Part shown: piece after piece, positions 1 through 64,000 of the stretch | Numbering within the stretch: position 1 is the first letter of the stretch | Layout: the number at the start of each line of letters is the position of its first letter | From: Spirochaetia bacterium | GTDB taxonomy: Bacteria > Spirochaetota > Spirochaetia > DSM-2461 | NCBI GenBank assembly: GCA_963666985.2 | Contig: CAXXIA010000002.1 | Coordinates: forward strand, 3,040,001-3,104,000 | Direction: 5' to 3' | DNA: 64,000 nt | Position numbers and translations under genes: made by a program | Notes under the pieces: model-generated | Database searches by the model: none | The model's input: the letters and a program-made list of their open reading frames with translations, nothing else | What the model was told of the DNA's origin: nothing

Positions 1-1009
1 GATGACTGTTTCGCGCCGCTTCCTCAAGTCCTTTGTCGGCCAGAATCAGGCCGTAGCGCAGCGTGGCTCCCGTGAGAGCCAAGGTGGAAGTAAGGGCGAC
101 CGAACCGGGCATATTGGCGACTCCGTAATGAATCACTCCGTCGATGTTGTACACCGGATCGTCGTGGGTGGTGGCCTTGATTGTTTCGACGCAGCCGCCC
201 TGATCCACGGCCACGTCAACGATAACGGCGCCTTCTTTCATGAGTTTCAAATGCTCCCGGCGAACAAGGCGCGGGGCTCTGGCGCCGGGAATGAGAACCG
301 CTCCGATAACCAGATCCGATTCCTTCAGGACGGTTTCGATATTGGCTTCGGTGCTGTAGAGGGTGGCGATGGAGGAGCCGAAGATGTCGTCCAGGTAGGC
401 CAGCCGGCGGGCGTTTACATCCAGAACGGTCACGTCTGCGCCGATCCCAACGGCGATTTTGGCCGCGTTGGTTCCCACGACGCCTCCGCCGATTACGGCG
501 ATGCGGCCCCGGCGGACGCCCGGGACTCCGCCGAGGAGAATCCCCCGGCCGCCGAACTGCTTCTCCAGGTATTTGGCCCCTTCCTGCACGGAAAGGCGGC
601 CGGCGATTTCACTCATGGGAACCAGACAGGGAAGCGATTCATGGTCTTCAATGGTTTCATAAGCGACCGCTTTTACCCTGTGTTCCAGAAGAGCCTCTGT
701 GAGTTCGGGTTCCGCGGCCAGGTGCAGATAGGTATAGAGCAGTTGGTCTTCATGAAACAAATCGTATTCGGAGGCCTGAGGCTCTTTGACCTTTACAATC
801 ATGTCCGAATCGTCGAAGAGTTTCTTCTTATCGGTGATTATCTCGGCTCCGGCGGCCGCGTACTGTTCATCCGGAAAACCGGCCTGGCGTCCCGCGTTCG
901 TTTCAATGAAAACTTTATGATTGCGGCCGACATAGGCTTTAACATCAGCGGGCGTCATACCTACGCGATATTCATGCGTTTTGATTTCTTTGGCGACTCC
1001 GATATTCAT
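1..1009 (-). CDS. ald: Alanine dehydrogenase (3' end runs off the window)
   Basis: Manual translation of the minus strand from ATG at 1009: MNIGVAKEIKTHEYRVGMTP..., LYTYLHLAA, PMSEIAGRLSVQEGAKYL, VIGGGVVG, DVAVDQGGCVET, YGVANMPG. Absent from the ORF track because it has no stop in the window. Confidence 0.95.
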   Translation of the reverse strand, partial: MNIGVAKEIKTHEYRVGMTPADVKAYVGRNHKVFIETNAGRQAGFPDEQYAAAGAEIITDKKKLFDDSDMIVKVKEPQASEYDLFHEDQLLYTYLHLAAEPELTEALLEHRVKAVAYETIEDHESLPCLVPMSEIAGRLSVQEGAKYLEKQFGGRGILLGGVPGVRRGRIAVIGGGVVGTNAAKIAVGIGADVTVLDVNARRLAYLDDIFGSSIATLYSTEANIETVLKESDLVIGAVLIPGARAPRLVRREHLKLMKEGAVIVDVAVDQGGCVETIKATTHDDPVYNIDGVIHYGVANMPGSVALTSTLALTGATLRYGLILADKGLEEAARNSH

Positions 1010-1142
1010 CGTTCTACCCCTTAAGGCATAAAATGAGATAAGAATCTACGAAAAACGAATAAAAATCAATAAAAAATACGAAAATCGAAATAATCACAGA
1101 GGCGGCGGTGATATTTATTGCCGAATAAGCGAATAAGTTAAT

Positions 1143-1220
1143 AAAAACGGCCGGTTCCCGAAGTCTTGCTCCTTCGCAAAAACCGGCCGAATATGATGGC
1201 CGCATCGGTTAATCGGCCAT
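1143..1220 (-). terminator. Probable intrinsic terminator hairpins downstream of the CoA-disulfide reductase fusion
   Basis: Inverted repeats CGGCCGGTT/AACCGGCCG followed on the minus strand by TTTTT, plus a second hairpin ATGGCCG/CGGCCAT. Confidence 0.5.
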
Positions 1221-1236
1221 AGAAATCAGTTGAGCC

Positions 1237-3738
1237 TCAGATAAACAGTGTATTGGTGGACGTATCGGTAGCGGCGAGGAAGGAGGCCACTCCGCCCACT
1301 TCGATGCCGTCGATCAATTCTTCCCTTTTTACGCCCATTACGTCCATGCTCATGGTACAGGCCACCATGCGGACACCGTTCTCTATCGCGGTTTGAAACA
1401 TCACCTCCAGCGAATCGATATTCAGCTTTTTCATCCGGCGCCTCATCATCTTGGTTCCCATACCCCCCATATTCATTTTGGAAAGGCTGAGTTTGGTACT
1501 GTCGGAAGGAAGCATCATGCCGAACATCCGTCCCATGAAATCCTTTTTCACTTTGGGAGGTCGGGATTTTTTCAGCAGATTCAGGCCCCAGAATGTAAAG
1601 AAGACCGTCGCTTTTTTTCCCGCGCCGGCGGCTCCGTTGGCGATGACCATGGCGGCCAAAGCCTTGTCGAAATCGTCGGAAAAGAGAACAAGAGACGTAT
1701 CCCGTCCCCCGGCGCCGGCGGAGGCCTGAGCCGGGGCGAGCGAATCCCGGGGAACGCCCTTTTCAATAATCGCCGTGATTTCTCCGGCATTCTGCTTCAA
1801 ATCCACCAGGGTGTTTCCCGTCATGCTGCACCAGGCTTTCACATCCGTGGCGAATCCCGGATCCGAGGCCGTTTCCCGAATCCGGTCGCCCTGAGCCACC
1901 CGGTCCACGGCTTTTTTCAGGGCCAGAATCGGCCCCGGACATTGGAGCCCGGCCGCGTCCACTTCGAGAATCTTCACATCGATTTTTTCCATGGGCACTT
2001 CACGGTTCCGACCTTCAACATCGGATTGATAGATATGATCGTCTTTGCCGATGAAGTCTTTTTCGAAGATGTCCTCGTTGCTCTGCTTCTGGATGGCGTG
2101 TTCCCAGGTTTTATAGCCTCCGGAAAGGTTAAGGACATCATCAAAACCGTTCTGCCTTAAAATTCGTTCGGCCATATACGCCCGAAGGCCGACTCCGCAG
2201 AAAAGGACGATCGAACGGTCGGTGCGGAATTCGGGAAGTCTTCCTCGAATTTCCTGAAGAGGAATGTTCCGGGCGCCTTCAATCGTGCCGAGCGCGGCCT
2301 CTTCCGGAAGGCGGACATCCACCAATTGGACTTTATTCAGATCTTTGGCGCGAAGTTCATCCCAGCGGATATGTTTGGAGCGGCCTTTAAGAATGTTTTC
2401 CGCGACGAAACCGATGATGTTCACCGGATCTTTCGCCGACGAATAAGGCGGAGCGTAGGCGTGTTCAATCTCCGTTAAATCGGTAATGGTTCCGCCCCTG
2501 CGGATAACCGAAGCGATCATGTCGATCCGTTTATCCACTCCTTCGAAACCGACGATTTGCCCGCCGTAGAGCCGGCCGTCCTCCGGATTGAAAAGAATTT
2601 TCAGGGACATGGCCGTGGCGCCCGGATAATAGCCCGCATGACTGGAAGAATGCGTAATGCAGCTTTGGAACGGAATGCTCTCCTTGGCGAGAACTTTTTC
2701 CGAGGCTCCCGTGGCGGCTACGGTTAGGTCGAAGACCTTGGCAACCGCCGTTCCGATGGCGCCCTTATATTCGGATGAATCTCCGAAAGCGATATTATCG
2801 GCGCAGATTCGTCCCTGTTTATTCGCCGGACCGGCCAAATAGGTGATTGTGGGAACTCCTGTAATCGGGGAAGGAAACTCGATCGCGTCTCCCACGGCGT
2901 AGATGTCCGGATCGCTGGTTCTTAAAAATTTGTCGACTTTTATTCCCCGCGTGGTTCCGATTTCCAATCCGGCCTCAAGCGCCAAAGCCGAATCGGGACG
3001 AACGCCTATGGAAAGAATAACCATGTCGGCTTCCAGAAAGCGGCCGGAATTGAGTTTCATCGAAATATTCTTTTCGCTTTCCGTGAAAGACGAGACTCCG
3101 TCTTTCAGAAAGAACTCAACTCCTTTCACCTTCAAATGCTGGTGGACTTCCGCCGCCATTTCATAGTCCAGAGGAGTCATCACCTGAGCGGCCATTTCGA
3201 CGATGGTGACGAAAACTCCCGAATCATGGAGGTTTTCCGCCATTTCCAAACCGATGAATCCCGCTCCGACGACAATGGCCCTTTTGGGGCGTTCGGAATC
3301 GAGAAAGGCTTTGATGGCATCCGTGTCCCTGACATTTCGAATAGTGAAAATCCGTTTGGATTCGATGCCTTCAAGCGGGGGCTTTACCGGCTCGGCACCG
3401 GGCGAAAGTACCAGTTTGTCGTATGCTTCTACGCTTTCCAATCCGTTCCGGAGATTTTTCACCGTAACGGTTTTTGCCCGGCGATTGATTGATATGACTT
3501 CGCTGAGATTCCGGACATCCACATTCAGAAGTTCGTGAAAACTCTCGGGGGTTTGAACAAAAAGGCGGGAACGGTCTTTGATGGTGCCGCCCAGATAATA
3601 AGGCAAACCGCAGTTCGCATAGGAGATGTCTTCGCCCCGTTCGAAAAGTATGATTTCCGCTTTTTCGTCGTTTCGGCGAAGCCGTGCCGCCGTTGTGGCT
3701 CCGCCCGCAACCCCGCCGACGATTATATATCGTGCCAT
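1237..3738 (-). CDS. CoA-disulfide/persulfide reductase fused to rhodanese, TusA(SirA) and DsrE-like domains
   Basis: GGVAGG FAD motif, SYANCGLPY redox Cys, GAGFIGLE, YAPPYS; rhodanese FCGVGLRAY; TusA DAAGLQCPGP; DsrE2-type FFTFWGL...ACTMSMDVMG. Confidence 0.9.
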   Translation of the reverse strand: MARYIIVGGVAGGATTAARLRRNDEKAEIILFERGEDISYANCGLPYYLGGTIKDRSRLFVQTPESFHELLNVDVRNLSEVISINRRAKTVTVKNLRNGLESVEAYDKLVLSPGAEPVKPPLEGIESKRIFTIRNVRDTDAIKAFLDSERPKRAIVVGAGFIGLEMAENLHDSGVFVTIVEMAAQVMTPLDYEMAAEVHQHLKVKGVEFFLKDGVSSFTESEKNISMKLNSGRFLEADMVILSIGVRPDSALALEAGLEIGTTRGIKVDKFLRTSDPDIYAVGDAIEFPSPITGVPTITYLAGPANKQGRICADNIAFGDSSEYKGAIGTAVAKVFDLTVAATGASEKVLAKESIPFQSCITHSSSHAGYYPGATAMSLKILFNPEDGRLYGGQIVGFEGVDKRIDMIASVIRRGGTITDLTEIEHAYAPPYSSAKDPVNIIGFVAENILKGRSKHIRWDELRAKDLNKVQLVDVRLPEEAALGTIEGARNIPLQEIRGRLPEFRTDRSIVLFCGVGLRAYMAERILRQNGFDDVLNLSGGYKTWEHAIQKQSNEDIFEKDFIGKDDHIYQSDVEGRNREVPMEKIDVKILEVDAAGLQCPGPILALKKAVDRVAQGDRIRETASDPGFATDVKAWCSMTGNTLVDLKQNAGEITAIIEKGVPRDSLAPAQASAGAGGRDTSLVLFSDDFDKALAAMVIANGAAGAGKKATVFFTFWGLNLLKKSRPPKVKKDFMGRMFGMMLPSDSTKLSLSKMNMGGMGTKMMRRRMKKLNIDSLEVMFQTAIENGVRMVACTMSMDVMGVKREELIDGIEVGGVASFLAATDTSTNTLFI

Positions 3739-3913
3739 CTTTAAGTCCTCCGTTACCTAATAGTATAGTCTGCATTAACCAAAATCAATATAATAATATA
3801 TATAAATTGATATCTATTAAAGCAAGAGAATATTTCTTTGGTTTGATTGCTCTCCTCGCCTCTTTCGAGGCCTATGGATTTTTCCTCATTCGGATTCCTG
3901 ATATGATCAATAC

Positions 3914-5323
3914 ATGATCTCCTCTCGGCCTTTCCATATGATGGCAAAACCCATCGGTCCGCTCTGCAATATCCGCTGCGAGTATTGTTTTTACCTTTCC
4001 AAAGAAGAATTATTCGGCGGAAAATCCCGATCGAACTACGTTATGAACGACGAAGTTTTGGAAACGTATATCAGGAAATATACGGAAGCTCAGCCTCCGG
4101 GAACCCCGGAGATAACATTCGCCTGGCAGGGCGGCGAACCGATGCTTCTTCCGCAGTCTTTTTTTGAAAAAGCCGTTGAACTTGAACAAAAATACGCCCG
4201 AAAGGGCATGCGAATCCAAAATGCAATTCAGACAAACGGCACTTTAATAACGCGAAGCCGTGCCGAATGGTTCGCGGAGAATAATTTTCTGGTCGGGGTG
4301 AGCATCGACGGGCCTGAAGATCTTCATAACAAATTCCGCCGCGATCGGGAGGGGAAGGGGACCTTTCAAGATGTCATGAAAGGTCTTGAAAATCTGAAAG
4401 CGGCCGGCGCCGAATTCAACACCTTGACGGTTGTTCAATCGGATAATGCGGATCATCCGCGGCGTGTTTATGATTTTTTGAAATCCATCGGCTCCGAATA
4501 CCTGCAGTTCATTCCCATTGTGGAGCCGATCGGCAAGCGGGCGGACGGAGCGGATTCTTTTGTCGGTGAAGGCGCCGGCGGTGCGGCGACTGCGGCGATA
4601 TCCGGCGGTGAATCGATTCTCAGCGGCCGAAGTGGGGGCGCCGGCAAGAACGAAAACGGCCGCAATGCATCGGCTTCGGCCTTAAACCGTCTTGCCTCTT
4701 ATCGCAGTGTTCGTCCCGAGCAATGGGGCGATTTCATGAACGGAGTGTTCGACGCATGGATTTGTTCCGATATCGGACGGACTTACGTGCAGCATTTCGA
4801 TTTGCTTCTGGGACTGCACGCGGGTTATCCGTCCACTCTCTGTGTTCATGCCGAGACATGCGGTTTTGCCATGGCGATTGAACATAACGGGAATGTCTAC
4901 AGCTGCGATCACTATGTCTTTCCCGAGTATTATTTGGGAAACGTTATGGAAGAGTCCCTTCCCGAGATCGTCGGCAGTCCCCTGCAGGCCGCCTTCGGTC
5001 AAGCCAAGCGTGATGCCTTGCCGGATGTATGCCGGGAGTGCCGATATTTGAATCTGTGCCGGGGTGCCTGTCCGAAGGACCGTTTGATTGATGCTCCCGG
5101 CGGCAAGCTGAACTGGCTTTGTGAAGGTTATTATAAATTTTATGAACATACGGAGCCGCATTTTAAAGCCATGGCGGCGGCTCTGGCGTCAAGGATGCCC
5201 GCTTCCGAGTATCGGCGTTTTTTCAAGATTCCCGATTCGGCCCGTCCCGGACGGAACGAACCTTGTCCCTGCGGCAGCGGGAAAAAGTTCAAGAATTGTC
5301 ACGGCCGGATGCCGTCGGTATAG
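3914..5323 (+). CDS. Anaerobic sulfatase maturase (radical SAM/SPASM) with C-terminal SEC-C motif
   Basis: KPIGPLCNIRCEYCFY, WQGGEP, QTNG, SPASM Cys (YSCDHYV, CRECRYLNLCRGACPKDR), tail GRNEPCPCGSGKKFKNCHG. Confidence 0.9.
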   Translation: MISSRPFHMMAKPIGPLCNIRCEYCFYLSKEELFGGKSRSNYVMNDEVLETYIRKYTEAQPPGTPEITFAWQGGEPMLLPQSFFEKAVELEQKYARKGMRIQNAIQTNGTLITRSRAEWFAENNFLVGVSIDGPEDLHNKFRRDREGKGTFQDVMKGLENLKAAGAEFNTLTVVQSDNADHPRRVYDFLKSIGSEYLQFIPIVEPIGKRADGADSFVGEGAGGAATAAISGGESILSGRSGGAGKNENGRNASASALNRLASYRSVRPEQWGDFMNGVFDAWICSDIGRTYVQHFDLLLGLHAGYPSTLCVHAETCGFAMAIEHNGNVYSCDHYVFPEYYLGNVMEESLPEIVGSPLQAAFGQAKRDALPDVCRECRYLNLCRGACPKDRLIDAPGGKLNWLCEGYYKFYEHTEPHFKAMAAALASRMPASEYRRFFKIPDSARPGRNEPCPCGSGKKFKNCHGRMPSV

Positions 5324-5364
5324 ACCTCTGGGAGATTCCCCTCTTCATGGATTAGAATAGGATT

Positions 5365-5661
5365 ATGAACGCTTCCGATTACAATGAAAGATTAAGAAAA
5401 ACCGGGCGGAACGACCTCTGCCCCTGCGGTTCGGGAAAAAAGTATAAGAAATGCCATCTGGCGGCCGATGAGGCCGCGAAGCACGAGGAACTGGCAAAAG
5501 CGGCCGAGGAAAGGGAGTCCGCAATGAAGACCGATGAAAACGAATCGGAAGATGCCGGCGGCCGATCTTCCGTTCCTCGAAGAGACGGACACCAGCACTC
5601 CGGCAAATTGCAGGGAGGGCAGGACAGGCACGTCAATATTCCGAGGCGCGGCGCCGTCTGA
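5365..5661 (+). CDS. Small SEC-C motif protein
   Basis: GRNDLCPCGSGKKYKKCH near the N-terminus followed by a charged tail. Confidence 0.8.
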   Translation: MNASDYNERLRKTGRNDLCPCGSGKKYKKCHLAADEAAKHEELAKAAEERESAMKTDENESEDAGGRSSVPRRDGHQHSGKLQGGQDRHVNIPRRGAV

Positions 5662-5695
5662 TTGCGGCGGGTGCCGGTCCCGGGCTTCCTGTGTA

Positions 5696-7654
5696 TTATT
5701 CTTCTTTCTCCAATTCGGCCAGCCAAATGGCGGCATCGGCGTCCGAAGGCATTCGCCAGTCGCCTCTCGGCGAAAGAGCGATGGTGCCCACTTTCGGACC
5801 GTCGGGCAGGCAGGAACGTTTGAACTGCTGTGAGAAGAACCGTTTATAGAAAAATCGAATCCATTTGTCCACCGTCGGCGCGTCGTAGATGCCCTTGAAG
5901 GCCCGAAGGGCGAGCCGGCGGACCTTGGCGGGGCCGAATCCGTAACGAATCCCATAGAAAAGGAAGAAATCGTGGAGTTCGTAGGGACCGATTTTATCTT
6001 CGGTTTTCTGGACGATTTCTCCATCGGCGCCGGGAGGCAGAAGTTCGGGTGAAATGGGTGTATCCAGGATGTCTTCCAAGATTAATTGAACTTCCGGCGA
6101 CGCCCAGGTTTCCGCGGCCCATTGAATCAGGTATTTCACCAGGGTTTTCGGTACTCCCGAATTCACCGCGTACATGGACATGTGGTCGCCGTTGTAGGTG
6201 CACCAGCCCAGGGCCAATTCCGACAAATCTCCGGTACCGATGACAAGAGCGCCGTTCATGTTCGCGCGGTTCATCAGAATTGACGTTCGGTAGCGGGCCT
6301 GGACGTTTTCATAAGCCACGTCTTCAGGTTCGCCCGAATGATTCAGGTCTTTCATCTGCATCTTGCAGGTTTCCCGAATATCAATGGTTTCCAAAGAAAC
6401 CCCCAGTTCCCCGCAAAGCTTTTCCACATTGCCGAGGGTTCGATCGGTTGTACCGAATCCCGGCATGGTAATCGCCTGTATTCCGTCCGGGGGAAGGGCG
6501 AGTCTTTTAAAGGCATGAACCGAGACAAGGAGAGCCAGAGTGGAATCCAAACCTCCCGAAAGACCGATAACGACGCCGCGAATCCCCGTTCGTTCCAGGC
6601 GCGTGGCCAATCCGCAGGATTGAATCGATGAGATTTCACGGCACCGTTTATCCCTTTCCGCGGGATCGGAAGGAACGAACGGATGGGGATCGATGGGTCT
6701 GTAGAGTTCGGCATCGACGGCTTTCCCGCCATGAAGCCGGCCGCCGAAGCGGACCGTTCGGTATACTTTTGTCGACTCGCGGCGGGCCGCGGGTCCGAAA
6801 GACCTGGACGACCGGCGTTCGTGATCCAAAAGTTCCGTATCGATGTCTGCGAAGATGATGTCCGTTCCAATGGGGAACCGCTCGGACTCGGCAAGAAGCC
6901 GTCCGTTTTCGGCGATGAGGGCATGGCCGCCGAAAACGGTGTCGGTGGTGGATTCCCCGGGCCCGGCCGATGTGTAGGCATAGGCGGCGAGGCAGCGCGC
7001 CGACTGCTGAGCCACGAGAGCTTCCCTGTAGTCCGCTTTTCCCACCAGTTCGTTGCTTGCCGAGAGGTTGAAGAGTATCTGCGCGCCCGCGACGGCATGG
7101 CGGGAGGAGGGAGGAATGGGGCCCCAGAGATCTTCGCAGATTTCAACGGCAAAGCTCATTCGGCGATCTTCTTCTCTGCGGAATAACAGATCCGTGCCGA
7201 AGGGGACTTTCTGTCCCGCCAAAGTAACATGATCGAATCGGGCTTCGTCGGATGAGGCGAACCAGCGGTTTTCATAATATTCATGGGAATCGGGGATGTA
7301 GGTTTTGGGAACCACGCCCAGAATTTCCTTCCCGCCGCGTACGACGACGGCGACGTTGAAAATCCGTCCCTGCCGGGCAAGAGGCATGCCGAAAATCATC
7401 AGGGATCCTCTGGCCGAGGTTTCCTCGACGATGCGGGCGGCCTGTATTTCGGCTTCTTCAAGAAGTCGGGATTGAAGAAAGAGATCGGCGCAGGTATAGC
7501 CGGTTACCGAGAGTTCTGGAAAAAGAACCGCATCGGCTCCCTGATCGCAGGCCCGGAGGAATGCATGGATGACAGCCTCGGCGTTCTCCGCGGGGGCGGC
7601 CGGCTTTACGGCCGGTGTGACGGCGGCGATGCGAAAATAACCCTGATTGCTCAT
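5696..7654 (-). CDS. nadE: Glutamine-dependent NAD+ synthetase
   Basis: Nitrilase-type domain ([16 protein letters not shown]) plus synthetase domain ([30 protein letters not shown]). Confidence 0.95.
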
Positions 7655-7762
7655 GGAATCAGAATAGTGTTATTCGGAGCGCGAGAAAAGCCGTTTGGCA
7701 CAGCCCCGGATTGTAAAAACCTCAGGGCTTTACATCAGGTCTTTTTTGGGATGTCCGGACGA

Positions 7763-9109
7763 TTATGAAAAACAAATACGATTCCGGCCTTCGTTCTTGG
7801 CGCGGTAAAGCGCTTTATCGGCCGCTTCAATGAGCCTCTCCGGGGTTGTTCCGTCTTTGGGAAACAATGAAGCTCCCATCGATACCGCGATTGTTCCCAG
7901 TGAAGAACCCTGAAAAATCACGTTGATTGCATGGATGCTCTTTCTCAATGTCTCGAATCTCTCTTCAATCCCTTCAAGCTCCGTATCGGATATCAGAATC
8001 AGGAATTCCTCTCCGCCGTAACGGCAGCAAAAATCTTCGATGCGGAAAAAGTTCTTCAGGTGTCGGCCGAGCTCCTTTAAAACGGCGTCTCCGGCCGAAT
8101 GCCCGAAGGTATCGTTGAACACTTTGAAATGGTCGATATCGAGCATGAGAATACACGAAGTACCGTCTTTTCTTTTGGCACGATGCAGTTCTCTTTCGAG
8201 AATGTCGTTGAGGTACTGCCTGTTGAAAAGACCGGTCAGCGGATCGTGAATCGCCAGATCTTTAAGCTGTTCGTGCAGCGTCAGATTGGCAATCGCCAGG
8301 CTTACCTGGTCGGTGAAAATCGAGAGGGATTGACGGGTGAGCGGAGGAAGCACGCCGTCGATGAGCTTGAAACCTGGAGGAAACTGAATATGAAAAAGAC
8401 CGATGACTTCTCCGTGAGCGGTTAAGGGAATGCAGATATTCGTTCCGTCGGTATCGCCGGAGTGGCCGCACCGGGGCGTTTCCCGCCCTTTCCCGGAATA
8501 AAAGTCCTTGCCGAGTCGCAAACCCCAGCAGTCTTCCGGCTGGAAATAGTCCGTGAATTTTCCTTCTCCCCATTGAGCGGCCAGGTTGAGCTGATTCCTC
8601 GATTCTTTGGTGATATAAAGGGCCCCTCGGCTGTCCGGGAAAAGAGAACCGGCGGATTCCCCGACGATCTGATAGATTTCGTTTCTTGATGTACAGACCT
8701 GGAGGTAGGTGGCGAGCCTGCCGAGTCTGTCGTTTCTGATTCCATGCTTTTCCAGCTCTTCGGCTTTATAACTGAGTTGAAGATTCACCTCTTCGAGCTT
8801 TTTTCGTTCTTCGTTCAGCTGTATCAGGATTTTTCTTTGATCGAGCCATCTTCTGATTGCGTAGAATAAGAAAAAGACGGACAGGAAGGCGATTGCCAGG
8901 ATGAGTTCGTCGAGTTTGAAGATTTTCGCCGCCGGTATCCGCCCGATGAATCTGTCAAAGAGGTCGAGTTGTATAAAAACAAGAGGAATCAGGCATAAAA
9001 ATAAGAACAGAAGAATAGTATCCCGTGTCGCTTTACTGAGTTTACCCGATTCCCTGTGCCAAATTCGGACTTGCATTTTGTCGCGTTTATTTTTTTTAAA
9101 TAAGCCCAT
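7763..9109 (-). CDS. Membrane-anchored GAF-GGDEF diguanylate cyclase
   Basis: Two TM segments, coiled coil, GAF-like region (CWGLRLG), HDPLTGLFNR, DIDHFK, RYGGEEF. Confidence 0.88.
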   Translation of the reverse strand: MGLFKKNKRDKMQVRIWHRESGKLSKATRDTILLFLFLCLIPLVFIQLDLFDRFIGRIPAAKIFKLDELILAIAFLSVFFLFYAIRRWLDQRKILIQLNEERKKLEEVNLQLSYKAEELEKHGIRNDRLGRLATYLQVCTSRNEIYQIVGESAGSLFPDSRGALYITKESRNQLNLAAQWGEGKFTDYFQPEDCWGLRLGKDFYSGKGRETPRCGHSGDTDGTNICIPLTAHGEVIGLFHIQFPPGFKLIDGVLPPLTRQSLSIFTDQVSLAIANLTLHEQLKDLAIHDPLTGLFNRQYLNDILERELHRAKRKDGTSCILMLDIDHFKVFNDTFGHSAGDAVLKELGRHLKNFFRIEDFCCRYGGEEFLILISDTELEGIEERFETLRKSIHAINVIFQGSSLGTIAVSMGASLFPKDGTTPERLIEAADKALYRAKNEGRNRICFS

Positions 9110-9225
9110 CTTTTGACTATAAATGAAAAAATAAAGTTTGAAATCCGATATTTTTCGGTTAAGGGGACATTCGAACGGAGAAGTCTGTATAGTTAAACGA
9201 TTATGGGAAAACTCGGGAGTCTTTT

Positions 9226-10101
9226 ATGAAGATAGGCTGGATAGGAACGGGAATCATGGGCGCGTCGATGTGCGGCCATGTCATGGATGCGGGGAACGAA
9301 GCGGCGGTATACAACAGAACCGAATCAAAGATTCAATCCCTGGTTGAAAAGGGTGCCCTCCCCGCGGCCGGTCCGGCCGAAGCGGCCGAAGGGCGTGACA
9401 TTGTGTTCACCATCGTCGGTTACCCTTCGGACGTTGAAGAAATTTACTTCGGAGAAAACGGGATTCTTTCGGTTGTAAAAAGCGGAGCGGTTTTGGTGGA
9501 CATGACCACATCCGCTCCTGATTTGGCCGTTCGAATCGCCCAAGCGGCGAAAGCGAAAGGAGCGTTCGCTCTGGATGCTCCGGTTTCCGGCGGGGACGTG
9601 GGAGCTCGGGAAGCGCGGCTGGCCATCATGGTCGGAGGAGAAGAGGCGGCCTTTACGAAGGTGAAGCCCCTTTTCGATGCGATGGGTACGAACGTCGCGC
9701 TGATGGGACCCGCGGGCAGCGGTCAGCATACGAAGATGGCCAATCAAATCGCCATCGCCGGAACCATGATCGGGACGGTCGAGGCGCTGCTGTACGCCCG
9801 GAGGGCGGGCTTGGAATTGGATGCTTTGATTGACGTTATCGGATCGGGCGCCGCCGGTTCCTGGACCATCAACAATCTGGGGCGCCGCATCGCCAAAGGG
9901 AATTTCGATCCGGGATTCATGGTGATGCATTATCTGAAGGATATGGGCATTGCCCTGGATGAGGCGAAGCGAATGAACCTCGCCCTGCCGGGATTGGCCT
10001 TGGTGGAATCGTTTTACAGAGCGGCGGCGGGACGCGGTTTGGAAAAGGCCGGAACACAGGTGCTGTTTCGGATTCTGGATGAGCTGAACGCGACCGCGTA
10101 A
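9226..10101 (+). CDS. 3-hydroxyisobutyrate dehydrogenase / 2-hydroxy-3-oxopropionate reductase family oxidoreductase
   Basis: IGWIGTGIMG, LDAPVSGG, GSGQHTKMANQ, KDMGIAL. Confidence 0.88.
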   Translation: MKIGWIGTGIMGASMCGHVMDAGNEAAVYNRTESKIQSLVEKGALPAAGPAEAAEGRDIVFTIVGYPSDVEEIYFGENGILSVVKSGAVLVDMTTSAPDLAVRIAQAAKAKGAFALDAPVSGGDVGAREARLAIMVGGEEAAFTKVKPLFDAMGTNVALMGPAGSGQHTKMANQIAIAGTMIGTVEALLYARRAGLELDALIDVIGSGAAGSWTINNLGRRIAKGNFDPGFMVMHYLKDMGIALDEAKRMNLALPGLALVESFYRAAAGRGLEKAGTQVLFRILDELNATA

Positions 10102-10322
10102 TAAGGTGCTTTCTTCGGCGGAAATCAATGAAGGCGCGGCAGGCCGGGCCGAATCGCCATGCTCTTGGTCGCGGTGCACGGGCTGATGGGGTTGTATGCT
10201 TTCCTCAGCCTTGCCTCGGTACGATTCTGTGCGCGGCGCAAGGTTGTTCTTCGGCGGCCCGACGGACGTTATTCGGGGCAATCGGGATATTTTTTATAGG
10301 CGTTCGGCGATTCCCTATCGAC

Positions 10323-10341
10323 CGTTCACAGAGCGTTCATA
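10323..10341 (+). promoter_or_regulatory. Putative OmpR-family binding box (direct repeat, 11-bp period)
   Basis: CGTTCACA at 10323 and CGTTCATA at 10334, about 50 bp upstream of the gene preceding the response regulator. Confidence 0.4.
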
Positions 10342-10390
10342 TCGAAAGTCCATCTTGGTTTCAAGTCGATGTTTCGACAGGAGGTACAGG

Positions 10391-11167
10391 ATGAGTAATA
10401 AGAAGAAATGGCTGATAGGAACGGCTCTGATCGCGCTGACTTCCGTGTCCGTATTTGCCGCCGGAGTTCCGGAAGGCGACGGAGATTCGGATTTCCGGCC
10501 CGGAAGAAACCGCGCGGCCGTTCCCGGCGAGACAAATGGTGATGCCGACTCTTCCGTTAATCCCCGTTTTGGCCGCATTCCCGCGGCGAATCGAGGAGAA
10601 GGTCGGTTGGTCGGAGAGGATATTGAACTCGATACTTATGAGGGCACTTTCTCCATGGTTGAAGGCCGATATCCGGCTTTGGTAACCCCCAAGGGCGAGA
10701 CTTTTTATCTGATGCCGCATTTTCCCTTAACGGCGGATCAAATTCCCGAAGACGGTGCGAAGATTTCCGTACGAACACTTCCCTGTCCGATTTCTCCGGT
10801 TCATCTTGAGGTCTTCGAGGCGGAAATCAACGGTGAAGAATTGATCCCCGACTGGGAAGCGTTTCGAGGCGGACCCGGACGCGGCGCGTTCGCGATGGGC
10901 GGTCCCGGAATGGGCGGCCCCGGCGGATTTGTCGGCAGGCCCGACGCGGGCGGCCCTTATCCGATAACGCCGCCCTGTCCTTATTCTGATCCGTATGAGG
11001 GACGCCGTCATTCCGGGATGCGCGGCGGTGAGGATTGGTATGACGGTTATGGAATGCATGGCGGCCCCGGCCGATTCGGCGATCCTTCCGAAAGCGAATG
11101 GAGAAGACCGCGCCCGATGTGGGGAGGTCCGATTCCCGAGGAACCGTCGGCATCCGAGGCCGAATAA
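10391..11167 (+). CDS. Secreted Gly/Pro/Met-rich hypothetical protein, likely accessory partner of the two-component system
   Basis: GGAGG RBS, signal peptide MSNKKKWLIGTALIALTSVSVFA, compact central domain, long GGPG/GMGG-rich C-terminus. Confidence 0.7.
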   Translation: MSNKKKWLIGTALIALTSVSVFAAGVPEGDGDSDFRPGRNRAAVPGETNGDADSSVNPRFGRIPAANRGEGRLVGEDIELDTYEGTFSMVEGRYPALVTPKGETFYLMPHFPLTADQIPEDGAKISVRTLPCPISPVHLEVFEAEINGEELIPDWEAFRGGPGRGAFAMGGPGMGGPGGFVGRPDAGGPYPITPPCPYSDPYEGRRHSGMRGGEDWYDGYGMHGGPGRFGDPSESEWRRPRPMWGGPIPEEPSASEAE

Positions 11168-11303
11168 TCGGAGCCGTTCGATACGGTAATGATGGAACGG
11201 AGTTTTTGGCGATAATATAAAAGGCGCGGCGCCCGGGTTGTTGACTCCGCCGGAGAGGCAAGTCTCCCGGGCGCCGGCTTTGCCGGTCGAGGCGGAGGTG
11301 CGC

Positions 11304-12008
11304 ATGACCATCCTGGTTGTCGAAGATGAAACACAGCTGAATAAAATGATTCGGGATTATCTGGAAACCCTCGGATGGTCGGTACTCGGCGCCGAGAGCG
11401 GAACGGAGGCTTTGGAATTGTTCCGAACCGAATCACCCGATTTCATTCTGCTCGATGTGATGATGCCGGGTCTTGACGGTCTTGATGTTATTCGCAGAAT
11501 CAGGGACGCCTCGGATGTTCCGGTGATATTCATCACGGCCATGGCCGAAGAATCCGATAAGCTCATCGGCCTGGAACTCGGGGCGGACGATTACATCACG
11601 AAGCCGTTCAGTCTGAAAGAAATGGCCGCCCGCATCCGCACGGTGATGCGGCGAGTCGGTAAAACGGCGGAAGAACCTATGGAACAGCCTGTTTTGAAAA
11701 ACGGCGATTTGGTTTTGGACCCGGAGCGAAGGTACGCCGAATCGGCGGGCCGGCCTTTGGATCTGACGGCCGTGCAGTTCGATATTCTGCATGGATTTAT
11801 GCGGCATCCCGGGCGTGTTTTCACACGGACGGAAATCCTGGAATTTTTTCAGGACCACGCATGGGAAGGGTATGAGCGGACCATTGACGCTCATGTGAAA
11901 AACATCCGCAAAGCGCTGGAGCCCGATCGGGATAATCCCAAGTATCTGCAGACGGTTCGCGGCGTGGGCTACCGGCTCACGGATGCCGGAGCACATGCGA
12001 AATCATGA
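11304..12008 (+). CDS. OmpR-family response regulator (BaeR-like)
   Basis: ILVVEDE, LLDVMMPGLDG, GADDYITKPF, RTIDAHVKNIR, TVRGVGY; GGAGG before ATG 11304. Confidence 0.92.
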   Translation: MTILVVEDETQLNKMIRDYLETLGWSVLGAESGTEALELFRTESPDFILLDVMMPGLDGLDVIRRIRDASDVPVIFITAMAEESDKLIGLELGADDYITKPFSLKEMAARIRTVMRRVGKTAEEPMEQPVLKNGDLVLDPERRYAESAGRPLDLTAVQFDILHGFMRHPGRVFTRTEILEFFQDHAWEGYERTIDAHVKNIRKALEPDRDNPKYLQTVRGVGYRLTDAGAHAKS

Positions 12009-13471
12009 GGATTCCGCTTCGGATTAAGATCCTCGCCTCATTCGCCCTTATCGTACTGTTGTCCATCGGTACCGCCGTAGGAGCGGGAAATCGGCTGACT
12101 CGGGTTCGTTTCGACGACTATTCTTACCGGCGCGACGTGGCGAGAGCCTCCTTTCTGGCCACCATGCTGACCGATTGGCTGATCGGCATGCGGGATGGGA
12201 CGAATACCCGCCCTCCTTTTCCCATGGAGCCGCCTCCGAGTCCTGAAAAAACATCCCAGATGCGCGGCAGGGAAGAGTCTCAGTTCATGGATCGAATGGC
12301 GGGTAAACATGGAGGTCCGGGGCCTATGGGCTTCGATCGCATGGTTGTTACCGATGTTCAAGGGAACGTCCTTCTGGATACCACGGGTGAAAATCGGAGA
12401 ACGCTCTCTCCGAGTCTTTATGAAAATGCCGTTATTCGGGATAACGCGGAAGTGCTCGGTTATCTTTATGTCGGGCGAATGATTCCGGACTTAACGCAGA
12501 ACGAGGATGTTTCTTTTTTCAGGGCCGTCGGAATCGCCACGTGGGGAATCGCCGCGGCGGTATTTATTATGGCCATGATTCTGGGAGTTCTCCTAACCCG
12601 GCATATCGTAAGTCCCATCATGAAGCTCAACGCGGCGGCCCGTTCCGTGGGAAACGGTGATTTGGCGGTCCGTGTTCCTTCCGCGAGACGTGATGAACTG
12701 GGAGAGCTTTCACGCGAGTTCAACAATATGGCCTCGTCTTTGGAATCGGCTGAGGAGAGCCGGCGGCGATTCATTGCCGATTCGGCTCATGAATTGAGAA
12801 CTCCTGTGAGTCTTATCCGAACCCGGATAGAGATGATGGAAGAAGGGATTTATCCTTTTGATTCGGAAAATCTTGCGGCTCTTTCGGCCGAAACCGAAAG
12901 GCTGAATTCACTGGTGGAACAGTTGCGAACCCTTTCCGATCTGGAAGCTCGGGAGTCCGGCGGAACATCCGGTTCGGATAACGGCGTGATGGAGAATCCC
13001 GTGCCGGTGGATTTGTCGGAACTCGCCCGCGAAGCCGTCGCCGCGGCTGAGCCCGCGTTGCGAAAAAGATCGGTAACGGCCGATATCCGAACCGAAGGAA
13101 ATCCCTTAAATCCCCGCGGCGATCGGGACGGGCTTTACCGTTTGGTTGTGAATCTTTTGAGTAATGCGATCAGACACGCCTCTTCGCGTGTTCTTATCGG
13201 CATCGAAGAGGTTCCGTCGGCGCGGGGTGAAGAAAAAAAACGTGTTCGGCTTGTCGTCGAGGACGACGGACCGGGGATTCCCGAGGATCGTCTGAATCTT
13301 ATTTTTGAACGGTATTACCGTCTGGATGCCTCCCGGAGCCGAGACGCGGGCGGTTCCGGTTTGGGATTGGCCATCTGCCGGGGCATTGTTCGGAATCACG
13401 GCGGCGGCATCCGGGCCGGACGGTCGGAATCGCTCGGCGGAGCGTCTTTTACGGTGGAACTTCCGCTTTAA
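12005..13471 (+). CDS. Sensor histidine kinase (BaeS-like; HAMP-HisKA-HATPase)
   Basis: Two TMs, HAMP, SAHELRTP, NLLSNAIRH, DDGPGI, GSGLGLAI; ATGA overlap with the regulator. Confidence 0.92.
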   Translation: MRIPLRIKILASFALIVLLSIGTAVGAGNRLTRVRFDDYSYRRDVARASFLATMLTDWLIGMRDGTNTRPPFPMEPPPSPEKTSQMRGREESQFMDRMAGKHGGPGPMGFDRMVVTDVQGNVLLDTTGENRRTLSPSLYENAVIRDNAEVLGYLYVGRMIPDLTQNEDVSFFRAVGIATWGIAAAVFIMAMILGVLLTRHIVSPIMKLNAAARSVGNGDLAVRVPSARRDELGELSREFNNMASSLESAEESRRRFIADSAHELRTPVSLIRTRIEMMEEGIYPFDSENLAALSAETERLNSLVEQLRTLSDLEARESGGTSGSDNGVMENPVPVDLSELAREAVAAAEPALRKRSVTADIRTEGNPLNPRGDRDGLYRLVVNLLSNAIRHASSRVLIGIEEVPSARGEEKKRVRLVVEDDGPGIPEDRLNLIFERYYRLDASRSRDAGGSGLGLAICRGIVRNHGGGIRAGRSESLGGASFTVELPL

Positions 13472-13553
13472 GAGACGGACCGAAACATTCTTCGATTTCG
13501 GTCGGAACGCAGCGGCCGCCGAACCGACGGTGTTCACTCTCCGCTTGGATATC

Positions 13554-13575
13554 TTTCGGCCGGTATCGGCCGAAA
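13554..13575. terminator. Hairpin between convergent genes
   Basis: TTTCGGCCG-GTAT-CGGCCGAAA perfect stem. Confidence 0.5.
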
Positions 13576-13593
13576 TGAAAAACGATTTTCAAA

Positions 13594-14487
13594 TCAGACC
13601 GGAGTATGCCGCCCGTTTTCTTTAAGGCAATCCACAAGTTTCTTAATGTTCGGATTAGGGTTGGAACTCAGCCAGACAGCCACAACATCGGAGCTCTCGC
13701 TGTTCGGCAAAGGAATAACGCGGATGCTTCTGTCGGTTTCAAGCCGTGTATTTCTATCCAAAACCGTTATACCGATTCCTGTTTCCACATAGAAAAGCAG
13801 ATTGTCCAAAGAATCCGCGAGCCGGACGATATTCGGTTCAAATCCTTGTTTTTTGCAGAAATCCAGCAGTTGATTATAGCCGCCGACGCTTTCTTCCGGA
13901 GAAATGGCGACAAAAGGCGCGTTATGGAAATCGCTCAAATCGGAAAAAGGGCTCTCACGGCTTACAAAGAGCGCTCCTTCCTGTGTTTTCAGCGTTTGAC
14001 ACATCAAATCGGGATTGCCGCAGATATCGAACGAAAGGGTGATTATCATATCCAGCCGATAAGATCTGAGCGCCTCCCTCAGTCTGGAAAATCCGTATCG
14101 TTCCAATTTGTATTGAAGATCGGGATAAAGCCGGGAGAACTTGTTGAAACGTTCGATAATTTCTCCGTGGAGGCTTTGTCCCGCCAAGAGGCCTATGGTG
14201 AGATCGCCCGTATCTCCGCGGTCCAGAGCGCGTGTGGTTTCGAAGATTTGTTCAAGATTTCTCGGCAGTTCTTTTATCTGTTCATAAAGATATTGACCCG
14301 CTTTCGTCAGCATGATCGACCGGCTGGTGCGGATGAAAAGTTTTACGTCCAGTTCGCATTCCAGAGATGATATCTGCTTTGAAATATTCGGCTGGGATGT
14401 ATAAAGATGCTCCGCGGCCTTTGTGAAGTTACCATGTTCCGCGGCTCCGACAAAATAGCGAAGTTTGGTTATATCCACCGCCATCAT
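13594..14487 (-). CDS. LysR-family transcriptional regulator
   Basis: LRYFV..AEHGNFTKAAEHLYTSQPNISKQISSLE..L.VKLFIRT HTH; divergent from the MFS gene. Confidence 0.92.
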   Translation of the reverse strand: MMAVDITKLRYFVGAAEHGNFTKAAEHLYTSQPNISKQISSLECELDVKLFIRTSRSIMLTKAGQYLYEQIKELPRNLEQIFETTRALDRGDTGDLTIGLLAGQSLHGEIIERFNKFSRLYPDLQYKLERYGFSRLREALRSYRLDMIITLSFDICGNPDLMCQTLKTQEGALFVSRESPFSDLSDFHNAPFVAISPEESVGGYNQLLDFCKKQGFEPNIVRLADSLDNLLFYVETGIGITVLDRNTRLETDRSIRVIPLPNSESSDVVAVWLSSNPNPNIKKLVDCLKENGRHTPV

Positions 14488-14642
14488 CCCTTAAGTGCGG
14501 AATCGTATTCAGCAGTCTCTTTGAGTCCGATTTTAATCCATAACCAAATGGAATGGAAAGAAGAAAAAATAGATATTGGTCAACTGATGAGCCGCCATTA
14601 TACGATATTGAATAAATTTTTATTTTAAAGAGGTGCTGCGAT

Positions 14643-15947
14643 ATGGCCGCTGCAAAGTCCAAAGGCTTTGGAAAGAAGGGGTGGGTTATTCTTCTTCTGA
14701 CATTCTTCAGCGTTCTGATTAACTCCATGATTATTTATGACTCGCTGAACGTTACCATCGGTGCTTTTGCATCAAGATTGAATCTTCAAAATCCCAGTCT
14801 CCTTTATGTCTTTTCCACCATCGCCGCATGGATCAGCGTGCCGGGAGCCGTTTTCTTCGGATGGCTCAGCGGCCGGAAATCCTGCAAATACGCCTGGGGT
14901 ACCGCTCTGTTCATCAACGCGGCGGCCACGCTGCTCTGGAGCTTCAGCAGCTTTACCGGACTTTATTTTATCTGTATCGCCGTCTGCAATATTTGCGGGA
15001 TGGGCTTCGGGTACATTGCGAGTCTTAACGTTATATCGAATTGGTATCCCACCAAAAAGGGACTGGCCATGGGGTTTGTAACCATCGGATTCCCTTTGTC
15101 CGCGACCATTGCCACCCCGCTGTGCTCCGCGCTTCTGAACGGAATCGGTCTTTCCGGTATTTATTACCTCTTCACGGTGGTCTGTGTTGTTTTAGGCATC
15201 CTGGTGTTTGCTCTGGTTAAGGATTATCCGGAGCAGTCGGGTGCGTTTCCGGACAATAACATGGAGTTCGACCGGGACGAAGCGGACAGGCGGCTTGCCG
15301 CAGGTCTGGAATACAGAAAAACATCCGTTTGGCAGCCTAAGGAATTTTTGAAGAGATCCAATGTCTGGAAAATCATATTCTCGCTGGGCGTTATGGAACT
15401 CTTTTCTCTCGGTGTTATGACGAACTTCGTACCCCGTATGGCCCAAATCGGCTACACGGTTGCCGATTGTACGCCGATGCTGGCCTGCGCCGGTTTGGTT
15501 GCCTGCATAGGCTCCTACCTCTGCGGTGTTCTCGATTCCAGGGTCGGACCGAAAAGGGCCGTGATTATTACGTTCCTGTTCGGAATTTTTTCTTTGGCCA
15601 TGAACATTGCCGGCGGTTACGTGAAGCTGGCCGGTCATGAAACCGCGGCGTATATCATGATTTTTGCCGCCCAGCCGTTTTTGGGTGTTATGCTGGGCGG
15701 AGCCGCCAACTATCTGGTTTCCATTATTTCCACCATCTGGGGCCGCTTCGACTTTGATAACGGATACCGTGTGATGAAGCCCGCCGTAGCGGTTATCGGC
15801 GCTCTCGGCATTACCATCTGCGGTGCCGTCGGCAATACCCTGCCCATGGGATACACCTATGCCTACGCGCTGTTGTGCGTACTGTGCATTATCGCCGTTA
15901 TCGTGGCATCGAGAATTAATGATGCCTATGTCGGCAAAGAAGACTGA
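14643..15947 (+). CDS. MFS transporter
   Basis: About 12 hydrophobic segments, ISNWYPTKKGLAMG, GVLDSRVGPKRA motif. Confidence 0.88.
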   Translation: MAAAKSKGFGKKGWVILLLTFFSVLINSMIIYDSLNVTIGAFASRLNLQNPSLLYVFSTIAAWISVPGAVFFGWLSGRKSCKYAWGTALFINAAATLLWSFSSFTGLYFICIAVCNICGMGFGYIASLNVISNWYPTKKGLAMGFVTIGFPLSATIATPLCSALLNGIGLSGIYYLFTVVCVVLGILVFALVKDYPEQSGAFPDNNMEFDRDEADRRLAAGLEYRKTSVWQPKEFLKRSNVWKIIFSLGVMELFSLGVMTNFVPRMAQIGYTVADCTPMLACAGLVACIGSYLCGVLDSRVGPKRAVIITFLFGIFSLAMNIAGGYVKLAGHETAAYIMIFAAQPFLGVMLGGAANYLVSIISTIWGRFDFDNGYRVMKPAVAVIGALGITICGAVGNTLPMGYTYAYALLCVLCIIAVIVASRINDAYVGKED

Positions 15948-16010
15948 TTTCATGAGGCTCATTCATAAACATAATGGAGGAATGAGCCTCACATTCTGGA
16001 AGGAAACAAT

Positions 16011-16952
16011 ATGGCTTTGAAAATCTTAGGAATCTCCGGCGGCTCCAAAAACGGCGCCAATGACGCTATGTGCCGCGAGGCGCTGATGGGGGCACAAGAA
16101 TCCGGTGCGGACATTGAATTCATCCGTCTGCTCGATATCGATCTGAAACCCTGTACCGGATGCATCGCGTGCGTGAACAACATGATGTCCGGAGGCAACG
16201 GCGACTGTGTCATCAAAGACGACTTCAAATGGCTGGAAGAGAAGATTCTCGACGCCGATGGAATCGTTTGGGCCATGCCCATTTTCGAAAAGGGATCTCC
16301 CGGGGTTATGCATGTGGTTCAGGATCGAATGTTCGGCCCCACGCACGATCCGGGAATGTCCATCGTATCAACAGAGATTGCAAAGAAAACCGGCGGTCCC
16401 GGTCCCGATCGGCGCAAGATGAGAGCCCGTCCCATGAGTTTTATTTCCATCGGCGGATCGGACTGGAATACGCGGGTCAGCTGCGACATGAACATGCTTT
16501 CCATGGCTGCCGGATGGAAAACCATCGACGATTTGGTCTTTCCCTGGTCGAAATCCATTATTCTCGACGATAATGCGGTGGAAAAGTGTCATACGGTCGG
16601 ACGGAATATTGCCGGGGCCGCCGCTGATTTTGAGAACGCGGAATATAAAGGTGATCCGGGCTGCTGCCCCAACTGCCACAGCCGCAATTTTTATCTGGGA
16701 GCCGACGGCAAGGCTATCTGCGTGATTTGCGGAATCATCGGAGACATCGTTTTTAAAAACGGTCAATATTCCTTTACATTCCCGGCGGAACAGATGGAGC
16801 ACGCGCATAATCTGATACCCGGTAAAATGATTCATATGCAGGATATCGGCAAATACGAAGGACGCCTTGCCGAACAGAAGAAAACGCCCGAATTCAAGGA
16901 ACGGGTAGGGAAATATAAGGATTTTATTCAGGCTTCCAAGCCCGAAAAGTAA
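16011..16952 (+). CDS. Flavodoxin-like / iron-sulfur flavoprotein (NADPH-dependent FMN reductase family) with Cys-rich C-terminus
   Basis: KILGISGGSKNG, CTGCIAC...C, C-terminal CPNC...CVICG. Confidence 0.8.
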   Translation: MALKILGISGGSKNGANDAMCREALMGAQESGADIEFIRLLDIDLKPCTGCIACVNNMMSGGNGDCVIKDDFKWLEEKILDADGIVWAMPIFEKGSPGVMHVVQDRMFGPTHDPGMSIVSTEIAKKTGGPGPDRRKMRARPMSFISIGGSDWNTRVSCDMNMLSMAAGWKTIDDLVFPWSKSIILDDNAVEKCHTVGRNIAGAAADFENAEYKGDPGCCPNCHSRNFYLGADGKAICVICGIIGDIVFKNGQYSFTFPAEQMEHAHNLIPGKMIHMQDIGKYEGRLAEQKKTPEFKERVGKYKDFIQASKPEK

Positions 16953-16977
16953 TAAGTGAGGCTTTCTAAAAATACTA

Positions 16978-17017
16978 GACTCGAAGGTGTGTTCCGATTC
17001 GGCGGGTCTTTTTTTTA
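16978..17017 (+). terminator. Possible intrinsic terminator/attenuator inside the cassette
   Basis: AGACTCG...CGGGTCT stem (G-U allowed) followed by a T-run. Confidence 0.35.
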
Positions 17018-17054
17018 TGAGAGCCTCTTCAGATAAGGAGTAACGGATTTATAT

Positions 17055-18110
17055 ATGAAAGCATTGGCTTTGTACGGCCCTAAAGATTTGAGACTGGAGG
17101 AACGGCCCGTTCCTCATCCGGGTCCGAATCAAATGGTTGTTAAAATTGATTATGTCGGTATTTGCGGTACGGACGTGGAATTCTATGCAGGCCACTATCC
17201 CCCCTTCGTTCGGCTTCCCATGGTGCTTGGCCACGAAAACGCGGGTACCGTAGTGGAACTCGGGGAAGGCGTGACGGATTTTAAAGTCGGTGACAAACTT
17301 CTTTGCGGACCGCCCTCGGCCTGTGCCGAGATGTGTCCTTCCTGCAGGGAGGGCAAAACCAATATCTGTATCAACGGCTTTCCCAATACGGCCGGCATCG
17401 GCGGTCCGGACGGCGGATACTGCGAGTATTTCCTGATCCGCGATGTGGCTCATACCATGCTGATAAAAGTGCCTGAAAACGTGGATATGAAAGACGCCGT
17501 TCTCTTTGATGTTATCTGCGTGGCGCTTCACGGAATCCGTATTTCCCGGTTTAAAATCGGAGACAACGTGGTGGTGAGCGGTACCGGTTCCATCGGCCTT
17601 TCCGCCATTCAATTTCTGAAAGCCGGCGGCGCAGACAAAATCGTCGTTCTCGGTACCTCCGATGAAAAAGAGCCCGTCCTCAGGCAATATGGAGCGGATC
17701 ATTTCATCAATTCCAAAAAATGCGAGGACATAGGCGGAGAAATCAGGAAATTCTTCGGCTCATCCGTGGGCGCGGATGTTGTGTTTGAGTGCGCGGGCAA
17801 TCCGATCAGCTTCAACAACTGTGTCTCTCAATGCGTTAAACCGGGCGGGCAGGTGGTTGTTTTGGGAACCATTAATGAGTCCTTCCCCTTTTCACCCGGA
17901 GCCTTTTCCATCTTTGAACCCGATATTCAGTTCAGTTTCGTTTATACCGAAGAAGAGGTGAACATGTACCTCCGGATGCTCGCGGGCGGAAAAATCTCTT
18001 TCCCGGGAATGGTTACCGGTATCGTCGGTCTGGATGAAGCCGTGGAGAAGTATATCGGAGCTCCAAGCCGCAAGGGGCATCTGAAAGTTCTGATCGATCC
18101 GAGTTTGTAA
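17055..18110 (+). CDS. Zn-dependent medium-chain alcohol dehydrogenase
   Basis: GICGTD, GHE, structural Zn C..C..C...C, GTGSIG. Confidence 0.9.
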   Translation: MKALALYGPKDLRLEERPVPHPGPNQMVVKIDYVGICGTDVEFYAGHYPPFVRLPMVLGHENAGTVVELGEGVTDFKVGDKLLCGPPSACAEMCPSCREGKTNICINGFPNTAGIGGPDGGYCEYFLIRDVAHTMLIKVPENVDMKDAVLFDVICVALHGIRISRFKIGDNVVVSGTGSIGLSAIQFLKAGGADKIVVLGTSDEKEPVLRQYGADHFINSKKCEDIGGEIRKFFGSSVGADVVFECAGNPISFNNCVSQCVKPGGQVVVLGTINESFPFSPGAFSIFEPDIQFSFVYTEEEVNMYLRMLAGGKISFPGMVTGIVGLDEAVEKYIGAPSRKGHLKVLIDPSL

Positions 18111-18120
18111 GGGGAATCGC

Positions 18121-20037
18121 TTGAAAGAATATCCTCATGTCTTTTCACCCATTCGGGTGGGAAACGTTGTTCTGAAAAACAGAATCATATCCGCTCCCAG
18201 CACGATACACAGCTCTTCCTCCGGTCAGCCTTATCCTACCGATGAAGGTATCCGCTTCTTTGAACAGCGGGCCATCGCCGGTGCGGGCCTGGTAACCTGC
18301 GCGGGAGTCAGCCTCGGCGGTGCCTTCAACGACGGACTTCATTGCTCTTGGGATTTGAAGATGGGCAATAAAACCAACCGTCTGGTGGAGCTGACCGAGC
18401 GAATCCATCTTTATGGCGCCAAGTGCACCATGGAACTTATCGGCGTGTTCCCGGACGGTTATACCGTTTCGGACGGCTGTTCCATCATGGGTTCTCCTCC
18501 CATCGGGAGGGAAATCCCCAAAGAGAAGATGGAATGGTTTAAGAATGAGTATATCGAGGCCGCCTTCACTCTGAAGAAAACAGGCTTTGACGGTGTTCTT
18601 CTTCACTTCGGGCACAGCATTCCCATCGCTCAGTTTTTCAGTCCCTATACCAATAAGCGTACCGACGAGTACGGAGGTTCCACGGAGAACCGCACCCGTT
18701 ATGCTTTGGAGATTCTGCAAGGGATTCGACAAGCCTGCGGTAGGGATTTTCTTATCGATGTCCGCATTTCCGGGGATGAGTTTCAGAAAGGCGGCATCGA
18801 CATTGAGGAAGGTCTGCGTATCGCGGAAATCCTGCAGAATCACTGCGACATCCTTCAGGCCAGTGCCGGAATGCATAATCCTGACTGGATGACATGGACC
18901 CATCCCTGCGGTTTTCTTCCGCCCAACCCCAATGTTTATATCGCTGAGAAATGGAAACAATCCGGGAGGATTAATCAGTGCCGTATATCCACGATTGGGG
19001 GCATTACGAAGCTTTCGGACTGTGAGGAAATCCTGGCGCAGAACAAGGCTGATTTTGTTGTTGTGGCGCGGCAGTTTTTTGCCGATCCCGACTGGATTCA
19101 AAAATCCCTGGATGGGCGCTCTGAAGACGTGGTGCCTTGCATCAAATGCATGCGCTGCCATGATTCGGATAATTATGCCCAGCACCTTTTATGCGCCGTG
19201 AATCCCCGATGCGGCATGGAAGCCTCGGTGGCGAAGGTCCCGCCGGCAACTGTTCGAAAGAAAGTCGCCGTTATCGGCGGCGGGCCCGCGGGCATGTCCT
19301 GCGCTCTGGAGGCCGTTGAGCGCGGCCATGATGTCACGCTTTTCGAAAAAGAGTCCGTTCTGGGCGGTTTGCTTTCCTATGCCGACCATGTCGGGTTTAA
19401 ATGGCCGCTTGCCTATTATAAAAATTGGCTGATTGATCAGATTCAAAAAAGCCCGGTGACCGTTAAGATGAACTGCGAGGCCGCCCCCGAGATGATCCGG
19501 GGTTTTGATTCGGTTATTGCCGCGGTGGGATCGGAGCCCGTTGTTCCCAAAGCCATTCCCGGAGTGGAGCATGCGCGTATCGCATCCGCTGTCTACGGGC
19601 GGGAAAAAACGCTCGGCAAACGTATCACCGTAATCGGCGGCGGACAGGTCGGTTTGGAAACCGCCGTGCACCTGCAGCGTCTCGGGCATGATGTTACGAT
19701 CCTCGAAATGCTGAGCCAGCTTGCCGGCGATGCTTCCGCGACGCACCGCGACGAGCTTCTTGTCGAGGCGCGCAATCATGCCGAGAACATTCACGTTATT
19801 CTGGAAGGAACGTGCACGGAAATAAGGCCCTGCGCGGTTCTCTATGAAAAAGACGGCCTGGCGGAGGAAATCCCCGCCGATGATATTCTGCTGGCCGTCG
19901 GACAGCGTTCCAGGCGGGAATTGGCCGACAGCTTTATGAACTGCGCCGATGATTTCTTTGAAATCGGCGACTGCGTGAAGGCGCGGACTCTTGAATGGTG
20001 TACGAAAGAGGGGCTTTATGCCGCGCTGAATCTGTAG
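18121..20037 (+). CDS. NADH:flavin oxidoreductase (Old Yellow Enzyme TIM barrel + Fe-S + FAD domain)
   Basis: LKNRII, NKRTDEYGGS.ENR.R, CIKCMRC...CAVNP, VIGGGPAG, IGDC; TTG start. Confidence 0.9.
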   Translation: MKEYPHVFSPIRVGNVVLKNRIISAPSTIHSSSSGQPYPTDEGIRFFEQRAIAGAGLVTCAGVSLGGAFNDGLHCSWDLKMGNKTNRLVELTERIHLYGAKCTMELIGVFPDGYTVSDGCSIMGSPPIGREIPKEKMEWFKNEYIEAAFTLKKTGFDGVLLHFGHSIPIAQFFSPYTNKRTDEYGGSTENRTRYALEILQGIRQACGRDFLIDVRISGDEFQKGGIDIEEGLRIAEILQNHCDILQASAGMHNPDWMTWTHPCGFLPPNPNVYIAEKWKQSGRINQCRISTIGGITKLSDCEEILAQNKADFVVVARQFFADPDWIQKSLDGRSEDVVPCIKCMRCHDSDNYAQHLLCAVNPRCGMEASVAKVPPATVRKKVAVIGGGPAGMSCALEAVERGHDVTLFEKESVLGGLLSYADHVGFKWPLAYYKNWLIDQIQKSPVTVKMNCEAAPEMIRGFDSVIAAVGSEPVVPKAIPGVEHARIASAVYGREKTLGKRITVIGGGQVGLETAVHLQRLGHDVTILEMLSQLAGDASATHRDELLVEARNHAENIHVILEGTCTEIRPCAVLYEKDGLAEEIPADDILLAVGQRSRRELADSFMNCADDFFEIGDCVKARTLEWCTKEGLYAALNL

Positions 20038-20221
20038 CGGATTGATGGACGAATTCCCCTCGGCCGGGTAAGCCGGGCTTTGGAGCCGGGAACGATACCG
20101 GCCGAGGCGAATCTCAATAACGAAGAGAGACTGCGATGATAACAGGACGGCTAAACATCGGCCGAGGGGCGATAGGGGGTCATCCTCAAAAAAGACGTTT
20201 GAAATAGTGTAAAATGTTTCC

Positions 20222-21163
20222 ATGGAGACATACGCCGTTATCGCCAAGGTCTTTCCTATTTTTCTGCTCTTTCTTCTCGGATACGTTTTCCGGCGAACCG
20301 GATTCCTTTCGGCATCAACCGCTTCGGAAATGAAAAAGCTGGTGGCGAACATCGCCCTGCCGGCGCTTCTGCTTCGGGCTTTTATGAGCATGGAACCGGG
20401 GCGGGATGAGGTGCTGCTGGCTCTGATGATGTTCGCGCTCTGCACCGTCCTGATGGTTGGTTCATTCGCTCTTTTTCGTCTGTTCCGCAGACGGGGGGAT
20501 ATCCGTTCTTACATGGTGAGCGGCTTCGAAGCGGGTATGCTCGGATACGCGCTTTTTCTTTCGGTCTTCGGGAGTGAAGCTCTGCCGGTGTTCGCGACCG
20601 TTGATCTGGGGCAGGTGCTGTTTGTCTTCATCGTTCTCATGCCGATGCTTTTGGCAAGAGCGCGGAGCACCGATGAGGGATTATCCGCATCCGGGATTCT
20701 CAGGTCCGTCCTGATGAATGTGGTGAAAAGCCCTGTTGTATGGTCCATCGTCGGCGGACTCATCCTCGGTGCCGTAAGCCGCGCTTTTCAGATTCCGCCC
20801 AAGCCCTTTGCCCCTCTCTCCGGTTTCCTGGAAATTGTCGGGAATCTAACGGCTCCTCTGATTGCCCTGGCGATTGGCTACGAATTGGAGTTCCGTAAGG
20901 ACCTTCTCGGCAAGGCCGCGCTTTTCGTGCTTGTTCGGAAAGCCGTTCTGATCGGCGCCGCTCTTTTACTGGCGCGGTTTCTGCCGGTGAAAAATCCGCT
21001 TATTCCCATGGCTTTTCTGACGATGCTTCTTCTTCCGCCGCCTTATGTGGTAACTCTGGCCGCCCGGGAGACTGAACAGCCTCTGGTTTCGGGGATTCTC
21101 TCGTTCAGTACGGTCGTCTCTATTCCGGCTTTCGCGCTGGCGCTTGTCTTGGGCGGCTTATGA
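20222..21163 (+). CDS. AEC (auxin efflux carrier) family membrane transporter
   Basis: Hydrophobic; N-terminal PIFLLFLLGY..RR, LVANIALPALL, second-repeat SPVVWSI. Confidence 0.75.
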   Translation: METYAVIAKVFPIFLLFLLGYVFRRTGFLSASTASEMKKLVANIALPALLLRAFMSMEPGRDEVLLALMMFALCTVLMVGSFALFRLFRRRGDIRSYMVSGFEAGMLGYALFLSVFGSEALPVFATVDLGQVLFVFIVLMPMLLARARSTDEGLSASGILRSVLMNVVKSPVVWSIVGGLILGAVSRAFQIPPKPFAPLSGFLEIVGNLTAPLIALAIGYELEFRKDLLGKAALFVLVRKAVLIGAALLLARFLPVKNPLIPMAFLTMLLLPPPYVVTLAARETEQPLVSGILSFSTVVSIPAFALALVLGGL

Positions 21164-22768
21164 GCGGTTTGAGGCGCTGCGCTTCTTTTCTTCTTTCATG
21201 GCGTACATGCCTTTATCCAGTTCGGCGATATCCAGGGTATCGTTCTCATTGATATTACAGAATCCGTAGCTGAAATCCACGTTTGAAATGTTTAAATTTC
21301 GGCGGAAATGATTACGGATTCTTTCAATGATTTTTTCAACGATGTCTCTGTTGGCTTCCTTCATGAGAATCAGGAATTCATCGCCTCCGTATCGGACGAC
21401 CAGATCGTCCTTACGGAGATTGGATTTGGCGGAATTGACCAGTTCCTTGAGGATTCTGTCTCCTTCTTCATGACCAAGGTTATCGTTGTATTCCTTGAAT
21501 CGATCCATATCCAAAAAGACGGCCGAGGCGAACATCCCATCCGGGATATCTTCCAGAATCCTTCGATTATAAGCATTCGTTAGAGTATCTTTATTGTATG
21601 CTTTTCGGAACAATTCCCGTTCCAAAAGCGCCTTTCGGTAATCCAGTAGGAATTCAACACTGAAAAGGACGAGTGTAATAACCGTTGTAAATTGCAGGAC
21701 GGAAGGAAGGTTCGGCGACACAATCATTATAAGAATAAGCTGAATCATGCCCAAAGAAATAAGTCCGGTACCGATGATGTAAAGAGGTTTGTATGAGAGT
21801 TCCTTATGAGTCAGGACAATCGTGATGATGCCGATGAAATGAAGAAGTGAAACAATCATCGCATATACCGAACGGGTGTGGAGAATCCCGACGGTGGGAG
21901 ATGCGATAACCAGGATGAGCGTTGCCAATACGGGAATCCAGCTCCAGCGGGATAGAGTGAATCGGCCGTTGGCCCTTCTGTCGACGGCCGCAAAATAGCA
22001 GTAGATACCGAAAAATGCGGCGACTAAAATCAGTCTTTTTACCAGCGCGTAAAACGCATAAGATCCGGTTGATGTCCGATACGTGAAATCAAAACAGTAA
22101 ATCGTTATAAAAAAACAGGTCAGACCTAAGAGTATTCCCTGAATCCGGTTGTAATCGGAATGCCGTGAGAAGAGGATCAGGATAATTCCAATGATCATGC
22201 ATCCGCCCATCAGGGTTATAAGAAAATCATGAATGATGAATTGAAAAAGAGCCTGTTTTTGAACGGCCTTTTCGGTTGGGATTAAATAAGGCTGACGACC
22301 CATCGCGATAATTTGAGTTCCCGTGAGTTCAAGAGTTACGGTGTTCTTGGAATCGGAGGAATTCGGAAGCTGGAAAACCATAAAATCATTCCAGATGTTC
22401 GCCGTTGGATTGGTTTTATCGGCGATATGAAAAACCGCTTTTCCATTAAAAGAGACGGAAACGGCTGTTGCGTTCAAATCCCAGAAACAGAGACTTTCGT
22501 TTTCCGTCGGGCCCATTTCCGTATAAAGCGTTAATGTCGCGGTATCGCGCAGGTTTTTAAGGAAAGGAATGTCTATGGAATGATTTCCCGATTCATCGAC
22601 GAGGTACCATTCGTTTTGATAAGCCTCGCCGGTACTGATTCTGGGAATGTAAAGGATTCCCTGTAAAACTGCGAAAAGCAGCAGAGATGCACTAATCGAT
22701 AAGAAAATGGTTCGCCGCCGATTTTGACGGATTCCGGTTTCAGCGCCTGATTGTTCTTTAATTTTCAT
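21158..22768 (-). CDS. Multi-TM (7TM-DISM-like) diguanylate cyclase
   Basis: Extracytoplasmic N-domain, about 7 TMs, DTLTNAYNRR, DMDRFK, RYGGDEF. Confidence 0.85.
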   Translation of the reverse strand: MKIKEQSGAETGIRQNRRRTIFLSISASLLLFAVLQGILYIPRISTGEAYQNEWYLVDESGNHSIDIPFLKNLRDTATLTLYTEMGPTENESLCFWDLNATAVSVSFNGKAVFHIADKTNPTANIWNDFMVFQLPNSSDSKNTVTLELTGTQIIAMGRQPYLIPTEKAVQKQALFQFIIHDFLITLMGGCMIIGIILILFSRHSDYNRIQGILLGLTCFFITIYCFDFTYRTSTGSYAFYALVKRLILVAAFFGIYCYFAAVDRRANGRFTLSRWSWIPVLATLILVIASPTVGILHTRSVYAMIVSLLHFIGIITIVLTHKELSYKPLYIIGTGLISLGMIQLILIMIVSPNLPSVLQFTTVITLVLFSVEFLLDYRKALLERELFRKAYNKDTLTNAYNRRILEDIPDGMFASAVFLDMDRFKEYNDNLGHEEGDRILKELVNSAKSNLRKDDLVVRYGGDEFLILMKEANRDIVEKIIERIRNHFRRNLNISNVDFSYGFCNINENDTLDIAELDKGMYAMKEEKKRSASNRS

Positions 22769-22903
22769 TTTTTATTTTTATCGGCTATAAAAATAAAATA
22801 CTGTACGAACCGTGATGAAAACGTAAACGAAACAACATTCGAGCAGCCCGGGGATAAGGAACTTGCGGCAGCCTGAATCCGAATGAATCTGCGCTGAATG
22901 CGG

Positions 22904-23221
22904 TTATTCCATCCGAAACACTTCTCGAAGAGGAATGCTGATTGGAGCGTTGTTTTCTTCGGTCTCCATAAGGTCGGCCATGTAATTCCACCATTTTTGC
23001 ACGGCCGGTTCTGCTCCCAAATCCTGAGAGCCTCCTTCGCCGGAAACCTTCTGCACGGCGAAGAGCGAGAGGGTTTGCTCATCATAAAAGATGCTGTAGT
23101 CCGAAATGCCGCCTTCCTTCAGAAGTTCCAGAATCTCCGGCCAGATTTCATCGTGGCGTTTTTTATATTCCTGAATGCAGGAAGCATTTTTGAGCTTCAT
23201 CTTGAAGGCGACTCGGGTCAT
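22904..23221 (-). CDS. rhaM: L-rhamnose mutarotase
   Basis: RVAFKMKL...EYKKRHDEIWPE...GISDYSIF...QKWWNYMADLMET...LREVF. Confidence 0.92.
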   Translation of the reverse strand: MTRVAFKMKLKNASCIQEYKKRHDEIWPEILELLKEGGISDYSIFYDEQTLSLFAVQKVSGEGGSQDLGAEPAVQKWWNYMADLMETEENNAPISIPLREVFRME

Positions 23222-23231
23222 GGGGGATCTC

Positions 23232-24275
23232 CTATTGATTCTTCAGTTCGGAATGCTGGGAGCGGAGTTTACGGCCCGCTTTCATGGAGTCCAGTATTTT
23301 CGGGATGAGAACGGCAACGATAAGCAGGGCTCCGGTTGTAATCACCATCACCTTGGCCTGAAGATTCACCAGGGCCATTCCGAATTTCAGGTAACCGACC
23401 AGAAGGCTTGCAATCACTACGCCGAAAATGTTTCCTTTACCTCCCGAAATGGAGACTCCGCCGAGAACAACCAGCATAATGGCATCCATTTCCCAGCCGG
23501 TGGCGATGTTGGGCCTGGTGGAACCGATGCGGCTGGTCAGCAGAATCGCGGCGATTCCGGCAAAAAGTCCGTTTAAGGCGAAATTGATGAATCGTATTCT
23601 TTCCACGGGAATGCCGGTGAAGCGGCTGGCCGAAGCCGAATTGCCGATGGCGAAAAGTTTTCGTCCGTAGGTTGTGTTGTGCAGAATGAAACCCATTATC
23701 AGCACAAGCAGCAAGTAAAGGAGCGCTTCAAAAGGAATAACGGTTCCCGGGATGTAGCCCTGTCCGAGATAGGCAAAATCCTCGGGGTAGTGTGTGTAGG
23801 CGTTATCCCTTAAAAGAGCCTGAGAAATTCCTCGAAAGACCGAAAGAGTCGCCAGGGTAACGGCGATGGCCGGAATCTTTACTTTGGTAACCAGCACCCC
23901 GTTGACGATTCCCGCGGCCAGTCCCGTTGCCGCACCCAGGAGAATCAGCGTTCCGGTTCCGGCTCCTTTCGAGGCCGCGTTTCCCATAACGAACGAAGAG
24001 AGCGCGATGATGGAAGCCACCGAGATATCGATGTCTCCGCAGAGGATGACGAAAATCATGGGCAGAGCCAGGATGGACTTTTCCATGAAGCTGAACGTGG
24101 CGTTCATCAGGTTGAAGTAATCCAGAAAGTAGGGACTGATTGCCGTGAAAAACACAAAAACGCCGATGAGAACCAGAAAGAGGATAAACTCCCACTGCGT
24201 GAGCATCCCGGTAATTCTTTTTTTAAGGGAAAACTCGTTTATGAGCCTGTCCTGTCTGACTAAGTTGCCGCTCAT
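23232..24275 (-). CDS. Rhamnose ABC transporter permease (RhaQ-like)
   Basis: RbsC-family motifs DIDISVAS, TTYGRKLFAIG, VVLGGVSI.GG.G; start taken at ATG 24275 (ATGA overlap). Confidence 0.88.
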   Translation of the reverse strand: MSGNLVRQDRLINEFSLKKRITGMLTQWEFILFLVLIGVFVFFTAISPYFLDYFNLMNATFSFMEKSILALPMIFVILCGDIDISVASIIALSSFVMGNAASKGAGTGTLILLGAATGLAAGIVNGVLVTKVKIPAIAVTLATLSVFRGISQALLRDNAYTHYPEDFAYLGQGYIPGTVIPFEALLYLLLVLIMGFILHNTTYGRKLFAIGNSASASRFTGIPVERIRFINFALNGLFAGIAAILLTSRIGSTRPNIATGWEMDAIMLVVLGGVSISGGKGNIFGVVIASLLVGYLKFGMALVNLQAKVMVITTGALLIVAVLIPKILDSMKAGRKLRSQHSELKNQ

Positions 24276-25255
24276 GCGAGCCTCCTGTTCAGGAGCATGG
24301 TCTCCCGCCGGCGTTCCATGACGACATTGAGTGTCATCGCCGCGATAACGATAAGTCCTTGGAATAATGTTTGAAAGAAAGCCATGTTGCGGATCATGGT
24401 CATGGAATTGTTCAATAGGCCCATAAAGAGCGCCCCGAGGATGACCCCCGGAACGGTTCCGCTTCCTCCGGCAACCGAAACGCCGCCGAGAACGCATGAC
24501 GCTACGGTCTGGAGTTCGAATCCCGTGCCCATTTCGTTCACCGCGGCGGCATACCGGGCCGCCCAGAGTACGCCGCCCAGTCCGCTGACAGTCCCGCTGA
24601 TTGCGAAGATAAGGAACTTCACTTTTTTTTCGCTTACACCGACCAGAACGGCCGCCGATTCGTTCCCGCCTATGGCGTAGATTTCCCGGCCGCTGCGGGT
24701 ATATTTCATGAAATAGTAGAACAGTCCGACGACGATTACGGCGAACCAGATAAGGTTGGGCACGCCGAGCACATGACCGTGCGGCAGGTTCATGAAGGAT
24801 TCGGTCATTTCATGCGCGGTAACCCATTGTCCTTTGCTCACCACGAAGGTAAATCCCCGGTAAACGCTCATGGTGCCCAGGGTGGCGATGATGGCCGGCA
24901 CCTTGCCGAAGGCCACCAGTACGCCGTTGATCATGCCCAGTCCCATGCCGATAAGCGTTCCCGCCAAAAGACAGATCCACGGAGACATTTCGGGATTGTT
25001 CATATTGATCAGGCTGGCGGACATGCCCGCCAAAGCGATGATGGAACCCACCGAAAGATCGATGCCCGCGGTCAGAATAACCAGGAATTGGCCGCAGGCC
25101 ACCATAACGAGTATGGAAGAGTCTTTCAGAATGTTCGCCAGATTCGACGGCTTGATGAACCGGGGCATGAAGATGGTCATCATAATCATGAAGAACAAAA
25201 TAAGGGCGATAAGAACCGCTTCTCTGTTTTCAAAGAGTCTGCCGATCCTCTTCAT
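24272..25255 (-). CDS. Rhamnose ABC transporter permease (RhaP-like)
   Basis: GIDLSVGS, TRSGREIYAIGGN, GFELQTVASCVLGGVS. Confidence 0.9.
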   Translation of the reverse strand: MKRIGRLFENREAVLIALILFFMIMMTIFMPRFIKPSNLANILKDSSILVMVACGQFLVILTAGIDLSVGSIIALAGMSASLINMNNPEMSPWICLLAGTLIGMGLGMINGVLVAFGKVPAIIATLGTMSVYRGFTFVVSKGQWVTAHEMTESFMNLPHGHVLGVPNLIWFAVIVVGLFYYFMKYTRSGREIYAIGGNESAAVLVGVSEKKVKFLIFAISGTVSGLGGVLWAARYAAAVNEMGTGFELQTVASCVLGGVSVAGGSGTVPGVILGALFMGLLNNSMTMIRNMAFFQTLFQGLIVIAAMTLNVVMERRRETMLLNRRLA

Positions 25256-26772
25256 GCCATGGCCTCCTCGCCGACCGCGGCGGTGGCGGCGAGCATCACG
25301 CTGTCGGGATTCGCTTCATCCCGATTCATAACGGAGGTAATGAATCCTTCGTGCATAACCACAATACGATCCGACATGCCCAGAACTTCCGGGAGCTCCG
25401 AAGATACCAGAATAATCGCCTTTCCTTCGGCGGCCATTTCCGAAACGATTTTATGAACCCGGGCTTTGGTACCCACGTCGATGCCCTTGGTCGGCTCGTC
25501 CAGAATGAGGATTTCGGGATCGGTGGATAGCCATTTGGCCAAAACCACTTTCTGCTGATTCCCGCCCGAGAGAGTGGAGGTGTTGACCGAGAGCCCCGCG
25601 GATTTAATTTCGATCTTCTTGGCGAAATCACTGGCGAGGATGCGTTCGGCCTTGCGGTCCAGTACGCCGAAGTGGGCCAAGTCGTCGATTTTCGGCAGAG
25701 TGATATTGTCGGTGATGCTCATATCAAGAATGGTTCCCTGTTCATGACGGTCTTCGGGAATGTAGGCGATACCGGCCCGCATGGCATCTTTCGGGCGTGA
25801 GAAATGAACCTTTTTGCCTTTGAGGCGAACCGTTCCGCCTGAAGCTTTATCGATGCCGAAAAGCACGCGCATAACTTCTGTTCTGCCCGCGCCGATGAGT
25901 CCGAAAAACCCGAGGATTTCCCCCTTATGGAGTTGAAAGCCGACATTCTTGAAAAATCCGATGCGGCTCAAGTTTTCCACTTCTAAAATACTCTCACCGA
26001 TTGCCGCTTCGCCCTTCGGAAAAAGCTGATCCAGAGAACGGCCGACCATCAGATTGATGATGCCGCCTACGGTGGCGTCGGCCACGTTCCCTTCGCCGAC
26101 CATTTGTCCGTCTCTGAAAACGGTGTAGGTATCACAGATATCGAAGATTTCTTCAAACTTGTGGGAAATGAAAATGATGGCTTTCCCTTCATCCCTCAGT
26201 CTCCGAATGATTTTGTAAAGATCTTCCACCTCGCGGAGGGTGAGGGCGCTGGTGGGTTCGTCCATAATAACGATTCGGGCATCGATGGAGAGAGCTTTGG
26301 CAATCTCCACCATATGTCTTTGGGCTACGCCGAGGCTCTTTACCGGAGCATCCGGAGAAATGCTGAGTTCCAGGGAATCCAACAGCTCCCGGGTTCGGGC
26401 CTTCATGGACTTCCAGTCGACCGGACCGCGGCCCTTTTTGCCTTTCTTGGTGTGATGCCCCATGAAAATGTTCTCGGTAACCGTCAGTTCCGAGAACATC
26501 GACGCTTCCTGGTGGATGGCCGTAATACCGGCCGCCTGGGCATCCAGAGCGGTTTTAAAAGTGACTTCACCACCGTCCATCAGAATCCGGCCGGCGGTTT
26601 GTTTGTACACTCCGGTCATAATTTTAACCAGAGTGGACTTCCCGGCACCGTTTTCACCGATCAGGGCGTGCACCTCTCCGGGACGGACCGTAAAATCAAC
26701 GTTGTCCAGAGCTTTGATGCCGGGGAAATACATGGAGATGTTTTTCAGCTCCAAGATGGGTTTCGTCTCCAA
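25252..26772 (-). CDS. Sugar ABC transporter ATP-binding protein (two NBDs)
   Basis: GENGAGKST, MDEPT, LSGGNQQK, LDEPTKGIDVG; TTG start. Confidence 0.93.
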   Translation of the reverse strand: METKPILELKNISMYFPGIKALDNVDFTVRPGEVHALIGENGAGKSTLVKIMTGVYKQTAGRILMDGGEVTFKTALDAQAAGITAIHQEASMFSELTVTENIFMGHHTKKGKKGRGPVDWKSMKARTRELLDSLELSISPDAPVKSLGVAQRHMVEIAKALSIDARIVIMDEPTSALTLREVEDLYKIIRRLRDEGKAIIFISHKFEEIFDICDTYTVFRDGQMVGEGNVADATVGGIINLMVGRSLDQLFPKGEAAIGESILEVENLSRIGFFKNVGFQLHKGEILGFFGLIGAGRTEVMRVLFGIDKASGGTVRLKGKKVHFSRPKDAMRAGIAYIPEDRHEQGTILDMSITDNITLPKIDDLAHFGVLDRKAERILASDFAKKIEIKSAGLSVNTSTLSGGNQQKVVLAKWLSTDPEILILDEPTKGIDVGTKARVHKIVSEMAAEGKAIILVSSELPEVLGMSDRIVVMHEGFITSVMNRDEANPDSVMLAATAAVGEEAMA

Positions 26773-27000
26773 ATTCTCGACCTCTTATTTCATCAGTTCT
26801 TGTTGATATGTCATATCTCTGTCCGGCGGCATCCTTCCTTCTCTTCAATTTTTTCAGGAACGATATCGCCGGATAAAGGGCCGCGCTTTTCGACTCTGGG
26901 TTTTATCGGCGCGGCCGTGTTTTTGAAGTAAACGAGGCCCGGCGCTTCTTTCCCCGAGGAAAGACGGCGGCCCGGACCTGTTCGGGTTCAACCGCCCGAT

Positions 27001-28014
27001 TTAGAAAATGGATGCGAAGTCCGCGACATTCGATGCGTCGAAGACGAACGGAGCGCCCATGATGGCTTCGCCGTTCGCGCCGACTTTGATCTCGCCCATC
27101 CGGCCCGCGGCAATCACATCGCCTTCGCCGCCGGCGGCCTTGCCGGAGATAAGAGCTTCACAGATGTAAGTTGCGCTGTAGCCCAGATCGACGGGATTCC
27201 ACAGGGCCATCTGGCCGCAGGTTCCGTTTTCGATGTAGTGCTGCATTTCGGAGGGAAGTCCCAAGCCGGTAAGCTGCACTTTGCCTTTCAGACCTTCGTC
27301 CTCGATGGCCTTGGCCGCTGCAAGAACGCCGACGGTGGTGGGGGAAATAATGCCCGCCAGGTTGGGATACTTGCTGAAGAGGCCCACGGCTTCTCTGTAA
27401 CTCTTATCCGAAGCATCGTCGCCGTAGACGACTTCGACGATTTTCATCTTGGCATACTCGGGCTTTTTGACTTCTTCGTACATCCACTTAATCCAGGCGT
27501 TCTGGTTGGTTGCCTGACTCGTGGCCGAAAGAATGGCGATTTCTCCCTTGTTGCCGCAGAGTTCGGCGATGAGCTGGACCTGCTGGCGGCCGATGAACTC
27601 GGCATTGGAAGGAGAGAGATTCACCATGCGGCCCGCGGCGGAGATGCCGGAGTCCCAGGAGATCACCTTAATGCCCGCGGCCATGGCCTTTTTGGTAACG
27701 GGCACTAGAGCGTCGGTGTCGTTGGCGCTGATGGCGATGGCGTCGACCTTTTGAGCGATGAGGGTTTCGATGATTTCAATCTGCCCCTCGGCCGTGGCCT
27801 GGCTCGGTCCCATGTATTCGACATCGATGTTGCCGAGTTCACCGGCCGCTTCCTGAGCACCGTCGTCACAGGCTTCGAAGAAGCCGTTTCCGAGGCTTTT
27901 TACCAGGAGAACCATCTTGTACTTGCCGCCATCGGCGGTGTCGGCTTTTCCTGAAGCGAAAACAGCGCCTGCGGCCAGAGAGAGCACGAGAAGGATGCTG
28001 AGAACCTTTTTCAT
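27001..28014 (-). CDS. Rhamnose ABC transporter substrate-binding protein
   Basis: Signal peptide MKKVLSILLVLSLAAGAVFA, VKSLGNGFF, ILSATSQATNQNAWI, TGLGLPSEM, LWNPVDLGY. Confidence 0.9.
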   Translation of the reverse strand: MKKVLSILLVLSLAAGAVFASGKADTADGGKYKMVLLVKSLGNGFFEACDDGAQEAAGELGNIDVEYMGPSQATAEGQIEIIETLIAQKVDAIAISANDTDALVPVTKKAMAAGIKVISWDSGISAAGRMVNLSPSNAEFIGRQQVQLIAELCGNKGEIAILSATSQATNQNAWIKWMYEEVKKPEYAKMKIVEVVYGDDASDKSYREAVGLFSKYPNLAGIISPTTVGVLAAAKAIEDEGLKGKVQLTGLGLPSEMQHYIENGTCGQMALWNPVDLGYSATYICEALISGKAAGGEGDVIAAGRMGEIKVGANGEAIMGAPFVFDASNVADFASIF

Positions 28015-28249
28015 TCCAAACTCCTTTTCCATAATGGAATATTTATTCAAATCATCGTTGTTCCCCGGAGCGTGATTTCACAAGAGACGAAATCTCATAT
28101 GCATGTGATTTATTCTCCGATCTTAAGCACTCATGCGACAATTTCTCGTATTGTAAGGACAAAAACTCCGATTCGAAGAATGGCAAGCCGGATATGGCCC
28201 TTCAAACCGCGATTTTTTTCAGCCGGTATCGGGGGAAAAGCCGGATGAA

Positions 28250-29755
28250 TTACTCTTCCGGTTCGGCCATCCACTCAGAGGGGGTTCGGCCGTAGCGGTC
28301 TTTAAAGAGTCGCGTGAAGTGACGCCCGCTTTGGTATCCCAGAGAACGGGCCACTTCGCCGACATTCGCTTCCCCGCGCCGAAGAAGTTCTTTGGATTTT
28401 TCCAATCTGAGTTCGGTCAGCCTTCGGGTGAAATTCATTCCGGTCTCTTTTTTAAAGACGGTGCTCAGATAGTTGGGCGTTACTCCGAGACGCTCTGCGA
28501 CCTGACCGATTCCGATGTTGTCCCTGTAAAAGCGTTCGAGAATTTTCATGGCGCGTTCCACCAGGGTGTGCGGTGTTTCTCCGGCGTCACGGTTTGCGGT
28601 ATTGATCGCGGCATCCGAAAAGAGATTATGTCCTTCTTCACGAATGCGCCGGGTCAAATCGCCAAAATCCGCCGGCATCGGCGGAGGCAGCGGAACGGCA
28701 AATCGGGCAAACCAAGCCGGACCGTCCTGAATCGGTTCGTTATCCGGAAAATTACGGACAGCCTCTTCCAGGCGGTGTGAGAGAACATGAAATTCAGCTT
28801 CTTGCCCCAAGGTGTACGCGTCGCGAAGATCCTGAAGAAGATTCGCGGCTTTTAGAAAGCGCTCCGAACCGGCATGCCGGACCATTTCATCATATTCGGT
28901 TATCCGGCCGGCTCCGAGGAGAAAGCGGAGAATCGATTCTTCATCGAGGATTTCGATTTCGCGGAATAATTCTTCCGGTTCCTTAACCGCCCGTGTAAGA
29001 AGCCATGTATCTCCGATTCCCTCACCGGTCAGATTCCCGGTTATCGCCCGCAGCTCGTCGAATCGACGGCGCCACAACCGGGGAATTCCGACAGCGGACT
29101 GATTTCCCAATGTTGTTGCCAGGATAATAAGGAGACTTCCGTCTTTCATGGAAACAACACTGCCCGAGGAATCGTCGTACGTGTCGAGTTCCCCGATAAT
29201 CCGGCCCGCGAAATCTCTTCTGCGGCGCAGGATTTCTTCATGCGGCAAAAGGCTGTCCCAGATAACCATACAGGCCTGCCAGATCCTTTTCTCCGCGAAA
29301 AACGCATCGTATCGGATGGAGGTGGTGTCTCCCAGTACGGCGGCCGCCTTCGCTTCCAGCTCCCGGTTGCCGCGATGCCGTCTTTCACGCATCTTAGCCG
29401 ACAATTTTTTCATCAGTATCTTAAGTTCGTCGGGATCCGCGGGTTTGAGAAGGAAGTCTTCCACGCCCAGTTTCACCGCTTTTTGCGCATAGGCGAAATC
29501 GGCATGGCCGGTAATCATAACCCAAAGGGTTTCCGGAGAATATTCCCGCGCCTCGGAAACGGCCTCAAGTCCGTCTTTTTTCGGCATGCGGATATCCACG
29601 AATGCTATGTGCGGCCGGATTTCACGAGCTTTTTCGATAAGTTCCAAGCCGTTTTCCGCTTCAACAACGGTTTGTCTTTCTCCCTGAATGTCTTCGAGAA
29701 TGCTGATCAGCCCGTATCGGACCAGAGGCTCATCATCGGCGATCAGGATTCTCAT
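28250..29755 (-). CDS. YesN-like response regulator (REC + AraC HTH)
   Basis: ILIADDE, VDIRMPKKDG, FLLKP; C-terminal NYLSTVFKKETG...GY....FTRLFK..G.TP. Confidence 0.9.
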   Translation of the reverse strand: MRILIADDEPLVRYGLISILEDIQGERQTVVEAENGLELIEKAREIRPHIAFVDIRMPKKDGLEAVSEAREYSPETLWVMITGHADFAYAQKAVKLGVEDFLLKPADPDELKILMKKLSAKMRERRHRGNRELEAKAAAVLGDTTSIRYDAFFAEKRIWQACMVIWDSLLPHEEILRRRRDFAGRIIGELDTYDDSSGSVVSMKDGSLLIILATTLGNQSAVGIPRLWRRRFDELRAITGNLTGEGIGDTWLLTRAVKEPEELFREIEILDEESILRFLLGAGRITEYDEMVRHAGSERFLKAANLLQDLRDAYTLGQEAEFHVLSHRLEEAVRNFPDNEPIQDGPAWFARFAVPLPPPMPADFGDLTRRIREEGHNLFSDAAINTANRDAGETPHTLVERAMKILERFYRDNIGIGQVAERLGVTPNYLSTVFKKETGMNFTRRLTELRLEKSKELLRRGEANVGEVARSLGYQSGRHFTRLFKDRYGRTPSEWMAEPEE

Positions 29756-31815
29756 AACGGACTTCCCGCGAATATCGGTTCTTCGATTTCCAGTCGAATT
29801 CGTGTTCCCTCGCCGTCCTGACTCATCACGGAAAATCGGGATCCCGGATAGGTGAGTCTGAGTCTTGCTTTGACATTGGGAAGACCGATGCGTCCGCCGC
29901 CCTCCAGCACTTCCCGAGGAAGTCCGGCACCGTTGTCCCGGATTTCGATTTCCAAAATGCGCGAGCCGTCTCTGAAGGTCCAGGCGCTTTCCGCGCTCAA
30001 GTGCCCGGGCCGATCCAGCGGTTCGAGGCCGTGGATAATCGCGTTCTCCACGAGGGGCTGGAGCAGCAGCCGCGGTATCACGGCATCGCCCGTGCCGCCG
30101 CGAACAGTCAGATTATATTCCAGTCTTTCGCCGAAGCGGAGTTTTTGGAGTTCCAGGTATTCGCCGAGAAAGGCGAACTCCTCGGCGATGGTGGCATCCC
30201 GGCGTCCGTCCTGGACGTAGCGGAGCATTTTACGGAAGGAGAGGATGGAAGATTCCAATGTGTCTTTTTCTCCTTTCCGGTTCAGAGCGAAAAGGGCCGA
30301 GAGGACGTTGTAGATAAAGTGAGGCTGAACCTGAGACTGGAGCGCTTCATATTCGGCTTTGCCCTTTTCCAGAATTTCCGCGTAGCGCCTGTGGTGATCG
30401 ATGGTGAGGGAGGCGAATTCGGCGAAGGTGACCATGCGGGTAATTCCCAAATCGGTGAACCCTCTCTCCTTGTCCGTGATAACGGCCGTCAGTACGGCGT
30501 CGCAGCGCTCCGCGGGTACGATGGGTACGGCGATGAGAGACGAAATACCGTTCTCCAGGAGAGGAATGGCGCCGAATCGGCGGGCGCTGTCACGGGTATC
30601 GGCAATGATGACCGCATCGCGGCCCTTGGCCGCCGCGGATGGAATCAGAGCTTCGGGATCCGCTTTCGCCAGCGGAAAAAGATTCGAGCGATCAGTCTCG
30701 GAAGATTCCGGACGGCTTTCGGCCGCGACGCCGTCTTTCATCACGGACGATTCCTCAGGGCTCCCCGAATCATCGCCCGCGATGGAATCATGTTCGGAGA
30801 ATCCTCCCGCGAACGAGACCAGTCGGAGCTTCCCGCCGGGTTCCGCCACGTAATATCCCGCGGCGTCGGCCGTTGTATCGCGAACAACGGCCTGGACAAT
30901 CAGCTCCCGGAGGGTATCTTCGGGAACCTCTTCTTCCAAAGCGGCGCCGACGCTGCGGGTCAGTCCGAGAATGCTTTCCACGTTGTCTTTCAAATCGCGG
31001 GAAAGTTCGTCAAAGCGCCGGCCCAGTTCTCCCAGCTCATCGTCGTAGTCGGGATTCAGCGGATGAGAAAAGTCTCCTCGAGAAACACGAATAAAGGCCA
31101 TCTCCAGGCGACGGATTTTCGACAGGAGATCTTTGGAAATCAGATAAATCGTCAGCATGGCTCCGGCGATGATGAGCAGGGCGATTATCAGATCGATAAA
31201 GATGGTTTGGGTTTGGAGCCGTTCGCCGTACTCCCGGTAGCTCCGGATGAAATAGTTCATGAAGCTTTCGAAACTGTTGGTGAAATAATACGAGGTTTCC
31301 TGAATCTCATTAAAAAAGGGGATGAGAGTTTCATCCTTCTGCATTCGGTTGTAGAGATCGCCTTCGTTGGTATCGATCGCCTGAACGGCGAAGAGGATTT
31401 CCTCCATGCGCGCCAGTTTCGCCAGGGCCGTGGAATTCATTCGCCTCGCCGTTTCATAGTGATCCGCCAGTTCCGATCCGGTATCGAAAAAGCGAATCGG
31501 ACTGTCCATGAACCGGTCGAAGGTTTCCATGTAGTCCTTTACCGCCTCGGTCCATTGGCGCAGCGTAACCGAGGAGCGGGGCGCGTAGGTAAGGGCGCGT
31601 ACGTGGCCGTAGAGCTGAGGGGAAAAGAGATCGAAAACCAGATCTTTCATCAGTCCCATCACATCCCGGCTTTTCACCTGAAGTTCCATGCCCAGAGAAA
31701 TGGCTTCCTGGATTTTTCGGGATCTGAGGGTGCTGTAGAGCGTGAGTCCCGTAATGGCCGCCAAAGAGGCGAGTATAACGGCCGAATACCAGAGAAGACG
31801 CCTTCTGATCGTCAT
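29752..31815 (-). CDS. YesM/LytS-type sensor histidine kinase (TM-HAMP-GAF-His_kinase-HATPase)
   Basis: LQSQVQPHFIYNVL, LLQPLVENAIIHG, RDNGAG, IGLPNVKARL; start at ATG 31815 overlaps the hipA stop. Confidence 0.88.
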   Translation of the reverse strand: MTIRRRLLWYSAVILASLAAITGLTLYSTLRSRKIQEAISLGMELQVKSRDVMGLMKDLVFDLFSPQLYGHVRALTYAPRSSVTLRQWTEAVKDYMETFDRFMDSPIRFFDTGSELADHYETARRMNSTALAKLARMEEILFAVQAIDTNEGDLYNRMQKDETLIPFFNEIQETSYYFTNSFESFMNYFIRSYREYGERLQTQTIFIDLIIALLIIAGAMLTIYLISKDLLSKIRRLEMAFIRVSRGDFSHPLNPDYDDELGELGRRFDELSRDLKDNVESILGLTRSVGAALEEEVPEDTLRELIVQAVVRDTTADAAGYYVAEPGGKLRLVSFAGGFSEHDSIAGDDSGSPEESSVMKDGVAAESRPESSETDRSNLFPLAKADPEALIPSAAAKGRDAVIIADTRDSARRFGAIPLLENGISSLIAVPIVPAERCDAVLTAVITDKERGFTDLGITRMVTFAEFASLTIDHHRRYAEILEKGKAEYEALQSQVQPHFIYNVLSALFALNRKGEKDTLESSILSFRKMLRYVQDGRRDATIAEEFAFLGEYLELQKLRFGERLEYNLTVRGGTGDAVIPRLLLQPLVENAIIHGLEPLDRPGHLSAESAWTFRDGSRILEIEIRDNGAGLPREVLEGGGRIGLPNVKARLRLTYPGSRFSVMSQDGEGTRIRLEIEEPIFAGSPL

Positions 31816-33155
31816 GCATCCAGTCCTTCGGCGGTTTTGCCGAGCATGAGGGTGATTGTGTCCGCCGTTCGCCGCGGAATGTCGAGTTCGGAGGCGAGGG
31901 AGGGCCATTCGGAGAAGGCATCCCGAATTCGTTCGATATTCAGCCGGGCGTCCCGTGCGGTCAGATCGCAATGGGATGCGAAGGCCAGAAGATCGTTCAT
32001 GGAATGCCCGGCGGTTTTACCGTTAAGGGCGGTTTGATGTTCCTTCGTCCACCGGCCGGCCGGGTCGCAGGAATAGGTCAGATCGAAAGCCGGAGAAAGC
32101 CTCCATTCTCCCCGTCTGTCCATGAGAAAACCGAAGTTCTTGCTGTGGTCGTCATGATTCACGCCGACGATATTGTACACCGCCCGGAGAAAGAGCTGTT
32201 CCATATCTTCATGGGAAAGTCCGAGGCGGCGGCAGGCGAGGGCCAGCTGTTCATAGCCGTAGGCTCCCGGCCAGTCGCGATGGGCATGGTCCAGGCCGCA
32301 CCAGGAAGCGTAATGGAGCCGGTCCGTCTTTTCTCCGGTATTGATGCGGTCGAATCGTTCAATGAGAAAATGCCGTCTCTCGCCGTCTTCGGCCAAACGG
32401 GTTTCCGGAAGATTGATTCCGGCTTTTCGGGCGATACGCGAATATGCGTATTCAACCAAGGTCATTCCCGGAGGATCGCCGCCGTCACGGTCGGCGTTTC
32501 CGGTGATGCCGTCGAATTTCAGCAGCCAGTACCGATAAGGTTTTTCCTGAACCGTATGTCCGGGGATAAACACTCCCTCGGGACTTTCGGCCACGACGGC
32601 TTTGGCTCTGGCGCCGCCGGCGCTGGTGCCCACGCGAATCAGATCCAGGGCCGCCTGCGAAGATTCCGCTTTTGAGAGGGCCTCATGGAAGGATTCGTTC
32701 TTCTTCAGAACGGCATCGGCCAATGCCGCCAGGTCTCCCAGATCCAGCGCCGTTCTTCCTGCTTTTTTTTCGAGAGGTACGAGATTCCGGGCCGGCCTGT
32801 AGGTCAGGGCCCCCATTCCCCGGTCGGCGATGTAAAGGAGGCGTTCCACGACGTTGATATCCGCCGGATTGCGCCCCTGTTCGGTGAACCATCGGTCCAG
32901 GAGGCTTGTACCGAATTTATCCGGCAGACTGTCGACGAACATCCCCGGCAATCCTCGGAATGTCCGTTCACTTTCCCGCTCAAAGGAATACACACCCGAG
33001 CGGCGCGGCATTTTCAGCGGCGCCGGTTCGATTCCTTTTGCGCCTTCAACGAATTGCTGATCGTACTCGAAAAGGGCGCCTCTCCGGCCGTCCCGTCCCA
33101 TGCCGACAACGCCGATCCGGCTGTTCCAGAGCCACACCTCGGCATGAATCATCAT
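31812..33155 (-). CDS. hipA: HipA-family Ser/Thr kinase toxin
   Basis: N-terminal HipA_N region (FEYD...APLKMP...DSLPDKFG), P-loop GTSAGGARAK, WLLKFD, catalytic NHDDHSKNF, LSPAFDL. Confidence 0.9.
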   Translation of the reverse strand: MMIHAEVWLWNSRIGVVGMGRDGRRGALFEYDQQFVEGAKGIEPAPLKMPRRSGVYSFERESERTFRGLPGMFVDSLPDKFGTSLLDRWFTEQGRNPADINVVERLLYIADRGMGALTYRPARNLVPLEKKAGRTALDLGDLAALADAVLKKNESFHEALSKAESSQAALDLIRVGTSAGGARAKAVVAESPEGVFIPGHTVQEKPYRYWLLKFDGITGNADRDGGDPPGMTLVEYAYSRIARKAGINLPETRLAEDGERRHFLIERFDRINTGEKTDRLHYASWCGLDHAHRDWPGAYGYEQLALACRRLGLSHEDMEQLFLRAVYNIVGVNHDDHSKNFGFLMDRRGEWRLSPAFDLTYSCDPAGRWTKEHQTALNGKTAGHSMNDLLAFASHCDLTARDARLNIERIRDAFSEWPSLASELDIPRRTADTITLMLGKTAEGLDA

Positions 33156-33511
33156 TCATCGCCCCATCGGAAGGTCCTTTTCCCTTCCGGATCTTCCCTG
33201 CCGTTTTTTTTCGTGCGGATTCTTCGTTTTAATCCGCCGGAATCCCTTACCAGGCTCATGGGACCGACAGGCCTCTCATAGTCCACCAGGGGTTCTAAAA
33301 GATCCAAGCGATTGAGTCCCTTTAACGCTTTTATCAGATTCGTCATGGTGACGTTTTTACCGGCTTTCAGATTGGTCCATGTGGAAGACTTAATACCGCC
33401 TTTCGTGAGAACCTCGGAGTCGGAGAGCTGAGATTCCACTCTCATTTCCTCCAGGTTCTTTCCGATCATCGAGAGAATCTCATCAACGGATATCAGTTCA
33501 ACTTCTTTCAT
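33152..33511 (-). CDS. HipB-like Xre HTH antitoxin
   Basis: Small HTH protein (IGKNLEEMR...LS..EV...GI...TW..L..G....TNLIKAL..L) directly upstream of hipA with ATGA overlap. Confidence 0.75.
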   Translation of the reverse strand: MKEVELISVDEILSMIGKNLEEMRVESQLSDSEVLTKGGIKSSTWTNLKAGKNVTMTNLIKALKGLNRLDLLEPLVDYERPVGPMSLVRDSGGLKRRIRTKKNGREDPEGKRTFRWGDE

Positions 33512-33516
33512 TAATA

Positions 33517-33581
33517 GCCAATATATCGGCAATAAAGCCGAAAATCAACAGTAAATACCAATATATTGGTATTTATTGTTG
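33517..33581. promoter_or_regulatory. Putative HipB operators
   Basis: Perfect 24-bp palindrome TAAATACCAATATATTGGTATTTA (33552-33575; extends to 36 bp with one mismatched pair) and related site GCCAATATATCGGC (33517-33530). Confidence 0.7.
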
Positions 33582-33676
33582 GTGGAAATCCTCCGCTCCA
33601 CGGGGCGAAAAAATGAATATAAGTGTGATTCCCCGCTTCTTGCGGCGGGGCGTTTTCTTGAGCGAAGGCCGCCGGT

Positions 33677-34933
33677 TTAAGAGGCGGCTATCTTGCTCCT
33701 GTAATTCTCCACTTCCCAGTCGACGATAAAACGGACGAAGCGCTCTTCCATAAGTTTCGGCCCTCCGAAGCTTTCGGAAAAAGCGCAGACTTCCAAGGCG
33801 TTCTTCAGCATGAGAACGGCGTTTTTCAGAGCTTTCTCCCCGGCCGCGGCAACCAGAGCCCCGCTGAACGCCGGTCCGTTGAAAAGGGTAAGGTTCGGCG
33901 GCTTTCCCCATCTGTTGATGTATTCACGCGCGCCCGATTCCCAGGCCGAGGCAATAACGGAGGCATCGCCTTCGGGCGTATCGGCGGCTCCGCCGAGTTT
34001 AGCGCCGCCTGTTTCTTCGCCCCGTGCCGCTTTTCCGCAGCCCGCGGACATGTTTGCGTTCAAATACAAGGCTCCCGGTCCCGAATAGACGATATGATCC
34101 GGAGTAAGGCATCCGGTAAGGGGCGCGGCGGCTTCCGCCGAAGCAAGATACATCTCCAGTTCGCCCCCGGCGGCGAAAGAAACACACGCGTCCGCGCCGA
34201 ACAAATCCCGAGCAACATCTGTTATTGCCGCGCCGTTTCCGAAAGCCTCCGTACGTTCCGCCGCCGTTAACTCGGCAGGCATTATTCCGGGCCGCCTCTG
34301 TAACCGAACCTCCAAAGCCTTATTCAAACGCTCGTATTTGCCTCGTACCTCATCGGCATCCCGCCCGCCGGCGAAAATCCCATGATTTTCCAGAAAGATG
34401 TATTCCGGCGAGCCCAGTCCCTTTACCGTTCGGTCCTCAAGCGCCAATTTAATAACATTGGCCAGCACGTATCCCGGATCGGTGTAGGGAATCCAAACGA
34501 GTTTATCGCCGATCAGTTCCGAAGCGATCCGCCGTCCGTCCGCTCCGCAGGTCAAACCGTTTATCAGGGTGGGATGAAGATGAACCACCAAAGGCCAGGG
34601 CAGAATATCGTGCAGAAGGGTTTCCACGCTCGGCCTTCGTGATTCTCCCGGAAGTCTGGCGGCCATCATATCGGCCAGGACCAAACGCTCCCGCTCGGCC
34701 ACGGCCGCGGCATCCGTTCCGGAAGGATAATCGGTTTTCCATATGGCCGCCAGTTTGGCGCGGTCCATATGGGCGAATCCTTCTTCGCCGATGGTCGCCA
34801 AAGGGTATCCCGAGGCCTTTATATACAGAGTCTCTCCGTCTTTCAGCGAAGTGTTCCCGCCTCCGGCCACCACCCAATTCGGATCGGAGCCGTATTCCCG
34901 GCTCAAGGTCACAAGATCATTCATTAAGCGCAT
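33677..34933 (-). CDS. Class II aldolase, probable rhamnulose-1-phosphate aldolase (RhaEW/YuxG N-terminal type, lacking the SDR domain)
   Basis: AGGGNTSLK, IKASG, PSVETLLH, VVHLH, LENHG, second subdomain TPDHIVY; directly downstream of rhaA. Confidence 0.8.
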   Translation of the reverse strand: MRLMNDLVTLSREYGSDPNWVVAGGGNTSLKDGETLYIKASGYPLATIGEEGFAHMDRAKLAAIWKTDYPSGTDAAAVAERERLVLADMMAARLPGESRRPSVETLLHDILPWPLVVHLHPTLINGLTCGADGRRIASELIGDKLVWIPYTDPGYVLANVIKLALEDRTVKGLGSPEYIFLENHGIFAGGRDADEVRGKYERLNKALEVRLQRRPGIMPAELTAAERTEAFGNGAAITDVARDLFGADACVSFAAGGELEMYLASAEAAAPLTGCLTPDHIVYSGPGALYLNANMSAGCGKAARGEETGGAKLGGAADTPEGDASVIASAWESGAREYINRWGKPPNLTLFNGPAFSGALVAAAGEKALKNAVLMLKNALEVCAFSESFGGPKLMEERFVRFIVDWEVENYRSKIAAS

Positions 34934-34937
34934 ATCA

Positions 34938-36194
34938 TCAGTTCCTTTTTGAAAGGACATCCTTTTCATACGCGTGTACCGCCTCTATCAAACCGGCATC
35001 CGAAACAACGCCTGATTCTTCGCAGAAACGATTCCAAACGGTGCCGAAGGGAAGAGTCTTGGAGCGTTCCAGGAGCGCCAGCCGGGCAAACGCGTCACCG
35101 GCCAGATCATATCGGATCAGCGATTCATGCGGTTCCAGGAAGGCGGCCAAGAGACCCTTAAGCGCCGAGCGGGCGCCGATGGCGTAGGCACCGACGCGGT
35201 TCATCGTGGCGTCGAAGAAATCCAAACCGATATGCGTATCTTCAAGACGCCCGCAGCGTACCAGCTCCCGGGTTAAATCGGCGATATCGTCGTTGAAAAT
35301 CACCACATGGTCCGAATCCCAGCGGACCGGCCGGCTCAGATGCAGCATCAGCTCATCGAAAAAGAGGTACACCGAAGAGAGCTTATCCGCGACCGATTCG
35401 GTGGGATGAAAATGCCCCATGTCCAGAGTAACCATCTTGCCGCGGCTGAGCGCGTATCCCATGTAGAACTCGTGCGAACCCACCACGTAGGATTCGCTGC
35501 CGATGCCGAAAAGCTTGGTTTCCACCGCGTCTTTCATGTGCCCGGCCGGATATTCGGGAGCCATCAGGGCATCCAGGGAATCCTTCAGGCGGGCCCTATA
35601 GCCCAGCCGGTCCACCGGAATGTCCTTCGCGCCGTCGGGAATCCAGGTATTGCAGATACACGGAGTGCCCAGCTCCCGGCCGAACATGTCCGACACTTCC
35701 CGGCTTTTCTTTCCATGCTCCACCCAAAAGTCCCGGATGCCCTTATCGGGGTGGGAAAGGGTGAATCCGTCTTCGGCTTTCTGATGACTGAAGAATGTGC
35801 CGTTGAAATCCGCGCCCAGAGCGCGCTGTTTCAGCCAATCGGCCCATCCGGTGAAATGTTCGGGCCCGATGGCGTCTCTGTCGACGAACTTCCCGCCGAA
35901 TTCGCCGTAGCTCATATGCAGGGCCAAACGGTGCTTCCCGGGAATCAGGGAGTAAACCTTATCCAAATCCGTCCGCATCTCCGCGATTGTGCGGGCCTTC
36001 CCCGGATAATTCCCGGTTACCTGGATACCGCCGCCCGAGAGCTCCGCGCCCGGTTTTTCAAATCCGCCGACATCGTCAACCTGCCAGCAATGCAGCGACA
36101 GGGATATTTTTTTCAAAGCCTCAAGAGCCGCATCAACGTTTACACCCAGCGCCGCATATTGCTCCTGGGCATCTTTATAGACCGATTCGTTCAT
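34938..36194 (-). CDS. rhaA: L-rhamnose isomerase
   Basis: SLHCWQVDDVGGFE, TGNYPGKAR, VETKLFGIGSESYVVGSHEFY, GHFHPTE, SRPVRWDSDHV, GLDFFDA; GGAGG RBS. Confidence 0.95.
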   Translation of the reverse strand: MNESVYKDAQEQYAALGVNVDAALEALKKISLSLHCWQVDDVGGFEKPGAELSGGGIQVTGNYPGKARTIAEMRTDLDKVYSLIPGKHRLALHMSYGEFGGKFVDRDAIGPEHFTGWADWLKQRALGADFNGTFFSHQKAEDGFTLSHPDKGIRDFWVEHGKKSREVSDMFGRELGTPCICNTWIPDGAKDIPVDRLGYRARLKDSLDALMAPEYPAGHMKDAVETKLFGIGSESYVVGSHEFYMGYALSRGKMVTLDMGHFHPTESVADKLSSVYLFFDELMLHLSRPVRWDSDHVVIFNDDIADLTRELVRCGRLEDTHIGLDFFDATMNRVGAYAIGARSALKGLLAAFLEPHESLIRYDLAGDAFARLALLERSKTLPFGTVWNRFCEESGVVSDAGLIEAVHAYEKDVLSKRN

Positions 36195-36278
36195 TTTCCA
36201 CCTCCGCCGCCCATAATAATAATTTCTTAAACGGGCACGTGCCTTGACGGAATCGTCGATTAATAGCACGATTTTGTC

Positions 36279-37289
36279 ATGACCCCCGAAGCCCGTCGAA
36301 CCTCCGCCGTTCCCATCCCGCCCACGGGCGTTCCCGCCGATACCGGCGCTTTCTCAGCCTCCCTCCGGGCCGAGAATCTTCCTCCCCACGCCGCGTCCTG
36401 CATAAGCGGCCCCTCCGTCGGCTGCCGGACTCCTGAGTTCAACATCGAACCCGAAGACGTTCTTCTTCCGCCCGGAGATCCGCTGAAAATCATTCGCCGC
36501 GAACCGCAAATTCCCTATCCGCTTCATACCCACAGCTTCGCCGAATTGGTCCTCATCACATCCGGAACGGGAGGACACCGCGTTGAGGACGGCCTGGTTC
36601 CCGTCGGCGCCGGGGATGTTTTCGTTATTCGGGGAGAAAAAGCGCACGGTTATGAAAAACTGAAAGATCTTTATCTCATCAATGTTCTTTTTCAGCCCTC
36701 CCTCTTGGAATATCCCATGCAGGACTTAACGAGACTGGCCGGATTCCACGCTTTGTTCTCTTTGGAGCCGCAATGGCGCGACGGAGGAGAAACGGTCCAT
36801 TTGCACCTGGATGCCGGACGTCTGGATGCCGCGCTAACCCTTGTGGAGCGCATTGAAAGTGAACTCCGTGTCCGAGAGGAAGGCTATCGCTTCATGGCCG
36901 CGGCTCATTTCCTTCGCCTGGTGGGGGAGCTTTCCCGGTGGTATTCGGGCGCCTCCCATCCCGGAGCACGCCGGCTTTTCCGGATCGGCAAGGCCTTGAG
37001 CCTCATGGAGCACCGTTTGGAGGGCCCCATTACATCCGAAGAATTGGTCTCATTAACTGGTCTTTCCATCTCAACGCTGAACAGAGCCTTTCACCGGGCC
37101 GTGGGACTCTCTCCTTTGGCCTATCACATGCGGCTGCGGCTCCGCCGGGCCGGAGAAGTGCTGCGGAGTACGGATTTGAGCATCACGGAAACGGCGGGGC
37201 GCTGCGGTTTCGACGATGCGAACTACTTTGCCCGGTGCTTTAAGAAAACGATGGGCTGCTCTCCCCGGGAATACAGGGAACGAAACTGA
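36279..37289 (+). CDS. AraC-family regulator, RhaR/RhaS-like
   Basis: Cupin sensor RREPQIPYPLHTHSFAELV, GFHALFSLEP, C-terminal GFDDANYFARCFKK; divergent from rhaA; exact start uncertain. Confidence 0.85.
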   Translation: MTPEARRTSAVPIPPTGVPADTGAFSASLRAENLPPHAASCISGPSVGCRTPEFNIEPEDVLLPPGDPLKIIRREPQIPYPLHTHSFAELVLITSGTGGHRVEDGLVPVGAGDVFVIRGEKAHGYEKLKDLYLINVLFQPSLLEYPMQDLTRLAGFHALFSLEPQWRDGGETVHLHLDAGRLDAALTLVERIESELRVREEGYRFMAAAHFLRLVGELSRWYSGASHPGARRLFRIGKALSLMEHRLEGPITSEELVSLTGLSISTLNRAFHRAVGLSPLAYHMRLRLRRAGEVLRSTDLSITETAGRCGFDDANYFARCFKKTMGCSPREYRERN

Positions 37290-37460
37290 AAGCGGCCGCG
37301 GCTGAAAATACACCTGCCGATTGAATCAAAATCGACGGACCATCCGCAAATCCTCAAAGCGGGGCGATAAGGGCGATAGGAGCGGAACATCAACAATCCC
37401 GCGAAGAGGCCTTTCCATAGAACCTCTCGGTAAATGAAAGCGGCAACCCGGAGGTTGCCC

Positions 37461-38803
37461 GGTACGGGTTCAGGACATCGTTTACACGAGAGTACCAGGA
37501 CATCCTTTACACGACAAGAACTAAAATGATCAGCACTTTCCCTTATCGAGGTGCTGGTTATGCCGTGGAAGGAGACCAATATTATGGACGTCAAATTCGA
37601 GTTCGCCCTCAAGGCCATGGATCCCCATGTCTGTATGAAAGACCTCTGTGCTGAGTACGGGATCTCCCGGCCGACAGGCCTTAAATGGAAAAACCGGTTT
37701 ATCCAGGAAGGGCTCGCCGGGTTGAAGGAACGACCCCGTAGACCTCGCAGCAGCCCCAACCAAACGCCTGAAGACGTTATATGCGGTATTATCCGGATCA
37801 AGACGTTGCACAACTCCAGCTGGGGGCCAAAAAAGATTCTCGAGATCTACCAGAAGACCCATCCTCATAATAATCCCCCAAGCCTCACCACCGTCAAACG
37901 CATCCTTGATAAAGCAGGACTGGTTCATCATCGAAAGAAACGGCAGCAGACCAAAGGCAGCCGAATCCAAACACATCTGCAGGCCAAAGCCCCTAATGAT
38001 ATCTGGACGGTCGACTTCAAAGGATGGTGGTACACTCCCGATAATGAAAAGTGTGAACCTCTGACGGTTCGGGATGAATACTCCAAATACATCTTCACCA
38101 TCAAAGCTCTCCAAAAGGCTGACACACAAGAAGTTAGAACAGAGTTCGAAAAGCTCTTTTCTCTCTATGGAATCCCTCGGGTAATCCGCTCCGATAACGG
38201 ACCACCCTTTGCTTCCATGAAGGGATTACTCGGACTCACCCGCTTAAGTGTTTGGTGGCTGGCCTTGGGAATTGAACTTGATCGCATCACTCCAGGAAGG
38301 CCTTGTGAAAACGGAGGGCATGAAAGAATGCATGCCGATATCAAACGCGAATTGCAGGGACAGATTCAAGGGAACCTCTCAGAACATCAGGCACACTTTG
38401 ATGTTTGGAGAAATCAATTCAACAGTGTTCGTCCGCATGAAGCTCTCAAAATGCAGACTCCCGGAAGTATTTACACAAAGTCCAATCGGCCTTTCCCTCC
38501 TCGAATCCCTCAGGTGATCTACCCGGCCGGGTATCTGGTGAGAATGGTGAATAATCGGGGAGCCGTTACTATCGACAGGCATAGAGTCTTTGTCAGTTAT
38601 GTCTTTTCAGGATACCAAGTTGGACTTCGGGAGAATGAGGATGAGAGCTTCACCGTATGGTTTGACAATCTCAGATTGGGAGAAATTGATTTGAAAACCT
38701 ATGCCTTTCTCCCTTCAGTTGATGGATTCAAATGCTTCGTTTAAGCTTGTTTTGTGTAAACGATGTCCTGAACCTAAAATGTAAAGGATGTCCTGGTCGC
38801 TCA
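37461..38803 (+). mobile_element. IS481-family insertion sequence
   Basis: Transposase flanked by inverted arrays of CAGGACATCSTTTACA (37471, 37496; reverse copies at 38755, 38780). Possible GCCC target duplication (37457-37460 / 38804-38807). Exact ends uncertain. Confidence 0.85.
37560..38744 (+). CDS. IS481-family DDE transposase
   Basis: MPWKE start, HTH, WTVDFKG, RSDNGPPF, ENGGHERMH, RPHEAL. Confidence 0.92.
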   Translation: MPWKETNIMDVKFEFALKAMDPHVCMKDLCAEYGISRPTGLKWKNRFIQEGLAGLKERPRRPRSSPNQTPEDVICGIIRIKTLHNSSWGPKKILEIYQKTHPHNNPPSLTTVKRILDKAGLVHHRKKRQQTKGSRIQTHLQAKAPNDIWTVDFKGWWYTPDNEKCEPLTVRDEYSKYIFTIKALQKADTQEVRTEFEKLFSLYGIPRVIRSDNGPPFASMKGLLGLTRLSVWWLALGIELDRITPGRPCENGGHERMHADIKRELQGQIQGNLSEHQAHFDVWRNQFNSVRPHEALKMQTPGSIYTKSNRPFPPRIPQVIYPAGYLVRMVNNRGAVTIDRHRVFVSYVFSGYQVGLRENEDESFTVWFDNLRLGEIDLKTYAFLPSVDGFKCFV

Positions 38804-38916
38804 GCCCCGAATCGGTTCTTCCTTAATACGTCCCGCGGCCCGCTTGCCGTTTAATAAGGATTGTGAAAGTCTCCGTAACCTGGCTGAACACCGTATTGTT
38901 TCGCGAACCGGGGAGG

Positions 38917-40095
38917 CTACAGCCGCACTTCGCTCAGTTCCTTCTCTCCGCCGAGAAAAGCCGCGACTTCTCCCATTAAGCGGGAAATATTCAGCTTCTG
39001 CGGACACTTGGTTTCGCATTCGCCGCAGGAAACGCAGTGCAGAGCCCTCGAATCGGTTTTGGAAATGCCTTTCTCAAAAGATGTCAGCATCCAGGCATAT
39101 TTACCGCGGGCTCCGGCGATATCTCCGAACATCGCCGCATTATTAAACGTCTTGAAATTCTCCGGAATATCAACTCCCTGCGGACAGGGCCGGCAATAAC
39201 CGCATTCGGTACAGCCGATGGCTTTCAATTGCCGGTAGGCATTCCGGGCTTCGTCGAAGAGAGCCCTCTCTTCATCGTTTAAATCGCCGACGGAAGCTTC
39301 GGCGGCGATGTTTATGTTCTCGCGCGTCTGTGAAAGAGAACTCATGCCGCTTAAAACGATGCCGATTTCCCGCTGATCCCAGAGCCAGCGGAGCGCTCTT
39401 TCCACGGGAGTCCACTCCGGATGCGCCGATTTGGCCCAAATCTCTCGAATCGGCGGCGGCGGATCGGCCAGATTCCCTCCGAGCAGAGGTTCCATAATGA
39501 TCACGCCGATCCCTTTTTCATGGGCCAGTTTCAGACCTTTAAGACCGGCCTGTTCTTTCACGTCCATGAAATTGTACTGAATCTGACAAACATCCCAATC
39601 CCACCCGCCGAGGATGGTTTCAAAGGCGGGGTAGGCGTCGTGAAAGCTGAAACCCGCGTATCCAATCTCGCCGGATTCTTTTTTCGCGGCCAGCCAATCC
39701 AAAATGCCGAGATTCACCACGGTCTTCCATCGCTCGCCGTCCAGGGAGTGCAGAAGGTATACGTCAATGCGTTCTCTTTTTAGCCGCCGTTTCTGCTCGT
39801 CGAAGAACCGGTCCATATCCGCCGGCTCTTTTAAAAGCCAGCAAGGCATTTTATCCGCGATTTTTATCTTGTCGCGCCTTTCTCCCGTAACGGCGTCCGC
39901 TATGAACGATTCACTTTCCCCGTCGTGATAGGGCCAAGCCGTATCCAGGTAATCAACCCCCGCGTCGATGGCCTCATGGAGCATGGCCGCCGATTCTTTT
40001 CGTTCGATTTTCCCATTATGCGTGGGAAATCTCATGCAGCCGAAGCCGAGAGCGGACACTTCCGGACCTTTGGGACCGATTTTGCGACGATTCAT
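38917..40095 (-). CDS. Aldo/keto reductase with C-terminal 4Fe-4S domain
   Basis: LGFGCMRFP, DTAWPYH, QIQYN, MEPLLGG, CTECGYCRPCP, CVSCGECETKCPQ. Confidence 0.9.
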   Translation of the reverse strand: MNRRKIGPKGPEVSALGFGCMRFPTHNGKIERKESAAMLHEAIDAGVDYLDTAWPYHDGESESFIADAVTGERRDKIKIADKMPCWLLKEPADMDRFFDEQKRRLKRERIDVYLLHSLDGERWKTVVNLGILDWLAAKKESGEIGYAGFSFHDAYPAFETILGGWDWDVCQIQYNFMDVKEQAGLKGLKLAHEKGIGVIIMEPLLGGNLADPPPPIREIWAKSAHPEWTPVERALRWLWDQREIGIVLSGMSSLSQTRENINIAAEASVGDLNDEERALFDEARNAYRQLKAIGCTECGYCRPCPQGVDIPENFKTFNNAAMFGDIAGARGKYAWMLTSFEKGISKTDSRALHCVSCGECETKCPQKLNISRLMGEVAAFLGGEKELSEVRL

Positions 40096-40317
40096 GGAGC
40101 ACCTCCCGGGCGATCATTCACGTTATTATAAATATTTTCCGTTTTTCCGGGGAGGGCCAATACATCATCTCCTCTTCCGGTCCAATTTCCCGCATCCCTC
40201 GATTCGGCCGAATCCGGGATGAAGGAAGAACAGGAGGCCTCTCGCCGGGCCTGTCGGAGGTCCGATTTTTTCCGTGCCGGATCTTTTCAAAAACGCCGAA
40301 TCGGTTTCTCGCCGCTT

Positions 40318-40869
40318 TTATTCGGAGAAGGCGTTCTCAAGCTCGGCAAGGAATCCCTTGACATCACCGTTGATATACCGCTCTTTAATACGGCCCTGCT
40401 CGTCGAACGCTTCCCAAATATTTGCGATTCCGATTTGCGTGTCCAAGAGTTTCATGCCGAGAAAGTTCAGGATTTCCCGAAGCTGCCTAATCGAATGCAT
40501 AGCCCCGCCTCCGCCGTAACCGACAAAACCCACAGGCTTCCCTTTCCATTCTTTATAGAGGTAATCAACGGCGTTTTTAAGAGCCGGCGGATAACCATGA
40601 TTGTATTCGGGAGTAACGAAAACAAATCCGTCCGCGCTTCCGATCAAACGGCTCCAGCTTCGGGTCTGTTCATGCGAATATTCGCCGTTCCCCATTGAGG
40701 GGGGAACCGGTTCGTTCATGAACGGCAAGTTGATCTCCGCCAAATCGATGAGTTCAAAATCCAGATTGCCATCGAAGTTCGCCGTTTGGTTCATAAACCA
40801 TTCCGCAACTCTTTTCCCGGCCCGCCCGGTCCGAACGCTCCCGATGACGACTTTAATGTTCTTCTTCAT
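40318..40869 (-). CDS. NADPH-dependent FMN reductase
   Basis: IGSVRTGR, VTPEYNHGYPPALKNAVD, EWKGKP. Confidence 0.9.
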   Translation of the reverse strand: MKKNIKVVIGSVRTGRAGKRVAEWFMNQTANFDGNLDFELIDLAEINLPFMNEPVPPSMGNGEYSHEQTRSWSRLIGSADGFVFVTPEYNHGYPPALKNAVDYLYKEWKGKPVGFVGYGGGGAMHSIRQLREILNFLGMKLLDTQIGIANIWEAFDEQGRIKERYINGDVKGFLAELENAFSE

Positions 40870-41124
40870 TCTTTTCTCCCTTCATTGCGGTTCATGCGAA
40901 TGAAATATCTACGAAAATCATAAATATTATCAAAAAAATCAAGTTTAAACGGCTCATGAAGGATTGAAATAAACATAAAGGCAAACATACAAACAAACAC
41001 ATTTTTCAAGATAACCTGATCGAAAACGAATAAAAACAAAATAAAAAGCCAATGGTAAATCTTGAAAAAGCCGAAAGAAGGGAATATATTTGGTCGATAG
41101 AAAGGTAAGGCAAAGGAGTTCCCC

Positions 41125-41883
41125 TTGCAGCTCCTCAATGAAAGAGAACGGAAAATCATAGACATTCTCATCGAAAATCCCCGCATGGGGATGAACGACA
41201 TGAGTAAGCTTCTTGACGTTTCGACGGTAACCCTCCGAAGCGATTTCGATGATCTTGCCGATAAGGGCTACCTCATCCGAACTCGGGGCGGCGCCCTTCC
41301 GGCCTTTCATCCGGCCATTCTCGCCCGGCAAAAGACCTTTACCGAAGCGAAAACGGCCATCGCCAAAGCGGCCGCGGATCTCATATCCGACGGCGACACC
41401 GTCATGATTGAAGCCGGAACCACAACATCCCTCATCGGCCGTTTTCTGCTGGGCAAACGGGGAGTCAAGGTGGTTACCGATTCCACGCTCCTTTTGCCTT
41501 ATGCCCGTTCCAATCCCGCACTGCATCTGACCATCGTCGGAGGCATCTTCCATCCCGAGGCCGAATCCATGGTTGGTCCCATCGCGGTTGATCACCTCAA
41601 GCAGTTCCATGTGAAGACGGCGTTCATCGGAACCGACGGGCTTTCGGTGGAAAACGGACTTACAACGCATATGATGGAAGCTACGGAAGTCGTTCGGACC
41701 ATGCATAACAGGTCCGACAGAACGGTTCTCTTGGCCGATTCGGGGAAATGGGGACAGGCCGGTTTTGCACGCATCATACCCTTGGATGAAGTTGATATTC
41801 TGGTAACCGACTCCGGACTTTCGGAATCGGCCCGAGATGAAATTAGAACGATGGGGATAGAACTCCTCGTCGCCGAACCGTAA
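41125..41883 (+). CDS. DeoR/GlpR-family transcriptional regulator
   Basis: HTH VSTVTLRSD...RTRGGA, EAGTTT, AFIGTDG, LADSGK; TTG start with AAGGAG RBS. Confidence 0.92.
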   Translation: MQLLNERERKIIDILIENPRMGMNDMSKLLDVSTVTLRSDFDDLADKGYLIRTRGGALPAFHPAILARQKTFTEAKTAIAKAAADLISDGDTVMIEAGTTTSLIGRFLLGKRGVKVVTDSTLLLPYARSNPALHLTIVGGIFHPEAESMVGPIAVDHLKQFHVKTAFIGTDGLSVENGLTTHMMEATEVVRTMHNRSDRTVLLADSGKWGQAGFARIIPLDEVDILVTDSGLSESARDEIRTMGIELLVAEP

Positions 41884-41893
41884 AGGAAGGACT

Positions 41894-43333
41894 ATGGCAC
41901 AAGAAATCGTCATGCCCAAACTGGGCAACACCGTCGAATCGGTGGTCATCTTGGAATGGCGCAAGAATATCGGAGAGAGCATCGCCGTCGGGGAGGTTCT
42001 CTGCGAAGTGGAGACCGACAAAGCGACACTCGACGTGGAGGCCGAAATTGCTGGCACCCTTCTGGCCAGATATTATGAAGCGGACGATGAAGTGGCCGTT
42101 CTTGTGCCCTTCGCCGTTATCGGCGAGGCCGGAGAGGATGTTTCTTCTTTTGCAGCCGCCGAAGCTTCATCTTCTGAAGCCTCATCCGTTTCGGATCAGG
42201 GCGCTCCCACCGATACCGGCGCTTCCTCGGCCGCCCCGGCCGCACAGACCGCCTCCTCCGCGGACGGGAAAGGCGGCGCCTTATCCGATCAGGCCGCAGG
42301 CAACTCGGCCGCGCCGGGAATCTCTCCCCGCGCCCGAAACCTGGCCGCCTCGTCGGGCCTCGGCGGCCTTCCCGCCGCCGGCAGCGGCCCCGGCGGCCGA
42401 ATCATCGAACCGGATGTACGGGCCGCCCTTGAGGGACGCATGCCCCTGACTCCCGCGGCCCTGGCCGCCGGCGGTCCGGCTCCCGCGGTCGGAACCGGAA
42501 TCGGCGGCCGTGTGACGGCAGCCGATGCGGCCGGTTATGCGGGCCTTCCCGCCGGGGCGGCCGAGGCTTCCGCGGCAAGCCGAGCGCCTTCCATGCCCGC
42601 CGCGTCCGTTTTTTCACGTACGGAAGAGTTCCCCGGCCCCGTGGAGAGCATCCCTGTGAAGGGAGTGCGCAAAGTTATCGCCAAGAGTATGTATGCCTCC
42701 CTGCATGAAACGGCTCAGCTGACTCTGAATTCCTCGGCGAATGCCGCCGCTTTGCTTTCCTGGCGCGCCGGCTTTAAGAACAGTCCGGAAGATATGGGAC
42801 TCTCGAAGATTTCCATCAACGATTTGGTGATGTATGCCGTCGCCAAACTTCTGCCGCTGCATCCGGGCCTTAATGCCCATTTCCTGGGGTCTGAAATCAA
42901 ACGGTTTCGGCATGTCCATTTGGGATGCGCCGTGGATACGCCCAAGGGACTCATGGTTCCGGTTATCCGTTATGCCGATACACTCTCGCTCTCGCAGCTC
43001 TCGGCGGAAACACGCCGACTCGCCGCGGCCTGCCGGGATGGAAAGGCCCTCCCCGATGAGCTTTCGGGCGGCACGTTCACCGTTACCAATCTGGGTGCTT
43101 TCGGCATCGAGAGCTTCACTCCGGTTCTCAACGCGCCGGAAGCGGCCATCCTCGGTGTGGGGACTATCACGAACGCGGCCGTCGAAAAGCCCGACGGAAG
43201 CCTCGGAATCGAAAAGAGGCTGGGACTCTCGCTCACCATAGACCATCAGGCGGTTGACGGAGCGCCCGGTGCCCGATTCCTGAAGGATCTCTCCGATATG
43301 ATCGCGCATTTGGAATGGGCAATGGCCCTGTAG
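41894..43333 (+). CDS. Dihydrolipoamide acyltransferase (E2)
   Basis: Lipoyl domain EVETDKA, E3-binding ISPRARNLA...GSGPGGRII, catalytic DHQAVDGA. Confidence 0.93.
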   Translation: MAQEIVMPKLGNTVESVVILEWRKNIGESIAVGEVLCEVETDKATLDVEAEIAGTLLARYYEADDEVAVLVPFAVIGEAGEDVSSFAAAEASSSEASSVSDQGAPTDTGASSAAPAAQTASSADGKGGALSDQAAGNSAAPGISPRARNLAASSGLGGLPAAGSGPGGRIIEPDVRAALEGRMPLTPAALAAGGPAPAVGTGIGGRVTAADAAGYAGLPAGAAEASAASRAPSMPAASVFSRTEEFPGPVESIPVKGVRKVIAKSMYASLHETAQLTLNSSANAAALLSWRAGFKNSPEDMGLSKISINDLVMYAVAKLLPLHPGLNAHFLGSEIKRFRHVHLGCAVDTPKGLMVPVIRYADTLSLSQLSAETRRLAAACRDGKALPDELSGGTFTVTNLGAFGIESFTPVLNAPEAAILGVGTITNAAVEKPDGSLGIEKRLGLSLTIDHQAVDGAPGARFLKDLSDMIAHLEWAMAL

Positions 43334-43336
43334 AAG

Positions 43337-43497
43337 GAGGCTTCTTCAAAATGTGTCTTTGGTCCGTATACTGTGTTCGGCGATGCTCGAAATGCTCATG
43401 TAGTTTTACTACACTGCGCTTTCTGTGCTTCGGCGGCAGCGAGCTGCGAGTCTCGCTCGCTATCTACGAACAAAATCCATCATTTTGAAGAAGCCTC
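43337..43497. repeat. 161-bp palindromic MITE-like element (RPE1-like core)
   Basis: Perfect 17-bp terminal inverted repeats GAGGCTTCTTCAAAATG; central GCTCA-TGTAG-tttta-CTACA-CTGCGCT. Confidence 0.7.
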
Positions 43498-43520
43498 TAG
43501 GAAATATAAGGAAGAAGTGC

Positions 43521-44861
43521 ATGAGTAATTACGATCTGATCATCGTTGGCGGCGGACCCGGAGGGTACAACGCCGCCGAACGCGCCGCGGCCGGAGGACT
43601 GAAAACCCTGGTGGTGGAAAAAGAACACCTGGGCGGTGTTTGTCTGAACCGCGGGTGCATTCCCACGAAAACGCTTTTGGCCGCGGCCAAGCATTACCAT
43701 ATTGCAACAGGCAGCGCCGAGTTCGGCGTGAAAGCCGCCGATGTCACCATGGACTGGCCGACGGCCATGAAGAGAAAGGTCAAGACGGTCCGGGCTCTGC
43801 GCTCGGGCGTGGGAACCAAACTCAAGAAACATCACGTCGATGTTATCGAGGGAGAGGCGCGTTTTACCGGTCCTAAGGAAATCGAGGTGAACGGCGAACG
43901 TCACGGCGCCTCCAAGATGCTCATCGCCACGGGCTCGCGTCCCTTCATCCCGCCCATCCCCGGAGCCGATTCCCCGTCGGTGATGACCAGCCGGGAAATC
44001 CTGGATATCGATCACATCCCGGAATCCCTCGTGGTGATCGGCGGCGGCGTGATCGGTCTGGAATTCGCCTCGTTGTTCTCCACGCTGGGAACGAAGGTGA
44101 CCATCGTGGAAATGCTCCCTGAGATCGTACCGTCGCTGGATGCCGAGGTGGCGGCTCTGCTTCGCGGGCGCCTGGAAAAGCAGGTAACCTTTAAACTCGG
44201 CGCCAAGGTTGAGAAAATCGACGGAAACACGGTGCACTATACGGACTCAAACGGTGCGGGAAACGCCGCCGGCGAAGTTATTTTGATGTCCGTGGGACGT
44301 CGCCCCGTCACCGACGGCTTGGGCCTGAAAGAAATCGGACTGGATATTCAGCGCGGCGCGATTGTTGTTGATGAGCACATGAGGACGAATCTGCCCGGAG
44401 TGTGGGCCGCCGGAGACTGCACCGGAAAGAGCCTCTTGGCTCATTCGGCCTACCGCATGGGCGAGGTTGCCGTCAACGATATGCTTTCCAAAGCGGATCG
44501 GATGCGCTACAGCGCCGTTCCTTCGGTGGTGTACAGCATCCCCGAAGCGGCGGGAGTGGGCTTAACCGAAGCGGACGCGGCGAAGGCCGGCCGAGAGGTG
44601 ATCACCAAGCAGCTCCCCATGCAGTACAGCGGCCGCTATCTGGCCGAATACGGTCAGCAGCCCGGTTTCGGAAAAATCGTGATCGACGCGAAAACCCGCG
44701 TTCTTCTCGGCGTGCATCTGGTCGGCGCTCAGTGCTCGGAGATGATTTGGGGAGCCGCCGCTCTGATTGAGGCCGAATTCCGCGTGGATGAAGTGAAGGA
44801 ACTCATTTTCCCGCATCCGACGGTCTCTGAAATCATACGGGAAACGGCCTGGGAGTTTTAG
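43521..44861 (+). CDS. lpdA: Dihydrolipoamide dehydrogenase (E3)
   Basis: GGGPGGY, GGVCLNRGCIPTK, GGGVIGLE, HPTVSE. Confidence 0.95.
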   Translation: MSNYDLIIVGGGPGGYNAAERAAAGGLKTLVVEKEHLGGVCLNRGCIPTKTLLAAAKHYHIATGSAEFGVKAADVTMDWPTAMKRKVKTVRALRSGVGTKLKKHHVDVIEGEARFTGPKEIEVNGERHGASKMLIATGSRPFIPPIPGADSPSVMTSREILDIDHIPESLVVIGGGVIGLEFASLFSTLGTKVTIVEMLPEIVPSLDAEVAALLRGRLEKQVTFKLGAKVEKIDGNTVHYTDSNGAGNAAGEVILMSVGRRPVTDGLGLKEIGLDIQRGAIVVDEHMRTNLPGVWAAGDCTGKSLLAHSAYRMGEVAVNDMLSKADRMRYSAVPSVVYSIPEAAGVGLTEADAAKAGREVITKQLPMQYSGRYLAEYGQQPGFGKIVIDAKTRVLLGVHLVGAQCSEMIWGAAALIEAEFRVDEVKELIFPHPTVSEIIRETAWEF

Positions 44862-44992
44862 CGGACCGATTGTCCGTCCTCGGGTGAAAGGGACGCTTGG
44901 ACCGTTAAGCGACAGGCGTCATGGAAGAGAAATCAGAACACCGGCGGCGTTCGCCGGTGAGTCGGAATATTAGGAACCAAGGAGATCATCCA

Positions 44993-47449
44993 ATGCCCAA
45001 ATGCCAAATCGTCGACCCCAAAGAGGTTCGTAAAAGCGGTAAAATTAAGTTTAACGACATTCCGGTCAATCAGTATAAAAGCGACTACGCCAAGGAAGTG
45101 AAGACCTGGGGCGTGGAACGGCTGAAAGCGGCCTACTACCACATGCTGCTTATCCGGGAATTCGAAACGGTGATGGATTCCATCAAGAAAACCGGTGCCT
45201 ACAAGGGCGTGGAATACAATCACGCGGGACCGGCGCATTTGTCCGTCGGTCAGGAAGCCGCCGCGGTCGGTCAGTCCATGGCCCTCACTCACGAGGACTT
45301 TATTTTCGGTTCCCACCGTTCCCACGGCGAGATTCTGGCCAAGACGCTTTCGGCCGTCGTTACGATGGACGAGGCGGATCTTTTGAACATCATGAAGGAG
45401 TACTGGGGCGGCGAAATTCTCTCGGTTGTGGAGAAAAGCGGATCCTCGGATGTTCGGGATTTAACCGTGGACTTCATCCTCTACGGCACCATGGCCGAAA
45501 TTTTCGCGCGGAAAGCCGGCTTCAACCGGGGCTTGGGCGGTTCCATGCATACCTTCTTCCCGCCCTTCGGCTCCATGCCGAACAACGCCATCGTGGGCGG
45601 AAGCGGCGATATTTCCGTCGGAGCGGCGCTTTACAAGAGAATCAACCGGAAGCCGGGCATCGTTATCGGCAACATCGGTGATGCCGCCATGGGCTGCGGA
45701 CCGGTGTGGGAAGGCCTGATGATGGCTTCGATGGATCAGTACAAAACCCTCTGGGACAAGGAGGTGGGCGGTGCGCCTCCGGTGCTGCTGAATTTCTTCA
45801 ACAATTTCTACGGCATGGGCGGTCAGCCGGTGGGCGAAACCATGGGATTCGGCATGCTGGCCCGATTGGGCGCCGGAATCAATCCCGACAATATGCATTC
45901 CGAACGGGTGGACGGCTATAATCCGCTGGCGGTGGCCGACGCCACGGCCCGAAAGAAGAAGATTCTCCTCGCCGGCGACGGTCCTGCCATGCTGGATGTG
46001 GTGACTTACCGGCTTTCGGGCCACAGTCCTTCGGACGCATCGAGCTACCGCACCAAGGAAGAAACCGAACTCTGGCAGGCTCAGGACTGTCTTGAAGGTT
46101 ACGAGGCCTATCTGAAAAAGAACGGAGCCCTGGACGATTCGGCCATAGGCGCGTATCGGGAAACGGTGGATAAAAAGCTGATGGATACGTTCCTGAAAGC
46201 CATCGATTTGAAGATTTCACCGCGGCCCGAAGGACGCTTTATCGAGTCGGTTATGTTCTCCAACCAAAAAGTGGAGGCCTTCGACGACAGAGAGCCTGAA
46301 ATGCTCCAGAAGCCGGAAGACAATGAGCGGGTGAAGAGTCTGAAGAAGAAGATCCGGAGTGCCAAGGACGAGAACGGCAAGCCGGTGAGTTCCGCCAAGC
46401 TGTTCGCGTTCCGGGATGCGCTTTTCGAGGCCATGATTCACCGTTATTCCATCGATCCGACTCTGGCGGCCTGGGGCGAGGAAAACCGGGACTGGGGCGG
46501 AGCTTTCGCGGTTTACAGAGGGCTCACCGAAGCGATTCCCTACCACCGGCTGTTCAATTCTCCGATTTCCGAAGGCGCCATCGTCGGCGCGGGCGTGGGG
46601 TATGCCCTCTCGGGCGGCCGGGCGGTTGTGGAACTGATGTACTGCGACTTCCTGGGCCGGGCCGGGGACGAGGTGTTCAACCAGATGTCCAAGTGGCAGA
46701 GCATGAGCGCCGGTGTTCTGAAAATGCCTCTGACTCTGCGGGTTTCGGTGGGCGCCAAGTACGGGGCGCAGCATGCTCAGGACTGGACCTCCCTGGTGGC
46801 TCATATCCCCGGACTGAAAGTCTATTTCCCGGCGACTCCCACGGACGCCAAGGGTATGCTGAACCTGGCCCTTTCCGGCACCGATCCGGTGGTGTTCCTG
46901 GAGAGCCAGAGACTCTACGGCATCGGAGAAGAGTTCGAACCGGGCGGTGTCCCCGAGGGCTATTACGAAACCCCCGAAGGTGTTCCCGCGGTGCGGAAGC
47001 AGGGAAAGGATCTGACGATCATCACTTTGGGCGCGACGCTTTACACGGCGCTGAAGGCCGCGGACACGTTGGCCGAAACATACGGGGTGGACGCCGAGGT
47101 TATCGATATGCGCTTCGTGAATCCGCTGAATTACGATGTTCTGGCCGAATCGGTGAAAAAGACCGGCCGGGTGATTTTGGCTTCCGACGCGGTGGAGCGG
47201 GGCAACTATCTGCAGACCGTGGCCAACAATTTGAGCCAGATCTGCTTCGACTCTCTGGATGCCCCGCCGGTGGTGCTGGGGTCACGCAACTGGATTTCTC
47301 CGGCGGCGGAAATGGAGAGCGACTTCTTTCCGCAGAGCGAATGGCTTATAGACCTGGTGCATGAGCGGATTCTTCCTCTTAAGGGTCATGTTCCCACAAC
47401 GGTACAGACCATCGGCGAACTGATTCGCCGGGAGAGGAGCGGCGTGTGA
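44993..47449 (+). CDS. Fused alpha/beta E1 ThDP-dependent dehydrogenase (acetoin / 2-oxoacid dehydrogenase-like)
   Basis: [21 protein letters not shown], ThDP motif GDAA...NNFYGM, YRLSGHS; beta part [32 protein letters not shown]. Confidence 0.9.
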
Positions 47450-48783
47450 GCAGCAAGGCCGAACTGGAGGCTTTGAGACTCGACGGGAGCGACGCGGCCT
47501 CCCGGCTGGCGCGGCTGGAGGAAAAGCTGGCGGCGGATCGCACGGCGGGGTTCGCTCCGCCGAAGACCGGCGAGGTGAACAACCATATCCACACGAGTTA
47601 CTCTTTCAGTCCTTATTCGCCCGCCGAGGCGGCCTACGGCGCCTGGCGGGCCGGGCTGGAAGCGGCCGGGATTGTGGACCATGAATCGGTTTCCGGCTGC
47701 GCCGAAATGAGTGAAGCCGGAAAACGGATCGGTCTGGGCGTAACCTCGGGCTGCGAGCTTCGGGTGGATGCCGCCGGGACGCCGCTTGAGGGCCGCCGGA
47801 TTAACAATCCGGACTCGCTGGGGCTGCTGTACATGGTGATTCACGGCATCCCGAAAAGCGGCCTGGCCGAAGTGGACGCGTACCTGGCGAAAATCCGGAA
47901 ATCCCGGAACGCGAGAATGCGGGACCAGACCGCGGCGCTGAACGGTATTCTGGCCGAAGCGGGACTGCCGATCCTGGATTTCGATGACGATGTGGCGGCG
48001 ATTTCCAGGAGTGCCGAGGGCGGCAGCATCACCGAACGGCACATCCTTTTCGCTCTGGCGAAAAAGGCGGCGGATGCCTACGGACGCGGAGAAACGCTGG
48101 TCGGAATGCTGGATTCGGCTTTCGGGCTCTCGGTGCCGCCGGTTATCGCTCAGCGTCTTTCCGATCCGGAGAATCCCCATTTTCTCTACGATCTTCTGGG
48201 TCTGTTTAAAGGATCTCTGGTGCCGCGATTCTTCCGGCAGCCGGATTCCGTTGAGTGTCCGCCGGCGGCCGAAGCGACCGCCCTGGCCGCTCGGGTGGGC
48301 GCCATTCCCGCTTATCCTTATCTGGGCGATGTGGGCGAGTCTCCCACGGGCGATAAGAAGGCCGAGAAGTATGAGGACGATTGGCTGGAAGAACTGTTTG
48401 AGGTTCTGCCCGAGATGGGCTATAAGGCCGTAACCTACATGCCTCCGCGGAATACGAAAGAGCAGCTTTCGCGGGTGAAGGATTTCTGCGGCAAAAAGGG
48501 CCTGATGCAGATCTCCGGCGTGGATATCAATTCTTCGCGGCAGGATTTTCGGTGCCCCGAAGTAACCGATCCCGATTTCGTGCATTTGAACGACAGCACG
48601 TGGGCCCTGATTGCCCATGAACATCTTTCGAATCACGGCGGTCCGGGGCTCTTCGACGAGGCTTCGCCCATGAAGGACGCGCCTTTGGAAATTCGGCTGG
48701 ATATTTACGCGAGAATCGGCCGGCGAATGGATCCTTCGCATCCGGAAACCATTCTCGCCGCGGCCAAACGGGAGGGCTTATGA
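47446..48783 (+). CDS. PHP-domain protein (putative metallophosphoesterase)
   Basis: [21 protein letters not shown] metal-binding motifs; GTGA overlap with the E1 stop. Confidence 0.75.
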
Positions 48784-49982
48784 ATCGATTGATTTTAACT
48801 CCGATACTCCGCGGGGCCTATATGGAAGCCCTCAAGGGGCCTGTTTTCCTTCTTTTCAGCGAGACTGAAAATACCGATCTGCCCGAGCTCGTTCTCGGAG
48901 GAGACGGCGGACGCCGAATGAAAGAGGACTTTTCCTCCGGCGAAGTCTATACCGCCGAAAACCGGGAGTGGGAACGGAAAATAGGAAAACAGGCCCGGGA
49001 CGCTCTGGCCGCGATGAAGGACGCCGACGGTTTACTGCCCGCCGGCGTTCGTGTCTCGGGTTTGGGGAGCTTTTATGCCGGAAGAACTTGGGAAGAGGCC
49101 GAGGCTCATCGCCGCGGCGCGGCCGGCCGTTTGCCTGAGGCGGCATGTTCCGGACGGGCCGATGTTGTTCGGGGGCGTATCGCGTTGGTAACGGGAGGCG
49201 CTCAAGGCTTCGGCGCGGAAATAGCCCGGGGGCTGGCGGATGAAGGAGCCTTTGTGTTCGTGGCGGACATCAACGCCGAGGGCGCCGAAGCTTTCGCCGC
49301 GGAACTGAACGGAACGGGAGCCAAACGGGCCGCCGCCGTGGCCGCGGATGTGTCGGATGAGGATTCCATTCGGGCCATGGCCGACTCCGTGGTCGCCGAG
49401 GCCGGGGGGCTGGATCTTCTGGTGAGCAACGCCGGCGTGCTTCGCGCCGGGTCGGTTCTGGAACAGCCCGCTCGGGATTTCGATTTCGTTACACAAATCA
49501 ATTACAGCGCCTTTTTTATGGTGGTGAAGCACTGCGCTCCGGTGATGATTCGGCAGAGATCGGCGTGTCCGTCGCGAAGAAGCGACATTCTGCAAATCAA
49601 TTCCAAGAGCGGCTTGGCGGGGTCGAATAAAAACGGCGCTTATGCCGGCGGAAAGTTCGGAGGAATCGGCTTGGTGCAGAGCTTCGCCATGGAACTGGTG
49701 GAGTACGGAATCAAGGTGAACGCGGTCTGCCCCGGCAACTTCTTCGACGGACCTTTGTGGTCCGATCCTCAAAAAGGGCTTTTCGTTCAGTACTTGAACA
49801 CGGGGAAGGTGCCCGGTGCGAAGAGCGTGGCCGATGTGAAGAGATTTTACGAGGCGAAAGTGCCCATGGGACGAGGATGCGAAGGCGCGGACGTGCTGCG
49901 GGCCATCCTTTACTGCGTTGAGCAGGAATATGAAACGGGTCAGGCCGTGCCGGTTACAGGCGGTCAGATTATGCTGAAATAG
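48780..49982 (+). CDS. SDR, sorbitol-6-phosphate 2-dehydrogenase (SrlD)-like, with about 130-aa N-terminal extension
   Basis: VTGGAQGFG, QINSKSG, YAGGKFGG, KVPMGRGC, TGQAVPVTGGQ, matching SrlD signature segments. Confidence 0.85.
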   Translation: MNRLILTPILRGAYMEALKGPVFLLFSETENTDLPELVLGGDGGRRMKEDFSSGEVYTAENREWERKIGKQARDALAAMKDADGLLPAGVRVSGLGSFYAGRTWEEAEAHRRGAAGRLPEAACSGRADVVRGRIALVTGGAQGFGAEIARGLADEGAFVFVADINAEGAEAFAAELNGTGAKRAAAVAADVSDEDSIRAMADSVVAEAGGLDLLVSNAGVLRAGSVLEQPARDFDFVTQINYSAFFMVVKHCAPVMIRQRSACPSRRSDILQINSKSGLAGSNKNGAYAGGKFGGIGLVQSFAMELVEYGIKVNAVCPGNFFDGPLWSDPQKGLFVQYLNTGKVPGAKSVADVKRFYEAKVPMGRGCEGADVLRAILYCVEQEYETGQAVPVTGGQIMLK

Positions 49983-49989
49983 CTCGCCG

Positions 49990-50104
49990 AAGCGGTCCTT
50001 TGGCCTTAATGCGGCGCCGGGGAATTGATTGAATTGCTCACGTGCCGGAGCACGCTGCGCTTTTTTCGCCGGATTCCCCGGCCTGCCTTTAGGCCAAATC
50101 GCTT
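49990..50104. repeat. Second palindromic element with the same core as 43337-43497
   Basis: Nested stems TTTGGCCT/AGGCCAAA and GCCGGGGAAT/ATTCCCCGGC; core GCTCA-CGTGC-cgga-GCACG-CTGCGCT. Confidence 0.65.
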
Positions 50105-50158
50105 GCTTGGGCAAACTGCTTGTTGCTGGTGAATGAAGGAAATATAAGGAGTAGTGAA

Positions 50159-51427
50159 ATGAAAACCAATGCGGTTCGAATGTACGGAAAGGAAGATCTT
50201 CGGCTCGAAGAGTTCGAACTTCCCGAGATGAAGGACGATGAGATACTGGCGCACATCATTTCCGACAGTATCTGTATGAGTACCTATAAAGCCGCCGAAC
50301 AGGGAACGGCTCATAAGCGTGTTCCGGCGAATATCGCCGAAGAGCCCGTTATGATCGGTCATGAATTCTGCGGCCGGATTCTCAAAGTGGGATCCAAGTG
50401 GGCCGGGAAATACAAGGAAGGCGACAAGTTCACCATTCAGCCGGCGCTGAACTACAAAGGGAGTCTGGATGCTCCCGGATACAGCTTCCGGTGGATCGGC
50501 GGAGCGGCCACCGACATCCTCATTCCCAATGAGGTGATGGAGATGGACTGCCTTCTGCCTTACGACCAGGAAGCATATTACTTCGGCAGCCTTTCGGAAC
50601 CCATGAGCTGCATCGTGGGCGCTTTCCGCGCCAGCTATCATGTTCCGCAGGGAACTTACAATCATCAGATGGGTCTCAAACCCGGCGGTACGATGGCCAT
50701 TCTGGCCGGCGCCGGTCCCATGGGACTGGGCGCGGTTGATTTGGCTCTTCACGGCGATATCAAGCCGCGAAAACTGGTGGTGACCGATATCGACGATGCG
50801 CGGCTTGCGCGCGCCGAGTCCCTCTTTCCCGCATCCGAGGCGGAAAAAGTCGGCGTGGAATTGGTTTATATGAACACCGCCAAAGTCGACGATCCGGTGG
50901 CCGCTTTAAAGGCGCAGGCCGGTTCGGACGGATTCGACGATGTCTTCGTTATGGCGCCCGTCGCTCCGGTTATCGAACAGGCGGACCGCATTCTGGGTAA
51001 GGACGGCTGCATGAATTTTTTCGCCGGTCCCACAAATCCCGAATTCACGGCGAAGGTCAACTTTTACGACGTTCACTATGCTTTCCATCACATCGTCGGA
51101 ACCAGCGGCGGAAACACCGAAGATATGATGATTTCCTTGGAAATGATGAGAATCGGACGTATTGACCCCTCCATCATGATTACTCATGTCGGCGGATTGA
51201 ATTCGGTGATTGAGACCACGCTGAATCTGCCGAAGATTCCCGGCGGCAAAAAGCTCATTTACACGAACGTGAAGCTGCCGCTCGTCGCCATTGAGGATTT
51301 TGCCGAAAAGGGAAAAAGCGATCCGTTCTGGGCGGCCCTCGCGGAGATTACCGGGAAGAACAACGGGATTTGGAACGCGGAAGCGGAGGCTTATCTTCTG
51401 GCGAACGCTCCGGCCATCTGCGGCTGA
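50159..51427 (+). CDS. L-sorbose-1-phosphate reductase (SorE)-like Zn-binding dehydrogenase
   Basis: RMYGKEDLRLEEFELP, SDSICMSTYKA, GHEF, IQPALNY, GAGPMG, GTSGGNT, IPGGKKLIY. Confidence 0.85.
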   Translation: MKTNAVRMYGKEDLRLEEFELPEMKDDEILAHIISDSICMSTYKAAEQGTAHKRVPANIAEEPVMIGHEFCGRILKVGSKWAGKYKEGDKFTIQPALNYKGSLDAPGYSFRWIGGAATDILIPNEVMEMDCLLPYDQEAYYFGSLSEPMSCIVGAFRASYHVPQGTYNHQMGLKPGGTMAILAGAGPMGLGAVDLALHGDIKPRKLVVTDIDDARLARAESLFPASEAEKVGVELVYMNTAKVDDPVAALKAQAGSDGFDDVFVMAPVAPVIEQADRILGKDGCMNFFAGPTNPEFTAKVNFYDVHYAFHHIVGTSGGNTEDMMISLEMMRIGRIDPSIMITHVGGLNSVIETTLNLPKIPGGKKLIYTNVKLPLVAIEDFAEKGKSDPFWAALAEITGKNNGIWNAEAEAYLLANAPAICG

Positions 51428-51568
51428 AAAATCGGAGAATATCCCAAGGCGGCCGGAAAAATTTATACCTCCGGTTTCGGCTATATCATGAGATAATTGT
51501 TTACGGCGGATTCTTTAAAGGACCGCCGTGAATGTTTTAATAACTGATTTTTTCGGAGGAATTCTTAT

Positions 51569-53371
51569 ATGAAGTTCAAAGCGGCGAAAACAGGAGAATG
51601 GCGTTATACCGGCGGAAGGCCTAAAATCGGCATCAGACCGACGATCGACGGACGTCTCGGCGGCGTTCGGGAGAGTCTGGAAGATCAGACGATGAGCATG
51701 GCCAAAGCCGCCGCCGATCTTATCTCCGGGAAATTAAAGTATATCGACGGAACACCGGTGGAATGCGTTATCGCGGAGAGCTGCATCGGCGGTGTCGCCG
51801 AGGCTTCTGCCTGTCAGGCCAAGTTTGAAGCCTCCGGAGTCGGCGCCACTCTCACGGTAACGCCCTGCTGGTGTTACGGTTCGGAAACCATGGATATGGA
51901 TCCCAAGACTCCCAAGGCCGTTTGGGGATTCAACGGGACCGAGCGGCCCGGTGCCGTTTATTTGGCCGCCGTTCTTGCCGCCCATGCTCAGAAGGGGCTT
52001 CCCGCGTTCGGAATCTACGGGCGGAACGTGCAGGATTCAAGCGACACAAGCCTTCCCGCCGACGTGGAAGAGAAAATTTTAAGGTTCGCCAGGGCCGCCG
52101 TGGCTTTCGCCACCATGCGAGGCAAAAGCTATCTTTCCATCGGTTCTGTGTCCATGGGCATCGCCGGCTGCATTGTCGATGAAAGTTTCTTCCAGAATTA
52201 TCTCGGCATGCGCAACGAGTACGTGGACATGAGTGAAATCGGCAGGCGCATCAGGGAAGAAATTTACGATACCGCGGAATACGAGCGGGCCCGTGCCTGG
52301 GTGAAGGAAAACTTGAAGATCGGGGCCGATCCCAATCCCGCCGACCAGCGGCATTCACCGGAACGGAAAGAGGCCGAATGGGACGAATCGGTAAAGATGG
52401 CCCTTATCGCGAAGGATCTGATGAGCGGAAATCCGGCGCTGGCCGAAAAAGGTTTCGGCGAAGAGGCCCACGGACACAACGCCATCGCCGCGGGTTTTCA
52501 GGGACAGCGGCAATGGACCGATTGGAGAGCCAACGGCGATTTCATGGAGACCATGGCCAACACCAGTTTCGACTGGGACGGATTCCGGCAGCCTTACATC
52601 CTGGCCACGGAGAACGACACCCTGAACGGCATTACCATGCTGTTCGGGCATCTCTTAACGAATACGGCTCAGATTTTCAGCGATGTACGCACCTTCTGGA
52701 GCCCCGAAGCCGTGGAACGCGTTACGGGACATAAGCTCGGCGGCCGGGGTGAGGGAGGACTGATCCACCTGATCAATTCCGGCTCCACCTGTCTTGACGG
52801 TACCGGCGAGCAGACCGTAAACGGAACGCCGGGCATCAAGCCTTTCTGGGAGATTACCGAAGCGGAAGCCGAAGCCTGTGTGAAGGCCACGAATTTTTGT
52901 CCCGGAAATTTAGGCTATTTCCGCGGCGGCGGCTATTCCTCCGATTTCCTTACCAAAGGGAATATGCCCTGCACCATGAGCCGTCTGAACTTGATTAAAG
53001 GGCAGGGACCGATCCTGCAGATCGCCGAGGGCTGGACCGTGGAAATCCCGGGTGAGGTTCATGATAAGCTCGACAAGCGAACCGATCCCACCTGGCCGAC
53101 CACTTGGTTTTCGCCTCGCCTTACGGGCACGGGGAATTTCAAGGATGTCTATTCGGTCATGGCCGCCTGGGGCGCCAATCACGGAGCCGTCAGTTACGGA
53201 CATATCGGCGCCGATTTGATTTCCCTGGCGGCGATGCTCCGTATTCCGGTTTCCATGCACAATGTCGCAGATGAAGCGATTTTCCGTCCGGCCGCCTGGA
53301 ATCACTTCGGTCAGGATAAGGAAGGAGCCGATTTCAGGGCCTGCGCGAACTTCGGCCCGATGTATAAATAG
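51569..53371 (+). CDS. fucI: L-fucose isomerase (family also acts on D-arabinose)
   Basis: [57 protein letters not shown]. Confidence 0.95.
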
Positions 53372-53380
53372 ATTTTTCTT

Positions 53381-53541
53381 CTCCGGGGCGGCCTGCTGAC
53401 GATAAGTGCCGCCTTGGGGATCACGGGGGCGTACCGCGTAACCGCGTAAATATCAGTGTGCTGACGTCGGAAACGGACAGCTTTGAGAACGTACCGGACA
53501 TCTGCGCGGAAGACTGCACGGCAGTGAGGTACGCCCCGATC
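53381..53541 (+). other. Structured intergenic element (multi-stem)
   Basis: Hairpin 53381-53420, then a closing stem GGGGCGTACC/GGTACGCCCC enclosing inner stems, one with a GAAA tetraloop. Confidence 0.5.
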
Positions 53542-53569
53542 AATATTCCACAATTCCGGGAGAACCGTA

Positions 53570-55069
53570 ATGAGCTACACAGTCGCCGTCTTGGACATCG
53601 GAAAGACCAACAAGAAAGTCGCTTTATATGATGAAGAGATGAACCCCATCGCCGTACGTAAGAGAAAGATTGAAACGTACGTACAGGATGGTCTGGATAT
53701 CGAAGACATCGAAACGGTGGTCGACTGGTTCCTTCAGCAGCTCGGGGAACTCGGGAAGGAATATGAGATTCGAAGCATTGCCGTTACAACACACGGCGCC
53801 ACGTTCGTTTGTCTTGACGGTGAAGGACATCCGTCGGTTCCGCCTGTGGCCTACACCAACGAAGTGGATGAGAGCGTTCATGAACGGTTTTGGGCCGCCA
53901 TGGGAAACCCCAAGGAAATTCAGCGAAACACCGCAACCGCTGAAGTCAAGCCTTTAATCAATCCGGCCAAGCTCCTTTGGTTTTTGAAGGAAAGCCGGCC
54001 TGAGGATTTTAAGCGGACCAAGCATATCCTTCTCTATCCGCAGTACTTTGCCTACAGGCTGACCGGCAGGATCGCGGCCGACATTACCTATACGGGCTGT
54101 CACAGCTACCTCTGGGACTTCGGAAAGAACGATTGGTCGGAAGTGACCGATAAGCTTGGGATTCGCGGCATGCTGCCGAAGAAGCCGGGACTGCCGACCG
54201 AAGAGCTCGGTCCCCTTTCGCCGGAAGTTGCCGCACGGACCGGTTTGTCTCCGGATGTAAAAGTTACGCTGGGGATTCACGATTCCAATTCGTCGCTCAT
54301 TCCCTATTTGATTACTCAAAAGAAAGATTTCGTGCTGAATTCCACCGGAACCTGGTGCGTAGCCATGCATCCGGTGGACCAAGTGCGTTTCGAAGCCGAT
54401 GAGCTGGGAAAGATGATCTTCTACAACTTATCGTTTGAGGGACGGCCGGTGAAAACGTCCATCCTCATGGGCGGGTTGGAATACGCCTTTTATACCGAAG
54501 CCGTCATGAAGCATCACGGCAGGCAGGAATGGCCGGATTATGATCCGGCGATGTATGCCGATATCCTTTCCCTGCCGCGGACCTTCCTGCTTCCGTCCCT
54601 GGTTCCGGGAAGCGGTCAGTTCCCCGACTCGGTCGCCAGAGTCGTTGACGAGGGAGAAGAGTATTCGCCGAACGATATCGAAACCGGGAACCGCTGGCCC
54701 AAGGCTTTCGAGGATTATCGCGCCGGATTCGCTCTGGCCAATCTTTCTCTGGCCATTCAAACCCGTATCGCGCTGCTTCGCGTCGGACTTACCCCCGGAA
54801 CGGAAGTGTTCATCGAGGGCGGATTCCGGCAGAACGAAAATTACGGCGCCCTTCTCGGTGCGCTGCTCCCGGAAAATCCTCTCTATTTAACGTCTCTTGA
54901 TGAAGCGACAAGTTTCGGCGCGGCTCTGACGGCCAAAGCCCTGGCGGACGGTGTGTCCGTTGCGTCCTTAAAAAAGTATGTCAAACTCGACAAGCAGCCG
55001 GTAACCCCGGCCCGATTGGATGGGCTGGAGGATTATGTCGCGGCGTTTATGGCGTATATCGAGGGCTGA
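53570..55069 (+). CDS. FGGY-family carbohydrate kinase (RhaK-like; probable fuculo/rhamnulokinase)
   Basis: AVLDIGKTNKK, TTHGA, GIHDSNSS, STGTW, IEGGF. Confidence 0.85.
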   Translation: MSYTVAVLDIGKTNKKVALYDEEMNPIAVRKRKIETYVQDGLDIEDIETVVDWFLQQLGELGKEYEIRSIAVTTHGATFVCLDGEGHPSVPPVAYTNEVDESVHERFWAAMGNPKEIQRNTATAEVKPLINPAKLLWFLKESRPEDFKRTKHILLYPQYFAYRLTGRIAADITYTGCHSYLWDFGKNDWSEVTDKLGIRGMLPKKPGLPTEELGPLSPEVAARTGLSPDVKVTLGIHDSNSSLIPYLITQKKDFVLNSTGTWCVAMHPVDQVRFEADELGKMIFYNLSFEGRPVKTSILMGGLEYAFYTEAVMKHHGRQEWPDYDPAMYADILSLPRTFLLPSLVPGSGQFPDSVARVVDEGEEYSPNDIETGNRWPKAFEDYRAGFALANLSLAIQTRIALLRVGLTPGTEVFIEGGFRQNENYGALLGALLPENPLYLTSLDEATSFGAALTAKALADGVSVASLKKYVKLDKQPVTPARLDGLEDYVAAFMAYIEG

Positions 55070-55204
55070 TTCGCTTCCTGCGGCAAAGCGGTGAATCCGC
55101 AGCCGCGGGATTGAATGTTCCGGCCGTGCCTGCGATTCCGCCTGAGGCGGGGGAGTGATTCGATAAGTCGTTTAGGGGTATCCTGAAAGCCCGAGGTATT
55201 TTTC

Positions 55205-55909
55205 ATGCCCCTGCACATCGATAATTTCCATATCGCCGCGGATGATTTTCCAACAACCGAACAGTATCCCTATTCCCTGGAACTCGTTAGGACGATGTCC
55301 GGGGTTTCCTTTGATTCTCCGATTACGCTGTTTGTCGGGGAGAACGGAACCGGAAAATCCACCATCCTTGAAGCTCTGGCCAGAGCCTGCGGCGTTCATA
55401 TTTGGCGCTTTGAAACGGGCGCTCGCTATAGAAACAACCGTTTTGAGGAAACCCTTTACAGGCATATTCGCGTCGGATGGACCCGCGGACCGGTTCCCGG
55501 AGCTTTTTTCGGTTCCGAAATTTTCAAGGATTTCGCCTATCTGCTCGATGAATGGGCTTCCACGGACCCCGGACAGCTGAAATATTTCGGAGGGGAATCC
55601 CTCGTTACTCAATCCCACGGCCAGTCCATGATGGCTTATTTTCAATCCCGATACGCCGTTAAGGGACTCTATTTTCTGGATGAACCCGAGACGGCTCTCT
55701 CTCCGCGCAGCCAAATGGAACTGATGGAGATTATTCAAAAGAACGCGGGCGCCGGTCATGCCCAATTCGTGATTACGACGCATTCGCCGCTTCTTCTGAC
55801 CATGGAAGGGGCCCGGATTTACAGTTTTGATCATCTTCCCGTGAAAAGCGTTTCTTTTCGGGAAACCGAGCATTTTCGTGTGTATAAGGAATTCTTTTCG
55901 GGATTCTGA
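55205..55909 (+). CDS. Stand-alone ABC-type ATPase (COG3910-like)
   Basis: GENGTGKST, QSHGQS signature, LDEPE, TTHSP. Confidence 0.82.
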   Translation: MPLHIDNFHIAADDFPTTEQYPYSLELVRTMSGVSFDSPITLFVGENGTGKSTILEALARACGVHIWRFETGARYRNNRFEETLYRHIRVGWTRGPVPGAFFGSEIFKDFAYLLDEWASTDPGQLKYFGGESLVTQSHGQSMMAYFQSRYAVKGLYFLDEPETALSPRSQMELMEIIQKNAGAGHAQFVITTHSPLLLTMEGARIYSFDHLPVKSVSFRETEHFRVYKEFFSGF

Positions 55910-55963
55910 TTGCCGCGGTGATGCCGGAACGTACGGCTGAAACCGTTGAAAATTGTGTTTCTT

Positions 55964-56686
55964 TTACGGATCGGTCGGGTCGTCCGATTCGGTCAATTCC
56001 TCCAAAAGTGTTCGTACGGATGTGTTTTCACCGTATTCCAAAGACTGTTTCAGACTTAGGATCGCCTTTTCCCTATATCCCAGGCCGAAGGCTTGAATCT
56101 CTGCGATGATGAGGTAAAGATGAGAATCTCGATGTCCTTTCTCAATCAGACGAAGGAATCGTTCAAGGGCTTCGTTATAGCGTGATTTTCTGTAAAAAAA
56201 AGCGCCTTCGAGGGCCAGCAGCCGGGAATCTTCTTCATCGATATATCGGGCTCTCTCCAGATATTCTTCGGCTTGCTTCCATTCCAGGGCGTTCAGTGAA
56301 GATTCGGCTTTATCGAGCAGATGAGATTGAGAGAGAAGCCGGGCATAGAGAACTTGTTTTCGGCTGGTAAAATTTAAATCGACGATTCGGCTTTCAAAGT
56401 CGTCTTTTGAGAGCCGAAGTGTGTGATTTCCCCGGCTGAGGCCGGGAAGAACGAATCTTCCGTCGATATCGGTAATCGATGAATATTTATCTTTGCCGTC
56501 CGCCCGGACGACCGCTCCGCGGCAGGGACGATTTTCCGAATCATAGACGATGCCGATGAAGTCGGCTTGCAAAAAATCGCCCATATCTTCATTCCCGGCT
56601 TTCGGAGAAGAGGAACACGCGGCTGTAATCAGCATGACGCCGATAAGGGCGATGATGAGACAGAATGAGTTTCGGCGGCTGTTCAT
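55964..56686 (-). CDS. Lipoprotein with carboxypeptidase-regulatory-like beta domain and TPR region (possible pilotin-like)
   Basis: Lipobox-like ITAAC, GIVYD...TDIDGRF, helical TPR-like C-terminus; ATGA overlap with the upstream gene. Confidence 0.7.
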   Translation of the reverse strand: MNSRRNSFCLIIALIGVMLITAACSSSPKAGNEDMGDFLQADFIGIVYDSENRPCRGAVVRADGKDKYSSITDIDGRFVLPGLSRGNHTLRLSKDDFESRIVDLNFTSRKQVLYARLLSQSHLLDKAESSLNALEWKQAEEYLERARYIDEEDSRLLALEGAFFYRKSRYNEALERFLRLIEKGHRDSHLYLIIAEIQAFGLGYREKAILSLKQSLEYGENTSVRTLLEELTESDDPTDP

Positions 56687-57594
56687 GAACATTCCTCCCG
56701 AGGGACTACGTGAGTCTTCTCTTCGATTCGGATTATTAAAAGACCGTCATCGTCGGAAAGCAGGCGCCAACCGGAGCGTTCTTCTCCGACACGCAGACGG
56801 CGGATTCGGCCTGTTCGGCCGTCCTTCATGGCATAGATATATCCCCCCGATCCTTCGATATAGCGTCCCACGATGCATATCGGAATAGCCGGAGTATCGG
56901 ATTCAGGAAAACTCGCTTCTTCGGGTTCCGGCGGCTCAAGCGGCCGAGGAGACGATTGAGGAGAGGCGTTACGGAACGTCGGCCCGAAAAGAATCTCGGC
57001 GGCCGCCGCAAGAGCATCGGGTGTTTTTGCGACGAGGTTTTTTTCAAAACCGATACTTTTACCGATGGCCGTATCGATTTGTATCGAGGAATCGTATTCA
57101 CCGATTTCTTCTTTGTTACAGCGGGCCGGAAGGATTGTAAGTGTTACGGAGAGTCTTTTATCGAGTACTGTGAAGGAAGCGCGGGAAACATCCAGGATCG
57201 GTTCGGCGGATTCCAGAATCATCAGAAACGGCATGACCTGCGCCGGAAGTCCTGAAAAGATAATCTCCAGAGTGGGAATTTCGTTTCGAAGAAAAAAAGA
57301 ATAGGAGGAAACCGAGAGTCCCAGCCTATCGGTCTCGTCGATGATGATGGCGGCGGACTCGATAAAATGATCATACGGCGGATCATCGTACCGTTCGCGT
57401 TCTTCGGCGATTTTATTCCGCAGTACGGCGTTAATGCGGTTTGGATCCTCGAGCCGTTTTTTCTCCGCCGGCGCGGGGAAAAAGGCCGCCGAAGGGAATG
57501 ACTTTTCCGTATTTCGTGAGAGCAAGGCCGCGACGGCTCCGGCTCCCAAGGAAAGGAGAATGAAGATAATGATGAGAAGGCGTTTAAGGACCAT
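56683..57594 (-). CDS. Bitopic membrane protein, PilO/GspM-like
   Basis: N-terminal TM (MVLKRLLIIIFILLSLG), ferredoxin-like segment (F...LE), position in a secretion operon. Confidence 0.5.
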   Translation of the reverse strand: MVLKRLLIIIFILLSLGAGAVAALLSRNTEKSFPSAAFFPAPAEKKRLEDPNRINAVLRNKIAEERERYDDPPYDHFIESAAIIIDETDRLGLSVSSYSFFLRNEIPTLEIIFSGLPAQVMPFLMILESAEPILDVSRASFTVLDKRLSVTLTILPARCNKEEIGEYDSSIQIDTAIGKSIGFEKNLVAKTPDALAAAAEILFGPTFRNASPQSSPRPLEPPEPEEASFPESDTPAIPICIVGRYIEGSGGYIYAMKDGRTGRIRRLRVGEERSGWRLLSDDDGLLIIRIEEKTHVVPREECS

Positions 57595-58591
57595 CAAAGA
57601 GCCCCTCGATTGAAATCTCCCGGTTCTCAAGGCCCCCGGATTCGGCGACTTCAACGGCGTTAATACCGGAAAAACGGGGATGAGCACGCAGAGAGCGAAC
57701 CAGGGCCATCGGGTCGGAGGAACGGCCCTTGAAGCGGAACCCGCGGCCGTCGACGGAAAGGTATGTGATTTCCAGATTCGAAGCGGTCGCGGGTGCGGCG
57801 ATGCCGGTATTTTTTTCGCCTGAGTCCGAACCGGCGCTTCCGGCTTCCGCAAGAGCGGCCAGCAGATCCGTCGGACGCCTGGGACGGCCGCGGACGAGGT
57901 TTTGCCATTGATTTTCCAGGGCCGACAGTTCGGCTTTCCGCTCCGTTTCGGCGGCGATTCTGCTTTCTTGGAGCCGAGAGGCTTCAAAGAGCAACGACGC
58001 GGTTTCTTTGTCTTTACGGACCAGCGTGACGGGGATAAGGGATGAGACCGCCAGAAAAACAGCGACAGATAGGGGAAGAAGAATATCCGCAGGCCGTTTG
58101 CGGCGGGGGCGGAAGACTTCCCTGATGCGGCGGGAGTGTGACGGAACGGCCGGGTGGTTTTGGTCGCGGTGACTCCGGGGAAAATCCCGCTCGCCGGGTT
58201 TGTGTAATTCATCTTGCCGTTCATCCGGGAGCGCCGTTAGTGCTTTTTCGGCTTCCGGAACCGTAATGCGCGCCAGAGGAAATCTGCTTCGAATCAAGTT
58301 GAGTCTTTCCTTGAGGATCAGGACGGCGACGGCGCGGCGGGTTTGTCCTCTTTGCGGTGAAAGGAGAGTGTCCGTTTCATATCGTTCAAGGGGTCCCGGA
58401 ATATGGGAGGCCGTCTTTACTTCCGGAAAGCGGCGGAATTTATTCCAGGATTGTATCGGCGCGTCCTCGATAACAAGTTCCACGAGGATCGAATCCAATG
58501 CAAGAGTAAGGACGCGTCGGCTGAACGCTATGTCCGGCGAGCAGATAAGATCGTCTCCGGAAAAGCCGATCCGGATAAGTTTCGTCTTCAT
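57584..58591 (-). CDS. PilN/GspL-like protein
   Basis: Central TM, coiled coil, ITYLSVDG..FRFKGRS...LVRSL..HPRF. Confidence 0.6.
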   Translation of the reverse strand: MKTKLIRIGFSGDDLICSPDIAFSRRVLTLALDSILVELVIEDAPIQSWNKFRRFPEVKTASHIPGPLERYETDTLLSPQRGQTRRAVAVLILKERLNLIRSRFPLARITVPEAEKALTALPDERQDELHKPGERDFPRSHRDQNHPAVPSHSRRIREVFRPRRKRPADILLPLSVAVFLAVSSLIPVTLVRKDKETASLLFEASRLQESRIAAETERKAELSALENQWQNLVRGRPRRPTDLLAALAEAGSAGSDSGEKNTGIAAPATASNLEITYLSVDGRGFRFKGRSSDPMALVRSLRAHPRFSGINAVEVAESGGLENREISIEGLFDGP

Positions 58592-59700
58592 TGAATTTCT
58601 CCCAGCATCCGGAAAAGCGGCAGAACATAGCGGACCACGATCAGAATCATGCCTCCTCCTACAAAGAGGATAAGGATCGGTTCAATCAGACGCGCCGCGG
58701 AATCGACGCTTCTGGCGATGCGTGTTTCGAAGTGTTTTCTGAGAACGGAAAAGATCGACTGAACGCGGCCGGTTCTCTCGCCGATTCGAATCCATCCGGC
58801 CATCATGCCGGGAATCCATGACTCGTCGGAGAGCAGGCGGGAAAGGGACTCGCCGCGGCTTACACCTTCGGCCGCGTGAACCAGACGATTGCGCAGATAT
58901 GAGTGTCGCACCGTTTCGGCCGCCTGCAGAAGCGCTGCGTCCAGCGGCATGCCGCGGCCGGCGCAAATCTCCAGCGCGAAAGACCATTCCATCAGATTCC
59001 AATCGCGCAGAAAGGCGCCGATTCCCGGAATGAAAAGGATCATTTTTTTCAGCTTTTCGCCGTTTCTTTCACTCCTCGATCGGTAATGGAGCAGAGTCAT
59101 AACGGCCGGTATCGCCGCCGAGCAGAGAAGAAGAGGAACGGCGAACGAAATCCCGGATCGGCTCGAAATTCCTGATGCTCGGTCCGCCGAAAAACCCAGG
59201 ACTTCCATGCTTGCCCGCAAGTTAGGAAGTGTAACCGCGGTTAGGTAGATAACCGCCGCGAGTGCCGTTACGCAGACCATAACGGGGTAGGCAAGAGCTC
59301 CCTTTAACTTTTCCCGCAGCCGCTCGAGCCTGTCGTAATGATGTTCCAAGTGACGCATGGCTTCGGCGAGCGAGCCGGTGGATTCGGCAATCCCCGAGAG
59401 GGCTTTAAAGAGTTGGGGAATTGTTATGGGACAAATCTCCAAAGCTTTTCGAAAAGACTCCCCTCGATTCAATTCCCGCGAGAGTCCTCGGGTTACGGCG
59501 GCGATAGTTTCTTCTCCGCGGAATTCTCCCAGAAGATAAACGGCTTCCTGGAGCGTATGCCCGCCTTCCAGAAGCATGGCCAGCTCTCCGGCGAATTCTC
59601 CTGTTTTTTTCAGCGAAAGACGTTTTGTTCGGTCCTTTCGGTTCGAACGGATCGGGCGGCGCGGATTCTTTTTATCGGAGGTAAAGAGAGCCGCTTTCAT
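58588..59700 (-). CDS. T2SS/T4P inner-membrane platform protein (GspF/PilC family)
   Basis: LAMLLEGG, GIAESTGSL, ALAYP, IGERTG, LIEP. Confidence 0.88.
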   Translation of the reverse strand: MKAALFTSDKKNPRRPIRSNRKDRTKRLSLKKTGEFAGELAMLLEGGHTLQEAVYLLGEFRGEETIAAVTRGLSRELNRGESFRKALEICPITIPQLFKALSGIAESTGSLAEAMRHLEHHYDRLERLREKLKGALAYPVMVCVTALAAVIYLTAVTLPNLRASMEVLGFSADRASGISSRSGISFAVPLLLCSAAIPAVMTLLHYRSRSERNGEKLKKMILFIPGIGAFLRDWNLMEWSFALEICAGRGMPLDAALLQAAETVRHSYLRNRLVHAAEGVSRGESLSRLLSDESWIPGMMAGWIRIGERTGRVQSIFSVLRKHFETRIARSVDSAARLIEPILILFVGGGMILIVVRYVLPLFRMLGEIQ

Positions 59701-61370
59701 GAGATTACCGCCCGCCGTATTTCTTCCACCGTGGTGATTCCCATGGCGGCTTTCGCGAAGGCGTCACGAAGCATGGGCACATATCCGAAGAGGTTTTCCC
59801 GTTCTTCTCCGTCCGGCCTCCAATGTCCGGAGGCGATTGTCGCGGAGGTCTTTTCATCCGGTGAGAACCATTCTGAGACGGCGATGCGGCCGGAATAACC
59901 GGTCTTTCCGCAGGCCGAGCAGCCCTTTGCGCGGCCGAAACGGAGGTTCCGTACGGATTCCGGGCGGATTTGTTCATCGGCGAATATCCGGCCGCCGGAT
60001 TCGGAAATCCCGTACGCGGCCGCCAGAGACCTTTCGTCGGTATCGGCCGCGGATAGAAAACCGCAAACCGGACAGAGTCGCCGTACCAGGCGCTGAGCCA
60101 GGACGCCTTTGAGTACCGCGCTTAAAAGGTACGGAGGAACCCCCATGTCGGTAAGTCGGGATATCGCGGAAGGCGCATCAAGCGTATGCAGGGTCGCCAG
60201 CACCAGATGTCCGGTAAGGGCGGCCCGCACCGCCAGCATCGCCGTTTCGGGATCTCTTATTTCTCCCACCATCATCACGTCCGGATCTTGTCTGAGCACG
60301 CGCCGAAGCAGACTCTCGAAGGTCAGCCCTATCGCTTCGTTCACCTGGATCTGTTCGATGCCCGGGATAATGTATTCCACGGGATCTTCAATTGTGGTGA
60401 TTTGTCTGTAGTCTTCTTTGATTTCCGTCAGGAATGTTCCGAGCGTGGTGGTTTTGCCGCTGCCGGTCGGACCCGTGGTTAAAAGAAGTCCGTGAGGTGC
60501 CGCAAGGATGCGGCGCAGTGCCTTTACGGTTGATTGTGGAAAACCGAGATTGTCCGGTCGGATCAGGTTTTCGGCTTTCTGAAAGATCCGGAGAACAAGT
60601 GATTCGCCTCGAATAAGCGGAACGGTCGAAAGACGGATATGAACGTCGCGGCCGCCTAAGGTTACGGTCAGACGTCCGTCCTGGGGAAGACGGCTTTCCA
60701 TGATGTTCAGATTCGCCATGAGTTTGATCCGTGAAGATACCGAAGCGAATCGTTCCGGCGGACGGACGGCAACGGTTTGAAGCAATCCGTCCAGCCTGTA
60801 GCGAACGCGCATGGATTCATCGTCTTTCACGATGTGAATGTCGGAAGCTCCGATACGAACGGCGTCCAGGATGATGCTGTTGACCAGATTCACCGTGGGG
60901 GCATCCTCGGTGAGTGTCTCCAGCGGTGCCGGAAGTCCGCCGAATTCCGGCACGGGGTCTTTTATGCCCCCGGTTTCTTCCCGGGAAAAATAGCGTGCCA
61001 ATGCCGAGCGGAACTCGGCCGCCGGAGCTATCCGCAGATCGACGGAACGGGGAGCGTGAAAACGCCACAGTTTTCCGGCGGCGGCTTCGGCATCCGTTCC
61101 TTCTTCGAGCACGGCCGTAACGATTTTGTCGTTTTCTTCCACTTTCAGAACACGGTATTCTTTAATGAACTCCAGTCCGTACTGCTCGAGAACGGACCAG
61201 GAAGGGTAGGTTTTCAGGAGGGGGTAGGCTCCGGAGGAGTCAATGAGCGTTCCCGGGGATTTATCGGCGTTTCGCGAGGTCTTCCGACATGGAGGCCGTT
61301 CCGGAATAGCGGTAAGGCTTTCAGCGTTCAATGTACTTCTCATAAACATGACGGAACAGGCCTCCTTCAT
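59697..61370 (-). CDS. T2SS/T4P assembly ATPase (GspE/PilB family); true start may be further downstream (e.g. TTG at 61331)
   Basis: ASDIH, RLPQDGR, TGPTGSGKTTT, TIEDPVE, LRQDPD, GEIRD, TGHLVLATLH, CPVC...CSAC. Confidence 0.92.
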   Translation of the reverse strand: MKEACSVMFMRSTLNAESLTAIPERPPCRKTSRNADKSPGTLIDSSGAYPLLKTYPSWSVLEQYGLEFIKEYRVLKVEENDKIVTAVLEEGTDAEAAAGKLWRFHAPRSVDLRIAPAAEFRSALARYFSREETGGIKDPVPEFGGLPAPLETLTEDAPTVNLVNSIILDAVRIGASDIHIVKDDESMRVRYRLDGLLQTVAVRPPERFASVSSRIKLMANLNIMESRLPQDGRLTVTLGGRDVHIRLSTVPLIRGESLVLRIFQKAENLIRPDNLGFPQSTVKALRRILAAPHGLLLTTGPTGSGKTTTLGTFLTEIKEDYRQITTIEDPVEYIIPGIEQIQVNEAIGLTFESLLRRVLRQDPDVMMVGEIRDPETAMLAVRAALTGHLVLATLHTLDAPSAISRLTDMGVPPYLLSAVLKGVLAQRLVRRLCPVCGFLSAADTDERSLAAAYGISESGGRIFADEQIRPESVRNLRFGRAKGCSACGKTGYSGRIAVSEWFSPDEKTSATIASGHWRPDGEERENLFGYVPMLRDAFAKAAMGITTVEEIRRAVIS

Positions 61371-63498
61371 CGGAAGAATCGTCTCTGTCGTATTCGATGT
61401 GAGGAACGATATAAACCACGAATTCCGTGTTTTCCATGGTCGAATTTTCTTTTCGAAAGAGATAACCGAGAAGAGGTATTTTCCCGAGAAGCGGAACTCT
61501 TGTCTCTGTTTCCGTTTTTTCCCGCTGAGTCAGGCCGCCGATGACGACGGGTGTGCCTTCGGCGGCGCGGATGCGGGTATTGATGATTTTTTCCGACGTG
61601 GGAGGCAGTCCTCCGGAATCCTCGTTCGCGCTTAACTGTTTGGAGATGGTGGTTTCGACGGCCATGGTGATCATGCCGTCTCCGGACACACGGCCTTCGA
61701 TGTTGATGAAGAGCCCCGAAGTGATTTCCTTTTCCGTGGAAAGGATCAGGTTGCCGTTGGCATCCTGCTGAATATCCTGGTAGCGGAACGTGTTGGTGTT
61801 TCGGAAGCTGATTTTTTCACCGGAAAGACCGTTGAGCGTGGAATCGGCGATTACCTTGGCCCTGGATTCGGAGATTTCGGCCGAGAGTCCGACGGCGAAC
61901 CGGTATCCGAAAGCGGAAGCGATGTCAAAATTCAGATTCAGCAGGGGGCTTAAGTTCCCCACGATTGCCGTTCCGTCGGAAGATCCGCCGGGTTGGAAGG
62001 AAGCATCGCTTTCCCAGTCCCATTGACGGCTGTCCTGATATTGGATGACAAGAAGGTCATAGCGGATTTGCGGAATAGGCCGATCCATGGCGTCCAGAGC
62101 CTCTCTGAACGCCCTGAGCTTGTCCGGCCCGCCGTTGAAAAAGATGAGATTGGGATTTTGCGTTCGGGAGATATCCCGCTCATCAAAAGCCGGCGGCAGA
62201 TTGGCCGTTAATTCTTCCGAAGTGATGTAGCGAAGCGTGATTGGAATGCCTTCTCGGACGCGATCGACCGTTTTCAGCCACGCGGCGAATCTTCGGGACT
62301 GATCTTCGCCGGCCAGAACAAGAATCCCGGAATCTTCCGGCAAATTCTTCATCGGAAGATGCGCGAGATTATCAGGCAGAATCGAGGGAAGGTTCGAAGC
62401 GTCTAAAAACTCAAGATCGAAACGAATCCAGCTTTTATCGGCCGGAGTCACATCCATGGTGTCGAGGAAGGACTGTATCGGCGCCAAATCCTCCAGCGAT
62501 CCTCTGAGAATGAGGGCGTTACGTTCCTTGTCGATTGTCATCGAAGATCGGCCCAAAAGTCCCTGCGGCAGAAGGGATGAAACGGATTTTGCATCCAGAT
62601 GTTCCAGCGGCCGATGGATGATACAGTCATATTTACGCAGCACATCGGAACGCTGGATATCAAAGATGTATCGAATATCTCCAACAAGTATGGAATCGGC
62701 GTTGCCCTGCTCCAGAAGAAGACGCAGCGTATCGTCAAAAGGCCGCGGTCGGAAGTTCAGTTTGGATATTACACCGTCGTTTCTGCCCAGGAAGGAATAC
62801 TCTTTGTCGGCCAGGCTGAAAAGTTCGTCGAGAACATCGCCGAATCGGACATTTCGCACGTTAAGGGAATACAGATCGCCTTCTTTCTCAACGTTCCCCG
62901 CGGCCGAACGATTTCGGTTCCCGCTGACGGCCCGTTTAAGACGGATGTAGAGAAGCCCTTCTTTCGTTTCCAGAGTGTAGTCGGGGTATTTATGAATTAT
63001 GAAAGAGATTAAGTCTGATGCCGATTGCCCGTCGGCGTGAAAGCTCAGCCGTTCGGACGGAAGCGCATCGAAGAGAAGTGTTTCGGGAATGTTTCGCGAG
63101 AGGGCCAGAACGATATCCTGGAGGCGTGCGTCCTCGGCGTCCAGATTCAATCTTCCGTTTTCGCTGGGAACAATCCGAATCCTGGAAACATAGAGAATAT
63201 CGTTGTCCCAGGAGCCGTAGAGGCGATTTTCTTTCAGAAAAAGATTCAGCGCTTCATGAGCATCCATGCCGGGAGAGCGAAAACTCGTTCGGCCTTCCAC
63301 GGTTTCATCCGCCGAAATCGTCATGCCGCCGGCCGTTCCGATAACATCCAGCACGTCCCGAATGTCCTGGTTCAGAAAGGACAGTTCTTCCAATTCTTCT
63401 CCCGATATCGGAAAAGCTGTCGCAGTGAGGAGAACGGCCGTGAGGGAAACGGCGGTGAAAAAGTTGTTTCTGAAATGAATCAAAGACGCTTTTTTCAT
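61321..63498 (-). CDS. Secretin (GspD/PilQ family)
   Basis: Signal peptide, several N-domains, C-terminal secretin core VVIGGL...RVPLLGKIPLLGYLF...EFVVYIVPHI. Confidence 0.88.
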   Translation of the reverse strand: MKKASLIHFRNNFFTAVSLTAVLLTATAFPISGEELEELSFLNQDIRDVLDVIGTAGGMTISADETVEGRTSFRSPGMDAHEALNLFLKENRLYGSWDNDILYVSRIRIVPSENGRLNLDAEDARLQDIVLALSRNIPETLLFDALPSERLSFHADGQSASDLISFIIHKYPDYTLETKEGLLYIRLKRAVSGNRNRSAAGNVEKEGDLYSLNVRNVRFGDVLDELFSLADKEYSFLGRNDGVISKLNFRPRPFDDTLRLLLEQGNADSILVGDIRYIFDIQRSDVLRKYDCIIHRPLEHLDAKSVSSLLPQGLLGRSSMTIDKERNALILRGSLEDLAPIQSFLDTMDVTPADKSWIRFDLEFLDASNLPSILPDNLAHLPMKNLPEDSGILVLAGEDQSRRFAAWLKTVDRVREGIPITLRYITSEELTANLPPAFDERDISRTQNPNLIFFNGGPDKLRAFREALDAMDRPIPQIRYDLLVIQYQDSRQWDWESDASFQPGGSSDGTAIVGNLSPLLNLNFDIASAFGYRFAVGLSAEISESRAKVIADSTLNGLSGEKISFRNTNTFRYQDIQQDANGNLILSTEKEITSGLFINIEGRVSGDGMITMAVETTISKQLSANEDSGGLPPTSEKIINTRIRAAEGTPVVIGGLTQREKTETETRVPLLGKIPLLGYLFRKENSTMENTEFVVYIVPHIEYDRDDSSDEGGLFRHVYEKYIER

Positions 63499-63959
63499 TG
63501 AATCGCTCCGATGCGAAAAATCGCGACCGATAAAGCGCCGATTGTCAGATAGGGAGCGAAGGGCAGGGGATTGCCGATTTCCCGGTGATCTCCTGCCGTC
63601 CTGACGGCGAAATCCGCAAAGGCGCATAATACCGCCGCTCCCAGAGCCGTAAGCCATCCCGCCGGTTCAAGAAAACCGCCGAGAAGCAGGGAATACTTCA
63701 CATCGCCCAGACCGAAGCGATCACATCCGCCGTGCTTTTCTTTTCTCCGGCGGCAGCGTCCGAAGCCGTAAACAACAGCCGTCTGTCCTCCTGCGAGAGC
63801 CATGCCCGTTAACGCGCCGGCAGGTTCTAAGATTCCGATCAGGCATCCGGCGGTCAGAAACGCCAATCCCGCAATGATCGCTTCATCGGGAATTATGAAA
63901 TCACGGGCGTCACGGATGGAAATCCAGCCGCCGAAAATCATCAGGACGGCAAGAGTCAT
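63495..63959 (-). CDS. Short A24-family prepilin peptidase
   Basis: IRD...IIPD and GLGDVK catalytic Asp motifs, C-terminal LPFAPYL; GAAGGAG RBS. Confidence 0.85.
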   Translation of the reverse strand: MTLAVLMIFGGWISIRDARDFIIPDEAIIAGLAFLTAGCLIGILEPAGALTGMALAGGQTAVVYGFGRCRRRKEKHGGCDRFGLGDVKYSLLLGGFLEPAGWLTALGAAVLCAFADFAVRTAGDHREIGNPLPFAPYLTIGALSVAIFRIGAIQ

Positions 63960-64000
63960 AAAGCGGCTCCTTCGAAACGGCGGGAGATAACCCGAAAAAC

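Follow-up and report, generated by a model that had tools for sequence, protein, structure and literature searches.

A DeoR-linked fucI gene unit with a ThDP/lipoyl complex as a candidate route of 6-deoxyhexose catabolism

Genes at the locus

The window, which is the whole stretch of 64,000 nucleotides analysed from a Spirochaetia genome, carries nine open reading frames on the + strand between 41125 and 55069, in the order deoR-E2-E3-E1-PHP-SDR-MDR-fucI-kinase. The unit is intact. E1 and PHP overlap by 4 nt (GTGA), as do PHP and SDR (ATGA), and the remaining intergenic gaps are 10-198 nt. This confirms the co-oriented unit with stop/start overlaps described in the initial annotation, and neither fucA nor fucO lies inside 41125-55069, also as described. 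The unit and its associated genes are:

41125..41883, + strand: DeoR-family repressor of the cassette (PF00455/PF08220)
41894..43333, + strand: E2 lipoyl acyltransferase with lipoyl, E3-binding and catalytic domains (PF00364, PF02817, PF00198)
43521..44861, + strand: E3 dihydrolipoyl dehydrogenase (TIGR01350, 481 bits, cut-off 409)
44993..47449, + strand: fused alpha-beta ThDP E1 (PF00676+PF02779+PF02780)
47446..48783, + strand: PHP-fold metalloenzyme with a remodelled site (predicted structure, conserved residues, co-occurrence with E1)
48780..49982, + strand: SrlD-like SDR of the polyol-6-P 2-dehydrogenase type (NF009050, the best family, 224 bits, cut-off 307)
50159..51427, + strand: SorE/YggP-like zinc MDR of the ketose-1-P reductase type (49-50% to annotated SorE)
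51569..53371, + strand: L-fucose isomerase FucI (NF008220, 1067 bits, cut-off 775; TIGR01089, 1035 bits, cut-off 850)
53570..55069, + strand: FGGY kinase, candidate fuculo/rhamnulokinase of non-FucK/RhaB type (PF00370+PF21546)
33677..34969, - strand: ald2, class II aldolase-fold, RhaE-like (PF00596; directly after rhaA)
34938..36269, - strand: L-rhamnose isomerase RhaA, associated feeder (NF002203, 625 bits, cut-off 572)
23232..28050, - strand: associated four-gene sugar ABC transporter (ORFs; homologues beside rhaA/rhaM/ald2)

Among the nine unit proteins, only FucI and E3 pass NCBIfam cut-offs. E3 starts at an ATG with a ribosome-binding site at 43521 (the ORF finder placed it at 43425) and shows the redox CxxxxC and HPTVSE motifs, and E2 has the ETDKA lipoyl site and the DHQAVDG catalytic motif. 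The upstream regions of 27 out of 47 related loci carry CGAAA direct repeats at 10-12 nt, where shuffles give 0.64; the direct-repeat test was negative in this window.

The FGGY kinase has 3h6e as its best PDB match, with RhaB and FucK next, and it is located inside the cassette in spirochaetes with a kinase-free fucI operon. Beside rhaA and 6 kb upstream of the unit, ald2 matches the N-terminal part of same-cassette aldolase-SDR fusions of other phyla (36% over 425 aa; loci L073, L076, L060, L044 and L120), whose C-terminal part is 59% identical to the window SDR. It is a candidate split partner of the SDR, with rhamnulose-1-P aldolase or 4-epimerase as its possible activity. ald2 adjoins rhaA in G034, G086, G023 and G116, and this genome holds six PF00596 genes in total. 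Homologues of the transporter (45-62%) lie beside rhaA/rhaM/ald2 in G034 and G116; by context, and not by a family scan, we take it to be of the RhaSTPQ type.

The E1, PHP and dehydrogenase proteins

E1 carries a ThDP motif (GDA...NN) at residue 229 and the clade-specific invariant basic residues R499, R556 and K589. It scores under every PDH family cut-off, is 28-40% identical to the AcoA/B and BkdA/B halves, and its family forms a clade of its own (support 100/100); a separate AceE-AceF-Lpd set, with an AceE-type PDH, lies elsewhere in this genome. The initial annotation was thus right to set E1 apart from the ordinary pyruvate, acetoin and branched-chain types. The nearest characterised E1 type is that of AcoABCL, likewise a ThDP/lipoyl E1-E2-E3 complex with the potential to split an acyloin into acetyl-CoA and an aldehyde. 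In contrast to the aco genes, however, the cassette E1 is fused, 818 aa long and interrupted by insertions (beta 36-40%, alpha 26-29%), AcoX and AcoR are absent, E2 is of CoA acyltransferase fold, and the context is one of sugar phosphates. A sister E1 clade (50% identity to the cassette E1) neighbours either a xylulokinase and a D-arabinitol-dehydrogenase-like gene or a fructokinase-like and a psicose-3-epimerase-like gene, which points to ketose phosphates of fructose/xylulose configuration. We propose that the cassette E1 is a 1-deoxy-ketose-6-P dehydrogenase (acetyl-transferring).

The PHP model (pLDDT 92.6) has the fold of 3o0f, 2yb1 and RNase AM. H47, H49, E104 and D360 are kept, whereas Y129, Y290, N362 and F54 replace His/Asp ligands of the phosphoesterases, so that the protein has lost phosphoesterase metal ligands. 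Its invariant residues are H47, H49, E104, Y129, R157, E197-R198-H199, Y290 and R335. The presence of PHP follows that of E1: both occur in the same 11 of 121 Actinomycetaceae, and the 17 of 151 spirochaetes with PHP all fall within the 18 that have a wider-family E1. PHP is fused to the SDR in loci L105-L107. For distant relatives, 12 loci were read, and in 7 of them the gene stands directly 5' of one for a ketose-bisphosphate aldolase or a transaldolase. It may be a ketose-phosphate epimerase/isomerase, possibly a C3 epimerase.

The SDR has an N-terminal extension of ~125 aa and shares the NSKSG motif with its best PDB match, Erwinia SrlD 5o3z. The MDR keeps Cys39, His68, Glu69 and Glu147 and is 52% identical to E. 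coli YggP. Judged by their sugar-phosphate-enzyme relatives (SDR 40-46%, MDR ~50%), which are not FucO or diol dehydrogenases, both are nearest to enzymes for phosphorylated ketoses and polyols. Their stereospecificity is not secure, since the MDR resembles YggP and SorE equally and no MDR/SDR family cut-off is passed.

Distribution of the cassette and its relation to fucA

A core of fused E1, E2, E3, DeoR and PHP-like, SrlD-like and SorE-like proteins recurs in several phyla. In 35 of the related loci, the sequence extends 7 kb or more to either side of E1; the partners there were E2 (35), E3 (33), DeoR (32), MDR (28), SDR (27), PHP (25), kinase (15) and fucI (10). This linkage is far beyond chance and bears out the conserved neighbourhood that the initial annotation had proposed as a check. 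In 7 of the 35, the flanks retrieved around E1/E2 contained none of PHP, SDR and MDR. A second subtype, with a divergent PHP, a long MDR and a divergent FucI-family isomerase, makes up 4 of the 11 Actinomycetaceae cassettes, and no canonical FucI was found with these four. Three cassettes (L002, L029, L076) include a gene of the fructose-6-P aldolase family (FSA). The cassette is a real, widely shared bacterial gene set.

The 121 Actinomycetaceae genomes comprise 11 with E1, 14 with FucI and 7 with both. A class II (FucA-type) aldolase of 214-241 aa lies within 3.5 kb of fucI in all seven genomes that have fucI without E1, whereas none of the seven with both has one beside fucI; there, the cassette comes after fucI-kinase-lacI. 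Fisher values overstate this difference because the 14 genomes are kin. The FucA-like gene of G005 belongs to a neighbouring cluster 13 kb from fucI, and a single class II aldolase is encoded elsewhere in the genome in both G199 and G224. PF00596 and ald2 had no match in four Actinomycetaceae (G001, G164, G247, G266) or in spirochaete G155 (99% complete), all fucI+ cassette genomes, an absence that concerns the class II fold and not aldolases of other folds. G001, an Actinomyces sp., is the genome behind locus L046.

In 150 other spirochaetes, FucI is found in 6 of 7 genomes with an E1 orthologue, the seventh having RhaA and ald2, against 24 of the 143 others. The fucI operons of G130, G086 and G155 lack kinase and aldolase; of the E1-negative spirochaete fucI loci read, four (G119, G139, G154, G106) have fucA-fucK. 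FucA beside fucI in 7/7 genomes without and 0/7 with the cassette, along with the aldolase-free genomes, indicates that the cassette replaces FucA at fucI loci, in line with the aldolase bypass first suggested. The description as aldolase-free holds for fucose-only genomes, but not for this genome and the rhamnose versions, where ald2 is a class II aldolase-fold partner.

Proposed route and alternatives

We favour, at slightly better than even confidence, the reading that the unit serves DeoR-controlled 6-deoxyhexose catabolism without a DHAP/lactaldehyde aldolase, by chain inversion and a split to acetyl-CoA and tetrose-4-P. By family, FucI and the kinase give L-fuculose-1-P. The MDR would reduce C2 to yield a 6-deoxy-hexitol-1-P, and the SDR would oxidise the carbon that bears the methyl group. 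The product, a 1-deoxy-ketohexose-6-P, is a methyl acyloin, which E1/E2/E3 would cleave oxidatively between C2 and C3 to acetyl-CoA, tetrose-4-P and NADH. Most of this confidence, although by itself tentative, goes to a version with PHP epimerisation, in which PHP would convert L-fuculose-1-P at C3 to 6-deoxy-L-sorbose-1-P, or act on the product at C4, and the products would be 1-deoxy-D-fructose-6-P and D-erythrose-4-P; the SorE-/SrlD-like enzymes would then meet deoxy analogues of the compounds they normally convert. The smaller share goes to the tagatose series as first drawn. Its stereochemistry from fuculose-1-P to 1-deoxy-D-tagatose-6-P is right by Fischer bookkeeping, which we count in favour of the route, but the tetrose it yields would be D-threose-4-P, which lies outside central metabolism; PHP, originally given no role, would then handle that tetrose. 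Rhamnose would enter via RhaA and ald2, the latter possibly a C4 epimerase, as C4 is the only position that distinguishes rhamnulose-1-P from fuculose-1-P. In organisms that have a FucA as well, the proposed steps would form a branch next to the propanediol route. The initial interpretation is partly supported, and we infer all chemistry downstream of fuculose-1-P.

The reduce-then-oxidise logic is that of the L-sorbose pathway (SorE plus SorD/SrlD, L-sorbose-1-P to fructose-6-P), with the MDR 50% identical to SorE. In contrast to that pathway, the cassette has no PTS, is fed by an isomerase and FGGY kinase, has an SDR only 27% identical to Klebsiella SorD, and makes a product that cannot enter glycolysis if C1 is the methyl group. 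The first two steps are common to FucI-FucK-FucA-FucO, RhaA-RhaB-RhaD and RhaEW. The RhaEW domain layout is found in the ald2-SDR fusions, but with 288-323 bits these stay below the TIGR02632 cut-off (568), their SDR is SrlD-like, and FucA is absent at cassette loci. In anhydroglycolysis, YbiW/PflD forms 1-deoxyfructose-6-P, which an aldolase cleaves to hydroxyacetone and GAP (PMC13450708); this metabolite is common to the proposed route, and its standing as a known aldolase substrate counts for the route alongside the FSA genes. Phosphoketolase shares the ThDP C2-C3 cleavage of ketose phosphates. In the cassette, by contrast, the 1-deoxyketose would derive from fucose or rhamnose and be cleaved oxidatively via lipoamide, with neither glycyl radical enzyme nor dehydration step. 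Against the route, ald2 retains a Glu and three His that functional aldolases have, all invariant in 11 sequences, and its relative RhaE is a proven rhamnulose-1-P aldolase (PMC3870299). The seven long loci with E1/E2 but none of the three sugar enzymes, the four Actinomycetaceae cassettes lacking a canonical FucI and the absence of a transaldolase match in this genome (93% complete) also count against it.

The Caldicellulosiruptor rhamnose cluster (Athe_0695-0706/Csac_0865-0876; Rodionov 2021, PMC8579813; Bielen 2013, PMC4187192) holds fucA, rhaD1, a hypothetical gene, srlD, sorE, lipB, lipA, E2, E3, a single-gene E1, deoR and rhaA. It is rhamnose-induced, matches L113/L114 and this window in composition and, by gene content, is almost certainly the same system. 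The initial annotation knew of no characterised pathway of this form; the cluster is uncharacterised but in print, with E1-E3 assigned to lactaldehyde as a proposal and srlD/sorE filed under 'Sorbose?'. Caldicellulosiruptor carries FucA and makes propanediol, whereas the unit in this window includes fucI and a kinase and has no FucA as a neighbour. C. saccharolyticus on rhamnose gives 1,2-propanediol, acetate, H2 and CO2 at 1:1:1:1 (PMC4187192), the stoichiometric propanediol named at the outset as an argument against the route, and on D-arabinose it produces ethylene glycol, on L-fucose propanediol (PMC3637100). The acetyl-CoA branch can carry little flux there; the cluster encodes both FucA and another aldolase, and its orthology is by gene content, not sequence comparison.

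A possible but unlikely alternative places the cassette at the three-carbon level, an extension of what Rodionov et al. 2021 proposed. Here an aldolase (ald2, FucA, or PHP as a new-fold aldolase) would release L-lactaldehyde; MDR and SDR would take it via 1,2-propanediol to hydroxyacetone, or it would itself be the substrate of E1, with acetyl-CoA (plus a C1 unit) or lactyl-CoA as the product. In a variant, inversion to 1-deoxyfructose-6-P and FSA cleavage to hydroxyacetone would precede E1. Athe_0702-4 are proposed to metabolise L-lactaldehyde (PMC8579813), Caldicellulosiruptor makes propanediol without a known lactaldehyde reductase (PMC4187192, PMC8579813), the small-acyloin substrates of acetoin dehydrogenase and the three FSA-bearing cassettes fit, and enediolate chemistry is conceivable at a single-metal PHP site. 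However, PHP would have to be an unprecedented aldolase in the five genomes without a class II aldolase, and this genome has no FSA/TAL match. The MDR/SDR relatives, the ketose kinases beside the sister E1 and the basic E1 residues also speak against it.

It is doubtful, more so than the three-carbon alternative, that the same inversion chemistry mainly serves another sugar taken by isomerases of the FucI/RhaA type (L-galactose, L-mannose, D-arabinose or an unknown deoxy sugar), with E1 forming glycolyl-CoA from an ordinary ketose phosphate or else serving a different acyloin. D-arabinose and L-galactose are also FucI substrates, according to the title of ref. 19 in PMC3637100, and the second Actinomycetaceae subtype and the sister E1, which uses an alpha/beta hydrolase and neighbours pentitol/ketose genes, would fit. 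Inversion of a non-deoxy hexose, however, ends at fructose-6-P and makes a dedicated E1/E2/E3 superfluous; fucU, rhaM, rhaA and fucosidase-rich hosts indicate fucose and rhamnose, and the induced Caldicellulosiruptor cluster tracks growth on rhamnose (PMC4187192). That E1/E2/E3 are an ordinary dehydrogenase in a sugar operon by chance is very improbable given the E1 divergence, the separate PDH and the strict co-occurrence with PHP, despite the database names '2-oxoisovalerate dehydrogenase E1' and 'acetoin dehydrogenase E1' and the seven loci lacking the three sugar enzymes.

If the favoured inversion-and-cleavage route is true, the methyl end of fucose and rhamnose would pass directly to acetyl-CoA and would not be wasted as propanediol.

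The nine-gene unit and its genome

All nine genes of the unit at 41125..55069 were recovered by ORF and family scans, in one orientation (+ strand) and in the families given by the initial annotation: deoR, the E2, E3 and fused E1 genes of a dehydrogenase complex, the genes for a PHP-fold protein (PHP), a SrlD-like SDR and a SorE/YggP-like zinc enzyme (MDR), fucI and a kinase. The described stop/start overlaps were confirmed, with 4 nt shared by E1/PHP and again by PHP/SDR. A plausible ribosome site precedes every gene, and promoter and terminator scans of the window gave chance-level hits only. As claimed, neither fucA nor fucO was found within the unit. The label "aldolase-free" held for the unit itself and for fucose-only genomes, but not for this genome or the rhamnose versions, which have a class II aldolase-fold gene as well; in the window it lies beside rhaA outside 41125..55069:

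34938-36269, minus strand, rhaA
33677-34969, minus strand, ald2, class II aldolase-fold gene

In related loci (L044, L060, L073, L076 and L120) an Ald2-SDR fusion occurs whose two parts match the ald2 and the SDR of the window, and ald2 therefore belongs to the system. Genes for a sugar ABC transporter and an AraC regulator also lie on the minus strand nearby. In this rhamnose locus, ald2 is separated from the two-component/ABC genes by an ORF (31812-33155, minus strand) that we take, from its motif, to be a HipA-like kinase. A transposase-like ORF (37551-38744), with an IS481/IS3-type integrase domain recognized by eye, separates the cassette from the rhamnose genes and has a near copy at C1:1274690-1275712.

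The host is a spirochaete with a 4.86 Mb genome, whose closest named relatives among the matches listed are Spirochaetaceae; the window is on contig C2. E1, PHP and MDR occur once each in this genome, which also encodes an ordinary AceE-AceF-Lpd cluster, lipoyl synthase and transketolases. No match to transaldolase or to BMC shell proteins was found in the genome (93% complete), and its six Fe-ADH matches all lie outside the unit. The unit differs from the canonical fuc pathway with a propanediol/BMC branch in missing the fucA, fucO or microcompartment of that pathway. A second FucI-like gene (53%; G000:C2:2410994-2412754, locus L125) is accompanied by a xylose-isomerase-like TIM barrel, GntR and a TRAP transporter; three other spirochaetes have the same pairing, with an SDR (L151-L153).

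FucI scored above both the TIGR01089 and NF008220 cut-offs. The kinase missed those of FucK/RhaB (TIGR02628, 49 vs 471 bits; TIGR02627, 54 vs 528), and its gene context suggests a fuculokinase. MDR is 49-50% identical to SorE and 52% to YggP and keeps the catalytic Zn ligands, with no SorE model match in the family scan. SorE and YggP are both encoded beside PTS genes, whereas the window unit has none and thus lacks the sor PTS operon setting of L-sorbose-1-phosphate reductase SorE. The SDR is of SrlD type (best PDB match 5o3z); SrlD family NF009050 was its best-scoring family, although the cut-off of 307 bits was missed (224.5 bits). The cassette would work like the sorbose-type inversion but is not a member of its families by the tests run.

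The cassette replaces fucA at fucI loci

In a cross-phylum scan with one genome per species, at least 583 of 594 matched stretches encoded an E1 relative. The best 80 loci (61-86% identity) came from Spirochaetota, Actinomycetota, Verrucomicrobiota/Lentisphaerales, Chloroflexota, Myxococcota and Gemmatimonadota. Many of the 80 are short; E2 was present in 65, E3 in 64, DeoR in 50, PHP in 48, SDR in 48, MDR in 41 (23 of the window type and 18 of a longer type), the kinase in 22 and fucI in 17. Where at least 7 kb was available on both sides of E1 (n=35), PHP, SDR and MDR occurred together in 25 loci and none of the three in 7, so that the proposed co-occurrence of E1 with sugar enzymes is conserved in several phyla. 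A clostridial-type form carries lipA/lipB, ald2 and a RhaB-like kinase (L113, L114), and three cassettes contain a fructose-6-P aldolase gene. In L105-L107, the SDR ORFs of 750-780 aa are PHP-SDR fusions, and a reading as aldolase fusions was rejected; the L073 row, out of frame, was left out of alignment A3. A second cassette subtype (L104-L107, L120, L126-L128 in G169, G191, G252 and G264; L067, L073) has a divergent PHP (25%), a PHP-SDR or Ald2-SDR fusion, an MDR of 540 aa and, nearby, a divergent FucI-family isomerase of 550 aa; it may serve another sugar. Upstream of deoR, CGAAA direct repeats with 10-12 nt spacing occurred in 27 of 47 regions (L001-L080) versus 0.64 in shuffles, many actinomycete rows being near-identical; they are a candidate DeoR operator common to spirochaetes and actinobacteria. 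The repeat was not found upstream of deoR in the window.

The relation to fucA was examined in 121 genomes of the Actinomycetaceae, the family of G001 (completeness of at least 90% requested). E1 and the PHP family occurred in an identical set of 11, FucI in 14, and E1 with FucI in 7. All seven genomes with fucI and no E1 had a lacI-fucI-kinase arrangement and, no more than 3.5 kb away, a class II aldolase of 214-241 aa. In the seven with both, no such aldolase was near fucI, and the cassette was there instead. Four of these seven gave no match to the class II aldolase family PF00596 or the ald2 profile; G199 and G224 each have one class II aldolase away from fucI and no ald2; in G005, two occur 13-17 kb from fucI, in an adjacent cluster. 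G003 was dropped as an aldolase-free genome, its sequence being N in part. In two Actinomycetaceae (L124, L121), GntR, a RhaEW-like fusion, an LsrF-type aldolase and a FucA-like gene adjoin an IF-2B-family isomerase and an APH kinase (methylthioribose/5-deoxyribose type), a cluster that adjoins the cassette in G005.

Among 151 spirochaete genomes, an E1 orthologue was found in 8, the window's own included, 35-38% paralogues in 10 more, and FucI in 31. Of the other seven genomes with the orthologue, six have FucI, and the remaining one (G034, one contig) carries RhaA and ald2. In G155 (99% complete), the cassette has fucU-ABC-lacI-fucI next to it; class II aldolase, ald2 and RhaA were looked for and not found. 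G130, G086 and G155 have fucI operons without kinase or aldolase, the kinase sitting in the cassette. Of 13 fucI loci examined in E1-orthologue-negative spirochaetes, four had fucA-fucK and three a different SDR/TIM-barrel layout, while six, from paralogue-bearing families, had no fucA nearby. Taken together, the cassette replaces fucA at fucI loci, a pattern repeated in two phyla, for which Fisher values overstate the association because kin are not independent. For Ravcheev and Thiele 2017 (PMC5583593), a missing fuculose-phosphate aldolase is an unsolved problem of 23 gut genomes, which include Actinomyces sp. HPA0247 (L046/G001) and A. odontolyticus.

The dehydrogenase complex and the PHP-fold protein

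The catalytic motifs of the ThDP E1, E2 and E3 are all intact, and the make-up is that of acetoin dehydrogenase AcoABCL. However, E1 does not group with AcoA/AcoB: in a beta-domain tree of 29 rows, with several long outgroup branches and no true PDH beta row, the cassette and a Rhizobiales clade stood together (support 100/100), separate from the acoB rows and with BkdB outside. The beta part is 33-40% identical to aco- and bkd-type rows, and E1 missed the PDH E1 family cut-offs (TIGR03182, 162 vs 394 bits; NF006667, 219 vs 321). Family scores and tree thus speak against an ordinary pyruvate, acetoin or branched-chain enzyme, the outcome named at the outset as contrary to the proposal. By these tests the complex is not an AcoABCL member, though its cleavage step would work like it.

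The Rhizobiales sister clade of the fused E1 (50%) comprises L092 (12001-16484), L093 (12001-24927) and L094 (10366-16534), from Rhizobium pRL8, Agrobacterium pAt15955 and a Pleomorphomonas plasmid. In place of E2, its E1 has a free lipoyl domain plus an alpha/beta hydrolase. The neighbouring genes are either a xylulokinase with a D-arabinitol-dehydrogenase-like gene, or genes resembling fructokinase and psicose-3-epimerase. These neighbours point to phosphorylated ketoses of xylulose/fructose configuration as E1 substrates, and the sister clade is a candidate for oxidative ketose-phosphate cleavage releasing glycolate or acetate. Genomes of spirochaete families f14 and f27 carry one to three fused E1 paralogues at 35% identity; those of f14 had neither PHP nor fucI adjoining in the loci examined and for that reason were not counted as the same cassette.

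PHP gave a confident model of a PHP fold with a helical insertion (Z 26.5, rmsd 2.7, 276 aligned to 3o0f; Foldseek E 5e-11), the fold of BAD_1165, Cv1693 and RNase AM. It resembles the phosphoesterases of the TrpH/YciV, Cv1693 and RNase AM type in this respect but does not have their full trinuclear His/Asp/Glu ligand set. Y129 lined up with the His of the 2yb1 motif HTVH, and F54 with the SDG Asp; AYP replaces AHP and DIN replaces DxH, these last two as matched by motif and not by structural superposition. Tyr129, Tyr290, Asn362 and Phe54 presumably stand in for ligands of two of the three metal sites; which residue binds which metal is our assumption. Arg157, Arg198, His199 and Arg335 are invariant. 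A one-metal site with two tyrosines would suit a phosphoesterase less well than an epimerase or isomerase; uronate isomerase is a precedent for the latter in the related amidohydrolase fold. ESM Atlas matches were unnamed PHP clusters only, and three PHP matches have an internal stop or split (G116:C4:6910-8151, G074:C42:2156-3242, G169:C18:12569-13807), which may be real or come from misplaced start sites. Distant relatives lie directly ahead of sugar-phosphate genes in 7 of 12 loci (L166-L177, families f14 and f27): class II ketose-bisphosphate-type aldolases in six and a transaldolase-PGI fusion in one. These genomes also carry fucI without adjacent fucA.

A possible third route for fucose and rhamnose

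The FucI, RhaA and kinase steps, SorE/SrlD inversion and acyloin cleavage by AcoABCL are established chemistry; we infer all substrate assignments of the cassette enzymes. Fischer bookkeeping with SorE/SrlD stereochemistry agreed with the proposed inversion of fuculose-1-P to 1-deoxy-D-tagatose-6-P and gave 1-deoxy-D-sorbose-6-P from rhamnulose-1-P; C2-C3 cleavage of either yields D-threose-4-P. Fuculose differs from 6-deoxy-L-sorbose at C3 only and from rhamnulose at C4 only, and 6-deoxy-L-sorbose-1-P inverts to 1-deoxy-D-fructose-6-P, cleaved to acetyl and erythrose-4-P. PHP would then be a C3 epimerase turning L-fuculose-1-P into 6-deoxy-L-sorbose-1-P, ald2 a rhamnulose-1-P 4-epimerase bringing rhamnose into the fucose route, and E1/E2/E3 a lipoamide-dependent 1-deoxy-D-fructose-6-phosphate dehydrogenase, the oxidative counterpart of phosphoketolase. 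The two epimerases would give every gene a job and make the end products central metabolites. 1-Deoxyfructose-6-P is a known metabolite (PMC13450708), and its place in the route fits the fructose-6-P aldolase gene of three cassettes. By our own arithmetic the yield is ~3.7 versus 2 ATP per deoxyhexose, with more NADH, so the route should be favoured with an electron sink. We propose these three assignments jointly, as a third fucose/rhamnose route, only tentatively.

For ald2, the class II aldolase domain shared with RhaEW retains Glu102 and three His, the acid residue and metal His triad. RhaE is a proven aldolase (PMC3870299). The RhaEW cut-off (TIGR02632, 568 bits) was missed by ald2 (92 bits) and by the Ald2-SDR fusions (288-323 bits), whose SDR part is SrlD-like and not RhaW-type. 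A second FucA- or RhaD-like aldolase often accompanies ald2 (in L120, L122 and L123, as also in the Caldicellulosiruptor cluster), so ald2 may instead be an epimerase.

The gene set and its tie to rhamnose and fucose are already published: Rodionov 2021 (PMC8579813) lists a Caldicellulosiruptor cluster of fucA, rhaD1, hypothetical, srlD, sorE, lipB, lipA, E2, E3, E1, rhaR2 and rhaA, with lactaldehyde as the suggested substrate of the three-subunit dehydrogenase. We likened this cluster to the cassette by gene content, with Athe_0704 as the putative E1 orthologue; the best 120 matches to the clostridial-type E1 in a protein search included no Caldicellulosiruptor protein. Bielen 2013 (PMC4187192) reports propanediol, acetate, H2 and CO2 at 1:1:1:1 from C. 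saccharolyticus on rhamnose; Csac_0865-76 was strongly induced there, and the majority of its genes were left unexplained. In Isern 2013 (PMC3637100), D-arabinose gave ethylene glycol and L-fucose gave propanediol. Stoichiometric propanediol, which the initial annotation had set against its route, is thus seen on rhamnose in an organism whose cluster carries FucA. These products show that an aldolase route operates in the cultured organism and that the acetyl-CoA branch need not dominate. They also keep alive a reading at the three-carbon level, in which an aldolase releases L-lactaldehyde and the dehydrogenase complex serves its metabolism; we consider this rather unlikely, and Caldicellulosiruptor, carrying FucA, is no test of the aldolase-free genomes. 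Full-text literature, subscription papers and bioRxiv supplements aside, yielded no description of the inversion plus E1 route, the fucA exclusion or the epimerase roles; PMC8269263 and PMC13067940 had no bearing on them. The cassette is a real gene set and probably encodes an undescribed variant route of deoxyhexose catabolism.

The current assumption is that fucose and rhamnose from mucin, pectin and algal glycans are fermented by way of lactaldehyde, with propanediol or propionate as the outcome. If the methyl end instead became acetyl-CoA, cross-feeding predictions would change for gut, digester, termite gut and sediment. The third route, if true, would span Spirochaetota, Actinomycetota, Clostridia and other phyla, account for the fucA reported as missing in Actinomyces/Schaalia and make E1 the founder of a ketose-phosphate-cleaving family that includes the Rhizobiales sister clade. 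It would correct thousands of "oxoisovalerate/acetoin dehydrogenase" annotations (all 7999 candidates scored had E < 1e-50) and offer metabolic engineering a carbon-conserving C2+C4 cleavage.
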